This document shows positions 1-64,000 of a DNA stretch of 64,000 nt, piece by piece. The stretch is from Escherichia phage PGN6866, in sequence record MT127620; one strand, written 5' to 3'. The notes beneath the pieces are model-generated. The model did not search any database. It was not told the DNA's origin and worked only from the letters and a program-made list of their open reading frames with translations. The position numbers and the translations under genes are program-made. Within the stretch, counting starts at the first letter, position 1; every line of letters begins with the position of its first letter.

Positions 1-1026
1 CAGAATGGTAAAAAACTTTCTTTTGCTAACTGGATTTCTGTTCTGTCCCCTCAGGATACCCCGTTCGTATCTATGACCGGTAAAGAGTCTATCAACCAGA
101 CTATCTTTAGCTGGCAGACCGATGCACTGGCAAGCGTTGACGGTAATAACGCACACGTCGAAGGCTCTCGTGCTGAAGACGGCGAAATGAAACCGACTGT
201 TATCAAATCTAACGTTACTCAGATTCTGCGTAAGGTTGTTCGTGTTTCTGATACTGCTAACACCACCGCTAACTACGGTCGTGGTCGTGAACTGATGTAT
301 CAGCTGGAGAAGAAAGGTAAAGAGATCAAGCGTGACCTCGAGAAAATCCTTCTGTCCGGTCAGGCTCGTACCGACGTTCTGGCTGACCAGTACCTGACTA
401 ACTCTGCAACTGATCCTGCAACTGTTGGTCTGAACGACACTCATGCAGCTCGTAAGACTGGTGCATTCCAGTTCCTGTGTGCTCACGGTGGTCTGGCTGG
501 TGGTGTTGTTGACAAGACCAAGAATGGTCCTGCTGACCCGGATACTGGTGCAGTAACTGTTAAAGTTGCACAGAATGCTTCTAACCCGACCACTAACATT
601 GGTTTCGACGAAGCTGATATCTTTGATATGACTCTGCAACTGTATACCGCTGGTTCTGAAGCAGATATCATCATGATTAACCCGGCTCATGCTAAGATCT
701 TTGCTGGTCTGCAAGAAAATACTCAGGGTTCACGTAAGCGTATCTTTGAGAACACCAAGCAGTTCATCTACGAAGTTAACAGCATCACTGACCCGCTGGG
801 CCAGAGCTACAAAATCATCGTTAACCGTTGGATGCCTACCGATGCAGTTTACTTCTTCCGTAGCGCTGACTGGACCCAGATGGTTCTGCGTGCTCCGAAA
901 CGTACTGAACTGGCGAAAGATGGTTCTTACGAGAAGTGGATGATTGAAATGGAAGTTGGTCTGCGTCACCGCAACCCGTATGCTTCCGGCGTTCTGTTCA
1001 CTGCTGCGGGAAAGGTGGCGGCGTAA
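1..1026 (+). CDS. Probable major capsid protein, 5'-truncated (frame open to window start; track ORF begins at 73)
   Basis: Frame 1 has no stop from nt 1; strongly biased high-expression codon usage (ctg/cgt/ggt/gct/aac); first gene of structural module; followed by -1 frame Ig-like ORF. Confidence 0.6.
   Translation, partial: QNGKKLSFANWISVLSPQDTPFVSMTGKESINQTIFSWQTDALASVDGNNAHVEGSRAEDGEMKPTVIKSNVTQILRKVVRVSDTANTTANYGRGRELMYQLEKKGKEIKRDLEKILLSGQARTDVLADQYLTNSATDPATVGLNDTHAARKTGAFQFLCAHGGLAGGVVDKTKNGPADPDTGAVTVKVAQNASNPTTNIGFDEADIFDMTLQLYTAGSEADIIMINPAHAKIFAGLQENTQGSRKRIFENTKQFIYEVNSITDPLGQSYKIIVNRWMPTDAVYFFRSADWTQMVLRAPKRTELAKDGSYEKWMIEMEVGLRHRNPYASGVLFTAAGKVAA
1008..1014 (+). other. Candidate programmed -1 ribosomal frameshift site, slippery heptamer G_GGA_AAG
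   Basis: X_XXY_YYZ heptamer 4 codons before capsid stop; -1 frame is open from 909 through the Big_2 ORF to 1550. Confidence 0.45.
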
Positions 1027-1037
1027 CAGTAGACAGT

Positions 1038-1550
1038 GTGACTGTTAGCCCTGCGTCTTTAGCTAGTCTAGAGACAGGGGCTACTCGGCAGTTCACTGCA
1101 AGCGCGGAGAAAAGTGATGGTTCTACCGAAACAACTGGCTTTACTTGGTCAGTGACAGGAGGTGGTTCTATCACTCAGTCGGGTTTGTATACTGCTCCGA
1201 GTGCGTCTCAATCCACTGATGTATCCATTACTGCAACTTTAGAAGGTGTTTCTGGAACAGCAACCATTTCTGAAATTGTTGCTCCTACTCCTACTATTGT
1301 AGCTAAGGGTCCAATTACGGGTAAAACTGGTGGTTCCTCCACTAATTTCACTACCATGTTTACTGTAACTAATTCTGCTGCTGCGGATTACACGTTTGTT
1401 GTAACTCCTACAGAAGCTGGTACAGTAAGCGCAGCTGGTGCGTTAACCTTAGATTCTGCTGCAAGTGGCGAAGTTACTGTTCAAGCAAGTTTGACAGCTG
1501 ATCCGTCCATCAATGCAACATGCACTTTTACTGGTGTAACACCTGCTTAA
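1038..1550 (+). CDS. Ig-like (Big_2) domain ORF, probably expressed as C-terminal frameshift extension of the capsid protein
   Basis: Translation has Big_2-like pattern (TxxFTASxxxxDGS...WSVTGG...SGLYTA); in -1 frame of capsid gene; GTG is the only start. Confidence 0.55.
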   Translation: MTVSPASLASLETGATRQFTASAEKSDGSTETTGFTWSVTGGGSITQSGLYTAPSASQSTDVSITATLEGVSGTATISEIVAPTPTIVAKGPITGKTGGSSTNFTTMFTVTNSAAADYTFVVTPTEAGTVSAAGALTLDSAASGEVTVQASLTADPSINATCTFTGVTPA

Positions 1551-1557
1551 AACTAGA

Positions 1558-1587
1558 CCCTGCCTTCGGGCGGGGTTTTTTCGTTTT
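1558..1587 (+). terminator. Rho-independent terminator (ccctgcc-ttcg-ggcgggg + T-run)
   Basis: 7-bp GC stem with UUCG tetraloop followed by tttttt. Confidence 0.6.
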
Positions 1588-1609
1588 AAGACCTATACAA
1601 GCAAGTGTG

Positions 1610-1619
1610 TAATGTATAT
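1610..1619 (+). promoter_or_regulatory. TAATGTATAT motif, candidate phage promoter element
   Basis: Same 9-10 nt motif recurs at 18537 and in the 28.4 kb intergenic region; lies between terminator and RBS of next gene. Confidence 0.35.
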
Positions 1620-1651
1620 TCTTTGTCTACATATAACAAGGAGGACAACCT

Positions 1652-2404
1652 ATGGCAATGCCAGATGTTCAATACCCCATCAATACCTATGGGTGGCTAA
1701 AGAAGGCCGTGGCCCTCTGGGCAGATAGGGACGACGATGAATTTGTTAATCAAATTCCAAACTTTATTAACTTTGCAGAGAAAGAGATTTATCGTAACTT
1801 ACGTATTCCTCCTCTGGAAAAAGAAGTATATTTAGATATTAAAGATGGAGTAGCTTACATTCCTCCTGATTACTTAGAAGCTCAATGGATGATGAGAGCC
1901 AAAGATGGCACAATCTTCCAAGTAACCTCTCCTGAAGAGATTAGCTATCGTAGACAGCATGGAACAATTAACCCATCTCACTGGAATAACCAACCTGTCA
2001 ACTTTGCTCGTTTCGGTAGTCGTTTCATTTTCTACCCTAGCATCGAAGCAGATACTCCGTACTACCCTGATGATGGAAGCCCTTTGATTCCAGCAGAAAA
2101 CTCAGTGATTCTTAGCTATTATGCAGACCCACCGGAATTCCATGAAGATACAGATACTAGTACTATTCTTACTATAGCACCAGAACTTCTTCTGTACTTC
2201 ACCCTACGTCATGCTTGTCTCTTTGTTCAAGATGATAATGGTGTTCAGAAATGGTCAGCATTAGGAAAAGCTATCCTTGATGAAATGGTAGAACAGAATA
2301 AGAAACAAGAGTACTCAGGTTCACCTATCGCAATTCCGAATAACATGACTCGACTTCAGAGCAGCCTGCCTGATATTTATGGTATTCGTACTTCTCGTGT
2401 ATAA
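1652..2404 (+). CDS. Hypothetical virion protein (250 aa)
   Basis: ORF with strong RBS aaggagg; position in structural module. Confidence 0.7.
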   Translation: MAMPDVQYPINTYGWLKKAVALWADRDDDEFVNQIPNFINFAEKEIYRNLRIPPLEKEVYLDIKDGVAYIPPDYLEAQWMMRAKDGTIFQVTSPEEISYRRQHGTINPSHWNNQPVNFARFGSRFIFYPSIEADTPYYPDDGSPLIPAENSVILSYYADPPEFHEDTDTSTILTIAPELLLYFTLRHACLFVQDDNGVQKWSALGKAILDEMVEQNKKQEYSGSPIAIPNNMTRLQSSLPDIYGIRTSRV

Positions 2405-2413
2405 GGAGACAAT

Positions 2414-5056
2414 ATGATCGTTTATAATAACCAAGCACCTGATGCAGTGAATAACGTTGGGCAGTTTGGTGCTACTGAAGGCTCTATCGGAGCTTACAAG
2501 CAAGCAGCAGAGTATGCAGCTGACTCCAAATATTGGGCACTGCTAGCGGAGTCTAAGTTTGGTACAATCGATGACTTGATCGCTGAAGTGGAACGTCTGT
2601 ATCAACAAGGTGTTCTGATGAAGCAAGATATCGAGGATCTTAAGCAGGATTTTAAAGATCAAGATGCTCGTCTAATGACGTTAATTGCTCAAACTAACGC
2701 AGCAGTCTCTGATGCAAATAACGCAGTCGCCCTGATTAACCAGAAACTCATTGAAGTCCAGAATCAGCTTGATGTTCTGTTAGGAATGTCTGTTGATGTA
2801 ACAACCCTCCCTCCGGGAACTCCGGCTACTGGTTCTTTTAATCCTAACACTGGTGTAATTTCTTTAGGTATCCCAGAAGGTGAACCCGGAAAAGATGGTT
2901 CTGTTAAAGACTTGGATACAGCACCTACAGGTGTTCCAGAGCTAGGTGACTTGGGTTTCTATGTTGACAAAGATGACAATACCGTCCATAAAACTACTCT
3001 AGAGAATATTGCTAACTTAATCCCATCTGTTCGTTCTGTTTCTGTTAATGGGGGACCAGCTCTTGATGGAGAGGTTGCTCTAACAATCAACAAAGAGACA
3101 GTAGGTTTAGGAAATGTTCTGAACGTTGCTCAATACAGTCGTCAAGAGATTAATGACAAATTTGACAAGACTACCAAGACATACCAATCAAAAGCAGAAG
3201 CTGATGCTGATGCTCAGTATCGTCAAGTAGGTGAGAAAGTTTTAGTTTGGGAAGCTACTAAGTATGAATTCTATACTGTTGCTGCTAACAAAACACTAAC
3301 TCCTGTTAAAACTGAAGGTAGGATCCTTACTGTTAACTCCCGTTCTCCAGATTCCAGTGGTAACATTGACATTACTATTCCAACAGGAAACCCTTCTCTG
3401 TATCTTGGTGAGATGGTGATGTTCCCTTATGACCCAACGAAGAATATCTCCTATCCGGGTGTTCTTCCAGCTGACGGTCGTCTAGTATCTAAAGAATCTG
3501 CTTCAGACTTAGGTCCATCTCTTGTCAGTGGACAACTTCCTGTTGTTTCTGAAACTGAATGGCAAGCAGGGGCTAAACAATATTTCTCATGGGGTAAGCT
3601 AGCAGATGGGATTACTGATGCGGATTCTACTAATTTCATCAATATTCGACTTCCTGATTGGACTGGAGGGGAGGCAATAAGAGCACCAGATTCTGATAAA
3701 GATTCTCAGTATAATGGGTCTGTACAGGCTCAGAAACCTTATGTTGTCACTGTAAATAACCAAGCTCCTGATGAGATTACTGGTAATGTGAACATCTCCA
3801 GATCTATCTTGGGAGCAGCTTCTTCTGGTGCAAACTCTGATATAACATCCCTGACAGGACTCACTACAGCTCTCTCTATCGCTCAAGGCGGTACAGGAGG
3901 GAAAACTCCATCTGAAGCTAGGGCAAACCTGAATCTTGAAAGATTTCAACAAGACAATTCGCAGACTTTGATATATTCTCCTGATTATGCCCGTCGTGTT
4001 TATGTTGACAACACTGGTGGTTCTTGGGGGTGCCAGAACGTAACAGATGGCGGTTTTATTGCTCTTGGTATTCCTCAAGGGGGTACGGGAGCTAAGGATG
4101 CTGCTGGTGCACGAAGCAATCTCGGTTTGGGTTCAGTGTCCACGCTAAACAATATACCCGTAGCTAATGGAGGTACTGGAGCAACTACTGCTGCTGGTGC
4201 TCGTTCCAACTTAGGTCTCGGGAGTGTTTCTACTCTAGATAACGTCCCTATCGCTAGCGGTGGGACAGGTGCTGGGGATGCTGCTGGTGCAAGGTTTAAC
4301 CTAGGGTTGGGGAGTTCAGCTACTCTAAACACTGGAACTACCAGCGGTAATGTTCTTAAGGTTGGTGATTTTGGAATTGGAAGACCTGACGGTGCTCTTG
4401 TTTTTGATACTACTTCACAAGACCAACTTCTTGCTGGACTTGACACTTATGGGCTGTGTGTGTTTAGGAATAACCAACAAATAGCAGCACCTTGGGATAT
4501 ATGGAATTACTCCTCAAACCTCTTCTTTAGGGCAGGAGACACATACAGTATGATAAGTATTCCGTTTGAGTCTGCCGGTAAGATAAAAGTTTTTGGTGGT
4601 GCAGCAGGCAGTGGGTGGAAAACCTCAAGGACGGTATATGATACTGTAAATACAACTGTTGACGTCAATGGCTTTATCAAAGCAGCGTCACCAATAGTTA
4701 AGGTATTCCATGACGGAAGTTTTGAAACAAATGAACAATCTGATGGAGTTAGTGTTAAGAAAATCTCCACTGGGGTTTATTTAATTTCAGGGTGTCTTGG
4801 TCTTAATTCTGATGCAGGATGGGGTGGGGTAGATGGAGGCTTTGAAATCCCAATAGACCGAAACAAACAACCTAGAGTTTGGCTTGACTATGAGGTTAAA
4901 GAGGATGGTTCTCTTTTAATTAAAACTTATCATAGAACCCATTCAACATCCCCAGCTTTTGCTAGAAACGAGTTGGAAGGTTTTTCTGACGGAGACCCTG
5001 TTGACATTCCTAAGGATGCGTTCATTTCGGTTCGTGTTGAAATGCCTTCTAAGTAA
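2414..5056 (+). CDS. Tail fibre protein with repeated GGTG-x(6-8)-AR-x-NLGLG motifs
   Basis: Four tandem copies of a GGTGA..AGAR.NLGLGS repeat typical of phage tail fibres; RBS taaggag. Confidence 0.8.
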   Translation: MIVYNNQAPDAVNNVGQFGATEGSIGAYKQAAEYAADSKYWALLAESKFGTIDDLIAEVERLYQQGVLMKQDIEDLKQDFKDQDARLMTLIAQTNAAVSDANNAVALINQKLIEVQNQLDVLLGMSVDVTTLPPGTPATGSFNPNTGVISLGIPEGEPGKDGSVKDLDTAPTGVPELGDLGFYVDKDDNTVHKTTLENIANLIPSVRSVSVNGGPALDGEVALTINKETVGLGNVLNVAQYSRQEINDKFDKTTKTYQSKAEADADAQYRQVGEKVLVWEATKYEFYTVAANKTLTPVKTEGRILTVNSRSPDSSGNIDITIPTGNPSLYLGEMVMFPYDPTKNISYPGVLPADGRLVSKESASDLGPSLVSGQLPVVSETEWQAGAKQYFSWGKLADGITDADSTNFINIRLPDWTGGEAIRAPDSDKDSQYNGSVQAQKPYVVTVNNQAPDEITGNVNISRSILGAASSGANSDITSLTGLTTALSIAQGGTGGKTPSEARANLNLERFQQDNSQTLIYSPDYARRVYVDNTGGSWGCQNVTDGGFIALGIPQGGTGAKDAAGARSNLGLGSVSTLNNIPVANGGTGATTAAGARSNLGLGSVSTLDNVPIASGGTGAGDAAGARFNLGLGSSATLNTGTTSGNVLKVGDFGIGRPDGALVFDTTSQDQLLAGLDTYGLCVFRNNQQIAAPWDIWNYSSNLFFRAGDTYSMISIPFESAGKIKVFGGAAGSGWKTSRTVYDTVNTTVDVNGFIKAASPIVKVFHDGSFETNEQSDGVSVKKISTGVYLISGCLGLNSDAGWGGVDGGFEIPIDRNKQPRVWLDYEVKEDGSLLIKTYHRTHSTSPAFARNELEGFSDGDPVDIPKDAFISVRVEMPSK

Positions 5057-5065
5057 ATTAACAAT

Positions 5066-5084
5066 GCTCCCTTCGGGGAGCTTT
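5066..5084 (+). terminator. Weak terminator/attenuator hairpin (gctccc-ttcg-gggagc, short T-run)
   Basis: 6-bp stem with UUCG loop and 3 T, immediately followed by RBS of next gene. Confidence 0.4.
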
Positions 5085-5096
5085 AAGGAGATTTAA

Positions 5097-7277
5097 ATGT
5101 CTAGAGAATTAATGCCCAAATCTGGTATAATGATGCCTCATGTGGTTGTAACCAGAGATGCGGCTGTTGTTGGTGTTTCTACCGTAGATGGACAGGCAGG
5201 GGCTATTGACCTCACTGGAAAATATCTACAGAAAACCGACGCAGCTGCTACATACCAAACTAAAACAGAAGGTGCATCTAAAGATTTTGTGCTGGATTCA
5301 ATTCAACCTATTATGTCTGGTGCTTTGTTCCGAGAAGACCCTTGGGTTGTTAACGATACCCCCTTCCGCTCTACTGGTGCTAATGGTGTAGAGTCTGTGG
5401 ATATGATGAAAGTTACTACTGATAACTCAATTAAGATTGGTAGTTATGCCTCTTCAGTTCAAGGTGTAGAGATTCATTCTGCTGGTCGTCTTCAGGTTGT
5501 TGACCAGAATGACTCTGGAGTAGAAACTAAGTATCCTGTTTATTCTAAACGTTATCGTCCTGAGGTTGAGGATTTGCCTTTTGCTGCAATTGGTTCTTAT
5601 GTTAAAGATTCCAAAGGTCGTACTGTTGGCGTAAGTCGTACTGGTATTAACTCTGATATCAAACAGCTCACACAGAAAGTTACTTTCACTCAACCAGTAA
5701 CTATTCCTGATGCAGTTGGTGATTATGATGCAGTCACTTTGAGACAACTTCGTAATAGTGGTGGCGGTTCTGGCGGTCCTACAATGAGTGGTATTTCTAA
5801 CTTTGGTATTGGTGATTTCCACTTACGTGATAGTCGAGCTTTCATTCCAGCTTTCGAAGTGGTATCTGATGGTCAACTTTTAAACCGTGCCGATTACCCA
5901 GACCTTTGGGCTTACGCACAACTGTTGTCACCTATCGAAGATTCAGAATGGGTAAGTAACATCTACCAACGTGGTAAATACTCTAAAGGTAATGGCACAA
6001 CTACTTTCCGTGTCCCTGACAGAAACGGTGTACAATCTGGTTCTATTCAAGGTCTTTTCGGGAGGGGTGATGCTGGTTCTTCTGGTAGCAATGGGGTTGT
6101 ATCAGATTCTGGTGCACCAAATATCACATACGCATCTCCTCATACAATGGTAACTCTCGCCTCTGCTCCTGGGCAAGTGGCAACTAATGGGGCAATCCAA
6201 TCTATCACTTCTACAGATGACGTTGCTCCTGTTGGCGCAGGAGGTAAATATATATCCACAAACTTTGATGCATCGCGTTCTAGCTCTATCTATGGTCGCT
6301 CTCCTTCTGAGATAGTTCCTCGTAACTTTATTGGTGTTTGGACTATCCGTGCACACGGTGGATTTACTGCTGCTAATACTTCTTGGTCTGTTATTAATAG
6401 TGACTCGACAGAACCTGCATCCGGAACGGTTGTCAGGGGTGGTAGTGTCAAATCTGAATATAAGATTGGTACAAGCCTAAGGTATCAAGCATATCTTCAG
6501 GCATATGGGAGAATTGGTGGGTTGGCGTCTGAACAAGGCGCTGTGGTATCCAATGGGGTGCAAGAATGGTCATTCAACCAAGCTGGTACTTTGTACTTCC
6601 CAAGCGCAGAGATTCAGATTGGCACACTACGGCCTGATGGCGCATTACATATTAACGCATACGTCAGACCGAATGATGTCGTTGTACAACCATTAAACTC
6701 TGTTGGGGTCGCAGCTTCAGAAAGAAACGCCATCAGGATGATAAACTACGCGAATGTGCCGGAAGGAGGTTATATAAACTCCGTTGGCGGCGACTGGTAT
6801 GACGGGAATTGGTTACTTGGCGGAGTCAGAAGTGGCACAACAGCATTAGACCGCGTGCAGATTAACGTCTCTGATGGGCTTGGTAGTGGTGCCTCATACT
6901 TATTTGGATCTGATGGTATAGCAAGATGCCAAGAATGGAGAAGTACATCTGATGAACGAGTTAAAAGCAATATTGAGCGCATCAGTGACCCACTCTCTAA
7001 GATGAAGAATATCAAGGGGGTTTCATGGGTTCTGGAAACCAATGGCTCAACAGGGTATGGATTCATCGCACAGGACGTAGAGAAGGATTTTCCTGAAGCT
7101 GTATCAGAAACAAAGGCTTCACCAGTCACTCTGCGAGATGGGTCTGTGTTGGATAACGTAAAGTCGGTTAACACCACGGGCGTTGCTGCTGCGTTGCACC
7201 ATGAAGCTATTCTTGAACTCATGAAGCAGATTGAAGAGCTTAAGAAAGAGGTGTCAGAGCTTAAGTCTAGTAAGTAA
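5097..7277 (+). CDS. Tail fibre/spike protein with C-terminal S74-type intramolecular chaperone domain
   Basis: C-terminal segment (SDERVKSNIERI...GYGFIAQDVEKDFPEAV...ELKKEV) matches autoproteolytic chaperone domains of tail fibres/endosialidases. Confidence 0.75.
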   Translation: MSRELMPKSGIMMPHVVVTRDAAVVGVSTVDGQAGAIDLTGKYLQKTDAAATYQTKTEGASKDFVLDSIQPIMSGALFREDPWVVNDTPFRSTGANGVESVDMMKVTTDNSIKIGSYASSVQGVEIHSAGRLQVVDQNDSGVETKYPVYSKRYRPEVEDLPFAAIGSYVKDSKGRTVGVSRTGINSDIKQLTQKVTFTQPVTIPDAVGDYDAVTLRQLRNSGGGSGGPTMSGISNFGIGDFHLRDSRAFIPAFEVVSDGQLLNRADYPDLWAYAQLLSPIEDSEWVSNIYQRGKYSKGNGTTTFRVPDRNGVQSGSIQGLFGRGDAGSSGSNGVVSDSGAPNITYASPHTMVTLASAPGQVATNGAIQSITSTDDVAPVGAGGKYISTNFDASRSSSIYGRSPSEIVPRNFIGVWTIRAHGGFTAANTSWSVINSDSTEPASGTVVRGGSVKSEYKIGTSLRYQAYLQAYGRIGGLASEQGAVVSNGVQEWSFNQAGTLYFPSAEIQIGTLRPDGALHINAYVRPNDVVVQPLNSVGVAASERNAIRMINYANVPEGGYINSVGGDWYDGNWLLGGVRSGTTALDRVQINVSDGLGSGASYLFGSDGIARCQEWRSTSDERVKSNIERISDPLSKMKNIKGVSWVLETNGSTGYGFIAQDVEKDFPEAVSETKASPVTLRDGSVLDNVKSVNTTGVAAALHHEAILELMKQIEELKKEVSELKSSK

Positions 7278-7283
7278 TCTAGT

Positions 7284-7301
7284 AGCCCCTTCGGGGGCTT
7301 T
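7284..7301 (+). terminator. Hairpin agcccc-ttcg-ggggct after tail fibre gene, weak T-run
   Basis: 6-bp GC stem with UUCG loop. Confidence 0.45.
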
Positions 7302-7371
7302 AGTAGTGAGTACCCTTAGTAAGTAATGAAACTAATATATCCCAAGAGGTTAATATATAGGAGACACTCAA

Positions 7372-7590
7372 ATGAAAATGATGAAACAAGCTGCATACGG
7401 TTTAATATGTTTAGGCGCAGGTGTTGTGGTGTCGACCGCAGTTCCTGTAGGCGCAGTTCATCCATTAGTAACTGTCCCTGCTCCAGTAGAGAAGCTTAGT
7501 TCTCAATGTAAGCAGAGAACAATTCAAAATAACTTAGTTGTTATTTGCCCTGATGCTGAATCTAACGCTCTGAGAAAGATACTACCTTAA
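7372..7590 (+). CDS. Small protein with N-terminal hydrophobic segment (possible holin-like or secreted protein)
   Basis: 72 aa with one hydrophobic helix; directly upstream of lysozyme gene. Confidence 0.5.
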   Translation: MKMMKQAAYGLICLGAGVVVSTAVPVGAVHPLVTVPAPVEKLSSQCKQRTIQNNLVVICPDAESNALRKILP

Positions 7591-7619
7591 TTTAAAGGGA
7601 CTACAAAAGGAGGTTAGAA

Positions 7620-8111
7620 ATGGATAACGTCGCATTGCCACCTGTACAACTAAACTTAAGCCCAGCGGGAATGGAATTCATCATGAAGCATGAGGGTATG
7701 AGAACCAAGGCTTATAAAGATTCCGCAGGTATCTGGACTATATGTGTAGGGGCTACGCGCGATATGAATGGTTATCCGGTTAGACAAGGATTAACGTATT
7801 CTATAGAGGATTGTCTAGCTCTGCTAGATAGAGACACACAAGACTCTGTTCGTGCTACTCAGAAGAACATAAAGGTTCCTTTACTAGTTCATGAGTTTGA
7901 TGCACTCACTTCTTTCAACTTCAACGTTGGCAGTGGGGCTTTGAGCACATCTAAGTTAAGGAAGGTAATCAATGGAGATGTTAAGGGGGATGTTTATTCC
8001 GAATTTCTTCGTTGGGATAAAATAACGGTCAAGGGAGAGAAGCAGAGAAGTCAGGGTCTTCATAATAGAAGAGTTGCAGAAGCTAATCTTTACACCGAAG
8101 GTAAATATTAA
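7620..8111 (+). CDS. Lysozyme, glycoside hydrolase family 24 (T4 lysozyme-like)
   Basis: Motif EG.R.KAYKD.AG.WTICVG matches the GH24 catalytic region; RBS aaaggagg. Confidence 0.85.
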   Translation: MDNVALPPVQLNLSPAGMEFIMKHEGMRTKAYKDSAGIWTICVGATRDMNGYPVRQGLTYSIEDCLALLDRDTQDSVRATQKNIKVPLLVHEFDALTSFNFNVGSGALSTSKLRKVINGDVKGDVYSEFLRWDKITVKGEKQRSQGLHNRRVAEANLYTEGKY

Positions 8112-8123
8112 TGGAGGTGCCTT

Positions 8124-8927
8124 TTGGCTATCGAAACTAATGCGGTAGTTATTACCGACTTAAACCCGCTCTATCCTAGAGACAGGGATTACATCTACGA
8201 AGGGGCGGCTCAAATCCGCCTCATTAAACAAACGTTACAGAACACGTTCCCCAATGTTACAGAGCCAGTTGATATAGATTCTGACACATTTAAGATTATG
8301 TCAGAGAAGCTCAAGTTTACTGGTGATGCAATGGATGTTGGTGGTCTAATGATTAAGAACGTTACTCCGGGAACTGGTGACAAGGATGTTGTTACTAAAG
8401 GCCAGATGGAAGCGTTCATGAAGAACTGGATGGAAAACAAGGTATTCCGTATTGGTGCTTACTACATCACTGAAGAAGATATTAATCCCGGTGATTCCAT
8501 CTCCTTAGGGTTTGGCTCTTGGGCTAAAGTGACTGGTGTCATTATGGGTACTGGTGTAGTAAACCCTGATGGAACTGTTCCTAATGCTCAGAGGGTTGAG
8601 TTCCAAGCAGGTGGTACTGGTGGTCGTGTTTTCAATACCATTCGAACAGAGAACGTACCTTTGATGACAGTTAATGGCTCCAGCTTCTCTCTATCCAGTA
8701 ACACTCACAGCCACAATATGGTATTTGGTCGTGGAGATGCTAGTGGTCATAACAGCTCACCAAACTGGTATAGCCCGGGTGGTGGTTACAGCCAGAGAAC
8801 TGATAATGACACACACACTCATACAATCTCTGGTAGTGTAAGTCTTGGTCGTGATGATATCTCTCGTCAACCTATTAACACTTTGCCACCATTCAGAGCA
8901 GCTCACATTTGGAGACGTATTAGCTAA
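8124..8927 (+). CDS. Tail fibre-like protein with His-x-His motifs (TTG start)
   Basis: NTHSHN and DTHTHT motifs resembling metal-binding receptor-binding tips of tail fibres; RBS ggagg. Confidence 0.55.
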   Translation: MAIETNAVVITDLNPLYPRDRDYIYEGAAQIRLIKQTLQNTFPNVTEPVDIDSDTFKIMSEKLKFTGDAMDVGGLMIKNVTPGTGDKDVVTKGQMEAFMKNWMENKVFRIGAYYITEEDINPGDSISLGFGSWAKVTGVIMGTGVVNPDGTVPNAQRVEFQAGGTGGRVFNTIRTENVPLMTVNGSSFSLSSNTHSHNMVFGRGDASGHNSSPNWYSPGGGYSQRTDNDTHTHTISGSVSLGRDDISRQPINTLPPFRAAHIWRRIS

Positions 8928-8936
8928 GGAGGAATT

Positions 8937-11900
8937 ATGGCGCTGTATCCAATAAAGTCACTAGGTGCTGTAGGCGTTATCGCTGACCAGGCTCCGACAG
9001 ACTTAGCTCCTAATGCTTTCACTAATGCTATAAATGCTCGATTTGTTGAGCAGAGAGTATTTAAGACGGGGGGCAATGCCCCTCTTTCTTATGTAGATGA
9101 AGATAAGGATTTAACCCCTCTGTCTTTCGTTTCTATGCCTTTCGATTATTATAGCGCAGGTAATAGCTTTCTTGTTGTAGGTACTAATAAGAAGTTATAT
9201 AAACTGACAGATGAAAGCTTGACTGATATTAGCCGTAAGGTTGCTACAGTCACTAAGAAGGCTTCTGCCTCAATTAAGATTTATCCAGTTGTTTCTCAGA
9301 TCGTTCCTAAAGAATCAACTATCTCAATGAACTTCAATCAGACCAAGAATCTAGAGGTTTCTCTTCTCCCTGCTGATGCTAACAATACTGATCTTATTTG
9401 GGAGGTTAGTAACTCATCCTATGGAAGTATTACGGTAGACCCTAGTGACTCTAAACTTGCTACTCTAACATCTTTTGAGAAAGAGGGTAATCTTGTAGTA
9501 ACTATCTCTACTGCCAATGAGTCCGTAGTGGCTCAGATTGCTGTTAATATCATCGATGGTGATTCAGGCATCTTCTTGAGTCAAGACACTGTTACAATTC
9601 GTAAAGGAGGGACTACTACCCTCACGGCTGTTACTGGCAAGACTCCTGTAACTTGGTCCAGCAATAACGCTTCTATTGTATCTGTAACCCCTAACGCCAA
9701 CTCTTTAACTGCTGTCATTACAGCGAATGGAGAAGGTAATGTAACAATCACTGCTGACAACGGAACTAAGACTGCTTCTTGTGAGATTGTTTCTATCCCT
9801 CAGATTGATAGTATCTCTTTAAGCCAGTCAGATGTTACTGTGAGTAGAGGTTCTCAGTACATCTTAACTGCTACCCTTTCTCCTGCTAACGCCCCTAATC
9901 AAAATATTACTTGGACCTCTTCTAATCCAAATATTGCAACAGTATCAGGGACTAGTACACAAGGGACGATCAACGCTCTACTTGCTGGTTTTACTGAGAT
10001 TACAGCTACCACTGAAGAAGGTAACAGAGTTGCTGTCTGTACTGTACGTGTGGATTTAGCTGGAAGGACAATGAGAACAAGTGCTATGGCATTTGCCGCT
10101 CCTGTGTCAGAGTCGGTAGAAACTCAAGAGGAAGAAGTAGTAACTCCTCCTGAAAGTGAAGAGACGGTTTATTTTGCTGAGCCTACATCCGGTATAGATA
10201 CGTCAGGGATGTATGAAGGTAACAACTTCTACGACTACTCTAACGTAAACGATATTGAAGGTTTTGCAAGAGCTTCTTTACTAGCAACTCCTTTGTCATC
10301 CGTAACTTTAGATGTTGTCAGCGCCTCTCTCGATGTTGGTGAGGAAATAGTTATCACAGCTACAGCTTCTCCAGAAGGTGATTATTCTTATCAGTGGTCT
10401 GTTGATAAGACTGGTTATGTTTCTACAACTTCAGTTACTGGTAAATCTATTAAACTGGTTGCTCTTCGTAAAGGAGAGATTAATGTAACATGTACTGTCA
10501 GCCAAATGACTCAGAAGGATTACGATGCTTTTGATGACTACCCTTGGTATCACGCTGTTATCTCTAACTGTGCAGTTGCTACAACTCACTATGAAACTCC
10601 TCAGGTAAAAGAATTCGAATCAGAATACTTTGTAGACCTTCCGGGATGGGGTGAGCAAACAGTTGTTGATAATGATGGAAACCCTTCAGTCAAGAAGTTT
10701 AACTGGAAATGTGAGAGAGTAAGATCTTTTAACAACCGTCTTTTTGCTCTGAATATGAGAGAGGCTAATGCTTCTGGTGTTACCACTAACTACCCGCTTC
10801 GTCTTCGTTGGTCTAACTTTGCCAATGAGAACAAGGCTCCTACACTGTGGGACGACTTTGCCTATGATCGAGTTGTGTCTTCGGACTTAGCTTCTAACAT
10901 CGTAGGGCAGACTCAGGCTCTAGAGAATGGATATGCTGGTTACATTGACCTAGCCGATTCTAATGGTAGCTTGATTGATATCCTACCTCTTAAAGACTAC
11001 TTGTTCGTTTATACAGAGTTTGAAACGTATATTGGTTCTCCGACTAATAACACGTACCAACCTCTAATGTTCAAGAAGCTCTTTAACGACTCTGGTATCC
11101 TTGCTCCTGAGTGTGTGGTTGAAGTAGAAGGTAGCCACTTCGTAGTTACTCAGAATGATGTAATCTTACACAACGGTGCAACCAAGAAGTCAATTGCATC
11201 TAACCGTGTCAAGAACATGCTGATTAACGAGGTGTGTCTGGTTAATCCTCTAGCAACTCGAGTACACTTGCATCAGGATAAGAAAGAAGTTTGGGTTCTG
11301 TACGTAGGTCCGGGAGAACCAAAAGAAAGCTTCGCTTGTACTAAAGCTGCTGTATGGAATTATGAGTTTGATACTTGGTCTTTCCGTACTATCCCATATG
11401 CTCAGTGTATTGGTCTGGTTGATCCTCCTGTTTTAGAAAGAGGTCCAATCTGGTCTGACTTCCAAGAAATCACTTGGGATGACCCATCTATTAAAGAACT
11501 CGTTTGGAGAAAGGATGCAACAAACTTTAGACAGAGGGTTACGATAGTAGGTTCATTCTTGAAGGGATTCTATCAAGTGGATGTAGGTGCTCTTGATTAT
11601 TTCTATGACAGGCTAAACGATGTTGTTATAGAGAAGCCTCTGGAAATGAGGTTGGAGAGGACTGGTATAGATTTTGATAATGTGACGAATGAGTGGAATC
11701 AGAAGCATATTAACAGGTTCCGACCTCAGACAACTGGCTCAGGTACTTACATATTTGAAGCTGGTGGTAGTCAATTCTCAAATGAATATGGACACCCACA
11801 CACATCTAAGACATATACGATCGGTGTTGACAGGCATGTCTCGGTGAGACTGAACCATCCATACCTTTTCTATAATGTTATAGATAATGATGTTAACAGT

Positions 11901-11954
11901 AATGCTGCTATCAATGGTTTAACGATAGAGTTTGCTGTTGGCGGGCGGAGATAA
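8937..11954 (+). CDS. Large structural protein with several Ig-like (Big_2) domains, probable tail spike/fibre
   Basis: Repeated Big_2-like segments; 1005 aa; RBS aaggagg. Confidence 0.75.
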   Translation: MALYPIKSLGAVGVIADQAPTDLAPNAFTNAINARFVEQRVFKTGGNAPLSYVDEDKDLTPLSFVSMPFDYYSAGNSFLVVGTNKKLYKLTDESLTDISRKVATVTKKASASIKIYPVVSQIVPKESTISMNFNQTKNLEVSLLPADANNTDLIWEVSNSSYGSITVDPSDSKLATLTSFEKEGNLVVTISTANESVVAQIAVNIIDGDSGIFLSQDTVTIRKGGTTTLTAVTGKTPVTWSSNNASIVSVTPNANSLTAVITANGEGNVTITADNGTKTASCEIVSIPQIDSISLSQSDVTVSRGSQYILTATLSPANAPNQNITWTSSNPNIATVSGTSTQGTINALLAGFTEITATTEEGNRVAVCTVRVDLAGRTMRTSAMAFAAPVSESVETQEEEVVTPPESEETVYFAEPTSGIDTSGMYEGNNFYDYSNVNDIEGFARASLLATPLSSVTLDVVSASLDVGEEIVITATASPEGDYSYQWSVDKTGYVSTTSVTGKSIKLVALRKGEINVTCTVSQMTQKDYDAFDDYPWYHAVISNCAVATTHYETPQVKEFESEYFVDLPGWGEQTVVDNDGNPSVKKFNWKCERVRSFNNRLFALNMREANASGVTTNYPLRLRWSNFANENKAPTLWDDFAYDRVVSSDLASNIVGQTQALENGYAGYIDLADSNGSLIDILPLKDYLFVYTEFETYIGSPTNNTYQPLMFKKLFNDSGILAPECVVEVEGSHFVVTQNDVILHNGATKKSIASNRVKNMLINEVCLVNPLATRVHLHQDKKEVWVLYVGPGEPKESFACTKAAVWNYEFDTWSFRTIPYAQCIGLVDPPVLERGPIWSDFQEITWDDPSIKELVWRKDATNFRQRVTIVGSFLKGFYQVDVGALDYFYDRLNDVVIEKPLEMRLERTGIDFDNVTNEWNQKHINRFRPQTTGSGTYIFEAGGSQFSNEYGHPHTSKTYTIGVDRHVSVRLNHPYLFYNVIDNDVNSNAAINGLTIEFAVGGRR

Positions 11955-11959
11955 CAACA

Positions 11960-11987
11960 AGGGGCTTCGTGCCCCTTTTATTGTTTT
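11960..11987 (+). terminator. Rho-independent terminator (ggggc-ttcgt-gcccc + T-run)
   Basis: GC stem, 5-nt loop, ttttattgtttt. Confidence 0.6.
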
Positions 11988-11997
11988 GGAGGAACTT

Positions 11998-12966
11998 ATG
12001 GGTGCAGGTGGTTTTCGTAAGAACACTGGTCGCAATAACACCACACTCCCGTACAACGTTGGGTTTCTCAATAATGTACAGGACACAGAAACATATAACG
12101 TAGCCGTATATGATGAGCTACAAAAAGTCAGTACAGCTACTAACCAAATGTTCCAAGCTATAGATGAAATTCACGAAGAGATTGATGTTCGTATTAAAGC
12201 TCTTAATGCAATGAATCTACAATTTGATGAGCTTGAGAATAGAATTACTACAGAGATAGAAACAGCTATTGCAGATATCCAAACCCAGATGGGGAACCTG
12301 TCCACTGAGGACATTTGGGATAATTCTGTTCAACCTCCTGTGAAGCTGGAAAGCACTGTATCTGGTTTTAAGACCAGCATCGAAGGTAACACAACTAAAA
12401 TTCAGACAGTAGAAGGTATTGTTAATGATCAAGGTCAAGAGATTGCTCTTGTTCAGACAGAACTACAAAATATCAACGGAAGCCTTTCTCAGTATATGAA
12501 ACTCTCTGAGTATGAAGCTACGTGGGGTATTAACTCTACAGTCAACGGAAGATATGCTGGGGTCAAGTTAACTAATAATGGTACAAACAGTCAATTCCAA
12601 GTAACAGCTAACAAATTTATTGTTGGTGATGGTAGCTCTGGGAATACTCCCTTCGTGTTTGAGGGTGGGCGAGCTAGGATGGAATTTGCTGATATAAAGA
12701 ATGTCAATATCACAACAGCTCAGATTGCTAACGCTAGAATCCAATGGGCACAGATCGATAACGTATCCATCTCCAATGCTCAGATTCAGAACTTGTCAGC
12801 GGATAAGATTACTGCTGGCTCTATGTGGGGTTCTAACTGGAGACTTACTGTTGGTGGGGACTTTGTTATGGGTGGCACAGGTGGGGCACAATTGTGGATG
12901 AATGGTAACAGAATAGACTTCTACGATGGAAGCGGTGCTCTGAGAATCAGGATAGGGAGTTGGTAA
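11998..12966 (+). CDS. Hypothetical virion protein (start moved to ATG after ggagg RBS; track ORF extends into terminator)
   Basis: Track ORF 11932-12966 overlaps the upstream terminator; ATG at 11998 has an RBS. Confidence 0.6.
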   Translation: MGAGGFRKNTGRNNTTLPYNVGFLNNVQDTETYNVAVYDELQKVSTATNQMFQAIDEIHEEIDVRIKALNAMNLQFDELENRITTEIETAIADIQTQMGNLSTEDIWDNSVQPPVKLESTVSGFKTSIEGNTTKIQTVEGIVNDQGQEIALVQTELQNINGSLSQYMKLSEYEATWGINSTVNGRYAGVKLTNNGTNSQFQVTANKFIVGDGSSGNTPFVFEGGRARMEFADIKNVNITTAQIANARIQWAQIDNVSISNAQIQNLSADKITAGSMWGSNWRLTVGGDFVMGGTGGAQLWMNGNRIDFYDGSGALRIRIGSW

Positions 12967-12967
12967 T

Positions 12968-13999
12968 ATGGCATACGGAATATGGACACAACCAGTAGGG
13001 CCGGGGCCAGCAACCCCCGCTCCCTTATTTATTGATAGCGGAAGCACTTTCCCTCAGTTCAAGAATAGTATAAGAGGGAGTTTTAACTTTAATGGGGCTG
13101 GGAGATCTTTCCCTATTAGTGGATGGGATGGCAGTGGTCAGATAGTTATTGTTCCTACCGGTTCTTTATGCTGGCAATGGGAAGTCCCTCCTAACCTAGT
13201 TCCTGATGTTTATTGTGTGAATAATATCTACGTAGAAAACAGTTCCTCTTTTAGAGTTACTCTGAATCAGAACCCCGGCAGTAACCCCTTGTTTGACTGT
13301 GGGTTCAACGTATATCAAATATGGCCTAGAGCGGATAGGAATTACGGAATTACCTTTTCTAATACAGCAGACTACTTCTCGATATCTGATAGTGGGGTCG
13401 TCGGTCAATGTATTTGGGCTTGGCAGGGGACCATAAACAATGCCCTTCAGATACCAAATATCGGTGGGTTCAATATGACCAATGCTGTTGTGTTTGCTAA
13501 TTGGTCTGATGGAGGGATAGGACTATCTTATACTTCTGATGACAGGGTTATTCGTGTTTATCAGAACAGACCTTACATAAACGGCAACACTAATGAGGGT
13601 GGTTCTGTGTTTGCTAGAGTTGCAGTATTCTGCAATGGAGCAGGAGTTCCGGAACATAATGGAGGTTTGAATATTTACTCTCCGGGTACCACGCAATGTG
13701 TCTTCTCTACTAACAGAACACCTTTCACTGTTGATACTTTTATAGGCTCAGGAGGTGGTAACACAGGAATGGCATACCCTATGATACCTCTTACCTCTGG
13801 AATAGGTGCGATAAAAGGCCAAGGCAGTGGATGGAGATATCAGCAAATGAGATCTCACACAATGAGTGGTTCTACGATAGGAACGGGCTATGGAAGGTAT
13901 TTATTTCAGTGGGATCAGAATTACGACCTAGGAGCTGATACTGTAGTTAATTTATCAGTTCCTGTAATAAATGCAGCTAAGGTTTTTGCTGGACTATAA
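12968..13999 (+). CDS. Hypothetical virion protein (343 aa)
   Basis: ORF translationally coupled to upstream gene. Confidence 0.6.
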   Translation: MAYGIWTQPVGPGPATPAPLFIDSGSTFPQFKNSIRGSFNFNGAGRSFPISGWDGSGQIVIVPTGSLCWQWEVPPNLVPDVYCVNNIYVENSSSFRVTLNQNPGSNPLFDCGFNVYQIWPRADRNYGITFSNTADYFSISDSGVVGQCIWAWQGTINNALQIPNIGGFNMTNAVVFANWSDGGIGLSYTSDDRVIRVYQNRPYINGNTNEGGSVFARVAVFCNGAGVPEHNGGLNIYSPGTTQCVFSTNRTPFTVDTFIGSGGGNTGMAYPMIPLTSGIGAIKGQGSGWRYQQMRSHTMSGSTIGTGYGRYLFQWDQNYDLGADTVVNLSVPVINAAKVFAGL

Positions 14000-14011
14000 C
14001 AAGGAGATATT

Positions 14012-14794
14012 ATGGCAATTAGAATGGGTATCGAAGAACTAGACCCAATGGTACAGCAAGCTTCAAAGAAGTATGGGATTCCTGCTGCTTTGATTCATGC
14101 TGTAATCCAAAGGGAGTCTAGTGGTCGTCCTACAGTGGCTTCTGGAACTGGTCCTGTAGGTTTAATGCAGATCAGTAAAGGGTTGGCTAAAGATTACGGT
14201 TACAAACTAGAAGACAGACTTGACCCAGCAAAGAATATTGATATGGGTGCTCGTTATATTAGAGATAACTTAAAAGCTTTTAATGGTGATGTTAAGAAAG
14301 CAATGGTTGGTTATTCAGAAGGTATCGGCGGAGCTAAGCAAATGTTCGCTGGTAAAAAGGGATTTACACCTCAAGCTCTTGACTCCATGAACAATAAACA
14401 CTTTCTTCCTTTCTATGGTGATGCAGCTTCTCAGATTGCTAACCCTGTTGGAGCTTTGCAAGCTGTTCAACCAGTCAATCAGTTTAGTTCTGACTTACTA
14501 GACAGAGAGAAAGCCGCACAAGCTCCAACTCAGGCAGAGATTGCTGCTTCTAAGACAGGTGCTTTAGGCGGAAATCCAGTAGAGTTTTACTCTGATGAAG
14601 TGCAGGAAGGTGAAAACCAGAAGCCTCAACAGAACTTTGGTAATGCAGTATTAGGGGTAGCTGCTATGCTTGCTGGCAAACCTCCCACCTCTCAAACAGT
14701 TCAGAGGGCAAGTGCACCACATGCAGCAGGTTCTCAGTACAGTCCACAAACACAAGCAGTGCTCAGACGTTTAGCTAGCATTGGTGTAAAGTAA
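14012..14794 (+). CDS. Virion-associated lytic transglycosylase (SLT domain)
   Basis: N-terminal motif ALIHAVIQRESSGRP...GPVGLMQI matches soluble lytic transglycosylase catalytic region. Confidence 0.8.
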   Translation: MAIRMGIEELDPMVQQASKKYGIPAALIHAVIQRESSGRPTVASGTGPVGLMQISKGLAKDYGYKLEDRLDPAKNIDMGARYIRDNLKAFNGDVKKAMVGYSEGIGGAKQMFAGKKGFTPQALDSMNNKHFLPFYGDAASQIANPVGALQAVQPVNQFSSDLLDREKAAQAPTQAEIAASKTGALGGNPVEFYSDEVQEGENQKPQQNFGNAVLGVAAMLAGKPPTSQTVQRASAPHAAGSQYSPQTQAVLRRLASIGVK

Positions 14795-14813
14795 TAATCT
14801 TTAAGGAGGACTT

Positions 14814-15866
14814 ATGTCTTTATTTGGAAAATCAGCTTCTAGCAAAACCACAGTGGCCCCTTCCTCTCAGGTTGATGCCCTGCTGAAGCAGATTGTTGCT
14901 AATGCTCAAAATATGCAGAACAACGATCCGGGATTCATCTCCCAACAGCTGGCTGGGTTTAATGGCAACCAACAAGGTGCTCTGAACAACTTAGCAGCTT
15001 CTATTACTCAGAAGAAACTAGCTGATATGTATACACCACGTACACAGCAAGGGTTGGACCAATTAAACTCTCTTGCCCAGCAGTATCAGAATATTGTTAA
15101 TGGTGGTGGAGTAACGGCTGAAGGGGTTAATAACTTTAGTAAAGGTTTGAATAACTCAGCCCTTGCACAAGCTACTAGCAAAGCAGCTTCTAATGTCTCT
15201 CTTGGCAATGGTTCTGATTCAGGTTCTCTCCGTAGAGCTGCTGCTCAAGGTGCTGCTCTGAACAGTGCTAATACAAACTTAGCTCGTACTATCAGTGGCA
15301 AGAATATGGGAATCAGCGCTCTTCAACAAGATCAAAACTTCCAGAGAGGCTTACTTGGCGCTCAGTCAGGATTGGCTGGACAGAATCTCAATCTTGGTGC
15401 TCAAGGTGTTCAGGCAACTCAACAAGCTATCCAGAATCAACTCATGGCTGGTAATCTACAACAACAACAAGCCCAAGCTCAAGCTGATATTAATTGGCAG
15501 AACGCTATTGGCTCTCAGCAGTATGGGTGGAATCAGCTTAACAACCAACTTAATGTATTAAATAGTGTAAGCCCAATGGCTGGGTATACGATTAAGAATG
15601 CCACTCCGGGCGTTAATACAGGACAGCAGATTCTCGGCGCTGGTATCACTGGATTAGGTATTGCAGGTCGTATGGGTGCTTTCTCTCCTAATCAACAGAC
15701 TCAGAATGCTTGGAGTTCCTATAACAACTCAGGTGGGCAATCTGGAATGGCTGGCCCTATGATTGGAGGTTCTAATCTTTCTCAACAGAGAGGTCAGTCT
15801 AACTGGTTATCCACAGCAGGTAGTAATATCTTAGGTGGTGTCTTAGGGGCGTTTGGAGCAAACTAA
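14814..15866 (+). CDS. Q/N/G-rich virion protein, paralog of next gene
   Basis: Shares N-terminal M.LFG...KTT and GFN.NQ..ALNNLA motifs with 15879-16847; Gly-rich hydrophobic C-terminus. Confidence 0.6.
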   Translation: MSLFGKSASSKTTVAPSSQVDALLKQIVANAQNMQNNDPGFISQQLAGFNGNQQGALNNLAASITQKKLADMYTPRTQQGLDQLNSLAQQYQNIVNGGGVTAEGVNNFSKGLNNSALAQATSKAASNVSLGNGSDSGSLRRAAAQGAALNSANTNLARTISGKNMGISALQQDQNFQRGLLGAQSGLAGQNLNLGAQGVQATQQAIQNQLMAGNLQQQQAQAQADINWQNAIGSQQYGWNQLNNQLNVLNSVSPMAGYTIKNATPGVNTGQQILGAGITGLGIAGRMGAFSPNQQTQNAWSSYNNSGGQSGMAGPMIGGSNLSQQRGQSNWLSTAGSNILGGVLGAFGAN

Positions 15867-15878
15867 AGGAGATTTGAT

Positions 15879-16847
15879 ATGGGACTTTTCGGAGGCGGGG
15901 GTAGTAAAACTACTTCCCAAATGATTCGCCCTGAATACATTCAACAGTATATTGACCAGCTTAACCAACAGATTGGTAATACTAGTTCAGGGGATTATGT
16001 TTATCACGACAATGTAGGGTTTAATAATAATCAGACAGAGGCACTTAATAACCTAGCACAATCTGGAGCTTTAGGCACTCTCTCACAGCAATACATGGAT
16101 GCAGCAGGTCAAGGGTTAGGATATCTGGATAATGCCTATAAAGGCTATCAGAGCCTCTCTGGACAAGGTGGGATTACTGGAGAACAGATTGGTGCTCTCG
16201 CTGGTCAACTGTATGATGATGACGCTGTGCAAGCAGCCATTACAGCTAATAATGAACAGGTTCAACAGAACTTGGCACGTAATGCTCTTCCTCAGTTAGC
16301 TCAACAGTTTGCTGGTCAACAAGGTTCAGGTGCTCGTATGGCTAAGTCTTTTGCCCAAGGTGATGCTCTGAATCAGATGCAAGGCCAAGCAACAGACATT
16401 ACCAATAGTGCCTATAACTCGGCTATTAGCCAAGCTGAAAGCATCCTCTCTGGTAATAGACAGAATCAGGCAGCTGCTCTCTCTGGTCTTTCTAATATTG
16501 GTTCTAACCTTTCTAATCTAGGTCAGCAGGGTGCTAATTTGTCTCAACAGCAAATAATGAATCAATGGAATGCAGGGTTGCAGCAACAACAGCAACAACA
16601 GAATGAATATGATAATGCCTACCAGAATGCTCAGAACGCAGCTAATTGGGGATGGCAAGATATCAATAACCAACTCGGTGCAGCAGGTGTACTTAACGGT
16701 GCTCTCGGACAAACCACAACTACTAAAACATCTGGTGGCAAAGGTGGTTTCCTTGGTGGAGCTATGAGTGGTGCAGCAGCTGGCTCTTCCTTTGGACCTT
16801 GGGGTGCATTAGCTGGGGGTGTAATCGGTGGGTTGGCTAGTACTTAA
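15879..16847 (+). CDS. Q/N/G-rich virion protein, paralog of previous gene
   Basis: See previous; RBS taaaggag. Confidence 0.6.
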   Translation: MGLFGGGGSKTTSQMIRPEYIQQYIDQLNQQIGNTSSGDYVYHDNVGFNNNQTEALNNLAQSGALGTLSQQYMDAAGQGLGYLDNAYKGYQSLSGQGGITGEQIGALAGQLYDDDAVQAAITANNEQVQQNLARNALPQLAQQFAGQQGSGARMAKSFAQGDALNQMQGQATDITNSAYNSAISQAESILSGNRQNQAAALSGLSNIGSNLSNLGQQGANLSQQQIMNQWNAGLQQQQQQQNEYDNAYQNAQNAANWGWQDINNQLGAAGVLNGALGQTTTTKTSGGKGGFLGGAMSGAAAGSSFGPWGALAGGVIGGLAST

Positions 16848-16860
16848 TTAGGAGATAAAT

Positions 16861-18516
16861 ATGCAACAGACAACTTACGCTCAGGTCAGAAGTCGTGACC
16901 CGAGAAATACTTTCTATGGTGTTAATCCGGGAGCGGCTTCGGCCTCTCCTTATATGGCTAGACCAACTCAGACAGCAGATATTTCTATGTATCAACGTCC
17001 TGCTGTACCTTCATCTCTTGCGGGTCTTGTCTCTCAGGCAGAAGAAGATCAGAATGCTATGGTTAATCCGGGATTCCAGCAACGTCTTATGGAACAGCAG
17101 AATCAAGGAACTCCTACCAGTCTTCAGGGTATTGATATTGGAGCACCGGCCCCTGTAGCAGCTAATCCTAACCTATCCACTGATCAGGGTTTACAGGATG
17201 CTGGGCTTATGCCTAGTGACCCTCTTCCGGTAACACCTCCTCCTAAACCACTAGAAGCTGGTCCTATAGAGTTTACTCCTTCTCAGGTGGAGCAGGCACA
17301 AGGTGTGATTAATACTCTTGCTCAAGGACAAGACGCTGGTGATGGGATGACTGCTGCTACTCGTGCTAAAGATCAAGAACGTGTTAACAATGATATCTTG
17401 CAAGTTGCGAAAGCTAAAGACCCTTCAGAAGCTTGGAACAAACTACAGAAAGAACCATTCTATCAGAACTCTAGTTTCTACACAGGGTTGATGGGTGTAG
17501 GTCTTTCCATTATGTCAGGTAAGTCTCCTATCGAAGCTTTCCAGATTGGTCAGGGAATGGCTAATCAAGATGAGACTAAGAAGCAACTGGAAGCTAACCG
17601 TGATGCTCTGATTGAACAAGGTTTCTCTCAAGACTCAATCGCAGCTGCTATTGCTAACGGAGACCCATCTCTTCTGAAGATGAAAGCTGTAGACCCTGCT
17701 CAGAAAGAAGCTCTGTATGCTGCTCGTGAAGAACGTCAGAATGCTGAATGGGACAGACGTCAACAGATTCAAGAGCAGGCTATGCGTGAACGTGCCGAGG
17801 AAACTCGTCGTGCTGCTGAAAAGAGAACTGATATGAACTTTGAACGTCAGAAAGAGTTGATTGGCTATCGTGATAAAGTTAAGGCTGAACGTGCTGAACA
17901 AGTTGCTCAAAGTTTCAACTTCCCCACGAAAGAAATTCGTAACGCTCAGAATACAGCTGAAGGTACTATCGCTAAGCAATGGGCAGAGAAAGGTGGCTTG
18001 TTTAACCAGTCTAATAAAGACTTGGATTTGGCTGATAAAGCTGTTAAGGACAAAGACTATCAGACGGCCCGTTCTGCTTACATGCAGGCTATCATGAACT
18101 CCGCAAGGGCTGAAATTGGTTCTACTCGTTCTCTCACTGAAGAAGATTTGGGACATTTTGCAGAAGACCCATCAATCTTTATCCGTGTAGGTAACAAGTT
18201 TGCTCTGAAGTCTGGATGGCGTCCTACTGATGCTGCTCTTGCTTATGCTCGTAAACAGGCTAACGTCGGTCACACCTCTGCTATGAAAGGTGTTGCTGAT
18301 GCTAAGAGAGATACCATCAACGCTTATATTGGTTCTGGTATGGATAAGAAGAGAGCTACTGCATTGGTTAACCGTGCAATTCCTTCTGGCGGTTTCTATG
18401 ACCCTCTTGGTGCTTTCTCTGAAGAAGCAGAGGAGGCAGTTGGTGGTGCAGCAACCAATCCTAAGCTTAACGGTGCTTTATCAGCTGTCGAAGACACTAG
18501 CTGGTTCACACAATAA
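16861..18516 (+). CDS. Hypothetical virion protein (551 aa), coiled-coil rich
   Basis: ORF with RBS ttaggag. Confidence 0.6.
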   Translation: MQQTTYAQVRSRDPRNTFYGVNPGAASASPYMARPTQTADISMYQRPAVPSSLAGLVSQAEEDQNAMVNPGFQQRLMEQQNQGTPTSLQGIDIGAPAPVAANPNLSTDQGLQDAGLMPSDPLPVTPPPKPLEAGPIEFTPSQVEQAQGVINTLAQGQDAGDGMTAATRAKDQERVNNDILQVAKAKDPSEAWNKLQKEPFYQNSSFYTGLMGVGLSIMSGKSPIEAFQIGQGMANQDETKKQLEANRDALIEQGFSQDSIAAAIANGDPSLLKMKAVDPAQKEALYAAREERQNAEWDRRQQIQEQAMRERAEETRRAAEKRTDMNFERQKELIGYRDKVKAERAEQVAQSFNFPTKEIRNAQNTAEGTIAKQWAEKGGLFNQSNKDLDLADKAVKDKDYQTARSAYMQAIMNSARAEIGSTRSLTEEDLGHFAEDPSIFIRVGNKFALKSGWRPTDAALAYARKQANVGHTSAMKGVADAKRDTINAYIGSGMDKKRATALVNRAIPSGGFYDPLGAFSEEAEEAVGGAATNPKLNGALSAVEDTSWFTQ

Positions 18517-18536
18517 GACCTAAGTCCTGCCTTCTA

Positions 18537-18547
18537 TAATGTATATA
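18537..18547 (+). promoter_or_regulatory. TAATGTATATA motif, candidate phage promoter element
   Basis: Recurs at 1610 and 28456; 37 nt upstream of the RBS of the large gene. Confidence 0.35.
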
Positions 18548-18583
18548 GGGGGTAGGACATTTTTATTTATAAAAGGAGACGTT

Positions 18584-21500
18584 ATGGCTAACATTAAACC
18601 GTGGGAAGAAGCTTCCAAAGCTCCTGCGTATCTGAATGCCTCTCCGGAGCAACAAGCTCAAATGAGAGAACAATATAAGGCAGCAGGTGGCTCTATTCCT
18701 GAGGAACAACCAGTAGCACAACCACAACAAGAAGAACGTGGTGCTATAGGTGAGTTTGCTCAAGGTGTGTCAAATGCTCTTCAATCTGGTGGTGCAAATA
18801 TTGCAGCTAGTGCTGCTAAAGGTATTGGTGGTTTAGTTGAGATTGGTGAGAATCTAGCTGGAGCACAGACTAGTTATGGTAAGCGTATCCAAGAGAACTC
18901 TCAGAACCTTCTGAAAGAACGTATGGATAAGATTGAGGATGGGATTGGCAAAACTGTCGGTCAGTATGCTGGCGTTGCTGGCGATATTGGTATGACTGTT
19001 GCTAACCCATTGGCTGCTGCTGCTATCATCGCAGGTCGTGAGACAGGTCGTGCATATGCAGACCAAACCCCTGAAGAGGGAGAAGATAAGTCTATTCTAG
19101 ATGCAGCCTTAGTTGGTGGTGCTAACTATGCGGCTCAGAGAATCCTTCCGGGTGCTGTTGGTACAGCTGAGTCCACACTTGGACGTATTGGTCAGAACGT
19201 TGCTAGTAACGCAGTGGCTGGTGCTAAAGGTGGTGCTCTTGTGGGTGCTGCTGAAGCTCAGAACAAGCACGGAGATGACACAACCTTTGCTAATGTATTA
19301 GAAAGTGCTATCGAAGAAGGTGCTATGGGTGCTGCATTCGGTGGTGCAGTTGGTGGGGTTCATGGTTTGATTAGCCGTCCGGATTCTGCTGTCTTCAAGA
19401 ATACTCCAGAGTATGCGAAGACTGATATTGCTGCTGATGACGAACTGATTCGTAGTGCTAAGAATATTGATGAATTGAAAGAAGCTTACTCTAAAGCTGA
19501 AACTGCTAACGCTGCTTCTGCTCTGAACCTTCTGGATGAGAATGGATTCCGTATTACAGATGCTGTTGCTGTAGATTCTCCTGCTGCTCAGCGTATTCTT
19601 AATACTGACCAAGCTCGTGCTGAGAAAGCTGCTTCCGTTCAGAAAGAACATTCCAACATTCCGGGCCTCAACCCTTTAGCTTCTCCTGCTAAGACTCGGG
19701 GTAAAGCATTCGCTGATAACGAGCACAACCAGAAGCAGGCTGTTGCTATGAAGGATGCAATGGCTGATTACACCAAAGACAACACGAAAGCCCTTACAGA
19801 TGTTCTAGATAACCTAGACCGTGAATTAACTTCTCTCCGAGCTTCTGGTGATTTTACTGGTAGTCCGATTGATATTAAGAACCGTACACAAGCCGACCGT
19901 GATTTCATTGATGCTTATAAGACTTTCTACAATGAAGCAAATCGATTCAAAGCTCGTGATGGTGAAGACTTTAATAACTTTGTAGAGAAAGCTGCTGAAC
20001 TACAGAAGATGGCTGATAATGTTTCTCCAGAGATGAAGAAAGCTATCGGTGGGTTGAAGAAACTGAAAGGTATGCCTGAAGGTTTTAATCCTATTCAAGA
20101 TGCTTACACTCTGAATAATACAGCTAAGTTTATGAGTAACCAAGATCGTGGTTGGACTTCCCTGACTGATGATGGATTCCGTGAGGCTTCTTCTCCTAGT
20201 CTGGTAATGAACACTCTCGGTGCTGCTAAATATGCTCTGAATCGCTTCTCTTCTCAGCGTGCCCGTTCTCAACGTGTTAAGCAACAAGAGTCTAACAGTG
20301 AAGCTATCCGCTCTCTGGCTCGTGGTGATTTGGAAGTTGCTCGTGCTAAATCTACTGCTGATGAAGCTCGTGCTAAAATGGAAGAAGAACCAGTTGTTGA
20401 TGACATTAAATTTAAGACGCAAAATGACGTAGAAACCGAACCGGTTCGGGAGCCTTCTTCTAGTACTGTGACGGAAGAAAATCTTCCTTCTTCTACTCCT
20501 CAAGAAACCCCTCTCACAGCTCGTGATTTAGTTGCGCAAAGACGCGCTATCCGTCAGGCTGAACAGCGTCGCGCTGAAGAAGAGGCAGCAGCAGCAGCTC
20601 AAGAAGCTCCGGTCGAACAAGCTCCACAGGCTGAACCTCTCCCTGCTCGTAACCCTCTAGAGGAGCGTCGTGCAATGGAACAGCAACGTGCTCAAGAAGA
20701 GGCCGCACAGGCTCCAGAACCAACCGTAGAGGAACCAACAGTCAAAGCTGAGCCATTACCTGCTCGTGCTCCTAAAGCTCCTAAGGAAGCTGTACAGGAC
20801 GTTAAACCGGCAAGTGGTGTAGAACGTTTAGCTGCTATGTCTAGTGCTGCTCGTCAGGCTACTAAAGATCGTGCAGAACGCTTTGCTCGTTCTCTGTACT
20901 CTAAGGCTGCTAAAGCTAAAGCTACTGCTGAAAACTTCTTGGCTTATAAAGGCGATCCTAAGGAACTGATGCGTCGTATTCGTCAGGAAGATAATGCTAT
21001 CAACACTGAACGTCATGAAGAAATGGCTCGTAACCAGCTGGCTTCTCAGCAAGGTATTGCTACTGCTAAGAACAACACTGTACGAACTAATTTTGCTGAA
21101 TGGGTTAAGGAACGTGGCCTGCCAGAAGATATTGCTACTAAGGCATTACGTGCTGAAGAGAAAGGCTTAGGTGGGAACGTAACTAACTTGGATAGTCTGA
21201 AACGTCGTGCTGAAAGGTTGTATCAGAAGCAGCGTGAGGATGAGTTTGATAGACTGTACCAACAAGCTCTAGAAGAGAACAAAGCTTTCGATAAGAAAGA
21301 TGCTCCTAAACTGGTTGATCAGAAGAAAGAGCTTCAGTCTGAGATTGATGCTTTGATTGATTCAGAACCTTTACGTCCTGCTCAGAAAGATGCTATGCGT
21401 AAGCTGATGAATGACTTTGTAGATGGGAAGTTTAAATCTTCAGAGAAGGCTGGTAGGGAAGAGGCTTTGGAAGTTGGTCAGATGAAGGATATTTGGGATG

Positions 21501-23008
21501 GGTTTATTAACACCTATAACAGAGAAGTGAATGCCTTCAACAAAGCTAACAAGAACTCTCAGTATGAAGCTGCTGCTAAGCATTTACAGGCTCGTGAAGA
21601 ACGTCTTGCTACCCTCAGGAAAAAAGCTCAGGCTCGTTCAGATGCTAAGGCTGCTGTTGAGAATGAACGTAAAACTCTAGAGGCTATTGCAGCTCAGAAG
21701 AGTGAGATTGAGAAGATGATGGAAGGTTTACCTAAACCTGTTCGTGAGGCTCAGGAATCTCGTACATTGAAACAGTTGGCTGCTCACCATGACAAGAACT
21801 CTCCAGTTCCTCCAGAGAAGTTCCGTAGTTACATTGAACGTATCCACAACGCCGAGTCAGATTACCTTGATCGTCAGCGTCGTTTAACTGATGCAGAGGA
21901 AGACGCTCGTCAGGCCAAGTGGAACAAGATGTATGAGCAAGCGGAAGAAATGAACCGTAAGTTTGATGTGGACAAGAGAGTTAAGCGCAGTGAAGAGCTT
22001 AAAGCGGCCCAAGAGCGTGAGAATGACCTTATGGCAGTACAACGTCAACGTGATGACATTCATCTCCGCCTGATGCGTACTATGGAAGATAAGGGCATAT
22101 CTAGAGAGGATGCTGAAGCATTTGCTGGTTCCTATATGGATAACCGTTATGCACTTCTTGAGAAGCCTATGACTCCCACTGAACATCAGAATGCTCGTTC
22201 TCGTATCGAAGCTGATGTTGAGAAGTTTGCTAAGAAGTACGAATCAATGACTCCTATCGAGAAAGAGATTGTTAAGGTTACTGGAGATACTGAAGGTAAG
22301 CTTGATAACTTGGATGCGGATACTAGGAAGGCTATTGAGGAGGCTCAGAAGGTTGACTCTGATATTAAGAAACTGCAAGAGGAAGAGTTGGAGATGGAGA
22401 AGATTCGTTCTGCTCTGCCTGATGATGAAAGATCTCAAGCAAATTCTGATATCTTGGAAAGCATTAAACAACAGGAAGAGGTCTTTGCTGATAAAGTAGA
22501 GAAAGCTTTCTTGAGTGGGAAGAGCTTGGATGAGTTGGCTAGTGTGGCTGAAGTTTTAGACAGGGTTCATGGTGCAGATAAGGCTGGTAACAACCGTCGC
22601 TTTGTACGTGCATTGCAGACTGCTGCTGAAAACAAGAAGAAGTATGGTGATAATCCAGTAGCTTGGTTTAGTGCTGATGATTACTCTGCCATTGCTAAAC
22701 TTGGTGCTTCTTCCGCAGGTGGTAACAAATCCAGAGCACTGGAGAAGATCTTTGGTTCTACAGCTGAACAGGCTAAGAGTAAGTTGCTTGGTAGGGATGA
22801 TGTAGCGAAGATTAGACGTGTGATTGAAGAGAACCCTGATATCAAGATTCCTTCTTACAAGACAACGAATCGTACTGAGTACTTGCAGTTCTTGGAGAAG
22901 TTTAATGACGAAGGGAAGCCGAAGATTAAACGTGGCTCATTGTCAGAGAAGCTTGAACGCAGTAAGCGTCAATCGAGACTCCGTGTAAGAGTTCGACCTA
23001 AGGAGTGA
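18584..23008 (+). CDS. Large coiled-coil-rich virion protein (~1470 aa), candidate internal/ejection protein
   Basis: Start moved to ATG with RBS aaaaggagac; long charged alpha-helical repeats; last gene of structural module. Confidence 0.7.
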   Translation: MANIKPWEEASKAPAYLNASPEQQAQMREQYKAAGGSIPEEQPVAQPQQEERGAIGEFAQGVSNALQSGGANIAASAAKGIGGLVEIGENLAGAQTSYGKRIQENSQNLLKERMDKIEDGIGKTVGQYAGVAGDIGMTVANPLAAAAIIAGRETGRAYADQTPEEGEDKSILDAALVGGANYAAQRILPGAVGTAESTLGRIGQNVASNAVAGAKGGALVGAAEAQNKHGDDTTFANVLESAIEEGAMGAAFGGAVGGVHGLISRPDSAVFKNTPEYAKTDIAADDELIRSAKNIDELKEAYSKAETANAASALNLLDENGFRITDAVAVDSPAAQRILNTDQARAEKAASVQKEHSNIPGLNPLASPAKTRGKAFADNEHNQKQAVAMKDAMADYTKDNTKALTDVLDNLDRELTSLRASGDFTGSPIDIKNRTQADRDFIDAYKTFYNEANRFKARDGEDFNNFVEKAAELQKMADNVSPEMKKAIGGLKKLKGMPEGFNPIQDAYTLNNTAKFMSNQDRGWTSLTDDGFREASSPSLVMNTLGAAKYALNRFSSQRARSQRVKQQESNSEAIRSLARGDLEVARAKSTADEARAKMEEEPVVDDIKFKTQNDVETEPVREPSSSTVTEENLPSSTPQETPLTARDLVAQRRAIRQAEQRRAEEEAAAAAQEAPVEQAPQAEPLPARNPLEERRAMEQQRAQEEAAQAPEPTVEEPTVKAEPLPARAPKAPKEAVQDVKPASGVERLAAMSSAARQATKDRAERFARSLYSKAAKAKATAENFLAYKGDPKELMRRIRQEDNAINTERHEEMARNQLASQQGIATAKNNTVRTNFAEWVKERGLPEDIATKALRAEEKGLGGNVTNLDSLKRRAERLYQKQREDEFDRLYQQALEENKAFDKKDAPKLVDQKKELQSEIDALIDSEPLRPAQKDAMRKLMNDFVDGKFKSSEKAGREEALEVGQMKDIWDGFINTYNREVNAFNKANKNSQYEAAAKHLQAREERLATLRKKAQARSDAKAAVENERKTLEAIAAQKSEIEKMMEGLPKPVREAQESRTLKQLAAHHDKNSPVPPEKFRSYIERIHNAESDYLDRQRRLTDAEEDARQAKWNKMYEQAEEMNRKFDVDKRVKRSEELKAAQERENDLMAVQRQRDDIHLRLMRTMEDKGISREDAEAFAGSYMDNRYALLEKPMTPTEHQNARSRIEADVEKFAKKYESMTPIEKEIVKVTGDTEGKLDNLDADTRKAIEEAQKVDSDIKKLQEEELEMEKIRSALPDDERSQANSDILESIKQQEEVFADKVEKAFLSGKSLDELASVAEVLDRVHGADKAGNNRRFVRALQTAAENKKKYGDNPVAWFSADDYSAIAKLGASSAGGNKSRALEKIFGSTAEQAKSKLLGRDDVAKIRRVIEENPDIKIPSYKTTNRTEYLQFLEKFNDEGKPKIKRGSLSEKLERSKRQSRLRVRVRPKE

Positions 23009-23017
23009 TAAAAGAAA

Positions 23018-23050
23018 AGCCCCCAACCGAAAGGAAGGGGGCTTTATTAT
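23018..23050. terminator. Bidirectional terminator between convergent modules
   Basis: aagccccc/gggggctt 8-bp stem flanked by A-run upstream and T-run downstream. Confidence 0.55.
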
Positions 23051-23198
23051 TTCTAAGTTTTAAAAACCATCAAATTCGTCATACATCCCAATTTTCTTCA
23101 GAGGTCTGGATGTTCATCTTCAAAGCACCCTGAGATACCACCAGTGAACCAATCTGCTTTACTACCAAGAATTACAACTTCTTCACTCATACGTCCTC

Positions 23199-23360
23199 CT
23201 ATATTGTGTTTATAAAATTAGTAAGTTTCTCTTCACTTTCATCAAAAGCTTTTCCAGCTGCTTCCATCTCCCAAGTATCGGCATTGTCAATAAAGCTCTG
23301 AGCTTCTAATAGGTCGTGGATTAAGTCGAAGAGTTTATTTTTATCTGCTTGTGTGATCAT
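23199..23360 (-). CDS. Small hypothetical protein (53 aa)
   Basis: Hand-translated ORF below track size cutoff; acidic helical protein. Confidence 0.3.
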   Translation of the reverse strand: MITQADKNKLFDLIHDLLEAQSFIDNADTWEMEAAGKAFDESEEKLTNFINTI

Positions 23361-23368
23361 GTCAGTTC

Positions 23369-23596
23369 CTAGATTAAATCGTAATACTGAATAATGTCAG
23401 AGAGTTTGAACTCTCGAATCTCATCTTTCTCTACATCTATCGCTGTCATAATCCAACAAGGTTTGCCACCGTTATGAAAACGGGAGCTAGCAACGGAGGT
23501 TCGGAGTGGAATAACGGACCGGTCAGCAACCTCGCCTCTCCAATTGCGATAGCGAAAGCGAAGCACTTGTTGCGTAGATTTTTGATCATCACTCAT
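23369..23596 (-). CDS. Hypothetical protein (start trimmed to internal Met to avoid overlap with HNH gene)
   Basis: Track ORF 23369-23737 overlaps the HNH gene by ~150 nt in another frame. Confidence 0.4.
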   Translation of the reverse strand: MSDDQKSTQQVLRFRYRNWRGEVADRSVIPLRTSVASSRFHNGGKPCWIMTAIDVEKDEIREFKLSDIIQYYDLI

Positions 23597-23990
23597 TTCC
23601 TTTTTTGAATTGTTTTCTTGCATCATTCTCTTCTTTTGTTTTAATCTTATGACAAGGGTCTTTACACAGAACCTGAAAACCTTCTTTCTCACATAGAGCA
23701 CGAGAGATGATTTCATCCCAAGTTGCTTCATGGTCAAGAGGAACTATAGGCTCTATGTGGTCAATAGCCATATCCTTTACAGGGCGGTCAGAACCACACA
23801 TGGCGCACTTAAAGTGCATTGCCAGTCTGCCTGTCTTTGGATTAATCTTTTGCTCTGTCTTGGCGTCTGCTAGTGCATCGAACATTGGCTTCCACTTTCT
23901 AGTCAGAGAACGAATCCCTGACTTGATGAAAGAGTTGTAACGAGCTTCAGTCCACATTCCAGAGCATCTAGTCTTCTCAGCTTTCGCCAT
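23589..23990 (-). CDS. HNH endonuclease
   Basis: C..C...IDHIEPI...LC..CH motif. Confidence 0.75.
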   Translation of the reverse strand: MAKAEKTRCSGMWTEARYNSFIKSGIRSLTRKWKPMFDALADAKTEQKINPKTGRLAMHFKCAMCGSDRPVKDMAIDHIEPIVPLDHEATWDEIISRALCEKEGFQVLCKDPCHKIKTKEENDARKQFKKGNE

Positions 23991-24168
23991 AACCTACACT
24001 CATATCATCTTCTTCCCATACACGTTTATCCACTCGGTGTGATACTTTTTCACGTTTTTCTTTGATATAGCGGTTGCCTAATTCGTGGCTATATTTAATA
24101 CGCTGCTCTTTACGAGATTCACGGTTGGAGGAGTTTTCATCATATGAACGATAATCAAATTTACCCAT
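23977..24168 (-). CDS. Small basic hypothetical protein
   Basis: ORF, 63 aa. Confidence 0.45.
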   Translation of the reverse strand: MGKFDYRSYDENSSNRESRKEQRIKYSHELGNRYIKEKREKVSHRVDKRVWEEDDMSVGYGES

Positions 24169-24181
24169 TATAATATCCTTA

Positions 24182-25000
24182 TTACCAAGATTTATCTAAC
24201 CATGTCCAGTCGAACAGGTCTTCCGGAGTCTGACCAACAAAGAGCAGCCGAGCATTCTCAAGCATCTTCTCTTCATCTTCAGTATCGAACTTCTTATAAT
24301 ATTCCATTCGTACTATATGATACATGGTCCACTTATCTGTAACACCAGCCAACAGATTAGCTGCTGCTTTCTTTCCAACACCTTGGCGTCGTAGCTGGAG
24401 CTTACCACCCCACATAACTTCTTTACGTTCACCGCATCCGGGGATATTATCTGTACCATCCCCAATCAACATTTGATAGAAGAAGTTTTGCCATGATACC
24501 AAATCAGATACATAATGAGGAGGTACTTCTCTTTGTTTCTCTCCACAAGCCCAGCGATAATGCCATCCGGGGGTTATTAATAAATCTTTGTCTCTAGTAC
24601 AGATGATGGTGTTCTTATCCCTACGCTGTCTCTCAGCTAGCGCATCATCAGCCTCTCTTCCAAACACATCAATGTATTCGTACTTGTCTTTGATGTAATC
24701 TCCAACATTCTGCCAATGGAATGGTCTTTCTCCAGGAGGTCTATTTGCTTTGTAACCTTGTTGCTTGGCAACATCGAAACGGAAGTTACCACCTTCGCTG
24801 AAGTAGAATACAACCTTACTACAACCCGAGCGAGCTATGATTGTATCGATCTTGTACTGAAGTCGTTCAATCATGAAATTGTAATCAACTGGAACACGTC
24901 CTGTGTCAAGAAAGGGATGCTCCTGAGTAAGAGCACCCACTTCATATCGAAGAACGTCAGCATCCACTATAGCTACCTCAGGGAGCTTAACGTCTTCCAT
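24182..25000 (-). CDS. 5'-3' exonuclease / flap endonuclease (PIN-like, T4 RNase H / T7 gp6 class)
   Basis: Acidic motifs D..VL.Y, YKANR, E.DD, TRDKD, IGD.TDNIPG typical of FEN-family nucleases. Confidence 0.8.
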   Translation of the reverse strand: MEDVKLPEVAIVDADVLRYEVGALTQEHPFLDTGRVPVDYNFMIERLQYKIDTIIARSGCSKVVFYFSEGGNFRFDVAKQQGYKANRPPGERPFHWQNVGDYIKDKYEYIDVFGREADDALAERQRRDKNTIICTRDKDLLITPGWHYRWACGEKQREVPPHYVSDLVSWQNFFYQMLIGDGTDNIPGCGERKEVMWGGKLQLRRQGVGKKAAANLLAGVTDKWTMYHIVRMEYYKKFDTEDEEKMLENARLLFVGQTPEDLFDWTWLDKSW

Positions 25001-25001
25001 A

Positions 25002-25528
25002 TTATTCTCCTAACAACTTACGGATTTCATTGCGGAAGTTATCATACTCTTCAGGGTATTCAAACCCACACTCAAGAAGGGCGTAGTGAACAACCTTCAA
25101 CAAATCCTGAACCTTATTCTTATCTTTGTGTCGATAAGCGTATTTGATCATATTGGTTTGTTGGAAGTTCAACTGAGGGTTTGCATGGTAAAACTCAACA
25201 GGCTGAATGATTTTAGATTCAGGGTTATAGTGTGCACCCCCAACCATAGTATCTAAAGCTGGATTTCTTTTGCTGGTTTGTTCAGTTGTAGGCTTAAAAC
25301 TGACTACAGGAACAGAGGAATAAATTGGATACTCTTCACCTACTGGCGGCTTTACTATCAACCTTTTCATTGCATACCGAATTTCTGTATCAGCAGAACA
25401 CGAAGAGATTTCTTCAACAGATTTACGATAGCTATCAATAACTGCACGTAACATAGAAATCGTTCTGGTCTTATCTCTTAATTTGTGACACAGATCAGCA
25501 ATCTCTTCTTCCATAAGGTTAAACTTAT

Positions 25529-25538
<10 letters not shown>
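25002..25538 (-). CDS. Hypothetical protein (178 aa)
   Basis: ORF adjacent to FEN gene. Confidence 0.55.
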
Positions 25539-27024
<1,486 letters not shown>

Positions 27025-27025
<1 letters not shown>

Positions 27026-27288
27026 TATTCTATTCCACGCTCTTTCAGAGCTTCTAACAATCCGTTGTGATTGGCAGCACATTCTGTGTACTGGTCCTGA
27101 TACCACTCCAACGTAGTGGCTAGTGCTTTTCCTTGAGCACTTTCTAAAAGAGGCAGGTCAACCCTACATTCAGCTTTTAGGTTTGTTGGTAAGGGCATTG
27201 ATTGCCTGCTGTTGTCGCTCATTGAACAAGCTGACATACTCATCACTAGCGCAGACATTATAAAAAACTGGTTTAGTTTTCTCATAAT
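27025..27288 (-). CDS. Candidate o-spanin (Rz1-like lipoprotein) overlapping the i-spanin gene in another frame
   Basis: Signal peptide with lipobox-like MSAC followed by Pro-containing region; start overlaps 27170-27520. Confidence 0.5.
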
Positions 27289-27520
27289 GCATCTCTTTAT
27301 AAACGGTTTCCGTGTTCTTCTTCCAGTTAGATAAACCGGTAAGAACCCTCTGAGCAACTTCATCAGCTGCTCTACTTCTTTCAATCTCTAACTCTTGCTG
27401 GTGCTTCTCTTTGTCCAGATTACTGCTGTCTGTTTGATATTCGTTAAACTTCATACCACCAAAGAATACAAGAGCTGAGAAAACGATAAACCCTAAGTTG
27501 TCACTTAATGTGTTTTGCAT
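27170..27520 (-). CDS. Candidate i-spanin (Rz-like: N-terminal TM helix plus coiled coil)
   Basis: LGFIVFSALVFFGG TM then charged helical region; ATG with RBS ggaga chosen over track GTG inside the terminator. Confidence 0.5.
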   Translation of the reverse strand: MQNTLSDNLGFIVFSALVFFGGMKFNEYQTDSSNLDKEKHQQELEIERSRAADEVAQRVLTGLSNWKKNTETVYKEMHYEKTKPVFYNVCASDEYVSLFNERQQQAINALTNKPKS

Positions 27521-27531
27521 GTTGTCTCCAA

Positions 27532-27556
27532 CGAAAAAAGCCACCCGGAGGTGGCT
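27532..27556 (-). terminator. Rho-independent terminator after SSB-like gene
   Basis: gccacc-uccg-ggtggc hairpin followed by U6 on the minus strand. Confidence 0.5.
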
Positions 27557-27577
27557 AAGCTATAACAAGGAGAGTTA

Positions 27578-28324
27578 TTAGAATGGGCTATCGTTGTCGT
27601 CTTCGTAAGTAGAAGCAGGCTCTTTATCAATCGTAGGGATTGAAGGGGTAGCTTCTTTCTGCTCTGTTTCAGAAGCACGAGTAATTTCACGACCAGCCAG
27701 AGGCATGTTCTTAGCGTCATTAGCTTGAGTAAGCAGGTTGCGCTGGAACGGGAACATCAGTTGATAGGATGCTACGTTCTCATCGGTTTCAGCATACGGT
27801 TCGAAGAATACCAGAGGACTACGAGCTTCACCAACTGCTGCACGATATTTGGTTGGGATTGGAGAAATAGTCTTGATGGAGTTTTTAACTTCACCAGCTT
27901 TGTTAGTGTAAGAGTTAACCAGAATGTTAACAGGCTGACCTAACAGAACATCCTTGAACCAAGACAGATCACCTTTCAGTGCTTGAATACTTGGGTCAAT
28001 CATCTTGCAAAGATCAAGAATACCAGAGTTCTTAGCTCGTGGGTTTACATCATAGCTCTTGAACTGGCAAGCCGGACGTGGTTCTAATGCCTTACCATCG
28101 GAATCTTTACCAGTAGCATCAACACCAATCAGCTCGAAAGCTAAATCCATACGGAAAGCCGGATTCTTAGGAGTCACTGCTTTGGTCTTCGGGTCAACCC
28201 AAGGGTCACGATTGTGAACACCCAAACCTACTACACGAACGATACGTGCTTCGTACTCACCATCAGGGATGATGTCGTAGTTGGATTTACGAGAAGAAGT
28301 TGCGATAGTTGGAATCATAGACAT
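27578..28324 (-). CDS. Candidate single-stranded DNA-binding protein (T7 gp2.5-like acidic C-tail ending in Phe)
   Basis: C-terminus YEDDNDSPF; position in replication module. Confidence 0.5.
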   Translation of the reverse strand: MSMIPTIATSSRKSNYDIIPDGEYEARIVRVVGLGVHNRDPWVDPKTKAVTPKNPAFRMDLAFELIGVDATGKDSDGKALEPRPACQFKSYDVNPRAKNSGILDLCKMIDPSIQALKGDLSWFKDVLLGQPVNILVNSYTNKAGEVKNSIKTISPIPTKYRAAVGEARSPLVFFEPYAETDENVASYQLMFPFQRNLLTQANDAKNMPLAGREITRASETEQKEATPSIPTIDKEPASTYEDDNDSPF

Positions 28325-28383
28325 ATTTTAATTTCCTTATTTAATTTGAAAGATTGTTGCTCTCTTTGAGCGGTTATGTATAG

Positions 28384-28392
28384 TATACATTA
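28384..28392 (-). promoter_or_regulatory. TAATGTATA motif in minus orientation, candidate promoter for leftward genes
   Basis: Reverse complement of the motif seen at 1610 and 18537; located in AT-rich intergenic region. Confidence 0.35.
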
Positions 28393-28455
28393 CGCTTATA
28401 CCGATAAGAGTACTATATAATATAAGTATCTTTGGTAGTAGATATAACACACTAG

Positions 28456-28466
28456 TAATGTATATA
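28456..28466 (+). promoter_or_regulatory. TAATGTATATA motif in plus orientation
   Basis: Third plus-strand copy; would drive transcription antisense to minus-strand genes. Confidence 0.3.
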
Positions 28467-28560
28467 TTGTATAGCTGATAAAGTTATTGCAGGCTTGTAT
28501 ATTGGGCAATTCACAGAATCCCTTGCAAGTACCGAAGGGCAGGAGCCACCTGCGAGATAA

Positions 28561-28626
28561 AAATAGAGAATTAAGGAATCCTTGATTTAGGTTGTAGGGA
28601 CTCCTAGGGACTTTGATTCTCTATTT
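28561..28626. repeat. 11-bp inverted repeat (aatagagaat / attctctatt) enclosing tandem tagggact direct repeats
   Basis: Perfect IR arms ~45 nt apart; tagggact at 28595 and 28605. Confidence 0.5.
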
Positions 28627-28740
28627 AAAAGAATATTAATTACTTATTACCTAAATAATTAACTAACTTACTTAAACCAAATTCAATAAGAATAGATAAA
28701 AAGATTATTCCTAAGAAAGCTAAAAAGTAAAGGATATAAG

Positions 28741-28917
28741 TTACCATTCAAGTAAACCTTTAAAGTTAGACTGTTCTACTATCCTCTGATAACGAAGATT
28801 AGAATCAGCTTGTTTCTTTAACATCTCATTATATTTATCTCTGATAGAGTCTTTATAAACTACAGGTTCTTTAAATAATGAGATCTTCTTTTTCTCAGAG
28901 TTAGATAGTACATCCAT
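28741..28917 (-). CDS. Small hypothetical protein
   Basis: ORF; start trimmed to internal Met. Confidence 0.35.
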   Translation of the reverse strand: MDVLSNSEKKKISLFKEPVVYKDSIRDKYNEMLKKQADSNLRYQRIVEQSNFKGLLEW

Positions 28918-29128
28918 CACAAGTAAGATCTCCGAGAAGGGACAGCGATAACAAACGAGACTGCTCATCGCTATACAGTTGATCAATCTCTTCTTTAAGT
29001 TTTGCCAACTCGATGAAATTTATAAGTTGACCATGTTCAAGACAGTCTGTTTTTAGTATAAATAAAACTTCAGCGTCTGTTGAATCTTCAGTTGAATATT
29101 TATCAATGTATTCCATTTTCACTCCCAT
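28901..29128 (-). CDS. Small acidic hypothetical protein
   Basis: ORF. Confidence 0.45.
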   Translation of the reverse strand: MGVKMEYIDKYSTEDSTDAEVLFILKTDCLEHGQLINFIELAKLKEEIDQLYSDEQSRLLSLSLLGDLTCDGCTI

Positions 29129-29131
29129 AAA

Positions 29132-29275
29132 TTATGACCAAGACTTAGCTTTTACTTCAACATATGTTTTAACTTCACCTTTCAAGACTTCCTGAGAAGC
29201 ATTTGCACTTTCCTCAGAGTGATGTACAACGGTGATCTCTTTCTTTCCAATCTTATAAGTGTGAATCCAAATCAT
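29132..29275 (-). CDS. Small hypothetical protein (47 aa)
   Basis: Hand-translated; start overlaps upstream stop (ATGA). Confidence 0.35.
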   Translation of the reverse strand: MIWIHTYKIGKKEITVVHHSEESANASQEVLKGEVKTYVEVKAKSWS

Positions 29276-29439
29276 ACTTCTTCCTTGTATTCCCAATTTC
29301 TTTCATAATACCCAGAGTTATAGTTTAGGGCGCACTTCTCGGCCTCTTCTATGTCGTCAGTGTTTAGGATATTTACCCATCCTCCAACTTCATCAAAACC
29401 TTCTTCTACTTCGTTAAACCATACACTATACTTTTTCAT
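29272..29439 (-). CDS. Small hypothetical protein
   Basis: Start trimmed to ATG overlapping stop of upstream small ORF. Confidence 0.45.
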   Translation of the reverse strand: MKKYSVWFNEVEEGFDEVGGWVNILNTDDIEEAEKCALNYNSGYYERNWEYKEEV

Positions 29440-29612
29440 CGAGAAGTTCTTCCCCAATCTTTTACATAGCATCGACCGTTAACCCACTTTGTCTCTGACT
29501 TAAATTCCTGAGACAATCTCACTTCACAGTCTTCTCTACTGGCATCTCCTCCGATATCAATCAGATACAGGAAAAGAGCTATACCTAAAGCCCAAAGAAT
29601 TATCTTTTTCAT
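29436..29612 (-). CDS. Small membrane protein (58 aa, one N-terminal TM helix)
   Basis: Hand-translated MKKIILWALGIALFLYLI...; ATGA coupling to upstream gene. Confidence 0.4.
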   Translation of the reverse strand: MKKIILWALGIALFLYLIDIGGDASREDCEVRLSQEFKSETKWVNGRCYVKDWGRTSR

Positions 29613-30019
29613 CGAATCACCAAAGGCTCTTCAGAGTACACAGGAGCGGCTATTTCTACAGGAGGTGCTGCCCTAAGGTCATTAAGTCTTACGCCCTTCA
29701 GCATACCATCTAGGTGGTCCTTTTTGGGGATTCCAACAGGGAAGTCATCAATCCAGATATCGACGAAGAAACCTAACTGTCGACACACCTCATCCTTCTG
29801 CACACCATTACAAAAGATGACAGGGATTTGCAGGGTCTCTGCATCATAGAGGATATCCACGTTATCATAACCATTAGGCTCTGAGAAACGGAAAGTAACG
29901 AATCTTACATCATGTCCATACCCTTTCATCAATCCTATCACATCTCTCCACAGTCGTCTGTCTGCTGTGTAAGTGTCATCATAATCTAAACCAATATTCA
30001 TGTCAAACCCTTTAGACAA
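29609..30019 (-). CDS. HAD-superfamily phosphatase (possible nucleotidase)
   Basis: Motif I DYDDT near N-terminus and WIDD motif. Confidence 0.5.
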   Translation of the reverse strand: MSKGFDMNIGLDYDDTYTADRRLWRDVIGLMKGYGHDVRFVTFRFSEPNGYDNVDILYDAETLQIPVIFCNGVQKDEVCRQLGFFVDIWIDDFPVGIPKKDHLDGMLKGVRLNDLRAAPPVEIAAPVYSEEPLVIR

Positions 30020-30020
30020 G

Positions 30021-30043
30021 AAAAGCCGCCCGAAGGCAGCTTC
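30021..30043 (-). terminator. Rho-independent terminator (gcugcc-uucg-ggcggc + U-run on minus strand)
   Basis: Hairpin with UUCG loop followed by uuuuc. Confidence 0.5.
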
Positions 30044-30047
30044 TTAT

Positions 30048-30224
30048 TTAACTGTTCACTTTAGCTTCAAGTGTTTCGTTTTCAATACTCAAGTCAATCA
30101 CTACACCAGTAAGCTCAACGACTGCTTGGCGAAGGGCATCTTTACCCATAGAGTGTACTTGAGATAAGAAGAAAGCTTTACCTTCTTCAGTGGATAGGGT
30201 TTCTTTTAATTCAGAAGCAGTCAT
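30048..30224 (-). CDS. Small hypothetical protein (58 aa)
   Basis: Hand-translated ORF below track cutoff. Confidence 0.4.
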   Translation of the reverse strand: MTASELKETLSTEEGKAFFLSQVHSMGKDALRQAVVELTGVVIDLSIENETLEAKVNS

Positions 30225-30233
30225 TGATATTCC

Positions 30234-30428
30234 TTATGTTATGTTATAAATTCGCATGATTGTACCACCATTGGCTTCAATAGCAGCAACCATTTGGTTT
30301 CGTTCTTCATCCGTGTAAACTAACACACTTCTAAACTCGCCTGTTGCATCAGTATAAAGGATGTTATATTTTGGAGGCGGTTTACGGTAAATACCTTCCA
30401 TCACTCTTTCTCCTCTCGTTCTTTCCAC
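30234..30428 (-). CDS. Small hypothetical protein
   Basis: ORF. Confidence 0.5.
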   Translation of the reverse strand: MERTRGERVMEGIYRKPPPKYNILYTDATGEFRSVLVYTDEERNQMVAAIEANGGTIMRIYNIT

Positions 30429-30584
30429 AGTTCGGCTAGCTCTAGATAGAACTCAGCCTCATCAGGACGACCTTGTTCATTACAGATGGCGCTCTGACGA
30501 TAACACCAATCCGATGGCATCTCTTCCACTTCAATCTCCTTGTTACGAACCAATCAATAAGAATAGTTCATTCGTCTTATTTAT

Positions 30585-30779
30585 TCACTCTACCAATGCA
30601 GGTACTTCTATCCTTTTAACTGTGAATGTCTTGTTTGGAAACTTTCGAACTAGCTCTGCTGCTTTGGTTATTGCTAAGTTCTCTGTCTCAAAGATACACA
30701 GTTGACCATTTAATGCTACGAGAGTGGAGCCACCGCTGAAGACGGCCCAAGATTCATAATAACCACGAACACTCATCAC
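30585..30779 (-). CDS. Small hypothetical protein
   Basis: ORF. Confidence 0.5.
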   Translation of the reverse strand: MMSVRGYYESWAVFSGGSTLVALNGQLCIFETENLAITKAAELVRKFPNKTFTVKRIEVPALVE

Positions 30780-31144
30780 TCAACCTCAATATTATATAGA
30801 GTTTTCAGTGTATCTTTAATCCAAGTAATTCTTTTTTGGTTCTTGTGGTGTGATCTGTTATCCCTATCTCTGAAATATTGGTCACAGCCAAAAGGGTATG
30901 TATGGTCCGAGAATTTATCTTGGTTAAACATATTCTTCATGTCATCCACGTCTAGATGTTTTGTGAAATAATAATACTTCTTATAACAGCGGAAGTTGAA
31001 GCATAGTCCGTGATCTTCGTTAAACCAAGGAGGACACTCTTCTGTTTGAGTTATATGATAATACTGGAGGAGGAAATCTTCCATCCCTCTCTCCTTGAAT
31101 AAACACCTAAGTGTTCTATAGATTATATTAGTTTCTTTCATCAC
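30776..31144 (-). CDS. Hypothetical protein (122 aa)
   Basis: ORF. Confidence 0.55.
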   Translation of the reverse strand: MMKETNIIYRTLRCLFKERGMEDFLLQYYHITQTEECPPWFNEDHGLCFNFRCYKKYYYFTKHLDVDDMKNMFNQDKFSDHTYPFGCDQYFRDRDNRSHHKNQKRITWIKDTLKTLYNIEVE

Positions 31145-31149
31145 TCACC

Positions 31150-32994
31150 TTAGTGTGTGTGCATCCAGTTAAGTCCAATCTGACAATCAGATGCCAGAGG
31201 ACATTCCATGTTCAGATACTCGCCAGCTTTCTTAACACAAAGCTCAGTGTGCTCTTTGAGTTTCTGTACATCATTACGGTTTACTGAGAATTGACCTTCA
31301 TCGTGCATATCAATTACCTTAGCACAACGAACCTTATCTTTCTCAATCCACTTGTTAAGGAACATCATAGCATATTTCATAACAACAGCACCAGCACATT
31401 GCAGGAGTGTGTTAAGGGCTTTATGAACCATAACCTTACCAGTGGCATCCCGTCTCATTGTAATCTTACGACCATCAACTCCAATCAAGTATCCTTGAGC
31501 AGCTTTCTCTGTCATACGATCAATGAGGATTGCAATACATGGGTTCTCTGCTAAGAAACGTGCTCGCATCACTGAACCTTCGTCAGCCCCACCACCTACA
31601 ATTGAACCAAGCTTAGCGTCACCAGCACCATAGTTGAATGCGTAGATAAACGTCTTAGCGTTGTCACGAGTAGGAAGACCAGCAAGTTTCTGGTTGTGGG
31701 AGTGGATATCACCTTCAAGGAGAATATCACGATACATAATAGCAGAAGCTAAACCACGTTCTGCCAGAGCTTTCTTAGCTGGGTTGTTCTCTTCGATTGC
31801 CTCAGCAAGCATATCCCTACACTCTTTAATGAGGTAGTGAGCGAGCATACGAAGTTCAAGTCCAGAACCATCATACCCTAAGAATACTTCTTTACCAGCG
31901 GGTATGTAATATTTGTAAGCACCTACAGGTTTGTCTTTCTTCCCCGGCTTACCTTTCTCGTAAATTACGTTAGTACCTTTTCGTATATAACAACCATCAG
32001 GAACAACGTTAGTAATAACGAAAGGACGAGAGTGATCACTGTCTGAGTTATAGTCAGACTCAAACAAACTGCGACACTCGTGACCAAACAAACCACGGGA
32101 GGGAATATTAACCACGATACGATGTTTGAATCGAAAAGTTGGCGTAGCGCAGCTGTTAGCTTCTGCCGAAAGTTTACCATCTTCGCGTTCCTTTGCTATA
32201 AGTCCACTGATAAGACCCAGCCTGTGAGCCGCTACAACGCGTCTCTTAAGCAAACTTCCGACACTCCCTAGCTCACCCCCTAACCCTTCTTCAAGAGTCT
32301 CCTCGAGGTTTGTAGGAGCTGTAGGCCACTTGTTTGATGTGGCTAGTGCTTTCTTAATCTCATCAAACGTTACAGGATTACGTCGATTAGGGTTTAATCC
32401 CAAACCAAATACGTAAGCCTTCATATAGTTCTTAGTTTTAAACCTAAAATGCTTTTCTAAGAACTTCTTAATATCAGCGTCAACCATCTCGGCTGTCTGT
32501 TTTTGCTTAGCATTACCTCGCATCCAAGCAGTATACCATGCTTGGTATGTTCCATACTTTCTCATATCTTTCTTAATTTCGAAAGTATTCCAAGGCTTCT
32601 TAGATACGTTAAACTCTGGAGGAAGAAAGCCCTCATCCATAAGAGCTTCTTTAACTCGTGCATCTTTCGATGGGTCAAAGTCTACGTATTCGACACAGGT
32701 GAAAGCTCCACCAATATCTTCTCTCTTCAGCCCAACCCTATCACAATAGGCTTGAGGCCACTTCTGTAAAGCTCCAGACTTCTTAAACGGCTTCATATAA
32801 GTAGAGCCATCTAATCTCATCTTAGGTAAGAGAGGAATCAGTTCTTTGTCAATATTAACAATAATCTCTTTAAGGAGGTGAACATACCACCGAGCATTTC
32901 TTCGGTTGAAACTCACTCCGTGCTTTGCTTGCTTAGAGATTATATCAGCGACAGTCATCTCTGTCAAAAATGGAAGAGCGTCCGGGTTGCTCAC
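31150..32994 (-). CDS. DNA polymerase, family A (polymerase domain only)
   Basis: Motif A DGSGLELR, motif B K..N...YG, motif C VIDMHDE; no exonuclease motifs. Confidence 0.85.
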   Translation of the reverse strand: MSNPDALPFLTEMTVADIISKQAKHGVSFNRRNARWYVHLLKEIIVNIDKELIPLLPKMRLDGSTYMKPFKKSGALQKWPQAYCDRVGLKREDIGGAFTCVEYVDFDPSKDARVKEALMDEGFLPPEFNVSKKPWNTFEIKKDMRKYGTYQAWYTAWMRGNAKQKQTAEMVDADIKKFLEKHFRFKTKNYMKAYVFGLGLNPNRRNPVTFDEIKKALATSNKWPTAPTNLEETLEEGLGGELGSVGSLLKRRVVAAHRLGLISGLIAKEREDGKLSAEANSCATPTFRFKHRIVVNIPSRGLFGHECRSLFESDYNSDSDHSRPFVITNVVPDGCYIRKGTNVIYEKGKPGKKDKPVGAYKYYIPAGKEVFLGYDGSGLELRMLAHYLIKECRDMLAEAIEENNPAKKALAERGLASAIMYRDILLEGDIHSHNQKLAGLPTRDNAKTFIYAFNYGAGDAKLGSIVGGGADEGSVMRARFLAENPCIAILIDRMTEKAAQGYLIGVDGRKITMRRDATGKVMVHKALNTLLQCAGAVVMKYAMMFLNKWIEKDKVRCAKVIDMHDEGQFSVNRNDVQKLKEHTELCVKKAGEYLNMECPLASDCQIGLNWMHTH

Positions 32995-33010
32995 TTTATA
33001 CTCCTTTAAA

Positions 33011-33433
33011 TTATTGGTAAAGTAAATCTGTAAATGCTTGGTTATCTTCTACTACATTCAGCATGGTTGCTTCATCACTATAAGCCCTAACTGTCCCGTT
33101 GACAACTGTCCAAGGAGGGGGCGGAGGTGGTGTATGTGTAGCTCTGGCTTCACGAGGTTGTTCTCGTACCAGATGAGCCACAACCCTCTGATTAGCAACT
33201 TCTTCTCTTTCTCTAATAGCTCTCTGAATGTAGGCCAGCTTCATACCCCAAGCTTCTTCAAACTCTTGAGGGTGTTTATCACTGATAACCACATACTGAC
33301 GTTCAGGAATACCAGAGCGAATCTCTGATAATAATTCATGGAACAAATCTAGTTCATGTTCAGTGAGATTCATTTCGATATCATCCCACTTTAGAACTAA
33401 GAAACGGTTTTGGTGTCTAGCTGGTAATGGCAT
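33011..33433 (-). CDS. Hypothetical protein with poly-Pro stretch
   Basis: ORF upstream of polymerase. Confidence 0.55.
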   Translation of the reverse strand: MPLPARHQNRFLVLKWDDIEMNLTEHELDLFHELLSEIRSGIPERQYVVISDKHPQEFEEAWGMKLAYIQRAIREREEVANQRVVAHLVREQPREARATHTPPPPPPWTVVNGTVRAYSDEATMLNVVEDNQAFTDLLYQ

Positions 33434-33434
33434 C

Positions 33435-33593
33435 CTACTCCACCTCTACTTCAATGTAAGTTCTCTCGCCAACGTCGTCTTTTAAGACCCATGACTTGGC
33501 ATCTTCTTCAGACTTAAAAGCTTTCACAACGCTGTATCCCCCTTCCCATTCATCACCGAACCAGCGCTGTCCTACGTAAATGTATTCTTTCAT
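33435..33593 (-). CDS. Small hypothetical protein (52 aa)
   Basis: Hand-translated ORF. Confidence 0.35.
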   Translation of the reverse strand: MKEYIYVGQRWFGDEWEGGYSVVKAFKSEEDAKSWVLKDDVGERTYIEVEVE

Positions 33594-33596
33594 TAT

Positions 33597-33881
33597 TTAA
33601 CCTTTTGGGAACGGCATTAAAAATTCCATAGCAGATTTAATTTCATTATTGATTCGTGCATCTCGATAAGAGATAAACTTACCTTTGCTATCACGTAACA
33701 TTACATGAGTTCTAGCCGTTTTATGAGGAAGTAAAGTGATACTGGTTGGGATAGTATCAATCCCCACAGAGAACGAATTAACAGTCTTACTCTTGGTTAA
33801 CAGGTAAGACCAAGTACGTGGTTTCTGCTCTGGGCGGTTAGGGTATGTGTCTCGAATCTGTACCATAGCTAACTTATTCAT
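33597..33881 (-). CDS. Small protein, tandem paralog A (C-terminus ...FLMPFPKG)
   Basis: Shares TART.V.LR...GKFISY......PFPKG pattern with next gene. Confidence 0.55.
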   Translation of the reverse strand: MNKLAMVQIRDTYPNRPEQKPRTWSYLLTKSKTVNSFSVGIDTIPTSITLLPHKTARTHVMLRDSKGKFISYRDARINNEIKSAMEFLMPFPKG

Positions 33882-33882
33882 A

Positions 33883-34137
33883 TTAAACTCCTTTGGGGAA
33901 CGGGATGAGGTTTTCTACTGCAACACGGAAAGATTTTTCTACGTTCTTATTCTTATAAGAGATAAATTTTCCATCAGCTCCTCGAAGGAGTACGTTAGTG
34001 CGAGCTGTATTTGGGTTTTGTTGAATCATAGAACGAATGATGTTCTCTGAACCTCTATGCTTATTGGTGAATTTCCAACTGATAGTTTTACCGGTACGAG
34101 TTACATCAATGATATTTACGATTTTTACAATAGACAT
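33883..34137 (-). CDS. Small protein, tandem paralog B (C-terminus ...NLIPFPKGV)
   Basis: See paralog A. Confidence 0.55.
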   Translation of the reverse strand: MSIVKIVNIIDVTRTGKTISWKFTNKHRGSENIIRSMIQQNPNTARTNVLLRGADGKFISYKNKNVEKSFRVAVENLIPFPKGV

Positions 34138-34206
34138 ATTTATTACCTAAGAAGTTTAATTTGGTTTATATAAAAGAAAAGGCCACCTGATTAGGCAGCC
34201 TTTGTT

Positions 34207-34500
34207 CTAGAGACGAAGCCAAGTTTGATAGTCAGCTTCAGTGTAATGGTTGTTTCGAGAGTTGTTTTTCATTTCCTTGAGAGTAGCTCTCAGGTCAATG
34301 TTATGCTCTCTCCTTGTTCTATTCGGGTCTGTATCTTCTAATAGATGGGAGTGATCACTACAAGAGTAGTGCTTATAGTGGTCCCTGTATCCTCTACTTG
34401 GAGAATACTTGGTCATTAAAGTTGCAACTCTTTTTACACCCTCTGCTTTACAGAATTTACAATAAGTGTGAATTGTACATCTTTTTGTTTCTGCTGACAC
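34207..34500 (-). CDS. Cys/His-rich hypothetical protein
   Basis: ORF with CxxC-like motifs. Confidence 0.5.
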   Translation of the reverse strand: MSAETKRCTIHTYCKFCKAEGVKRVATLMTKYSPSRGYRDHYKHYSCSDHSHLLEDTDPNRTRREHNIDLRATLKEMKNNSRNNHYTEADYQTWLRL

Positions 34501-34510
34501 TATAACCTCT

Positions 34511-34825
34511 TTATGAGCTTAAAGCTCCTTTGCGTGCTCCAGCTGCTTTTCCAGCTCGATCACCACTTTTGCCGCCGTTTGAACGGTTTGAGCTGACTGA
34601 TTCAACACGTAAGTTGCTTGACGCATTAGAGCCTCCAGACTTGACAGCTCGTTTGTGTCCAACGTCTTTACCTCTGACAGCAGCTTTTCCATCGCGCTTT
34701 TCAACGATGCGACGTGCACGGTGGCGCTGAGCATCTCCGCTCTTGCTCCCAATTCCCGTTTCACCGCGCTTGATCGCAGTCCTTCTTTCTTGTGCATAGT
34801 CTCTTTTTCCTACATGATCTGCCAT
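34511..34825 (-). CDS. Basic Gly/Lys-rich low-complexity protein
   Basis: RBS aggag, TAATG coupling to upstream gene; locally GC-rich. Confidence 0.45.
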   Translation of the reverse strand: MADHVGKRDYAQERRTAIKRGETGIGSKSGDAQRHRARRIVEKRDGKAAVRGKDVGHKRAVKSGGSNASSNLRVESVSSNRSNGGKSGDRAGKAAGARKGALSS

Positions 34826-35154
34826 TAGATTTCTCCTGATTCTCTTTGATTAAAGGTGTGGATGGCGTGGCAATTAGCACACAATATCCTGCACTTCCTC
34901 ATCTCTTCTTTTACTTGAGATAAAGATCTGGTGTGCCCTTTGGAGAGTTCGAATGACTTAGTTAATGGATTTAAATGATCAAACTGAAGAGCAGATGCGT
35001 GGCCCTTAAAGCCACACTCAGAGCATCCATAGAATGTTTTAACTCTACGGATAAAAGCTAGTTGCCTAACTCTTCTTTTCTCGTTATCTGCCTTTCTCTT
35101 ATCTCTATTTCCTGGGTCGGCCCATCTACACGAGTCATTGCAAAACCTCTGCAT
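34825..35154 (-). CDS. HNH endonuclease
   Basis: C.EC......FDHLNP...LC.NCH motif. Confidence 0.7.
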   Translation of the reverse strand: MQRFCNDSCRWADPGNRDKRKADNEKRRVRQLAFIRRVKTFYGCSECGFKGHASALQFDHLNPLTKSFELSKGHTRSLSQVKEEMRKCRILCANCHAIHTFNQRESGEI

Positions 35155-35242
35155 TATATACTTCGTTACAAATGGTACCTTACAGGTTTCACATTCCTTG
35201 TGGTATGTTGCTATTTGGACCCCCTTGTGTGAACTATAAGAA

Positions 35243-35692
35243 TCAACTCTCTTCTAGTATAATCCTGTACATTGCTTCCTGAGCATCTTTCATATCTACA
35301 TATGGACCAAGCACCTCACTATCTTTTCTGATGAACCAATCACCTTCTTTGAATATCAGAGATACGTGAACATCTTTATTATTTGCTTTGACTGCTCGCC
35401 CCCATGCTGGGTTATGTCGGGATAAATTATCAATATGACAATTATCAGTGCGCCCATCCAGATGGTGTAAATAAGATTGAGGCCACTGGCCTGTCTCTTT
35501 ATACCATACGGCTTTCTTCAATTCAACAATGCCACATGGTAGTCCTATGTATAGGATATTAGGCTGTAAGCTAAAATTATACCACTTAGATGTGAAAGGG
35601 ATTAGAGGTTCCCTTTTGGTGAAAAACATCGGCCCCTCTCGAATGTATTCTAGACTATCTATACACTTCAAAATCTTTTCACTATAAAGCAT
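35243..35692 (-). CDS. HNH homing endonuclease with AP2-like DNA-binding domain
   Basis: HHLDGRTDNCHIDNL (HNH_3-type) motif plus C-terminal AP2-like segment. Confidence 0.7.
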   Translation of the reverse strand: MLYSEKILKCIDSLEYIREGPMFFTKREPLIPFTSKWYNFSLQPNILYIGLPCGIVELKKAVWYKETGQWPQSYLHHLDGRTDNCHIDNLSRHNPAWGRAVKANNKDVHVSLIFKEGDWFIRKDSEVLGPYVDMKDAQEAMYRIILEES

Positions 35693-36432
35693 TAACTGTT
35701 TACCTTTTCCATAGCTTTAACAATAGCTTTACAGAAACCAGAACGAACAATGTCATCTGATTCGCCGTCTACAATCTCAGCAAACTCATACAGATCGTGT
35801 TCATCAATAAAGTTAGTAGCCCAAGTAAGACCGCTCTCACGACCACGCATATCATGCTGGTTAGTATCACCCATGCAGAACAGCTGAGAGGTTTCTCCCA
35901 ATCGAGTCATGATTGAGAAGGCTTCATCTTTAGTGGTGTTCTGGAACTCATCAACAATAACAATAGCATCATTGAAAGAACGACCACGGAGATATTCCAG
36001 AGGTACGAACTCAATGTTACTGTTACCGAGCTGGCATTCATAGAACCCCTTACCGTATCGCTGAGTAATAACATCAATGATAGGCATCAGGTACGGTTCA
36101 AACTTCTCACGCATTCCTCCCGGAAGTAACCCAAGAGAGTTGCCCATGCCGACAGAAGGGCGACTCAGAATGATCTTCTGAATCTTACCGCTCTTCAGTG
36201 CATCAATAACTGTGGAAGTGATTACAAAGGTCTTACCACAGCCCGCAGGAGCGTCTGTGAACACAACTTGTTTAGTCTTAATAGCATTGAGTAGCTCAGA
36301 CTGAAACTGGTTCTGAGGGACTACAGGCTTTGCTAAAACCACCTCTTCATACTCTCGCTTACCTTTACGAGTAACAAGTGCTTCCCGACGAAGGTCTTTC
36401 CGTGATTCTTTCCGTGATTGACGACGACTCAT
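35692..36432 (-). CDS. phoH: PhoH-like ATPase
   Basis: Walker A APAGCGKTF and overall PhoH pattern. Confidence 0.85.
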   Translation of the reverse strand: MSRRQSRKESRKDLRREALVTRKGKREYEEVVLAKPVVPQNQFQSELLNAIKTKQVVFTDAPAGCGKTFVITSTVIDALKSGKIQKIILSRPSVGMGNSLGLLPGGMREKFEPYLMPIIDVITQRYGKGFYECQLGNSNIEFVPLEYLRGRSFNDAIVIVDEFQNTTKDEAFSIMTRLGETSQLFCMGDTNQHDMRGRESGLTWATNFIDEHDLYEFAEIVDGESDDIVRSGFCKAIVKAMEKVNS

Positions 36433-36614
36433 TTACGCTCTCCAATTTCTTCGTAATGACACTCAGTAGTTAAGCAGTCTTTACAGATTGCTGTATAAAC
36501 CCTGACGTTAGTAAATCGTTTGTTCTTCCCTTTGGTTGGAGAGCCTTTGGCAAGCTCTCTGATAACCTTGTTACTTAAGTGAAGGTTTGTTCCTTCACAT
36601 TTAGAGCACTTCAT
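36429..36614 (-). CDS. Small Cys-containing hypothetical protein
   Basis: ORF. Confidence 0.5.
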   Translation of the reverse strand: MKCSKCEGTNLHLSNKVIRELAKGSPTKGKNKRFTNVRVYTAICKDCLTTECHYEEIGERK

Positions 36615-36930
36615 GGTTCATATCTTTATGAATCCTGTAAACAGCTGTCGCCATACAAGCAACAGCCTCGTTGTGTGGGAGGTGCATCCCTGTAGAACCA
36701 TCCCAATCTTTGAACTCATTGTCAAAGACTCCGGTAGGCTCTGGATATAGAGCTTGCAGCTCCACTAGATCATTAGCAACTTGTTGCCATTTATCATCAG
36801 ACCAGATAGGGTCATCCAACCAGTAATACAAATAGGAATGGATGATCAATTGCCTTCTATGCCGATTTATTACTTCAGCGGGACTTATCTCACTTCCATT
36901 TGAAGTCCTAAATGTATTACTGTCAATCAT
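36601..36930 (-). CDS. Hypothetical protein (109 aa)
   Basis: ORF. Confidence 0.5.
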   Translation of the reverse strand: MIDSNTFRTSNGSEISPAEVINRHRRQLIIHSYLYYWLDDPIWSDDKWQQVANDLVELQALYPEPTGVFDNEFKDWDGSTGMHLPHNEAVACMATAVYRIHKDMNHEVL

Positions 36931-37112
36931 TTTACAACCTTAAATTTGAATGTTGTTGGGTGGTAATAGTGCAATCTATTGATAGTGTGCTTTGTTTCAA
37001 GGTATATCCTGCAAGAGTGGCACATGACATGGGTCAGACCAGTCACAGGGTTGGGTTTGAAGTTAGCGATAGGTTTCTCTTTCTTACAGAAGCTACAGAC
37101 TTTCTTTTCCAT
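36927..37112 (-). CDS. Small Zn-ribbon-like protein
   Basis: CSFC...CHSC motif; start trimmed to internal Met. Confidence 0.45.
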   Translation of the reverse strand: MEKKVCSFCKKEKPIANFKPNPVTGLTHVMCHSCRIYLETKHTINRLHYYHPTTFKFKVVK

Positions 37113-37326
37113 CTTTTCTCCAGTGGTCAACGAATTGCTGAAACACTTTACGGTCAAATGTGAAATTACGAGCAATTCCGCATTCTCTAAAAGTGGCAGG
37201 CATATAATCTACATCACCTTCAGATGTATGACCATAGACTTGAATAAGCTTCTTAATCTTATCCTTCTCTCTTCGAGGAAGCATTCTAAATGCCTCCTGA
37301 ATATCTGTAATATGTTTGATTTTCAT
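37093..37326 (-). CDS. Small hypothetical protein
   Basis: ORF. Confidence 0.5.
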   Translation of the reverse strand: MKIKHITDIQEAFRMLPRREKDKIKKLIQVYGHTSEGDVDYMPATFRECGIARNFTFDRKVFQQFVDHWRKDGKESL

Positions 37327-37338
37327 CAGAAATTCCTG

Positions 37339-37473
37339 CTAATCCTCTGGATTATGAGAACAGCAATACTCACATACTCCACAACAAGGGCAAATTTCTA
37401 CACTTGGGTCATATGCATCATCAACTGTCATCCCACACTTGGTGCAGAACACATCGTCATCTTCTTCCAACAT
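37339..37473 (-). CDS. Small Cys-rich protein (44 aa)
   Basis: Hand-translated; TAATG coupling. Confidence 0.35.
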   Translation of the reverse strand: MLEEDDDVFCTKCGMTVDDAYDPSVEICPCCGVCEYCCSHNPED

Positions 37474-37721
37474 TAATTCTCCAAACAAGAATCATTCATC
37501 AGTAGCTCCAAACTATCAAGTGTGTAGTAATAACCAAAGAATGGGGCTGTTGACTTGGAAACCTTTTTATCAAAAAGAGATTGAGAAAGATTTATTTCTA
37601 CTCCAGCATCTTCAAGCTGTTGTTTTGTGGGGTATGTAATGAAAGAGCAAAGCACTTCTGTGTACTCCCCTCTGTCTGTCTCTTCAACACGACTCAGAAT
37701 CCAAATACTTTTACTAGCCAT
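37473..37721 (-). CDS. Small hypothetical protein
   Basis: ORF. Confidence 0.5.
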   Translation of the reverse strand: MASKSIWILSRVEETDRGEYTEVLCSFITYPTKQQLEDAGVEINLSQSLFDKKVSKSTAPFFGYYYTLDSLELLMNDSCLEN

Positions 37722-37722
37722 T

Positions 37723-38379
37723 TTAACTCTCCAAAGTTTTCTTCAGAGCTGCCCATGAGATTGGGTAGAGTTTAGCCATCTCTTCATCTAGAGATTTAGC
37801 AAACACTCGAACTTCATATTGAGCGTGAGAGGAGAGTCGCTGACGGCACAACTCAAACCAGCCATACAAAGAACCAGTCCACACCCACTCAGTGATCATC
37901 CCCTGAGGAAGAACAAATCGAGCTTGCTCTGGTGCAATAAATTCAATCAACTTGTCATATGCTGCTAGAGAAGCTTCATATGCATCGTTAATCAGCATTA
38001 ATGCTTCAGCTCGCTCTCCGTCGATGAGTTGAATCCCTGAACCTGCATGGAGGTCCGAAGGTCTCGCAAAAATCTCTTTAGGGATGAAGACTTCAACTGC
38101 TCCATCTTTATACCGCCGGGACATTTCGTTCCACGAGAATCCAACCTGATGCTTCTGTAGTTGACGAGCGATTGCAATTGGAGCCTTACAACGAAAGGAC
38201 ACTTGTGGATGACGGAACGGGGTGCAATGTTTCTCTCTAGCTAAGAAGTTAATCAGCCGAGTATCACGATCATTCAAATCACCCTCTCGAACAACACCAA
38301 AAGAAACCCTTGCAGCATTAACAACAGTTTTATCACTGCCCATAGCTTCAATCAATGTTGCTTGCAATTGTTCATTCAT
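37723..38379 (-). CDS. thyX: Flavin-dependent thymidylate synthase (ThyX)
   Basis: RHP...S.......S.NE.SRRY pattern resembling the ThyX signature. Confidence 0.8.
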   Translation of the reverse strand: MNEQLQATLIEAMGSDKTVVNAARVSFGVVREGDLNDRDTRLINFLAREKHCTPFRHPQVSFRCKAPIAIARQLQKHQVGFSWNEMSRRYKDGAVEVFIPKEIFARPSDLHAGSGIQLIDGERAEALMLINDAYEASLAAYDKLIEFIAPEQARFVLPQGMITEWVWTGSLYGWFELCRQRLSSHAQYEVRVFAKSLDEEMAKLYPISWAALKKTLES

Positions 38380-38851
38380 ACTTCAACTTCTCCTTGTTAT
38401 AAGCAATCTCTGCTTCCTCTGGAGTGTGGAAAGTTCCTAAATGCTTAGTCTTTCCATTAACTCCGATGATAGCTCTGAATTTTGTACCACTAGCCGTTTC
38501 TCTGATGTAAACACCCATTGGAAGTTTTCCAGCTTTTCCGGCTCTGTTGTATTGTTTTCTGTTATGACAGTTTGTAGATGGGTCAACATCTCTTAGATTT
38601 TTAAGAGAGTCATCCAGTTTAATCTGGTTGATATGATCAATCTCAAACTCAGGCATCTTTCCATAAGAGAAAAACCAAGCTAATCGACACGCTCTGTAAG
38701 ATTTCCCTTCATAATAAATGTACCTGTAACCGGATGTTGAGACACACCCAGCAATGCTCCCTGATACTCTCCTACCTTTAGTATTCTTCCACCTAAAGAT
38801 TCCAGTATCAGGGTCATATGCTAGGTCTTCTTTTATCTTATCAGTTAACAC
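38372..38851 (-). CDS. HNH homing endonuclease with AP2 domain
   Basis: EIDHINQIKLDDSLKNL plus AP2-like GVY....GTKFRA...NGK..HLGTFHTPEEA. Confidence 0.75.
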   Translation of the reverse strand: MLTDKIKEDLAYDPDTGIFRWKNTKGRRVSGSIAGCVSTSGYRYIYYEGKSYRACRLAWFFSYGKMPEFEIDHINQIKLDDSLKNLRDVDPSTNCHNRKQYNRAGKAGKLPMGVYIRETASGTKFRAIIGVNGKTKHLGTFHTPEEAEIAYNKEKLKYE

Positions 38852-39116
38852 CTAAAGCTGTATCCAAAAATGCTTTCAGGTTTGCTTCAGTCTGCATACC
38901 AGAGAGGCTGTAGTGTGCACCACTGTTACGGTCAGGAACAACGAAAGCAGGGATACTTCGTACACCATACTTAACAGCTTGCTCACGACCATCACCTTCA
39001 AGGATGTTAATCTCTTCCACTTCTACATCAAACTCCTTAACAACCTTCTCAAAGGTAGGAGCCATTGCTTTACATGGAGCACACTGATCACTATAAAACT
39101 TAATTACTTTAGACAT
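38841..39116 (-). CDS. Thioredoxin/glutaredoxin-like protein
   Basis: CAPC active-site motif near N-terminus; 91 aa. Confidence 0.75.
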   Translation of the reverse strand: MSKVIKFYSDQCAPCKAMAPTFEKVVKEFDVEVEEINILEGDGREQAVKYGVRSIPAFVVPDRNSGAHYSLSGMQTEANLKAFLDTALGVN

Positions 39117-39124
39117 GTAAATCC

Positions 39125-39304
39125 TTATGCAGTCAGGAGGTGAAGCAGGAATGGGATAACAACAGCTACGATAACCATGATGGTTGATGCTGTTTGAATC
39201 TCACCTTTCTTATCAGGAGTTTCTTCAATAAGCTTACCAGAAGCCCAATAAATACCACCACCAATAAAGATAGCCCAAATACCCCATACGATTGCTGATA
39301 ACAT
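39125..39304 (-). CDS. Small two-TM membrane protein (59 aa)
   Basis: Hand-translated frame has genome-typical codon usage (ggt/gct/atc/gtt) unlike overlapping track ORF 39166-39438. Confidence 0.45.
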   Translation of the reverse strand: MLSAIVWGIWAIFIGGGIYWASGKLIEETPDKKGEIQTASTIMVIVAVVIPFLLHLLTA

Positions 39305-39364
39305 ATATCTATATCCTTATAAATAAGTTCGCCCCACCTCGGGTTAGGAGACAGGGCGGAGGTT

Positions 39365-48230: not shown

Positions 48231-50261
48231 TTAACCTCTATTCAATGAACATTTAGGAGAATTACAATAAACTTGATTCATAGAACCAAGCGTACAACTT
48301 TCAGCATCGCGCCACGGAATCTGCTTAAAACACTCTGAGCAGTATCCGAGGGTTGACCACATGGCTTTGGTGAAGTCAGTGCTTCGGTTTCCGTCGAAGC
48401 TGACAACAGTTTTGCGGAGAGCTGTTCGTGATTCAGGAAACACACCTGCTTTCTCAGCAGGTTCCTCCTTTTTTGGCTTAGTTGAGATTGCAAAAATACT
48501 GTTGCTACGTTTCTCAACATAAGCATCAACAACATCCTCCAGAGTGATGCCTGTCTGTTTCGCTGAGGAAGGTAATACAGTCATACGACCAATCATATCT
48601 TCAGTTACACGTAAAGCAAATTCAGGACGACGGGCGTTTGTTGTATCTGTTGCTTTAATCCATACATAACCATCTTTGATCGTAGCATTAGACACTTTCT
48701 TCTTTACTTCTACAGCGCAGACTTTACAGATATCTTCACCACGAAGACGACTAAGTTCATCATCGAACTCATTCTCTGTTTTAACTTCACCGCAGATTTC
48801 ACAAACACCAATAGGAGTTTCCTCCTCTTCTTCCTCTTTAGGTTTAGTCAAACCTTCCAGACATTCAGGATGCCAATAGCACTGATATGCGAAGACTGCT
48901 TTAGGTGCATCCTTCCAATCAATGTGTTTGTCACAACCACCACAATCACCATGAGAGTGTGCTTCCCAGAATTTACGAGTGATAGTAACGCCATTCTTGT
49001 TGACGAAACTATCATTCATATCAAAAGGGATATCATCATCGAAGTCAGCAGTAGTTGACTCAGGCTCCTTTTTCTCCAGAGATGGGTCAACAAAACGACC
49101 TGCTGTGATCACTAAACGGACCATAGCATTGACTTCGGAGATGCAGGATACTGTCCCACGGTAAACGATCTTAGGGTCTTTCAGTGCGTCCTGATAAGCC
49201 TTAATATCTACGTTATGAACATCACCTTCGATGTACTCTTGAGACTTCTCATCGTAGATATAACCAATCATCTTACCACGAGAAGGAACAGCACCGGCAG
49301 TTGCATAAGGGACAAACTCATGCGGAGTGATTTCAACAGTCATATCACGACGGATATCAATGTTTCGATCGCTTGCGATTTTGTTTTGACTTACCACTGC
49401 GTTTCTTCGACGAACGTCTGCCGCTGTCACACCCGGCTTCGTGTCGTAAGGATTGCTTGTACTGCTTTTTGAGGAACTTTGATAGTTGCTTTGGCTGTAG
49501 TTGTTCGAGTAATAACTGCCCCAACGATTGGCTACCGTAAAAACCGGAAGCTCGTGGGCGACCTCTTCAACCAGAGTCATACTATTGTTTGACATATCAA
49601 AGATATATTCTGTACCAACTTTACATTCAAAATGCTCATCAATACGGTTCTTGTGAGATCTAGAACGCTTCAGAATCCACATCAACATATCTTCTTCAGA
49701 AGCACCAAACCAATCCCTGTTACAACGTGCGAGGTGGAATGGACGCTCTTCGTTACGGATGATATGAAGACGGTTATCAGAAGCATCATGCCAGATTAAG
49801 GTGAAAGCACCATCCAGCTTTTGAATAGTCTCTGCTGCACCAATAGTGTTAATAGAGTGGCAGATGTTCTCACTGTCTACCTCGAAGTTTTTGCTGTCAG
49901 GTAACAGATCTTGGTCCATCAAGGTTCCGTTATGAACCAGAGTGATGTTACCATGTTGGAAAGGATGGGCGTTCTTGGCGTTAACTGCACCTTTCGTTGC
50001 ATGACGACTGTGACCAACAATCCATGAAGGTGCTACAGTGTAAGCTGTTTCACCAGTGGTGTGCTTCTTGTACTCATCTTGTAGGATGAATGCGAAAGAA
50101 GGAAGAGCTTCTTTATAAGTGAAGACTTCCTTAGTGCTTTTACGCTGACCAAAGATACCGGAGGAGTGTTGTCCTCGGAATACTCCAGCATAAAAGAGTT
50201 GGTTGAATACGTCTAAATCAGTGCTTGACAGATTACCGCCAGCTAATACGATGCCACAAAT
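48231..50261 (-). CDS. Class II glutamine amidotransferase (Ntn-hydrolase) domain protein with C-terminal Zn-ribbon modules; apparent AUU start
   Basis: Frame upstream of track ORF reads (I)CGIVLAGG...RGQHSSGI...HSRHATKG...HNGTL; three CxxC...CxxC clusters C-terminally; only SD-preceded codon before the Cys is ATT at 50259-50261. Confidence 0.6.
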   Translation of the reverse strand: MCGIVLAGGNLSSTDLDVFNQLFYAGVFRGQHSSGIFGQRKSTKEVFTYKEALPSFAFILQDEYKKHTTGETAYTVAPSWIVGHSRHATKGAVNAKNAHPFQHGNITLVHNGTLMDQDLLPDSKNFEVDSENICHSINTIGAAETIQKLDGAFTLIWHDASDNRLHIIRNEERPFHLARCNRDWFGASEEDMLMWILKRSRSHKNRIDEHFECKVGTEYIFDMSNNSMTLVEEVAHELPVFTVANRWGSYYSNNYSQSNYQSSSKSSTSNPYDTKPGVTAADVRRRNAVVSQNKIASDRNIDIRRDMTVEITPHEFVPYATAGAVPSRGKMIGYIYDEKSQEYIEGDVHNVDIKAYQDALKDPKIVYRGTVSCISEVNAMVRLVITAGRFVDPSLEKKEPESTTADFDDDIPFDMNDSFVNKNGVTITRKFWEAHSHGDCGGCDKHIDWKDAPKAVFAYQCYWHPECLEGLTKPKEEEEEETPIGVCEICGEVKTENEFDDELSRLRGEDICKVCAVEVKKKVSNATIKDGYVWIKATDTTNARRPEFALRVTEDMIGRMTVLPSSAKQTGITLEDVVDAYVEKRSNSIFAISTKPKKEEPAEKAGVFPESRTALRKTVVSFDGNRSTDFTKAMWSTLGYCSECFKQIPWRDAESCTLGSMNQVYCNSPKCSLNRG

Positions 50262-50341
50262 TTTCTAATCCACCTGAAGGGTAAACCCTTTCATCTAATT
50301 AACCTTTAAATTGTGCCCCCTTTGTCAGAGGCACCCATTGA

Positions 50342-51445
50342 TTACAGCGCTTGTTCTAACTGATTTTCCAGATGGTCTGGAATGTACCCTGTGATATTGC
50401 TATCACTGTGACCTGACTCACGTAGTAAGTCAAAAATAGCACGGATACGTTGTTCTGGAGCGTGTCTTACTTGAGATAGGTCTGCTGTACGAAGCATAAC
50501 CAAAATCTCTTGATACAAGTTGTTAGCGTTCCCTCGGACATAACCAAGGAATCCATAGAAGTCTGACATAAGACGTAAGTCAACAAGAACATCTCCGTTG
50601 GAGTTGGTTCGACGTAAACGAATACGACCAGACTGTTCTACTTCATGAGAACGGCAATACAAAACATCACGGGCCATACAATATCCTGAATGCAAATCAG
50701 ATTCATCCAGATTGTAATCCAGAGGAAGGTAAGGAAGCATTGGGGCAAATCGTACAGTATTTAAGTGCTCAATAAACTGATCATTGCTCATATCTGCGTT
50801 ATCTAAAGCCAGCTTCTTCAACATCAAGAAGCGGTTAACCAGATTGAGAAGTTGACCACGTTTCCACTTAGGCTCACTGATACGGAACTCAATTGAACCG
50901 TATTGGGCAAGTGGCAGAAGGTTCAGAGATGTATATTTATCCCATGAACGAACCAGACGGTTGAAGAATTCTTCACCATCGTAGTTAAATGCGTCAGAGG
51001 CATTCATTACCTGTGCTTGTACCACTGCAAACGCAGGACAGAAATTGCTACGGTAACGATGGTAGCCTGAACACTTGAACAACATCTTTTCATAGAAGGT
51101 CCAAGCAAGGATGGTCTTCTTGAGGATATTACTATCAGCATCCCTCATATCCATATGAACGTGAGTAGAGCAACGCCAAGTCCCCTCGGCGTGCGATTCA
51201 GCTACTGCTTCACTCAGGTTGTTGATAGCGTCTAACAACTCCTGTCCGTTGTAAGGTCGTGAACATACCATTTCACAACCGTTACGCAGGGAACCATCCT
51301 CTGTGCAATCCCACATATCTGCTTCGATATGTTCAGAACCTTCGAGTTCAAGTTCAATACCGACACCGCACTGAAGTGCAATTGAACTATGCGCCTCAGT
51401 TAAACGACCTTCTCGATATCCAAAAGTTTGCGCTACAGTTGTCAT
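50342..51445 (-). CDS. GS-fold amidoligase (glutamate-cysteine-ligase-like)
   Basis: GVGIELELEG and CSTHVHMD motifs. Confidence 0.6.
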   Translation of the reverse strand: MTTVAQTFGYREGRLTEAHSSIALQCGVGIELELEGSEHIEADMWDCTEDGSLRNGCEMVCSRPYNGQELLDAINNLSEAVAESHAEGTWRCSTHVHMDMRDADSNILKKTILAWTFYEKMLFKCSGYHRYRSNFCPAFAVVQAQVMNASDAFNYDGEEFFNRLVRSWDKYTSLNLLPLAQYGSIEFRISEPKWKRGQLLNLVNRFLMLKKLALDNADMSNDQFIEHLNTVRFAPMLPYLPLDYNLDESDLHSGYCMARDVLYCRSHEVEQSGRIRLRRTNSNGDVLVDLRLMSDFYGFLGYVRGNANNLYQEILVMLRTADLSQVRHAPEQRIRAIFDLLRESGHSDSNITGYIPDHLENQLEQAL

Positions 51446-52059
51446 AACGAATCCACCAACGTAATATTATAATTGCTAAGGTTTTCAGAGATGTGATGAA
51501 AATGTTCCAGAAGTCGCATCGGTTGTTGACCGTAAGAGTCACGAGGCGCTTCCAGATCTACCTGACCTACCAGTGCACCTTTATAATGCACTTTACCATC
51601 TGTAGGATTGATGTAAATATAACGAGTAACCAATCCATCAAATTCAGGATTGAACAGACTGTAAACCATTTCACCAGAGATTGAACGACCAATCCCCGGA
51701 GCGTTTCGAATCTTGTTACCCATCAAACCCTTCGCTCTCTGACGAACAGGATTGATATGAGTCCAGCTTACAGTGTTACCGTTATGGAACAGATAACCAA
51801 CATCAGGTGATTCGAGAATCAAGGTTGGGTCGAACACTGGAATATTCATCGTAGTGTTTCGGAGATTCCCATGCTCGTTCTTGTACCACTGCTCTACAAC
51901 AAAATACAGAGCCTGTTCTGCTTCATGCGAGAAGTCATCGCTGCGGAAGTTACCGCTCTGCTCAACACCAATCACAAAACACGGAAGGTTGATATTGCCT
52001 GCTCGTTTAGCAATCCATGTACCATTATAGTAATGAGAAAAATCAGCTACTAAGCTCAC
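51442..52059 (-). CDS. Hypothetical protein in ligase cluster (205 aa)
   Basis: ORF overlapping amidoligase start by 4 nt. Confidence 0.55.
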   Translation of the reverse strand: MSLVADFSHYYNGTWIAKRAGNINLPCFVIGVEQSGNFRSDDFSHEAEQALYFVVEQWYKNEHGNLRNTTMNIPVFDPTLILESPDVGYLFHNGNTVSWTHINPVRQRAKGLMGNKIRNAPGIGRSISGEMVYSLFNPEFDGLVTRYIYINPTDGKVHYKGALVGQVDLEAPRDSYGQQPMRLLEHFHHISENLSNYNITLVDSL

Positions 52060-52068
52060 GATAACCTC

Positions 52069-52875
52069 TTATGCTACCTGAAGGAGTTTGATCTGCTGGT
52101 CAGCTTCTTTAACGTTGTTCCCGTTAATGATTTCATGAAGCTTCTCAATCGGAAGGCGAGAGTGCAATGCCATCAGAGTGGACATATCACACTGCTGAAC
52201 AACCTTGTCAACCTGATCGTAAACAAACTTACGGTTTTCACGATCACTAATCCAGAAGTTAGACAGAGAACGGTATTCAATACCATAGTCTTTATAACGG
52301 ATTGCAGATGCTTTACCGTAGAGTTCTTTACGGCGAGTATCTTTGTCCATAATTACTGCTGGGAGAGACAGGAAGTAGTCACACAGCACACCCAGCATCA
52401 TCTGAGTTTGCAGAGTGATATCCAAAGCACCAACTACGCCAAGATGTACGTGACCACCGGCAGTACGAAGTCCCTTATTCTGAGAAGTCGGGGACGGGTT
52501 TTTCTGACCAGTGAAGGCGTTGAAATCAGGAGTGCACCCGAAGATGAACGCTGATTCATTAAAGGTCTTCATCTCTTCTTCAGTGAAGATGTGAGAGCTA
52601 ACACCCGGAGCTGTTTCCATGTCCAGCTTGTTCAGGACATTATTGGTGAGATCAATACCACGTTGCATGTTATCGTTAAACGCTTCAAAACCGCTCTGTG
52701 GGTCAATATCAAACTCAGCCAGTACGTTGTCCTCTTGGAGACGAACATCCTTAGCCAGAGCGATCTTATCGTCCTTAGAGCAGCCTAATAAACCGGCTAC
52801 AGAAGTGATGATACCACTGCTAGTACGAACAAACATTTCAGGGTCAGAGCCGATAAGGAATTTGCGCTTAGTCAT
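52069..52875 (-). CDS. Hypothetical protein, possibly a second amidoligase-like enzyme
   Basis: LIGSDPEMF and TAGGHVHLGV resemble divergent E-x-E / HxH motifs; weak. Confidence 0.5.
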   Translation of the reverse strand: MTKRKFLIGSDPEMFVRTSSGIITSVAGLLGCSKDDKIALAKDVRLQEDNVLAEFDIDPQSGFEAFNDNMQRGIDLTNNVLNKLDMETAPGVSSHIFTEEEMKTFNESAFIFGCTPDFNAFTGQKNPSPTSQNKGLRTAGGHVHLGVVGALDITLQTQMMLGVLCDYFLSLPAVIMDKDTRRKELYGKASAIRYKDYGIEYRSLSNFWISDRENRKFVYDQVDKVVQQCDMSTLMALHSRLPIEKLHEIINGNNVKEADQQIKLLQVA

Positions 52876-53839
52876 TGTAATACTCCACTAGTTCAGAAAA
52901 GAGAGATGAGATTGTGTTACCAACTTCTTCAAGAGTAAGACCGGAATCTGCTCCAGTTCTTTGAATCAGTCGGGCTGTAAAGTTTTGTACTGTAATGTTT
53001 CCCAACTTGTCGTCTATTGCTTCACGTTTGTGACCATAACAGTTGGACCAGAGTCTTAACCACTCTGACATTGTTTCATACTCGTCCGGGTCTTGATCTT
53101 TAGCACGAGCAAATCTTCGTAAGGCATCTTGGTTATGGTTACGAACATAACCATTCTCGTTGTCGCCAACACCGAAGGGGTTTTGAACCCATACTTGCTT
53201 CGTGTATTCATCAGAGTCTACAACCAAAGGAAGGAATGCTGCTGCTGACATATTGTTGTTAATAACAATAGAGGTGCTCTCGCTACTACCATTGGCTCTT
53301 CCTCGTTGAGACCATCCACCGAAGAAGTCACGACCCAACCCAGCTAACACTAGAGCGATGCCGATGCGTTTACGCTTCAGCCACTCTTCCCTGTCTTCAA
53401 TTCCTTCTGCTAGGAAATCCATTCCACGATATTGCCCTTCCAGAATACTACGGAAGAGCATAAGTCCTGTGAAGATCTGATCTGCTGGATGCTCACGAAG
53501 ATTGACAGCAACACTGTTCGCTGAAGTGATAGTAAATACATCACGATAGCAAGACATAGAATTCATAATGTCTGCTGTTTCAATCAAGTTCTTTTCAATA
53601 TCAGATGGAACATGACCATGAAAAGAGTGGGTCCAGTAATTCAACATCTCCAATTGCAAGTTAATGTCACGGTTGAAGCGTTTATGGCGCCCATCTTCCA
53701 TTACACATTCGTCATTAACATCATATACGACTTGACCTTGCATGTAGTTGTGGATACCGAAGCACCCACGACCTAAGAACTTCTGTTCCCCTAAATCCTG
53801 TTGAAGATTAAGAGGTACGATCGTTGTGGAGATTGACAT
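52868..53839 (-). CDS. Hypothetical protein in ligase cluster (323 aa)
   Basis: ORF. Confidence 0.55.
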   Translation of the reverse strand: MSISTTIVPLNLQQDLGEQKFLGRGCFGIHNYMQGQVVYDVNDECVMEDGRHKRFNRDINLQLEMLNYWTHSFHGHVPSDIEKNLIETADIMNSMSCYRDVFTITSANSVAVNLREHPADQIFTGLMLFRSILEGQYRGMDFLAEGIEDREEWLKRKRIGIALVLAGLGRDFFGGWSQRGRANGSSESTSIVINNNMSAAAFLPLVVDSDEYTKQVWVQNPFGVGDNENGYVRNHNQDALRRFARAKDQDPDEYETMSEWLRLWSNCYGHKREAIDDKLGNITVQNFTARLIQRTGADSGLTLEEVGNTISSLFSELVEYYND

Positions 53840-53849
53840 AACTAACCTT

Positions 53850-55049
53850 TTATTTTCCTAAAAATAATCCGCTCATAACACCATCCCACTCAGAGGATGG
53901 AATCACTGAATACTCCGAACTTTGGTCCAGAGTTCCACTACTAAATCGCTGAATAATGTTGTAGATGTTGAACAGGTCTTTAGCCTCGGCACGAATGCCG
54001 TAGATTAACCTGTTAGCTGTTCTCTCATTTTTAGACACGCGACGGGTAAAGTTAACCAAAAGATTATCACCTTTAAGTATCTCTGACCCATCTTTTACTA
54101 GATCGGGGTGCATCACTGGCAAGAACATTGAGTTGTTAACTCGTAATTCTGCTGTTTCATCATTCTCGTAATGAATCCACTTAAAATCTTCATCACGAAA
54201 GTGACCGCATCCATCTCTGTATGACTGTTGGCGCCAAGGCACTTGAAATGCTTCAGCGTATTTATCAGCCATGCCAACCGTAAATAGTGACGCTGGGAAA
54301 ATACAAGCATCCCAATCATTACCAACCAGAGTTGCTTTCGTTTCACCCAAGAGGTTAGTGTAAGTGCTAACCATTCGTGAGTAAACGTAAGCCTGAAGAA
54401 TTGTCCAGCCTTCAACCAACCATTTGTGGAGGAAGGTTTCAACTTGACTCTCTTCATCTTCACAATAGAAGGTTCGGTCTAACATCAAATAGAACAGACA
54501 ACGATCAGCAGGGATGTTCTCAGTTGCTACCCCCATAAAACCTTTATCGTGCCAGCGTAAACAGGAGGGACGATCTTTGTCCACAAATGCTTCCATAGCT
54601 TCCAGTACAGCACGAGGTGTGGTTTGATGTTCAGGGTTTTTGTCGTTCCAACGATCAATGTTATTCTTAGGAGGTGTGTCTTCGTCTTCATACGAACACC
54701 AACTTAAAGCTTCAGCTACATGCTTTTCATCACGCCAACGTCTAAAACCTAACATCTTCATATGAGTTCCAGAGTTCCAGATATGCTTGATTTTACACAT
54801 ATCCATCTCTCGGCTTAACCGGAACTCTTCTCCATCAGCACTACGAACGTTAGCTTCTTCATGCCACACTCGAACGTGCATATTCCACCCATGAGTTGCC
54901 TCATAAGTGTTAGGTTCAAAATATTCATCATACTCTTCATCGTCTTCATCAACGCCACCATTATAGTTGCGAAGCTGAAGGAACCCATAACAAGGAGGGT
55001 TGACTGTTAAAACATTACCTTCAGTATCTTCTAATGTTACTGGAAACAT
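53850..55049 (-). CDS. Hypothetical protein in ligase cluster (399 aa)
   Basis: ORF. Confidence 0.55.
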   Translation of the reverse strand: MFPVTLEDTEGNVLTVNPPCYGFLQLRNYNGGVDEDDEEYDEYFEPNTYEATHGWNMHVRVWHEEANVRSADGEEFRLSREMDMCKIKHIWNSGTHMKMLGFRRWRDEKHVAEALSWCSYEDEDTPPKNNIDRWNDKNPEHQTTPRAVLEAMEAFVDKDRPSCLRWHDKGFMGVATENIPADRCLFYLMLDRTFYCEDEESQVETFLHKWLVEGWTILQAYVYSRMVSTYTNLLGETKATLVGNDWDACIFPASLFTVGMADKYAEAFQVPWRQQSYRDGCGHFRDEDFKWIHYENDETAELRVNNSMFLPVMHPDLVKDGSEILKGDNLLVNFTRRVSKNERTANRLIYGIRAEAKDLFNIYNIIQRFSSGTLDQSSEYSVIPSSEWDGVMSGLFLGK

Positions 55050-55060
55050 TATACCAACCT

Positions 55061-55423
55061 CTATTGGTTTTTAATCAACTCGATCGACTTACGAATATAA
55101 AGAATATCTCGGAAGTTTCGATAGTTGTTCATAAATTGGTGCTTCTGGAAAGTAGCTTCTTCCAGAGCTTTCTTTGCTTCTGCGTAGCTTTTACGGGCAA
55201 GATGTACAACCCGCTCTGGTAGCATGTTTGCACGACGGATGATATACTTGTGAGCTTTCATGTTGCTTTGCTCACGAGCAATCTTACCTTTAGCAACTTT
55301 GATACCATTTGCAATCCAAGCAAGTTCTTGCTCAAGTTCATCGTTGGACATTCCACCGAGATTTGATGCAACCTTGTTCAGAGTTTCAATATTAACGTTG
55401 CCCTTGATGGGACGTGTATTCAT
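55061..55423 (-). CDS. Hypothetical helical protein (120 aa)
   Basis: ORF. Confidence 0.5.
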   Translation of the reverse strand: MNTRPIKGNVNIETLNKVASNLGGMSNDELEQELAWIANGIKVAKGKIAREQSNMKAHKYIIRRANMLPERVVHLARKSYAEAKKALEEATFQKHQFMNNYRNFRDILYIRKSIELIKNQ

Positions 55424-55425
55424 AC

Positions 55426-55578
55426 TTACTCCTGTTGTTTACACTCGTCAATAACCCACTGATAAGTGGATTGCCCAGAAAAGAAACACTGAATAAATCC
55501 AGATGTTCTCTGCGTTACCAGTGCTAGTGCACAAATCACTACCGCTGCTGCTAGCAGTTTTAAATCTAATTTAGACAT
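55426..55578 (-). CDS. Small protein with N-terminal signal/TM segment (50 aa)
   Basis: Hand-translated; RBS gagga. Confidence 0.35.
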   Translation of the reverse strand: MSKLDLKLLAAAVVICALALVTQRTSGFIQCFFSGQSTYQWVIDECKQQE

Positions 55579-55596
55579 ATTTCCTCTCTTTGAATT

Positions 55597-55622
55597 TAAA
55601 AAAGGACTCTCCGAAAAGAGTC
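55597..55622 (-). terminator. Terminator-like hairpin (gacucu-uuucgg-agaguc + U-run on minus strand)
   Basis: 6-bp stem followed by cuuuuuu. Confidence 0.45.
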
Positions 55623-55685
55623 AAGCTTTAAATACAAAAAGATATTACCCAATATCTGTGGATAACCTGCTCTTAAAATATCTAT

Positions 55686-55799
55686 CCGACGGATGTTCGA
55701 GGAATGTTCCTCTCCCTAGCATCGGCCCCATACGGGAAATATATTAAGATTAGGTTAGTTGAGTCAGAATAACTCACATAGCCCTCCGAAGAAGGCTAT
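55686..55799 (-). repeat. Conserved composite intergenic element, copy A
   Basis: Shares GGATGTTCGAG...CTCTCCCTAGC and CTCACATAGCCCT-hairpin blocks, same spacing, with copy at 61574-61678. Confidence 0.6.
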
Positions 55800-55813
55800 A
55801 GGCGTTACTACAA

Positions 55814-56029
55814 CTAAAAATCACTTGATTTTACAAAATCATCACTAAGGATTTCGTCAATTTCTTTGTTAGTCAAGTCTTTCCTGAACCAACAACAAGG
55901 TACATCCACCCATTGACCAGAGTTGTTTTCTACAGAGCATCTATTGCCTGTCTTACTCTTGCACTTATAGGTTTTACCTTTGTCTAGACGGTAGTGTATT
56001 CTGTAAACGATCGACACAAGTGTTATCAT
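55814..56029 (-). CDS. Small Cys-containing hypothetical protein
   Basis: ORF. Confidence 0.5.
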   Translation of the reverse strand: MITLVSIVYRIHYRLDKGKTYKCKSKTGNRCSVENNSGQWVDVPCCWFRKDLTNKEIDEILSDDFVKSSDF

Positions 56030-56496
56030 TACTCTACCTTAACAGAAGGACAATACTTCTCTTTCTTGCTGCGGTACATAACAACAATCCAGTTTGAATC
56101 ACGACGCTCTTTCTTACGTCGTTTCTTTTCAGCACGAGTTTCATATGTGCTAGTTCGGTGGTCACGGTATATTCCACGAAGTTCATAAAATGCCCAACCA
56201 CCACCAAACACTACACCAGCCAAAGCAGCCAAAGATAAGGCACCAAGAGCAGGGGCAGTGAACCATGTCCACCAACTGAATGACAAAATATTTTCATGTC
56301 CGAGGAAAGTCCCGCCAATCATGGATAATGCTGCATACACGGTAAATAAAAGTACAGATAGTAAAACAAAATGCAGAACTGTTCTCCAGAAGTATTCACA
56401 AAAGTTGGTCATATTGTCCCAATGAGAGTTTGGTAAACTTGACATGGTTTTGTTGAATCTGTGCAACCAGCCGTTCTTGTTAATCTTGATCATCAT
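56029..56496 (-). CDS. Membrane protein (3-4 TM helices, basic C-terminal tail)
   Basis: Hydrophobic segments plus KKRRKKERR tail. Confidence 0.55.
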   Translation of the reverse strand: MMIKINKNGWLHRFNKTMSSLPNSHWDNMTNFCEYFWRTVLHFVLLSVLLFTVYAALSMIGGTFLGHENILSFSWWTWFTAPALGALSLAALAGVVFGGGWAFYELRGIYRDHRTSTYETRAEKKRRKKERRDSNWIVVMYRSKKEKYCPSVKVE

Positions 56497-56726
56497 TCGC
56501 CTTTCTTAGCACGATCTTTGGCAGTTTTGCCAGTGCGGATGCGATGAGAAACGTTAACCAGAGTGCCACCATCAACTACAGTAACGCTCTTATTTTTAGC
56601 CAGATCAAACACAGTCTTCTCTGTGCCGCCCAAGCGAATTTGCTTAGGTTCGCTGAAGGTTTGGGTTGATTTAGATTGGAACTGAAACGGTTGACGGATC
56701 GCATCAATTGCACTTACTTTAGACAT
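56493..56726 (-). CDS. Small hypothetical protein
   Basis: ORF; 5' UTR has gcgtag(a)ggg-aatt-ccctacgc hairpin. Confidence 0.5.
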   Translation of the reverse strand: MSKVSAIDAIRQPFQFQSKSTQTFSEPKQIRLGGTEKTVFDLAKNKSVTVVDGGTLVNVSHRIRTGKTAKDRAKKGE

Positions 56727-56957
56727 AGTGGAAATTCCTTAAAAAGTTATGGCTGCGTAGAGGGAATTCCCTACGCAAATTGGGCCGCCTAAAAAGAGGC
56801 GTCATAGTACTAAAAGGAGGAGAGAAGAGAGCCTATTTAGCTACTTTTTTCTGTCCGTTTACGAACCAGATAATTGAACCGTCAGGCTGTCGTTGACCGA
56901 AGCCTTTCTGGTTAATCATATCGTCATAAGAATATGCTTTACGTCTCATTTGTTTTC

Positions 56958-57212
56958 CTACGAAGTTAAGATGATTTCAGCCTTAATAAACTTCTCACCA
57001 ACAACCATATCACCAGAGATGACACGTAGTTCTCCAGTGCCTAGGTTAACAGCTCCAGCAGGTTGACAACCCCTGCTTTTAGCTGTCATCATATAAACCT
57101 TTTGATTTTGGCACTCTTGGAGAGTGAACACATCTGACATATTTAGATCTCTGACGCGGAGGATTTTTTCCTCTTTGTCTTTAACTTTAATGTTAATAAT
57201 GCTCATATGCAC
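56958..57212 (-). CDS. Small protein, member of 8-copy paralogous family
   Basis: Shared pattern L..L..G.VF ... VNL.TG ... V. Confidence 0.5.
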   Translation of the reverse strand: MHMSIINIKVKDKEEKILRVRDLNMSDVFTLQECQNQKVYMMTAKSRGCQPAGAVNLGTGELRVISGDMVVGEKFIKAEIILTS

Positions 57213-57457
57213 TACTCCTGAACCACTGACATACGAATCATTTCTACCTGATCATCAAGACCTTTAACAGATAACACACCTGTGGAAAGGTTTACCACAG
57301 GAACCCAACCACTGGCTATACGGATGTTACCAGAAGCATTTTCAACCCTCATGTAATACTGAGGAGAGGCACTTCCGTTCTGAACCACGAAAGGGTTTCC
57401 GGGAATGATTGTTTCCAATCGTACCGTATTATCCTTTTTCTTTGGGATGATTTTCAT
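57212..57457 (-). CDS. Small protein, paralogous family member
   Basis: Same family pattern. Confidence 0.5.
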   Translation of the reverse strand: MKIIPKKKDNTVRLETIIPGNPFVVQNGSASPQYYMRVENASGNIRIASGWVPVVNLSTGVLSVKGLDDQVEMIRMSVVQE

Positions 57458-57705
57458 TGCGTATTATCCACCAAAAGTTCTGCTGATACAGGAACAACCT
57501 GACAACGACCAAGAGGGGCTGAAACAACCCCATCACCTAGCCGGAGAGTAGGTATCCGGTTATCTGGGATTTTGATGTTAGGACTTAAGGTAACAATCCC
57601 TTTCACATAAAGATCTTCATTGTGTGGGAATTTAAACACAGAACCATTAGCTAGAGAGCTTAGCTCTACTGCTTCTACTTCCTCTTTCTTATATGTGATT
57701 TTCAT
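57454..57705 (-). CDS. Small protein, paralogous family member
   Basis: Same family pattern. Confidence 0.5.
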   Translation of the reverse strand: MKITYKKEEVEAVELSSLANGSVFKFPHNEDLYVKGIVTLSPNIKIPDNRIPTLRLGDGVVSAPLGRCQVVPVSAELLVDNTQ

Positions 57706-57713
57706 ATTGATTC

Positions 57714-58025
57714 CTATTTAAGTTTGAGGCTAATGTTAAGGTGCATACATGCCCTGTTCTGTACAGCAGCATAACTTCTACCGAGCATGTCAGCCATTCT
57801 CTGAATAGACATGAACCCAGCATTACGGATAAGGAACTGATCTTCTTCTTCAGACCACTTAACTCGGATTGAGGCTCTTGATATTCCGAATTTAGTACAA
57901 GCTGTGTTAACTGCATTCTCCGTTACATTCATAATCTGAGCAACTTCTTGAACCGAGTACTCTTTGATTAGTCTCCGAAGATTTTCAATCTGCATCGGAG
58001 TCCATATAGTTCTTCGTGCTTTCAT
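57714..58025 (-). CDS. Putative transcription regulator with two HTH-like segments
   Basis: YSVQEVAQIMNVTENAV and MSIQRMADMLGRSYAAV resemble sigma region-4 / HTH motifs. Confidence 0.5.
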   Translation of the reverse strand: MKARRTIWTPMQIENLRRLIKEYSVQEVAQIMNVTENAVNTACTKFGISRASIRVKWSEEEDQFLIRNAGFMSIQRMADMLGRSYAAVQNRACMHLNISLKLK

Positions 58026-58053
58026 ACATCCTCCAATTAGCTATTATTCAATT

Positions 58054-58199
58054 TGGTTACAGGTGTAGGATTCGAACCTACGCTCGGACTCCCTAGCCAT
58101 CACCAAAGGAATGCATCCAATGGGCATACGGTCATTCGACCACGGGCGACTGCTTTACCGTAGACTCTGCATTACTGAGTCCCATAAGCTATACCTGTA
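58054..58199 (-). ncRNA. tRNA-like element (147 nt): canonical T-arm, 7-bp acceptor-like closing stem, encoded CCA, ~70 nt extra internal sequence
   Basis: 5' tacaggt pairs with 3' acctgta; T-arm gtagg-ttcgaat-cctac; ends a-cca; no canonical D or anticodon arm found. Confidence 0.3.
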
Positions 58200-58559
58200 A
58201 TTAAAAGGTTGTTCCACATTTACCCTAAAGTTATTGGGGAGTACACTAGCTCTGGGCCACGCTGTAGATATCGGCCTACCTTCCACAGCTAATCAGCTAA
58301 TGTACTCTCCTAATAGTTTATGAATAGGGGGAGGGGACGAATCCTCCCTTATCCTATTAATTAATATTGCATGTAAGACCTAACAATCGGTTGCCTTTGT
58401 AGGAATAAGCGTTATGCTAATCCAGCACTAAACTCCCGCCCCCTTAGTGGGCTGGGTTATTAAAGGGTAACGCCCTTATGGGCTAGTTACATGAATGTTA
58501 GTTTGATAGGAGATCTGAAGTCCTATCTCAAAGGACTCTCGTAAGAATCCTTCACGATA

Positions 58560-58691
58560 TTACTTATTCATCTCTCGTCGGCTATCTCTCCAAGCCAACC
58601 AAGTGTAGGTTTTCAGTTCTTCAAAGTCTTCTGGAGAGAATAGATACTCTTTGAAGGTGTTTCCAAACCACTCTAAAAATTCTTTAGTCAT
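58560..58691 (-). CDS. Small hypothetical protein (43 aa)
   Basis: Hand-translated; TAATG coupling to upstream gene. Confidence 0.3.
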   Translation of the reverse strand: MTKEFLEWFGNTFKEYLFSPEDFEELKTYTWLAWRDSRREMNK

Positions 58692-58933
58692 TAGTCCTCA
58701 TACTTTTTGTTAGGAAGGATGAAATCCCACAGGGCAGCCCACAAGACAAGGGATATAAAAACCACAGCAACGATAGGCCATAGAAAAACTATAATTGCTA
58801 TCTTTGATAGGTTTGGTTCGTTGTTCCACCCTCTGAACTCCACACTACCTTTTACGTCAAGGAATTTTATCAGAGCTGAAACCATTACCATACCTGTCAA
58901 GTAAGTAATCAAGATACTAACAGGACTGATCAC
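58691..58933 (-). CDS. Small membrane protein (2-3 TM helices)
   Basis: Hydrophobic profile. Confidence 0.5.
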   Translation of the reverse strand: MISPVSILITYLTGMVMVSALIKFLDVKGSVEFRGWNNEPNLSKIAIIVFLWPIVAVVFISLVLWAALWDFILPNKKYED

Positions 58934-59090
58934 AAGGTTGATCTCCGCATGTTTTACAGATCACTGGTGAGTAACTACAGGCAGGGTATACTGACACCCC
59001 ATCAAATGTCTCACACCCACAGTCAGGGCATGTACCATTGGATTCCATGTCGTCGTCATCACACACTTCACCGCCACCAAAACAACTCAT
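58917..59090 (-). CDS. Small Cys-rich Zn-ribbon-like protein (57 aa)
   Basis: Hand-translated; CPDCGC...CKTCG motifs. Confidence 0.35.
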   Translation of the reverse strand: MSCFGGGEVCDDDDMESNGTCPDCGCETFDGVSVYPACSYSPVICKTCGDQPCDQSC

Positions 59091-59099
59091 ACAGACTCC

Positions 59100-59321
59100 C
59101 TAATAAACTAAACCTACAGCCTTTGCATCAGGTTGAGGGACTACCTTTGCGCTAGGGCGATAACCATCCACTGAACCGTTCCAAAGATTGACACAGGTGA
59201 TATATCCATCGTTTATGATGTCTGTTTTAATCCAGAAGTGTTTATCATGACCAAAAATACTTCCGTTTGGCAGCGTGGACAGCTCAACGGTTTTAAGGGA
59301 CTGCTTAGAGTCTAGTTTCAT
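59100..59321 (-). CDS. Small protein, paralogous family member
   Basis: VELSTLPNGSIF ... CVNLWNGSV pattern. Confidence 0.5.
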   Translation of the reverse strand: MKLDSKQSLKTVELSTLPNGSIFGHDKHFWIKTDIINDGYITCVNLWNGSVDGYRPSAKVVPQPDAKAVGLVY

Positions 59322-59328
59322 AATAACC

Positions 59329-59577
59329 TCAATTATCGTAGCATGTATTCCAATACATGTAGTTAACGTACGTTCTCGGTTTGATTCCGTACATGATGAA
59401 GTGAGTCTTCTTAATCCTTTCCTTCAGCTTGTAATAAAGGCCATCACTGAAGTTACCAATCTTTACTTGGAAGCGTAAGGAGCGAGCATCCATTCGAAGC
59501 ATAGAGATTAGCTGTACCCTACTACCTCCAGCCATCTCTTCAAGAAGCTTCTTTGTATTCCAATAATGAGCTGTCAT
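59329..59577 (-). CDS. Small hypothetical protein
   Basis: ORF. Confidence 0.5.
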   Translation of the reverse strand: MTAHYWNTKKLLEEMAGGSRVQLISMLRMDARSLRFQVKIGNFSDGLYYKLKERIKKTHFIMYGIKPRTYVNYMYWNTCYDN

Positions 59578-59578
59578 A

Positions 59579-59860
59579 TTACCACTCCTTACCGGTTGTT
59601 GTTACAGAACCACCACACCACTGCGCATCGGATAAGGTTTTAGTCTCCTCATCTACTGCTGCACCATTCAGGCATGAGATACCACTGTAACGCATATCAA
59701 TTTCACCAGAAGGAACCTTCTCGCCCTTATGCCAGCGAGAAACACAAACACCTTCCACTGCTACTGCACACCATCCATCAGGACGGCTCTGTACGCAGCC
59801 TGTAAGGGCTATGCAGACAAGGAAGATACAGATTAAGGATATTACACCACCCCAACTCAT
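59579..59860 (-). CDS. Small lipoprotein (candidate superinfection-exclusion or envelope-targeted protein)
   Basis: Signal peptide with lipobox ALTGC; RBS aggagg. Confidence 0.55.
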   Translation of the reverse strand: MSWGGVISLICIFLVCIALTGCVQSRPDGWCAVAVEGVCVSRWHKGEKVPSGEIDMRYSGISCLNGAAVDEETKTLSDAQWCGGSVTTTGKEW

Positions 59861-60000
59861 AACTACCTCCTATTTGATTTGGTGGACTATCTGGAATCGA
59901 ACCAGAAGCTCACTAAGAAAGTAATTCCCACTGTTATAAAAGCACTTGCCTCAACAGGGATACACTAACTCTGGTGCCGCACCCATACTAGCCCTAAATG

Positions 60001-60076
60001 TGGTGCGCCCTACAGGACTCGAACCTGTAACCAATAGCTTAGAAGGCTACTGCTCTATCCATTGAGCTAAGAGCGC
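60001..60076 (-). tRNA. tRNA-Arg (anticodon UCU), CCA encoded
   Basis: Manual fold: acceptor GCGCTCT/AGGGCGC, D-arm GCTC/GAGC, anticodon stem GTAGC/GCTAT with loop CTTCTAA, T-arm ACAGG-TTCGAGT-CCTGT. Confidence 0.85.
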
Positions 60077-60084
60077 AGAATTAT

Positions 60085-60249
60085 TTAGATCATATCTCGC
60101 TTGGTGATATGACCACATGTTTTACATCGAAGTATATAACGAGTACCTGTGTCTTCTATTTGACCGATCTCATTGTATATGTGTAAACGAATTTCTTTTA
60201 TTGTCTCCCAATCATGGAGATGGAAGAAACGTTTAAACCACTTGAACAT
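60085..60249 (-). CDS. Small hypothetical protein (start trimmed)
   Basis: ORF; C-terminal CKTCGH motif. Confidence 0.4.
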   Translation of the reverse strand: MFKWFKRFFHLHDWETIKEIRLHIYNEIGQIEDTGTRYILRCKTCGHITKRDMI

Positions 60250-60256
60250 ATTAACC

Positions 60257-60508
60257 TCAAGCACAAGCAGGGAGTGTGATGATCTTATACTTACCATCAA
60301 ACTCTCCAAATAAACCTAAGAATGTAGGACTGTAAGTACCAGTACAAACAAACTCATCAAACAGTGCGTTATAACTAGGCTTGATCTTCCAAGCCCATAC
60401 ATAGCCCATCTTATCGATTGCAATGTAACGAGTGTTCAGAGGAACAGTCATCATCACACTGTCAACTTCGATCACTTTAGTGATTGGTGCAGCTTGAAAG
60501 TTTTTCAT
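60257..60508 (-). CDS. Small hypothetical protein
   Basis: ORF. Confidence 0.5.
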   Translation of the reverse strand: MKNFQAAPITKVIEVDSVMMTVPLNTRYIAIDKMGYVWAWKIKPSYNALFDEFVCTGTYSPTFLGLFGEFDGKYKIITLPACA

Positions 60509-60738
60509 TATATAACCACCAATTTTAACGTTGCTTTATATTCTGTGACTGGAGCATCACCTGCAAATGAGAGCATGTGAGCGGGACAAGGTAGTCGCAC
60601 AGCTCGACCACCTGCAATCTTCATATAGAAACTCTTTTTATCATCAAGAAGATTGTCATCCAGTGTGAAGATGGACCCGACGGTCAGATCTCTGTATATC
60701 TTTTTAGTCGGTTTCGAAGAGTCTAGAATTATGTTCAT
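60508..60738 (-). CDS. Small protein, paralogous family member
   Basis: RDLTVGSIF ... pattern. Confidence 0.5.
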   Translation of the reverse strand: MNIILDSSKPTKKIYRDLTVGSIFTLDDNLLDDKKSFYMKIAGGRAVRLPCPAHMLSFAGDAPVTEYKATLKLVVI

Positions 60739-60911
60739 ACTTTACCTTTGATAAAAATGTCATTACCACAGACACAGCATGAACGAACAACAGTAGCGCC
60801 ACGCTGAACGATACGAACCTCTTCCTTAACCAGATTAACACGAGCACCACAGCAAGGAGAGTTGACATAAGAGTAACCAGCTTGCGTATGTTTGATTGTT
60901 TGCTTAGACAT
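60735..60911 (-). CDS. Small Zn-ribbon protein (58 aa)
   Basis: Hand-translated; SPCCG...CCVCG; RBS aagaggaag; ATGA coupling downstream. Confidence 0.45.
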   Translation of the reverse strand: MSKQTIKHTQAGYSYVNSPCCGARVNLVKEEVRIVQRGATVVRSCCVCGNDIFIKGKV

Positions 60912-60950
60912 TTTAGCTTCCTCTTGTTAGTTTAAGTAAGAGTTGTCCCT

Positions 60951-60985
60951 TAATTAAAACAACAAAGGCTGCCCGAAGGCAGCCT
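60951..60985 (-). terminator. Rho-independent terminator (aggcugcc-uucg-ggcagccu + U-rich tail on minus strand)
   Basis: Perfect 8-bp stem with UUCG loop. Confidence 0.6.
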
Positions 60986-60989
60986 CTCT

Positions 60990-61241
60990 TTATTGACTCA
61001 CACCACGAATCAGATGATTCTGTAGCGTCCCGTCTTCTGCATTATACAGGAATGCGAACATCAACTCCTTAGCCACATCTCTTGAGCAATTAAGACACTT
61101 GGAGATTTGCGTTAGTTGCATGTTACGTTCAGTGTGTTCCATCAAGGCAATGCGAATGATTTCTCGCATACCTATTACATGAATTGTTTTAACCGGCATA
61201 GGTCCAATTGCCTTGCTTGTTACGGATGGCTGACATTGCAT
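60990..61241 (-). CDS. Small hypothetical protein (start may be internal Met at 61199)
   Basis: ORF. Confidence 0.5.
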   Translation of the reverse strand: MQCQPSVTSKAIGPMPVKTIHVIGMREIIRIALMEHTERNMQLTQISKCLNCSRDVAKELMFAFLYNAEDGTLQNHLIRGVSQ

Positions 61242-61329
61242 GAATCCAGAAGCCTTCCAGTTTCAGAGCACCATTAGCTACTGCATCCATACGTTCAGGG
61301 CGGTTCATACGTTTGGTTGATATTTTCAT
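61189..61329 (-). CDS. Small hypothetical protein (46 aa)
   Basis: Hand-translated; weak RBS. Confidence 0.3.
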   Translation of the reverse strand: MKISTKRMNRPERMDAVANGALKLEGFWIHAMSAIRNKQGNWTYAG

Positions 61330-61573
61330 ACCTATCTCTCTTTGTTAGTGGAGGCATTATTGCCAGTTGATATAAGGGATAGCCCTAGTCAGTAGACTAA
61401 TCCTGACCGCGTACTCATTGCCGACCCTCTCTGCCTAAGAGTTCAGGTTCTAGAGCTATCTCTTATTCCAACTGGTGAAGACTCCCTACCCCTAGGAAGT
61501 CTCCTGAATCCCAAACCAATATGTACCCCTACATATCAGAAAGTCTTTCGAAAATTAACAGGTTTTAGTCTAA

Positions 61574-61678
61574 CACCGGATGTTCGAGCAAGCTCTCCCT
61601 AGCGGTGTGGCATATGCCTGAATTAATAAGTTAATGAGGAACACCCTCACATAGCCCTCTGATAAACACAAGGGCTAT
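61574..61678 (-). repeat. Conserved composite intergenic element, copy B
   Basis: See copy A at 55686-55799. Confidence 0.6.
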
Positions 61679-61687
61679 AAGTCGGTG

Positions 61688-61906
61688 TTACTTTTGAGTC
61701 AAATACAAATCAGGGCGAGGCATAACAGTGGTTGATGGATTGAAATTACCAACATAACCAGTGCTTAGATTGGCAGCCCTACGTAGTCCATTAGAGAGAT
61801 CGTCATCTAGCATCAGCCAGAATTTTTGATCATAAGAGAAAACATCTCCCCCTTTAAGGTCTTCCACATTTGCATATTTAGGAGTCTCAACTACTTTAAT
61901 TTCCAT
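61688..61906 (-). CDS. Small protein, paralogous family member
   Basis: VEDLKGGDVF ... ANLSTG pattern. Confidence 0.5.
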   Translation of the reverse strand: MEIKVVETPKYANVEDLKGGDVFSYDQKFWLMLDDDLSNGLRRAANLSTGYVGNFNPSTTVMPRPDLYLTQK

Positions 61907-62164
61907 CTACTTACCCTTGTTGGTAATAATAACATCATGAAGAAGAACAATCTTGCTTTTCGAGCTAAGCTTAAGGACTTGCTTATTTGTCAGACTAAGG
62001 ACGACACAACCACCATCAGAAGGTTTAGTCTCCTCGACCTGTGATTTGAACAACTGAACAACCATGTAGAAATCTGCCCGTGTTTCCCTGATTTGGAATA
62101 CATCTCCAATTTTGAGATCACCAACACATAGAGATGGTTCATTTACCTTCAAATCAATCTTCAT
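61907..62164 (-). CDS. Small protein, paralogous family member
   Basis: VGDLKIGDVF pattern. Confidence 0.5.
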   Translation of the reverse strand: MKIDLKVNEPSLCVGDLKIGDVFQIRETRADFYMVVQLFKSQVEETKPSDGGCVVLSLTNKQVLKLSSKSKIVLLHDVIITNKGK

Positions 62165-62414
62165 CTTTAGCCTCTATGTTGGTTATGTGGAGATCACTGC
62201 GTACTTGGCAAACTTCGTCCCGTTTAAAAGGCATGAGCTTTCCAGTTACCACATCAACACAGTTGACATAATTGTCTGCGTACAATGTGTCGGTTCTAAT
62301 GTAAAGAGAATCTTTACGCTCAAATAGAACGCCCGGCTTCATGTTATTTAAGCGAAGCATTGTACGATCGGATTTAATATTAACTTTCACTGTTAATCTC
62401 CTGCTGCTTAGCAA
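62154..62414 (-). CDS. Small protein, paralogous family member
   Basis: LRLNNMKPGVLF ... VDVVTG pattern. Confidence 0.5.
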   Translation of the reverse strand: MLSSRRLTVKVNIKSDRTMLRLNNMKPGVLFERKDSLYIRTDTLYADNYVNCVDVVTGKLMPFKRDEVCQVRSDLHITNIEAKDED

Positions 62415-62676
62415 TAGCTACTCGCAAGTCTTCATTAGCACGAGCAAGGCGCAACACTTCATGATTAAGGTTCTGAAGACGTTTGTTTCTGTCTTCAACT
62501 TGCATAATAAGATCGTTGAGTGTTACTTTAACTTTCTCATTATACATCTCATCCACTCGGACTAGTGATTTATACATTCTTTCCCAGCTTGCTGCTTTGT
62601 TTCTGAGAACAATAAATCCTATAACGCTGATAGTTAAACAGCTTACAAAAAGGAATTTATATACTTCTAAAGTCAT
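62380..62676 (-). CDS. Membrane-anchored coiled-coil protein
   Basis: N-terminal TM helix then heptad-like charged region. Confidence 0.5.
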   Translation of the reverse strand: MTLEVYKFLFVSCLTISVIGFIVLRNKAASWERMYKSLVRVDEMYNEKVKVTLNDLIMQVEDRNKRLQNLNHEVLRLARANEDLRVAIAKQQEINSES

Positions 62677-62876
62677 ATCATTTTACCCTTTATCAGAGAT
62701 TAAAAGTAATATTATTTAAGTAAGTTATATTTAGTAAACTTATTTTCTAAGAAATTTTCAAAGGGTCTATATACAGAGCATTACCCATAGTCCCAGAATA
62801 CTACCATCTTTTTCGATAAATTTACTAAGTGGTTGGTTTATAAAGGAATTTAGTTTGTCAAATCTGGCACTAGTGA

Positions 62877-63317
62877 TTATTCCCTAGAGCTATTATCGAA
62901 CACTAAATCACCACAATACATAGGATTGGCATACCATTTTGGCACCCCTTCGCTCTTACTCTGAAAGTAAGTCCCACTGTACAGAGGAACATAATTCTTC
63001 TTAAGGGCACGTTTAGCTAGCCGCTCGCTTTCTCCAATGGCTTGCTTAGTCATCGGATTTTTATCACGAATCAGCTTTACATAACGTTTATAAGGTTTCT
63101 CCTGTTTTAATAGTACCGGAATCCACTCAAACTGGTTCTTTTGTCTTATCACCTGTTCAGCGGTCAGTTTTCGTTGGGCCATTCTATTTATCACGGTATC
63201 CGCAACTAAAGCCTTACATGCGGTTGGCTGGTTCCCTGCCTCATAATAAATAGTCAATGTCAACATTAGCTGTGCCGTTGTTATCAGAACTTGATACCTC
63301 CTATTTTGTTGTTTCAA
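62877..63317 (-). CDS. Cell wall hydrolase, SleB-like (Hydrolase_2 family)
   Basis: LTIYYEAGNQ...VADTVINRMA...QKNQF pattern. Confidence 0.6.
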   Translation of the reverse strand: MKQQNRRYQVLITTAQLMLTLTIYYEAGNQPTACKALVADTVINRMAQRKLTAEQVIRQKNQFEWIPVLLKQEKPYKRYVKLIRDKNPMTKQAIGESERLAKRALKKNYVPLYSGTYFQSKSEGVPKWYANPMYCGDLVFDNSSRE

Positions 63318-63376
63318 TAAACACCCTCGAAAAGATGCTTATAGAAACACCCCTCCCTTTCGGGAGAGGCACTATC

Positions 63377-64000
63377 TTACCACTCGTAACTTACACCAGC
63401 GCCCAGAACAGCGTCACTCTCTGAAGTCATTGCCACTGATGCTTTAGTTACTACGTTTTCATTGAAACGAGCACTAACACCAACAGCAAGAGCAGATTCA
63501 CCATCGTAAGCACCTACCCCAGCACCAACAGAGAAAGCAGATCCTTGACTTACTTGCGGGATGTTAGCCATTGCAGCCACGCCAGAAATACCAGCAGAGG
63601 CATGATCACGGTTACGGTCTACTTGTTTTTGCAAAGAAGCAAAACGTTTGTTGGTGGATTGTTCCAGAGCTTTGATGGATTTGGCGTTAGCATTAACGGC
63701 AGACATATCTGCATCTTTACCATTTTTGCCATTTAATCCGTCAACGCCATTCAAGCCTGCTGCACCAGTTAGGCCAGTTTCGCCTTTCTTACCATCTGCA
63801 CCAGAATCACCTTTTTCACCTTGAGCGCCATCTTTACCATCAATGCCATCTTTACCATCAATGCCATCTTTACCATCAATGCCATCTTTACCATCAATGC
63901 CATCTTTACCATCAATGCCATCTTTACCATCAATGCCATCTTTACCATCAATGCCATCTTTACCATCAATGCCATCTTTACCATCAATGCCATCTTTACC
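63377..64000 (-). CDS. Collagen-like (Gly-X-Y) repeat protein with YadA-type C-terminal anchor domain; N-terminus beyond window
   Basis: Frame is open upstream of the track TTG start and reads continuous G-X-Y triplets; C-terminus AGISGVAAMANIPQ...SVGAGVGAY...AVGVSARFNEN...GAGVSYEW. Confidence 0.6.
   Translation of the reverse strand, partial: GKDGIDGKDGIDGKDGIDGKDGIDGKDGIDGKDGIDGKDGIDGKDGIDGKDGIDGKDGAQGEKGDSGADGKKGETGLTGAAGLNGVDGLNGKNGKDADMSAVNANAKSIKALEQSTNKRFASLQKQVDRNRDHASAGISGVAAMANIPQVSQGSAFSVGAGVGAYDGESALAVGVSARFNENVVTKASVAMTSESDAVLGAGVSYEW
63826..64000. repeat. Perfect 18-bp tandem repeat (atcaatgccatctttacc, ~10 copies, continues past window end)
   Basis: Identical units; encode (GKDGID)n on the minus strand. 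Confidence 0.9.

What the first reader, a model, noticed from the sequence alone, without database searches (positions are those of the whole stretch)
63377..64000. Collagen-like repeat protein with a YadA-type anchor domain, encoded by perfect 18-bp tandem repeats
The minus-strand frame is open through the track's TTG start and encodes continuous Gly-X-Y triplets. At least 10 identical 18-bp units specify (GKDGID)n and run beyond the window. The C-terminus (AGISGVAAMANIPQ ... GVSYEW) closely matches the membrane-anchor domain of trimeric autotransporter adhesins. A trimeric collagen-stalk protein with a YadA-type anchor is unexpected in a phage early region, and the perfect repeats imply very recent expansion or length variability by slippage. 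The track ORF 63769-63993 (MALMVK...) is an out-of-frame artefact of the same repeat.
Basis: partly seen in the sequence, partly recalled or inferred. Interest (0 to 1): 0.65.

Follow-up and report, generated by a model that had tools for sequence, protein, structure and literature searches.

The report
Phage-encoded collagen-stalk mini autotransporter adhesin
The window ends inside an already-annotated accessory early gene of phiEco32-like coliphages; it encodes a small outer-membrane-anchored trimeric fibre whose collagen-like stalk length varies between isolates through a perfect 18-bp repeat, and its role in infection has not been tested.

Summary
On the minus strand, 63377-64000 is one open frame running off the window. 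It has 9.67 perfect copies of an 18-bp unit (not 10 or more), 32 uninterrupted Gly-X-Y triplets, a helical neck and a full-length YadA-type anchor (Pfam E=2e-19). The predicted fold matches the Hia, AtaA and YadA anchors.

The window is a phiEco32-like (Kuravirus) phage. The gene is the homologue of phiEco32 gp119, annotated "agglutinating adhesin" in GenBank record EU330206. A 2013 paper already lists it as a yadA homologue. Full-length relatives add a Sec signal peptide and a tiny two-cysteine cap, so the product is a miniature trimeric autotransporter and not a tail protein.

What I did not find reported:
- The repeat ranges from 0 to at least 9.67 units among 13 loci, including loci with identical flanks.
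- There are two N-terminal alleles.
- The gene is a clean 845-bp cassette that SU10 lacks. It sits in the early leftward operon between terminator hairpins.

YadA-anchor genes occur in 112 phage records, including N4-like, T4-like and jumbo phages. The same collagen-stalk design recurs in N4-like Salmonella phages.

Function is untested. My guess is that it remodels the infected cell surface, either blocking adsorption or promoting aggregation.

Verdict: real, correctly read, already known, moderately interesting.

The parts
63377..64000 (-). 3' part (207 codons plus stop) of the adhesin gene, the homologue of phiEco32 phi32_119. The 5' end with the signal peptide and cap lies beyond the window.
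   Evidence: Translation. 99% identical over the last 112 aa to phiEco32 ABY52920.1 and 100% to phage Ec3-ASingh. Full-length relatives.
63827..64000 (-). Perfect 18-bp tandem repeat (GGTAAAGATGGCATTGAT, encoding GKDGID), 9.67 copies, cut by the window edge. It is a variable-number repeat that sets stalk length.
   Evidence: TRF: 100% matches, score 348. Exact count. Copy number runs from 0 to at least 9.67 across 13 loci.
63713..64000 (-). Collagen-like region: 32 uninterrupted Gly-X-Y triplets (96 aa), no proline, 62% charged residues at the X and Y positions. Predicted triple-helical rod of at least 27 nm.
   Evidence: Pfam Collagen E=1.1e-17. Composition and length estimate at 0.286 nm per residue.
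63560..63712 (-). Helical neck (DADMSAVNANAKSIKALEQSTNKRFASLQKQVDRNRDHASAGISGVAAMANIPQ). Inferred to be the trimeric coiled coil that runs into the barrel lumen.
   Evidence: AlphaFold model: one continuous helix at model residues 18-73, which are residues 90-145 of the 207-aa fragment. It aligns with the helix of YadA 2LME and Hia.
63380..63559 (-). YadA-type membrane anchor: four beta-strands per chain, forming a 12-strand barrel as a trimer.
   Evidence: Pfam PF03895 E=2.1e-19, profile positions 1-60 of 60. PDB 2LME E=2.6e-8. Four strands in the model with pLDDT 85-92. Foldseek top five are Hia, AtaA and YadA anchors.
63342..63370 (-). Intrinsic-terminator-like hairpin (CCUCUCCC-GAAA-GGGAGGGG followed by UGUUUCU), 6 nt after the stop codon. 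It is the 3' end of the cassette.
   Evidence: Consensus scan. dG -18.7 kcal/mol, z -3.5, and 0 of 200 shuffles fold as well. Conserved in all 12 relatives; KM01 has the loop flipped to TTTC with the stem intact.
63769..63993 (-). Spurious ORF (MALMVK...) in the +1 frame of the repeat. Not a gene.
   Evidence: Frame analysis. Its length follows the repeat number, and KM01 has no repeat units. The same ORF is annotated as hypothetical protein UAG58493.1 in FS2B.

Best explanation
This is the 3' two-thirds of an accessory early gene of a phiEco32-like (Kuravirus) virulent coliphage. It encodes a miniature trimeric (type Vc) autotransporter.

SHOWN: The visible part is a collagen-like Gly-X-Y tract, a helical neck and a complete YadA-type anchor. 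Full-length relatives begin with a Sec-type signal peptide (MKAIVLSSILALSVMASPVFA|K) and a roughly 26-residue cap with two closely spaced cysteines. The collagen tract contains a perfect 18-bp repeat whose copy number differs between isolates (0 to at least 9.67 units). The gene is a discrete RBS-ORF-terminator cassette. It is missing from SU10. It lies about 3.5 kb downstream of the strong sigma-70 early promoters, in the leftward early operon.

INFERRED from what is established for this family: Early in infection the protein is exported by Sec. Three chains are inserted by BAM as a 12-strand barrel. The passenger is threaded out C-terminus first, so the coiled-coil neck nucleates C-to-N zippering of the collagen triple helix. 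The result is a thin rod of about 10 to over 30 nm on the surface of the infected cell. Replication slippage or unequal recombination in the repeat changes rod length by 1.7 nm per unit without breaking the frame.

BIOLOGICAL ROLE (a guess, untested): The protein remodels the infected cell's surface for the phage's benefit. My leading guess, at about 0.3, is that it hinders further phage adsorption. That would mean superinfection exclusion, or protection of progeny from sticking to lysed debris. The next guess, at about 0.25, is adhesion or auto-aggregation.
For: Domains and fold:
- Pfam YadA_anchor E=2e-19 over the full profile, and Collagen E=1e-17.
- PDB sequence hits to the YadA (2LME) and Hia anchors.
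- AlphaFold model with pLDDT 80: one long helix plus four strands. The five best Foldseek PDB hits are the Hia, AtaA and YadA anchors.

N-terminus in relatives:
- Nine of the 12 related loci (all those not broken by a record end or an N gap) carry a signal peptide plus a two-Cys cap, in two alleles. ShigP1 also shows an allele B start upstream of its N gap.

Repeat behaviour:
- Copy number varies while the units stay DNA-identical.
- phiEc_1, MN03 and EK5 have identical 441-nt flanks but 4.5, at least 6.5 and 1.5 units.

Cassette nature:
- SU10 has the neighbouring genes but only a 241-nt spacer at this site.
- The junctions map to an 845-bp insert placed directly after a terminator hairpin that SU10 shares.
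- The cassette has its own terminator, dG -18.7.

Timing:
- SU10 CDS 69-125 are classed as early, with three consensus sigma-70 promoters between CDS120 and CDS121. The leftward right-end cluster is the experimentally early class in phiEco32.

Not structural:
- The gene lies outside the late module. The N4-like homologues also lie away from tail genes (PMC3728262).

Breadth:
- 112 phage records and 63 viral contigs carry YadA-anchor genes.
- The same signal peptide, Cys cap, collagen and anchor design occurs in N4-like Salmonella phages and in one uncultured viral contig, L023.

Analogy for the repeat:
- In Legionella Lcl, the number of collagen repeats scales with homotypic binding and aggregation (PMC6460258).
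Against: - The 5' end is not in the window, so the signal peptide and cap are known only from relatives.
- No SignalP-type predictor was available. The signal peptide call rests on inspection and a hydrophobicity script.
- Trimerisation, triple-helix formation by a proline-free sequence, outer-membrane localisation and expression are all untested.
- No sigma-70-like promoter was found directly upstream. Two terminator-like hairpins precede the gene in relatives, so expression may be low.
- Copy numbers from short-read assemblies are uncertain. Two GenBank records end inside this repeat and one has an N gap there.
- No paper in the searchable library tests any function. The phiEco32 virion-proteome paper (Savalia 2008) was not available.
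- PHROGs files the family under 'tail'.
Confidence: 0.78

Rival explanations
1. Same molecule and same display on the infected cell, but its purpose is adhesion or auto-aggregation. The collagen rod makes infected cells stick to neighbouring cells, mucus or surfaces, so the burst is released next to fresh hosts. Repeat number tunes avidity.
For: - The GenBank label is 'agglutinating adhesin'.
- TAAs commonly mediate auto-aggregation (family knowledge).
- In Legionella Lcl, more collagen repeats give stronger cell-cell binding and sedimentation (PMC6460258).
- In H. parasuis VtaA2, the collagen domains contribute to collagen binding (PMC6755704).
- The cap is too small to be an obvious ligand-binding head, so the stalk itself may be the functional part.
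Against: - Homotypic binding would clump infected cells with each other, not with uninfected hosts.
- The window for action is only the latent period.
- The 'agglutinating' label was transferred by homology to YadA and was never tested.
- The protein scores far below the NCBIfam cut-offs for YadA, Lcl and Scl.
Confidence: 0.25
2. It is a virion component: a collagen-like tail fibre or whisker, as the 'tail protein' annotations suggest.
For: - The best PHROG hit is phrog_26246, 'tail protein', E=5e-85. Many weaker hits are to collagen-like tail fibre families.
- Bas90 and RefSeq phiEco32 annotate the gene as tail protein.
- Collagen-like repeats are common in phage fibres.
Against: - The PHROG tail-fibre hits cover only the Gly-X-Y part.
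- The gene lies in the early leftward cluster, not the late structural module.
- A cleavable signal peptide and a membrane beta-barrel anchor make no sense in a cytoplasmically assembled virion.
- SU10 and most of the roughly 100 Kuravirus records lack the gene yet are viable.
- The N4-like homologues are not near tail genes.
Confidence: 0.04
3. It is a horizontally acquired passenger with no role in lytic growth. It is poorly expressed behind terminators, and the repeat variation is neutral slippage or partly an assembly artefact.
For: - It is present in only about 14 of roughly 100 related records.
- No promoter of its own was found, and two hairpins lie upstream.
- Assemblies break in the repeat.
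Against: - All loci stay in frame. All nine unbroken loci keep the signal peptide, cap, neck and anchor intact, and ShigP1 shows an allele B start upstream of its N gap.
- The 3' part is 98-100% identical among carriers, while the backbone is about 96% identical.
- The same architecture is kept in unrelated virulent phage groups.
- Alleles with 0 to 5.5 units (99 nt or less) are short enough to be assembled reliably, so the polymorphism is real.
Confidence: 0.12

Closest known systems
phiEco32 gp119 (phi32_119, ABY52920.1, 'agglutinating adhesin') and its orthologues in Bas90, phiEc_1, EK5, KM01, MN03, FS2B, Ec3-ASingh, EcP-vB, EcK-vB, EcM-vB1 and ShigP1
   Same: The same gene at the same locus, upstream of the Hydrolase_2 gene and followed by the same terminator. 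The last 112 aa are 98-100% identical.
   Different: - The window has the longest array seen, at least 9.67 units against 0 to 7.5 in the others.
- The window's N-terminal allele (A or B) is unknown.
- Several records annotate the gene wrongly: truncated 125-aa products, upstream-extended starts, or 'tail protein'.
'Agglutinating adhesin' of N4-like Salmonella phages FSL SP-058 and SP-076, TR2 and relatives
   Same: - The same design: signal peptide, Cys-loop cap, collagen-like tract, short neck and YadA anchor.
- 66-68% identity over the neck and anchor.
- Located in a non-structural region and followed at once by a terminator hairpin.
   Different: - The cap is larger, about 55 aa.
- The collagen tract has 33-46 triplets encoded by degenerate DNA, with no perfect 18-bp array.
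- The phage backbone is unrelated (PMC3728262).
Bacterial trimeric autotransporter adhesins (YadA, Hia, AtaA)
   Same: The membrane anchor fold and the preceding helix. The secretion logic is inferred to be the same.
   Different: - The phage protein is about 200-260 aa in the sequenced relatives, against 400 to over 3000 aa.
- It has no YadA head, neck or stalk repeats.
- It scores 42 bits against the 750-bit cut-off of NCBIfam YadA_autotrans, so it is not a YadA orthologue.
- It is encoded by a virulent phage.
Haemophilus parasuis VtaA trimeric autotransporters
   Same: They are TAAs whose passenger contains collagen triple-helix repeats that vary in number between paralogues (PMC6755704).
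   Different: They exceed 1000 aa, have adhesin head motifs, are chromosomal and are virulence-associated. Their collagen repeats are central, not the whole stalk.
Prophage-encoded Eib immunoglobulin-binding proteins (P-EibA, P-EibC)
   Same: They are phage-borne TAAs of E. coli. The anchor is detectably homologous, at about 35% identity.
   Different: They come from temperate phages and are expressed from the lysogen. They have a coiled-coil stalk with Ig-binding regions and no collagen tract.
Variable-length collagen-like surface proteins (Legionella Lcl, Streptococcus Scl1/Scl2) and 'Periscope Proteins'
   Same: Surface fibres whose length is set by a variable number of near-identical tandem repeats. 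In Lcl, function scales with repeat number (PMC6460258 and PMC9704523).
   Different: - The anchors differ (none or LPXTG).
- They are bacterial, not phage-encoded.
- The Periscope definition explicitly excludes multimeric TAAs.
- NCBIfam scores are far below the Lcl and Scl cut-offs.

Membership tests
Trimeric autotransporter adhesin (type Vc secretion) | C-terminal YadA-like anchor contributing four beta-strands per chain | tested here: met
   PF03895 E=2.1e-19, profile positions 1-60 of 60. 2LME E=2.6e-8. Four strands in the AlphaFold model. Foldseek top five are TAA anchors.
Trimeric autotransporter adhesin (type Vc secretion) | N-terminal Sec signal peptide | tested here: inconclusive
   It is not visible in the window because the gene runs off the edge. 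All nine unbroken related loci, and ShigP1 upstream of its N gap, start MKAIVLSSILALSVMASPVFA|K or MKAFALSAILVLSAISAPSFA|H. A hydrophobicity script supports this. No dedicated predictor was available.
Trimeric autotransporter adhesin (type Vc secretion) | Helical (coiled-coil) segment leading from the passenger into the barrel | tested here: met
   The model has a continuous helix at residues 18-73 directly before the strands, with pLDDT 79-92. It superposes on Hia and AtaA. This is a monomer model, so the coiled coil itself is inferred.
Trimeric autotransporter adhesin (type Vc secretion) | Obligate homotrimer in the outer membrane with a surface-exposed passenger | not testable with these tools
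   Needs fractionation, heat-modifiability on SDS-PAGE and protease shaving.
YadA proper, BimA or Vomp (named TAA orthologue groups, NCBIfam) | Whole-protein score above the curated cut-off | tested here: not met
   YadA_autotrans 42 bits against 750. BimA 48 against 600-800. Vomp 19 against 500. Only the anchor region aligns.
Collagen-like triple-helix protein | Long uninterrupted Gly-X-Y repeat | tested here: met
   32 consecutive triplets in the window. PF01391 E=1.1e-17, above the cut-off.
Collagen-like triple-helix protein | Actual triple-helix formation (CD signature, trypsin resistance) | not testable with these tools
   The sequence has no proline and is 62% charged at X and Y. An adjacent trimerisation module is present, but folding is inferred.
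Phage tail or virion structural protein (PHROG 26246 label) | Encoded in the late structural module, or found in the virion | tested here: not met
   The gene lies in the early leftward cluster. It carries a signal peptide and a membrane anchor. The HMM hit to phrog_26246 is strong, but the 'tail' label has no independent support. Virion proteomics for phiEco32 could not be read.
Moron (independent accessory transcription unit in a phage genome) | Variable presence between otherwise collinear genomes | tested here: met
   A clean 845-bp indel relative to SU10. About 14 of roughly 100 related records carry the gene.
Moron (independent accessory transcription unit in a phage genome) | Own promoter and own terminator | tested here: inconclusive
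   An own terminator is present. No sigma-70-like promoter was found in the 160-nt upstream spacer of relatives. The gene is probably read from the early operon through two hairpins.
Periscope Proteins | Monomeric single chain with independently folding, highly identical tandem repeat domains of variable number | tested here: not met
   The repeats are DNA-identical and vary in number. However, the unit is a 6-residue collagen motif in a presumed trimer, and the definition excludes TAAs (PMC9704523). The protein may work like one without being a member.

The most novel reading that the evidence does not exclude
A strictly virulent phage carries a contingency-type, in-frame repeat that tunes the length of a collagen rod it plants on its victim's outer membrane within minutes of infection. 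Rod length, about 10 to over 30 nm, would be matched to the host's O-antigen or capsule thickness or to the reach of competing phages' tails. That would make it a length-adjustable exclusion or adhesion device. Headless mini-autotransporters would then be a widespread, unrecognised class of infected-cell surface effectors in N4-like, T4-like, jumbo and Kuravirus phages.
Probability: 0.2. Interest if true: 0.65.

Novelty: already known. Interest (0 to 1): 0.35.

Why it matters
The gene itself is not new. It is labelled an adhesin in the phiEco32 GenBank record, and PHROGs has a family for it.

What remains open is why strictly virulent phages of several unrelated lineages carry small outer-membrane autotransporters in non-structural regions. 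Published comments only speculate that they are virulence genes (PMC3728262, PMC10654107).

This locus offers a tractable case. It has a natural allelic series of 0 to about 10 collagen units, two cap alleles, and natural carriers and non-carriers (phiEco32 versus SU10) in a model phage whose transcription programme is known.

There are practical consequences too:
- The repeat breaks short-read assemblies. Two GenBank genomes end in it and one has an N gap.
- It generates false ORFs and truncated or mislabelled annotations such as 'tail protein'.
- Phage-therapy screens may flag the gene as a virulence factor.

Tried and rejected
- Promoter search. The consensus sigma-70 scan found nothing upstream of the gene in Ec3-ASingh. 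By eye, ACTGTATA in allele A resembles the phage-sigma motif AATGTATA, but it is mismatched at a core base, would remove the RBS, and is absent from allele B. I rejected it.
- Recent capture from E. coli. blastn of the unique 454 nt against 5,426 complete E. coli genomes found no match.
- Foreign composition. GC is 0.43-0.47 against 0.38-0.42 nearby, which is not distinctive.
- Primary phiEco32 papers. Savalia 2008 and Pavlova 2012 are not held, so the virion proteome and the measured temporal class of gene 119 could not be read directly. The class was taken from PMC8948821 and the SU10 paper.
- Literature on function. Six searches found no experimental study of a YadA-like protein from a virulent phage.
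- Functional link to the adjacent Hydrolase_2 gene, or a lysis role. I rejected this. SU10 keeps the hydrolase without the adhesin, holin and lysozyme are in the late region, and the adhesin is early.
- Upstream neighbour. The phi32_120 homologue has no Pfam match.
Full report
**What is in the sequence**

Read on the minus strand, 64000 down to 63377 is a single open frame of 207 codons ending in TAA. It starts at the window edge with nine complete, base-perfect copies of GGTAAAGATGGCATTGAT plus 12 more bases. Tandem Repeats Finder reports 63827-64000, period 18, 9.7 copies, 100% matches.

The peptide is (GKDGID)9-GKDG. It continues as non-repetitive Gly-X-Y triplets, giving 32 uninterrupted triplets in all. 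There is no proline, and 62% of the X and Y positions are charged.

Next comes a roughly 50-residue segment (DADMSAVNANAKS...AMANIPQ), then 60 residues that match Pfam YadA_anchor end to end: E=2.1e-19, 69.8 bits against a cut-off of 22.7. Pfam Collagen scores E=1.1e-17.

Five of the six frames are open across the repeat. What identifies the coding frame is therefore its continuity with the anchor and its conservation in relatives, not its openness.

**Fold**

phmmer against PDB sequences finds the YadA anchor 2LME (E=2.6e-8, query residues 118-207) and the Hia anchors.

An AlphaFold model of the last 135 residues, built on an alignment of 19 homologues, has mean pLDDT 80. It shows one long helix (residues 18-73) followed by four strands.

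Its five best Foldseek matches in the PDB are Hia 3EMO, 2GR7 and 2GR8, AtaA 9VNJ and YadA 2LME. Nothing else scores below E=0.1. The anchor assignment is secure.

The protein is not an orthologue of any named adhesin. NCBIfam YadA_autotrans scores 42 bits against a cut-off of 750. BimA, Vomp, Scl and Lcl are similarly far below their cut-offs.

**Where the window comes from, and the full gene**

The window is a phiEco32-like podovirus (Kuravirus, Gordonclarkvirinae). It is about 96-97% identical over 20 kb to phiEco32, KM01, SU10 and Bas90.

The gene is the homologue of phi32_119, annotated 'agglutinating adhesin' in GenBank record EU330206. It is 'tail protein' in RefSeq phiEco32 and in Bas90, and 'YadA-like protein' in EcP-vB and EcM-vB1.

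Full-length relatives show what lies beyond the window:
- A Sec-type signal peptide, MKAIVLSSILALSVMASPVFA|K.
- A roughly 26-residue cap, KSGNNGNGNGGCGVGQSTNGCGIGDWF, with two cysteines eight residues apart.
- Then the collagen tract.

A second allele occurs in EcP-vB, EcK-vB, EcM-vB1 and ShigP1. It has a different signal peptide and cap, MKAFALSAILVLSAISAPSFA|HSDKCSHSKQCEVQQ, again with two close cysteines, and extra Pro-containing triplets.

From general knowledge of autotransporters, closely spaced cysteine pairs are the kind of small disulphide loop that remains compatible with autotransporter secretion. The mature protein is thus a tiny cap on a collagen rod, joined by a short helical neck to a barrel anchor. 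This is a miniature type Vc autotransporter.

**The repeat is a fast-evolving length polymorphism**

Across 13 loci, the number of 18-bp units is as follows:

| Locus | Units |
|---|---|
| KM01 | 0 |
| EK5 | 1.5 |
| phiEco32 | 2 |
| ShigP1 | at least 4 |
| phiEc_1 | 4.5 |
| EcP-vB, EcK-vB, EcM-vB1 | 5 |
| Ec3-ASingh | 5.5 |
| FS2B | at least 6 |
| MN03 | at least 6.5 |
| Bas90 | 7.5 |
| window | at least 9.67 |

The units are almost always identical at the DNA level, including at synonymous sites.

phiEc_1, MN03 and EK5 have 100% identical sequence over the 441 nt of gene downstream of the repeat, yet they differ in copy number. Copy number therefore changes faster than point substitution, as expected for slippage or unequal recombination. 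All alleles stay in frame.

At 0.286 nm rise per residue (textbook collagen geometry), the predicted collagen rod would be:
- about 11 nm in KM01;
- about 19 nm in phiEco32;
- about 30 nm in Bas90;
- at least 27.5 nm for the visible part in the window.

One caveat applies. FS2B and MN03 end inside this repeat and ShigP1 has a 100-N gap in it. Long arrays from short-read assemblies are therefore uncertain. Alleles of 5.5 units or fewer (99 nt or less) should be reliable.

**The out-of-frame ORF**

ORF 63769-63993 is the +1 frame of the repeat. KM01, which has no repeat units, offers no repeat for it to be read from. FS2B's record annotates this ORF as a hypothetical protein (MVKMALMVK...).

The 125-aa TTG 'ORF' in the window, and the 125-aa 'adhesin' products in MN03 and ShigP1, are truncations of the same gene caused by the sequence break.

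**Genomic context**

SU10 has both flanking genes but only a 241-nt spacer between them.

Alignment places the junctions precisely. In Ec3-ASingh the cassette is 845 bp and comprises the RBS, the ORF and a terminator. It sits directly after a terminator-like hairpin (GCCCCGGC-UACG-GCUGGGGU followed by U7, dG -16.5) that SU10 also has. A second hairpin (dG -15) lies 70 nt further upstream.

Allele B has a different hairpin in the same position. The cassette's own terminator lies 6 nt after the stop codon (dG -18.7, z -3.5) and is conserved in all relatives.

No sigma-70-type promoter was found in the upstream spacer.

Published work gives the temporal context:
- The leftward right-end cluster is the experimentally early class in phiEco32 (PMC8948821).
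- The SU10 paper classes CDS 69-125 as early. It lists three consensus sigma-70 promoters between CDS120 and CDS121, about 3.5 kb upstream of this site (PMC4281155 and its Table S2).

The gene is therefore an accessory early gene, probably read from the early operon through two attenuating hairpins. Only about 14 of roughly 100 related records carry it.

GC content is not distinctive. There is no DNA match in 5,426 E. coli genomes.

**Wider family**

tblastn with the neck and anchor finds 112 phage records:
- N4-like phages (Erwinia S6; Salmonella TR2, SP-058 and SP-076);
- jumbo phages (GAP32, fHe-Yen9, 7t3);
- T4-like phages (SKML-39, phiR1-RT);
- Aeromonas D3 and D6;
- the Eib prophages.

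A further 63 loci came from uncultured viral contigs.

The same signal peptide, Cys-loop cap, collagen and anchor design occurs in the N4-like Salmonella phages and in contig L023. Those have 33-46 triplets, encoded by degenerate rather than perfect repeats. In SP-058 the gene is again followed at once by a terminator.

Other viral contigs in the set encode caps-free proteins of 145-156 aa with just a signal peptide, a coiled coil and an anchor.

Collagen repeats inside TAAs also have a bacterial precedent in the H. parasuis VtaA proteins (PMC6755704).

**What it most likely does**

The molecular mechanism follows from family knowledge and is inferred, not shown here:
1. Sec export.
2. BAM-assisted assembly of a 12-strand trimeric barrel.
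3. C-to-N emergence of the passenger.
4. The coiled-coil neck brings three chains into register, so that the collagen helix can zip up towards the cap.

The biological role is untested. Published comments only call such genes putative virulence genes or AMGs (PMC3728262 and PMC10654107).

These genes occur in virulent phages of plant, fish, enteric and, by report, marine bacteria. A phage-centred role therefore seems more likely than a mammalian virulence role.

Early expression, and precedents recalled from general knowledge (early superinfection-exclusion genes in T-even phages, and the T5 lipoprotein that blocks its receptor), make interference with adsorption my leading guess at about 0.3. 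The Lcl precedent, where more collagen repeats give more homotypic binding and aggregation (PMC6460258), supports adhesion or aggregation at about 0.25.

A virion role is unlikely, at about 0.04. The gene is early, the protein has a signal peptide and a barrel anchor, and the gene is dispensable. The PHROG 'tail' label is not supported by this context; I suspect it was transferred through the shared collagen-like repeats.

**Verdict**

The finding is real and was read correctly. It describes a gene that is already annotated in the type phage of the genus and belongs to a known, if unexplained, class.

I did not find three things reported:
- the 0 to at least 9.67-unit repeat series;
- the two cap alleles;
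- the exact cassette boundaries.

Interest is moderate to low (0.35). It would rise if the length-tuning idea proved functional.

Noticed in passing
window 62877-63317 (-): The downstream gene is a SleB/CwlJ-type cell-wall hydrolase (Pfam Hydrolase_2 E=2.4e-7; phrog_12974, unknown function). It lies in the early region, far from the late holin and lysozyme genes. Its start is unclear. A strong AGGAGG (63297-63302) lies about 30 nt upstream of the ATG used in GenBank (63266) and downstream of the TTG at 63317. phiEco32, Bas90 and EK5 also annotate a separate 132-nt ORF overlapping this stretch.
   Followed up: partly
L006 (FS2B MW929182), L008 (MN03 MT129653), L011 (ShigP1 PQ818763) 3407-3506: Two GenBank genomes end inside the 18-bp repeat, one of them labelled 'complete'. 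A third has a 100-N gap in it. The repeat breaks short-read assemblies, so deposited copy numbers and genome ends at this locus are unreliable. The window also ends inside the repeat.
   Followed up: yes
L006 2-181 (FS2B UAG58493.1); L008 210-587; L011 2878-3255: Annotation artefacts have propagated in public records. The out-of-frame MVKMALMVK ORF is deposited as a protein. The adhesin is truncated to 125 aa in MN03 and ShigP1. phiEco32 and Bas90 annotate the gene from upstream TTG/CTG-type starts that add about 40 non-homologous residues before the real MKAIV start.
   Followed up: yes
L005, L010, L012 and L011 (EcP-vB, EcK-vB, EcM-vB1, ShigP1), 5' end of the gene: There is a second N-terminal allele with a different 5' UTR hairpin, signal peptide and two-Cys cap (HSDKCSHSKQCEVQQ) plus Pro-containing triplets. 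It is joined to the same repeat and anchor. Homology to the SU10 spacer stops about 55 nt earlier than in allele A, which suggests replacement by recombination.
   Followed up: partly
L007 (KM01) just after the stop codon; window 63349-63370: In KM01 the terminator keeps its 8-bp stem, but the loop reads TTTC instead of GAAA. This looks like an inversion of the loop or an independent variant.
   Followed up: no
L063-L071 (IMG/VR contigs, mostly human-associated samples): A group of viral contigs encodes proteins of only 145-156 aa with a signal peptide, a short coiled coil and a YadA anchor, and no head or collagen at all. If these are functional, the anchor or a very short stalk may itself be the active part in phage mini-autotransporters.
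   Followed up: no
window 63380-63820 compared with the 44000-64000 backbone: The non-repetitive part of the adhesin gene is 98-100% identical among carriers, while the surrounding 20 kb is about 96-97% identical. This is consistent with recent spread of the cassette by recombination or with strong purifying selection.
   Followed up: partly
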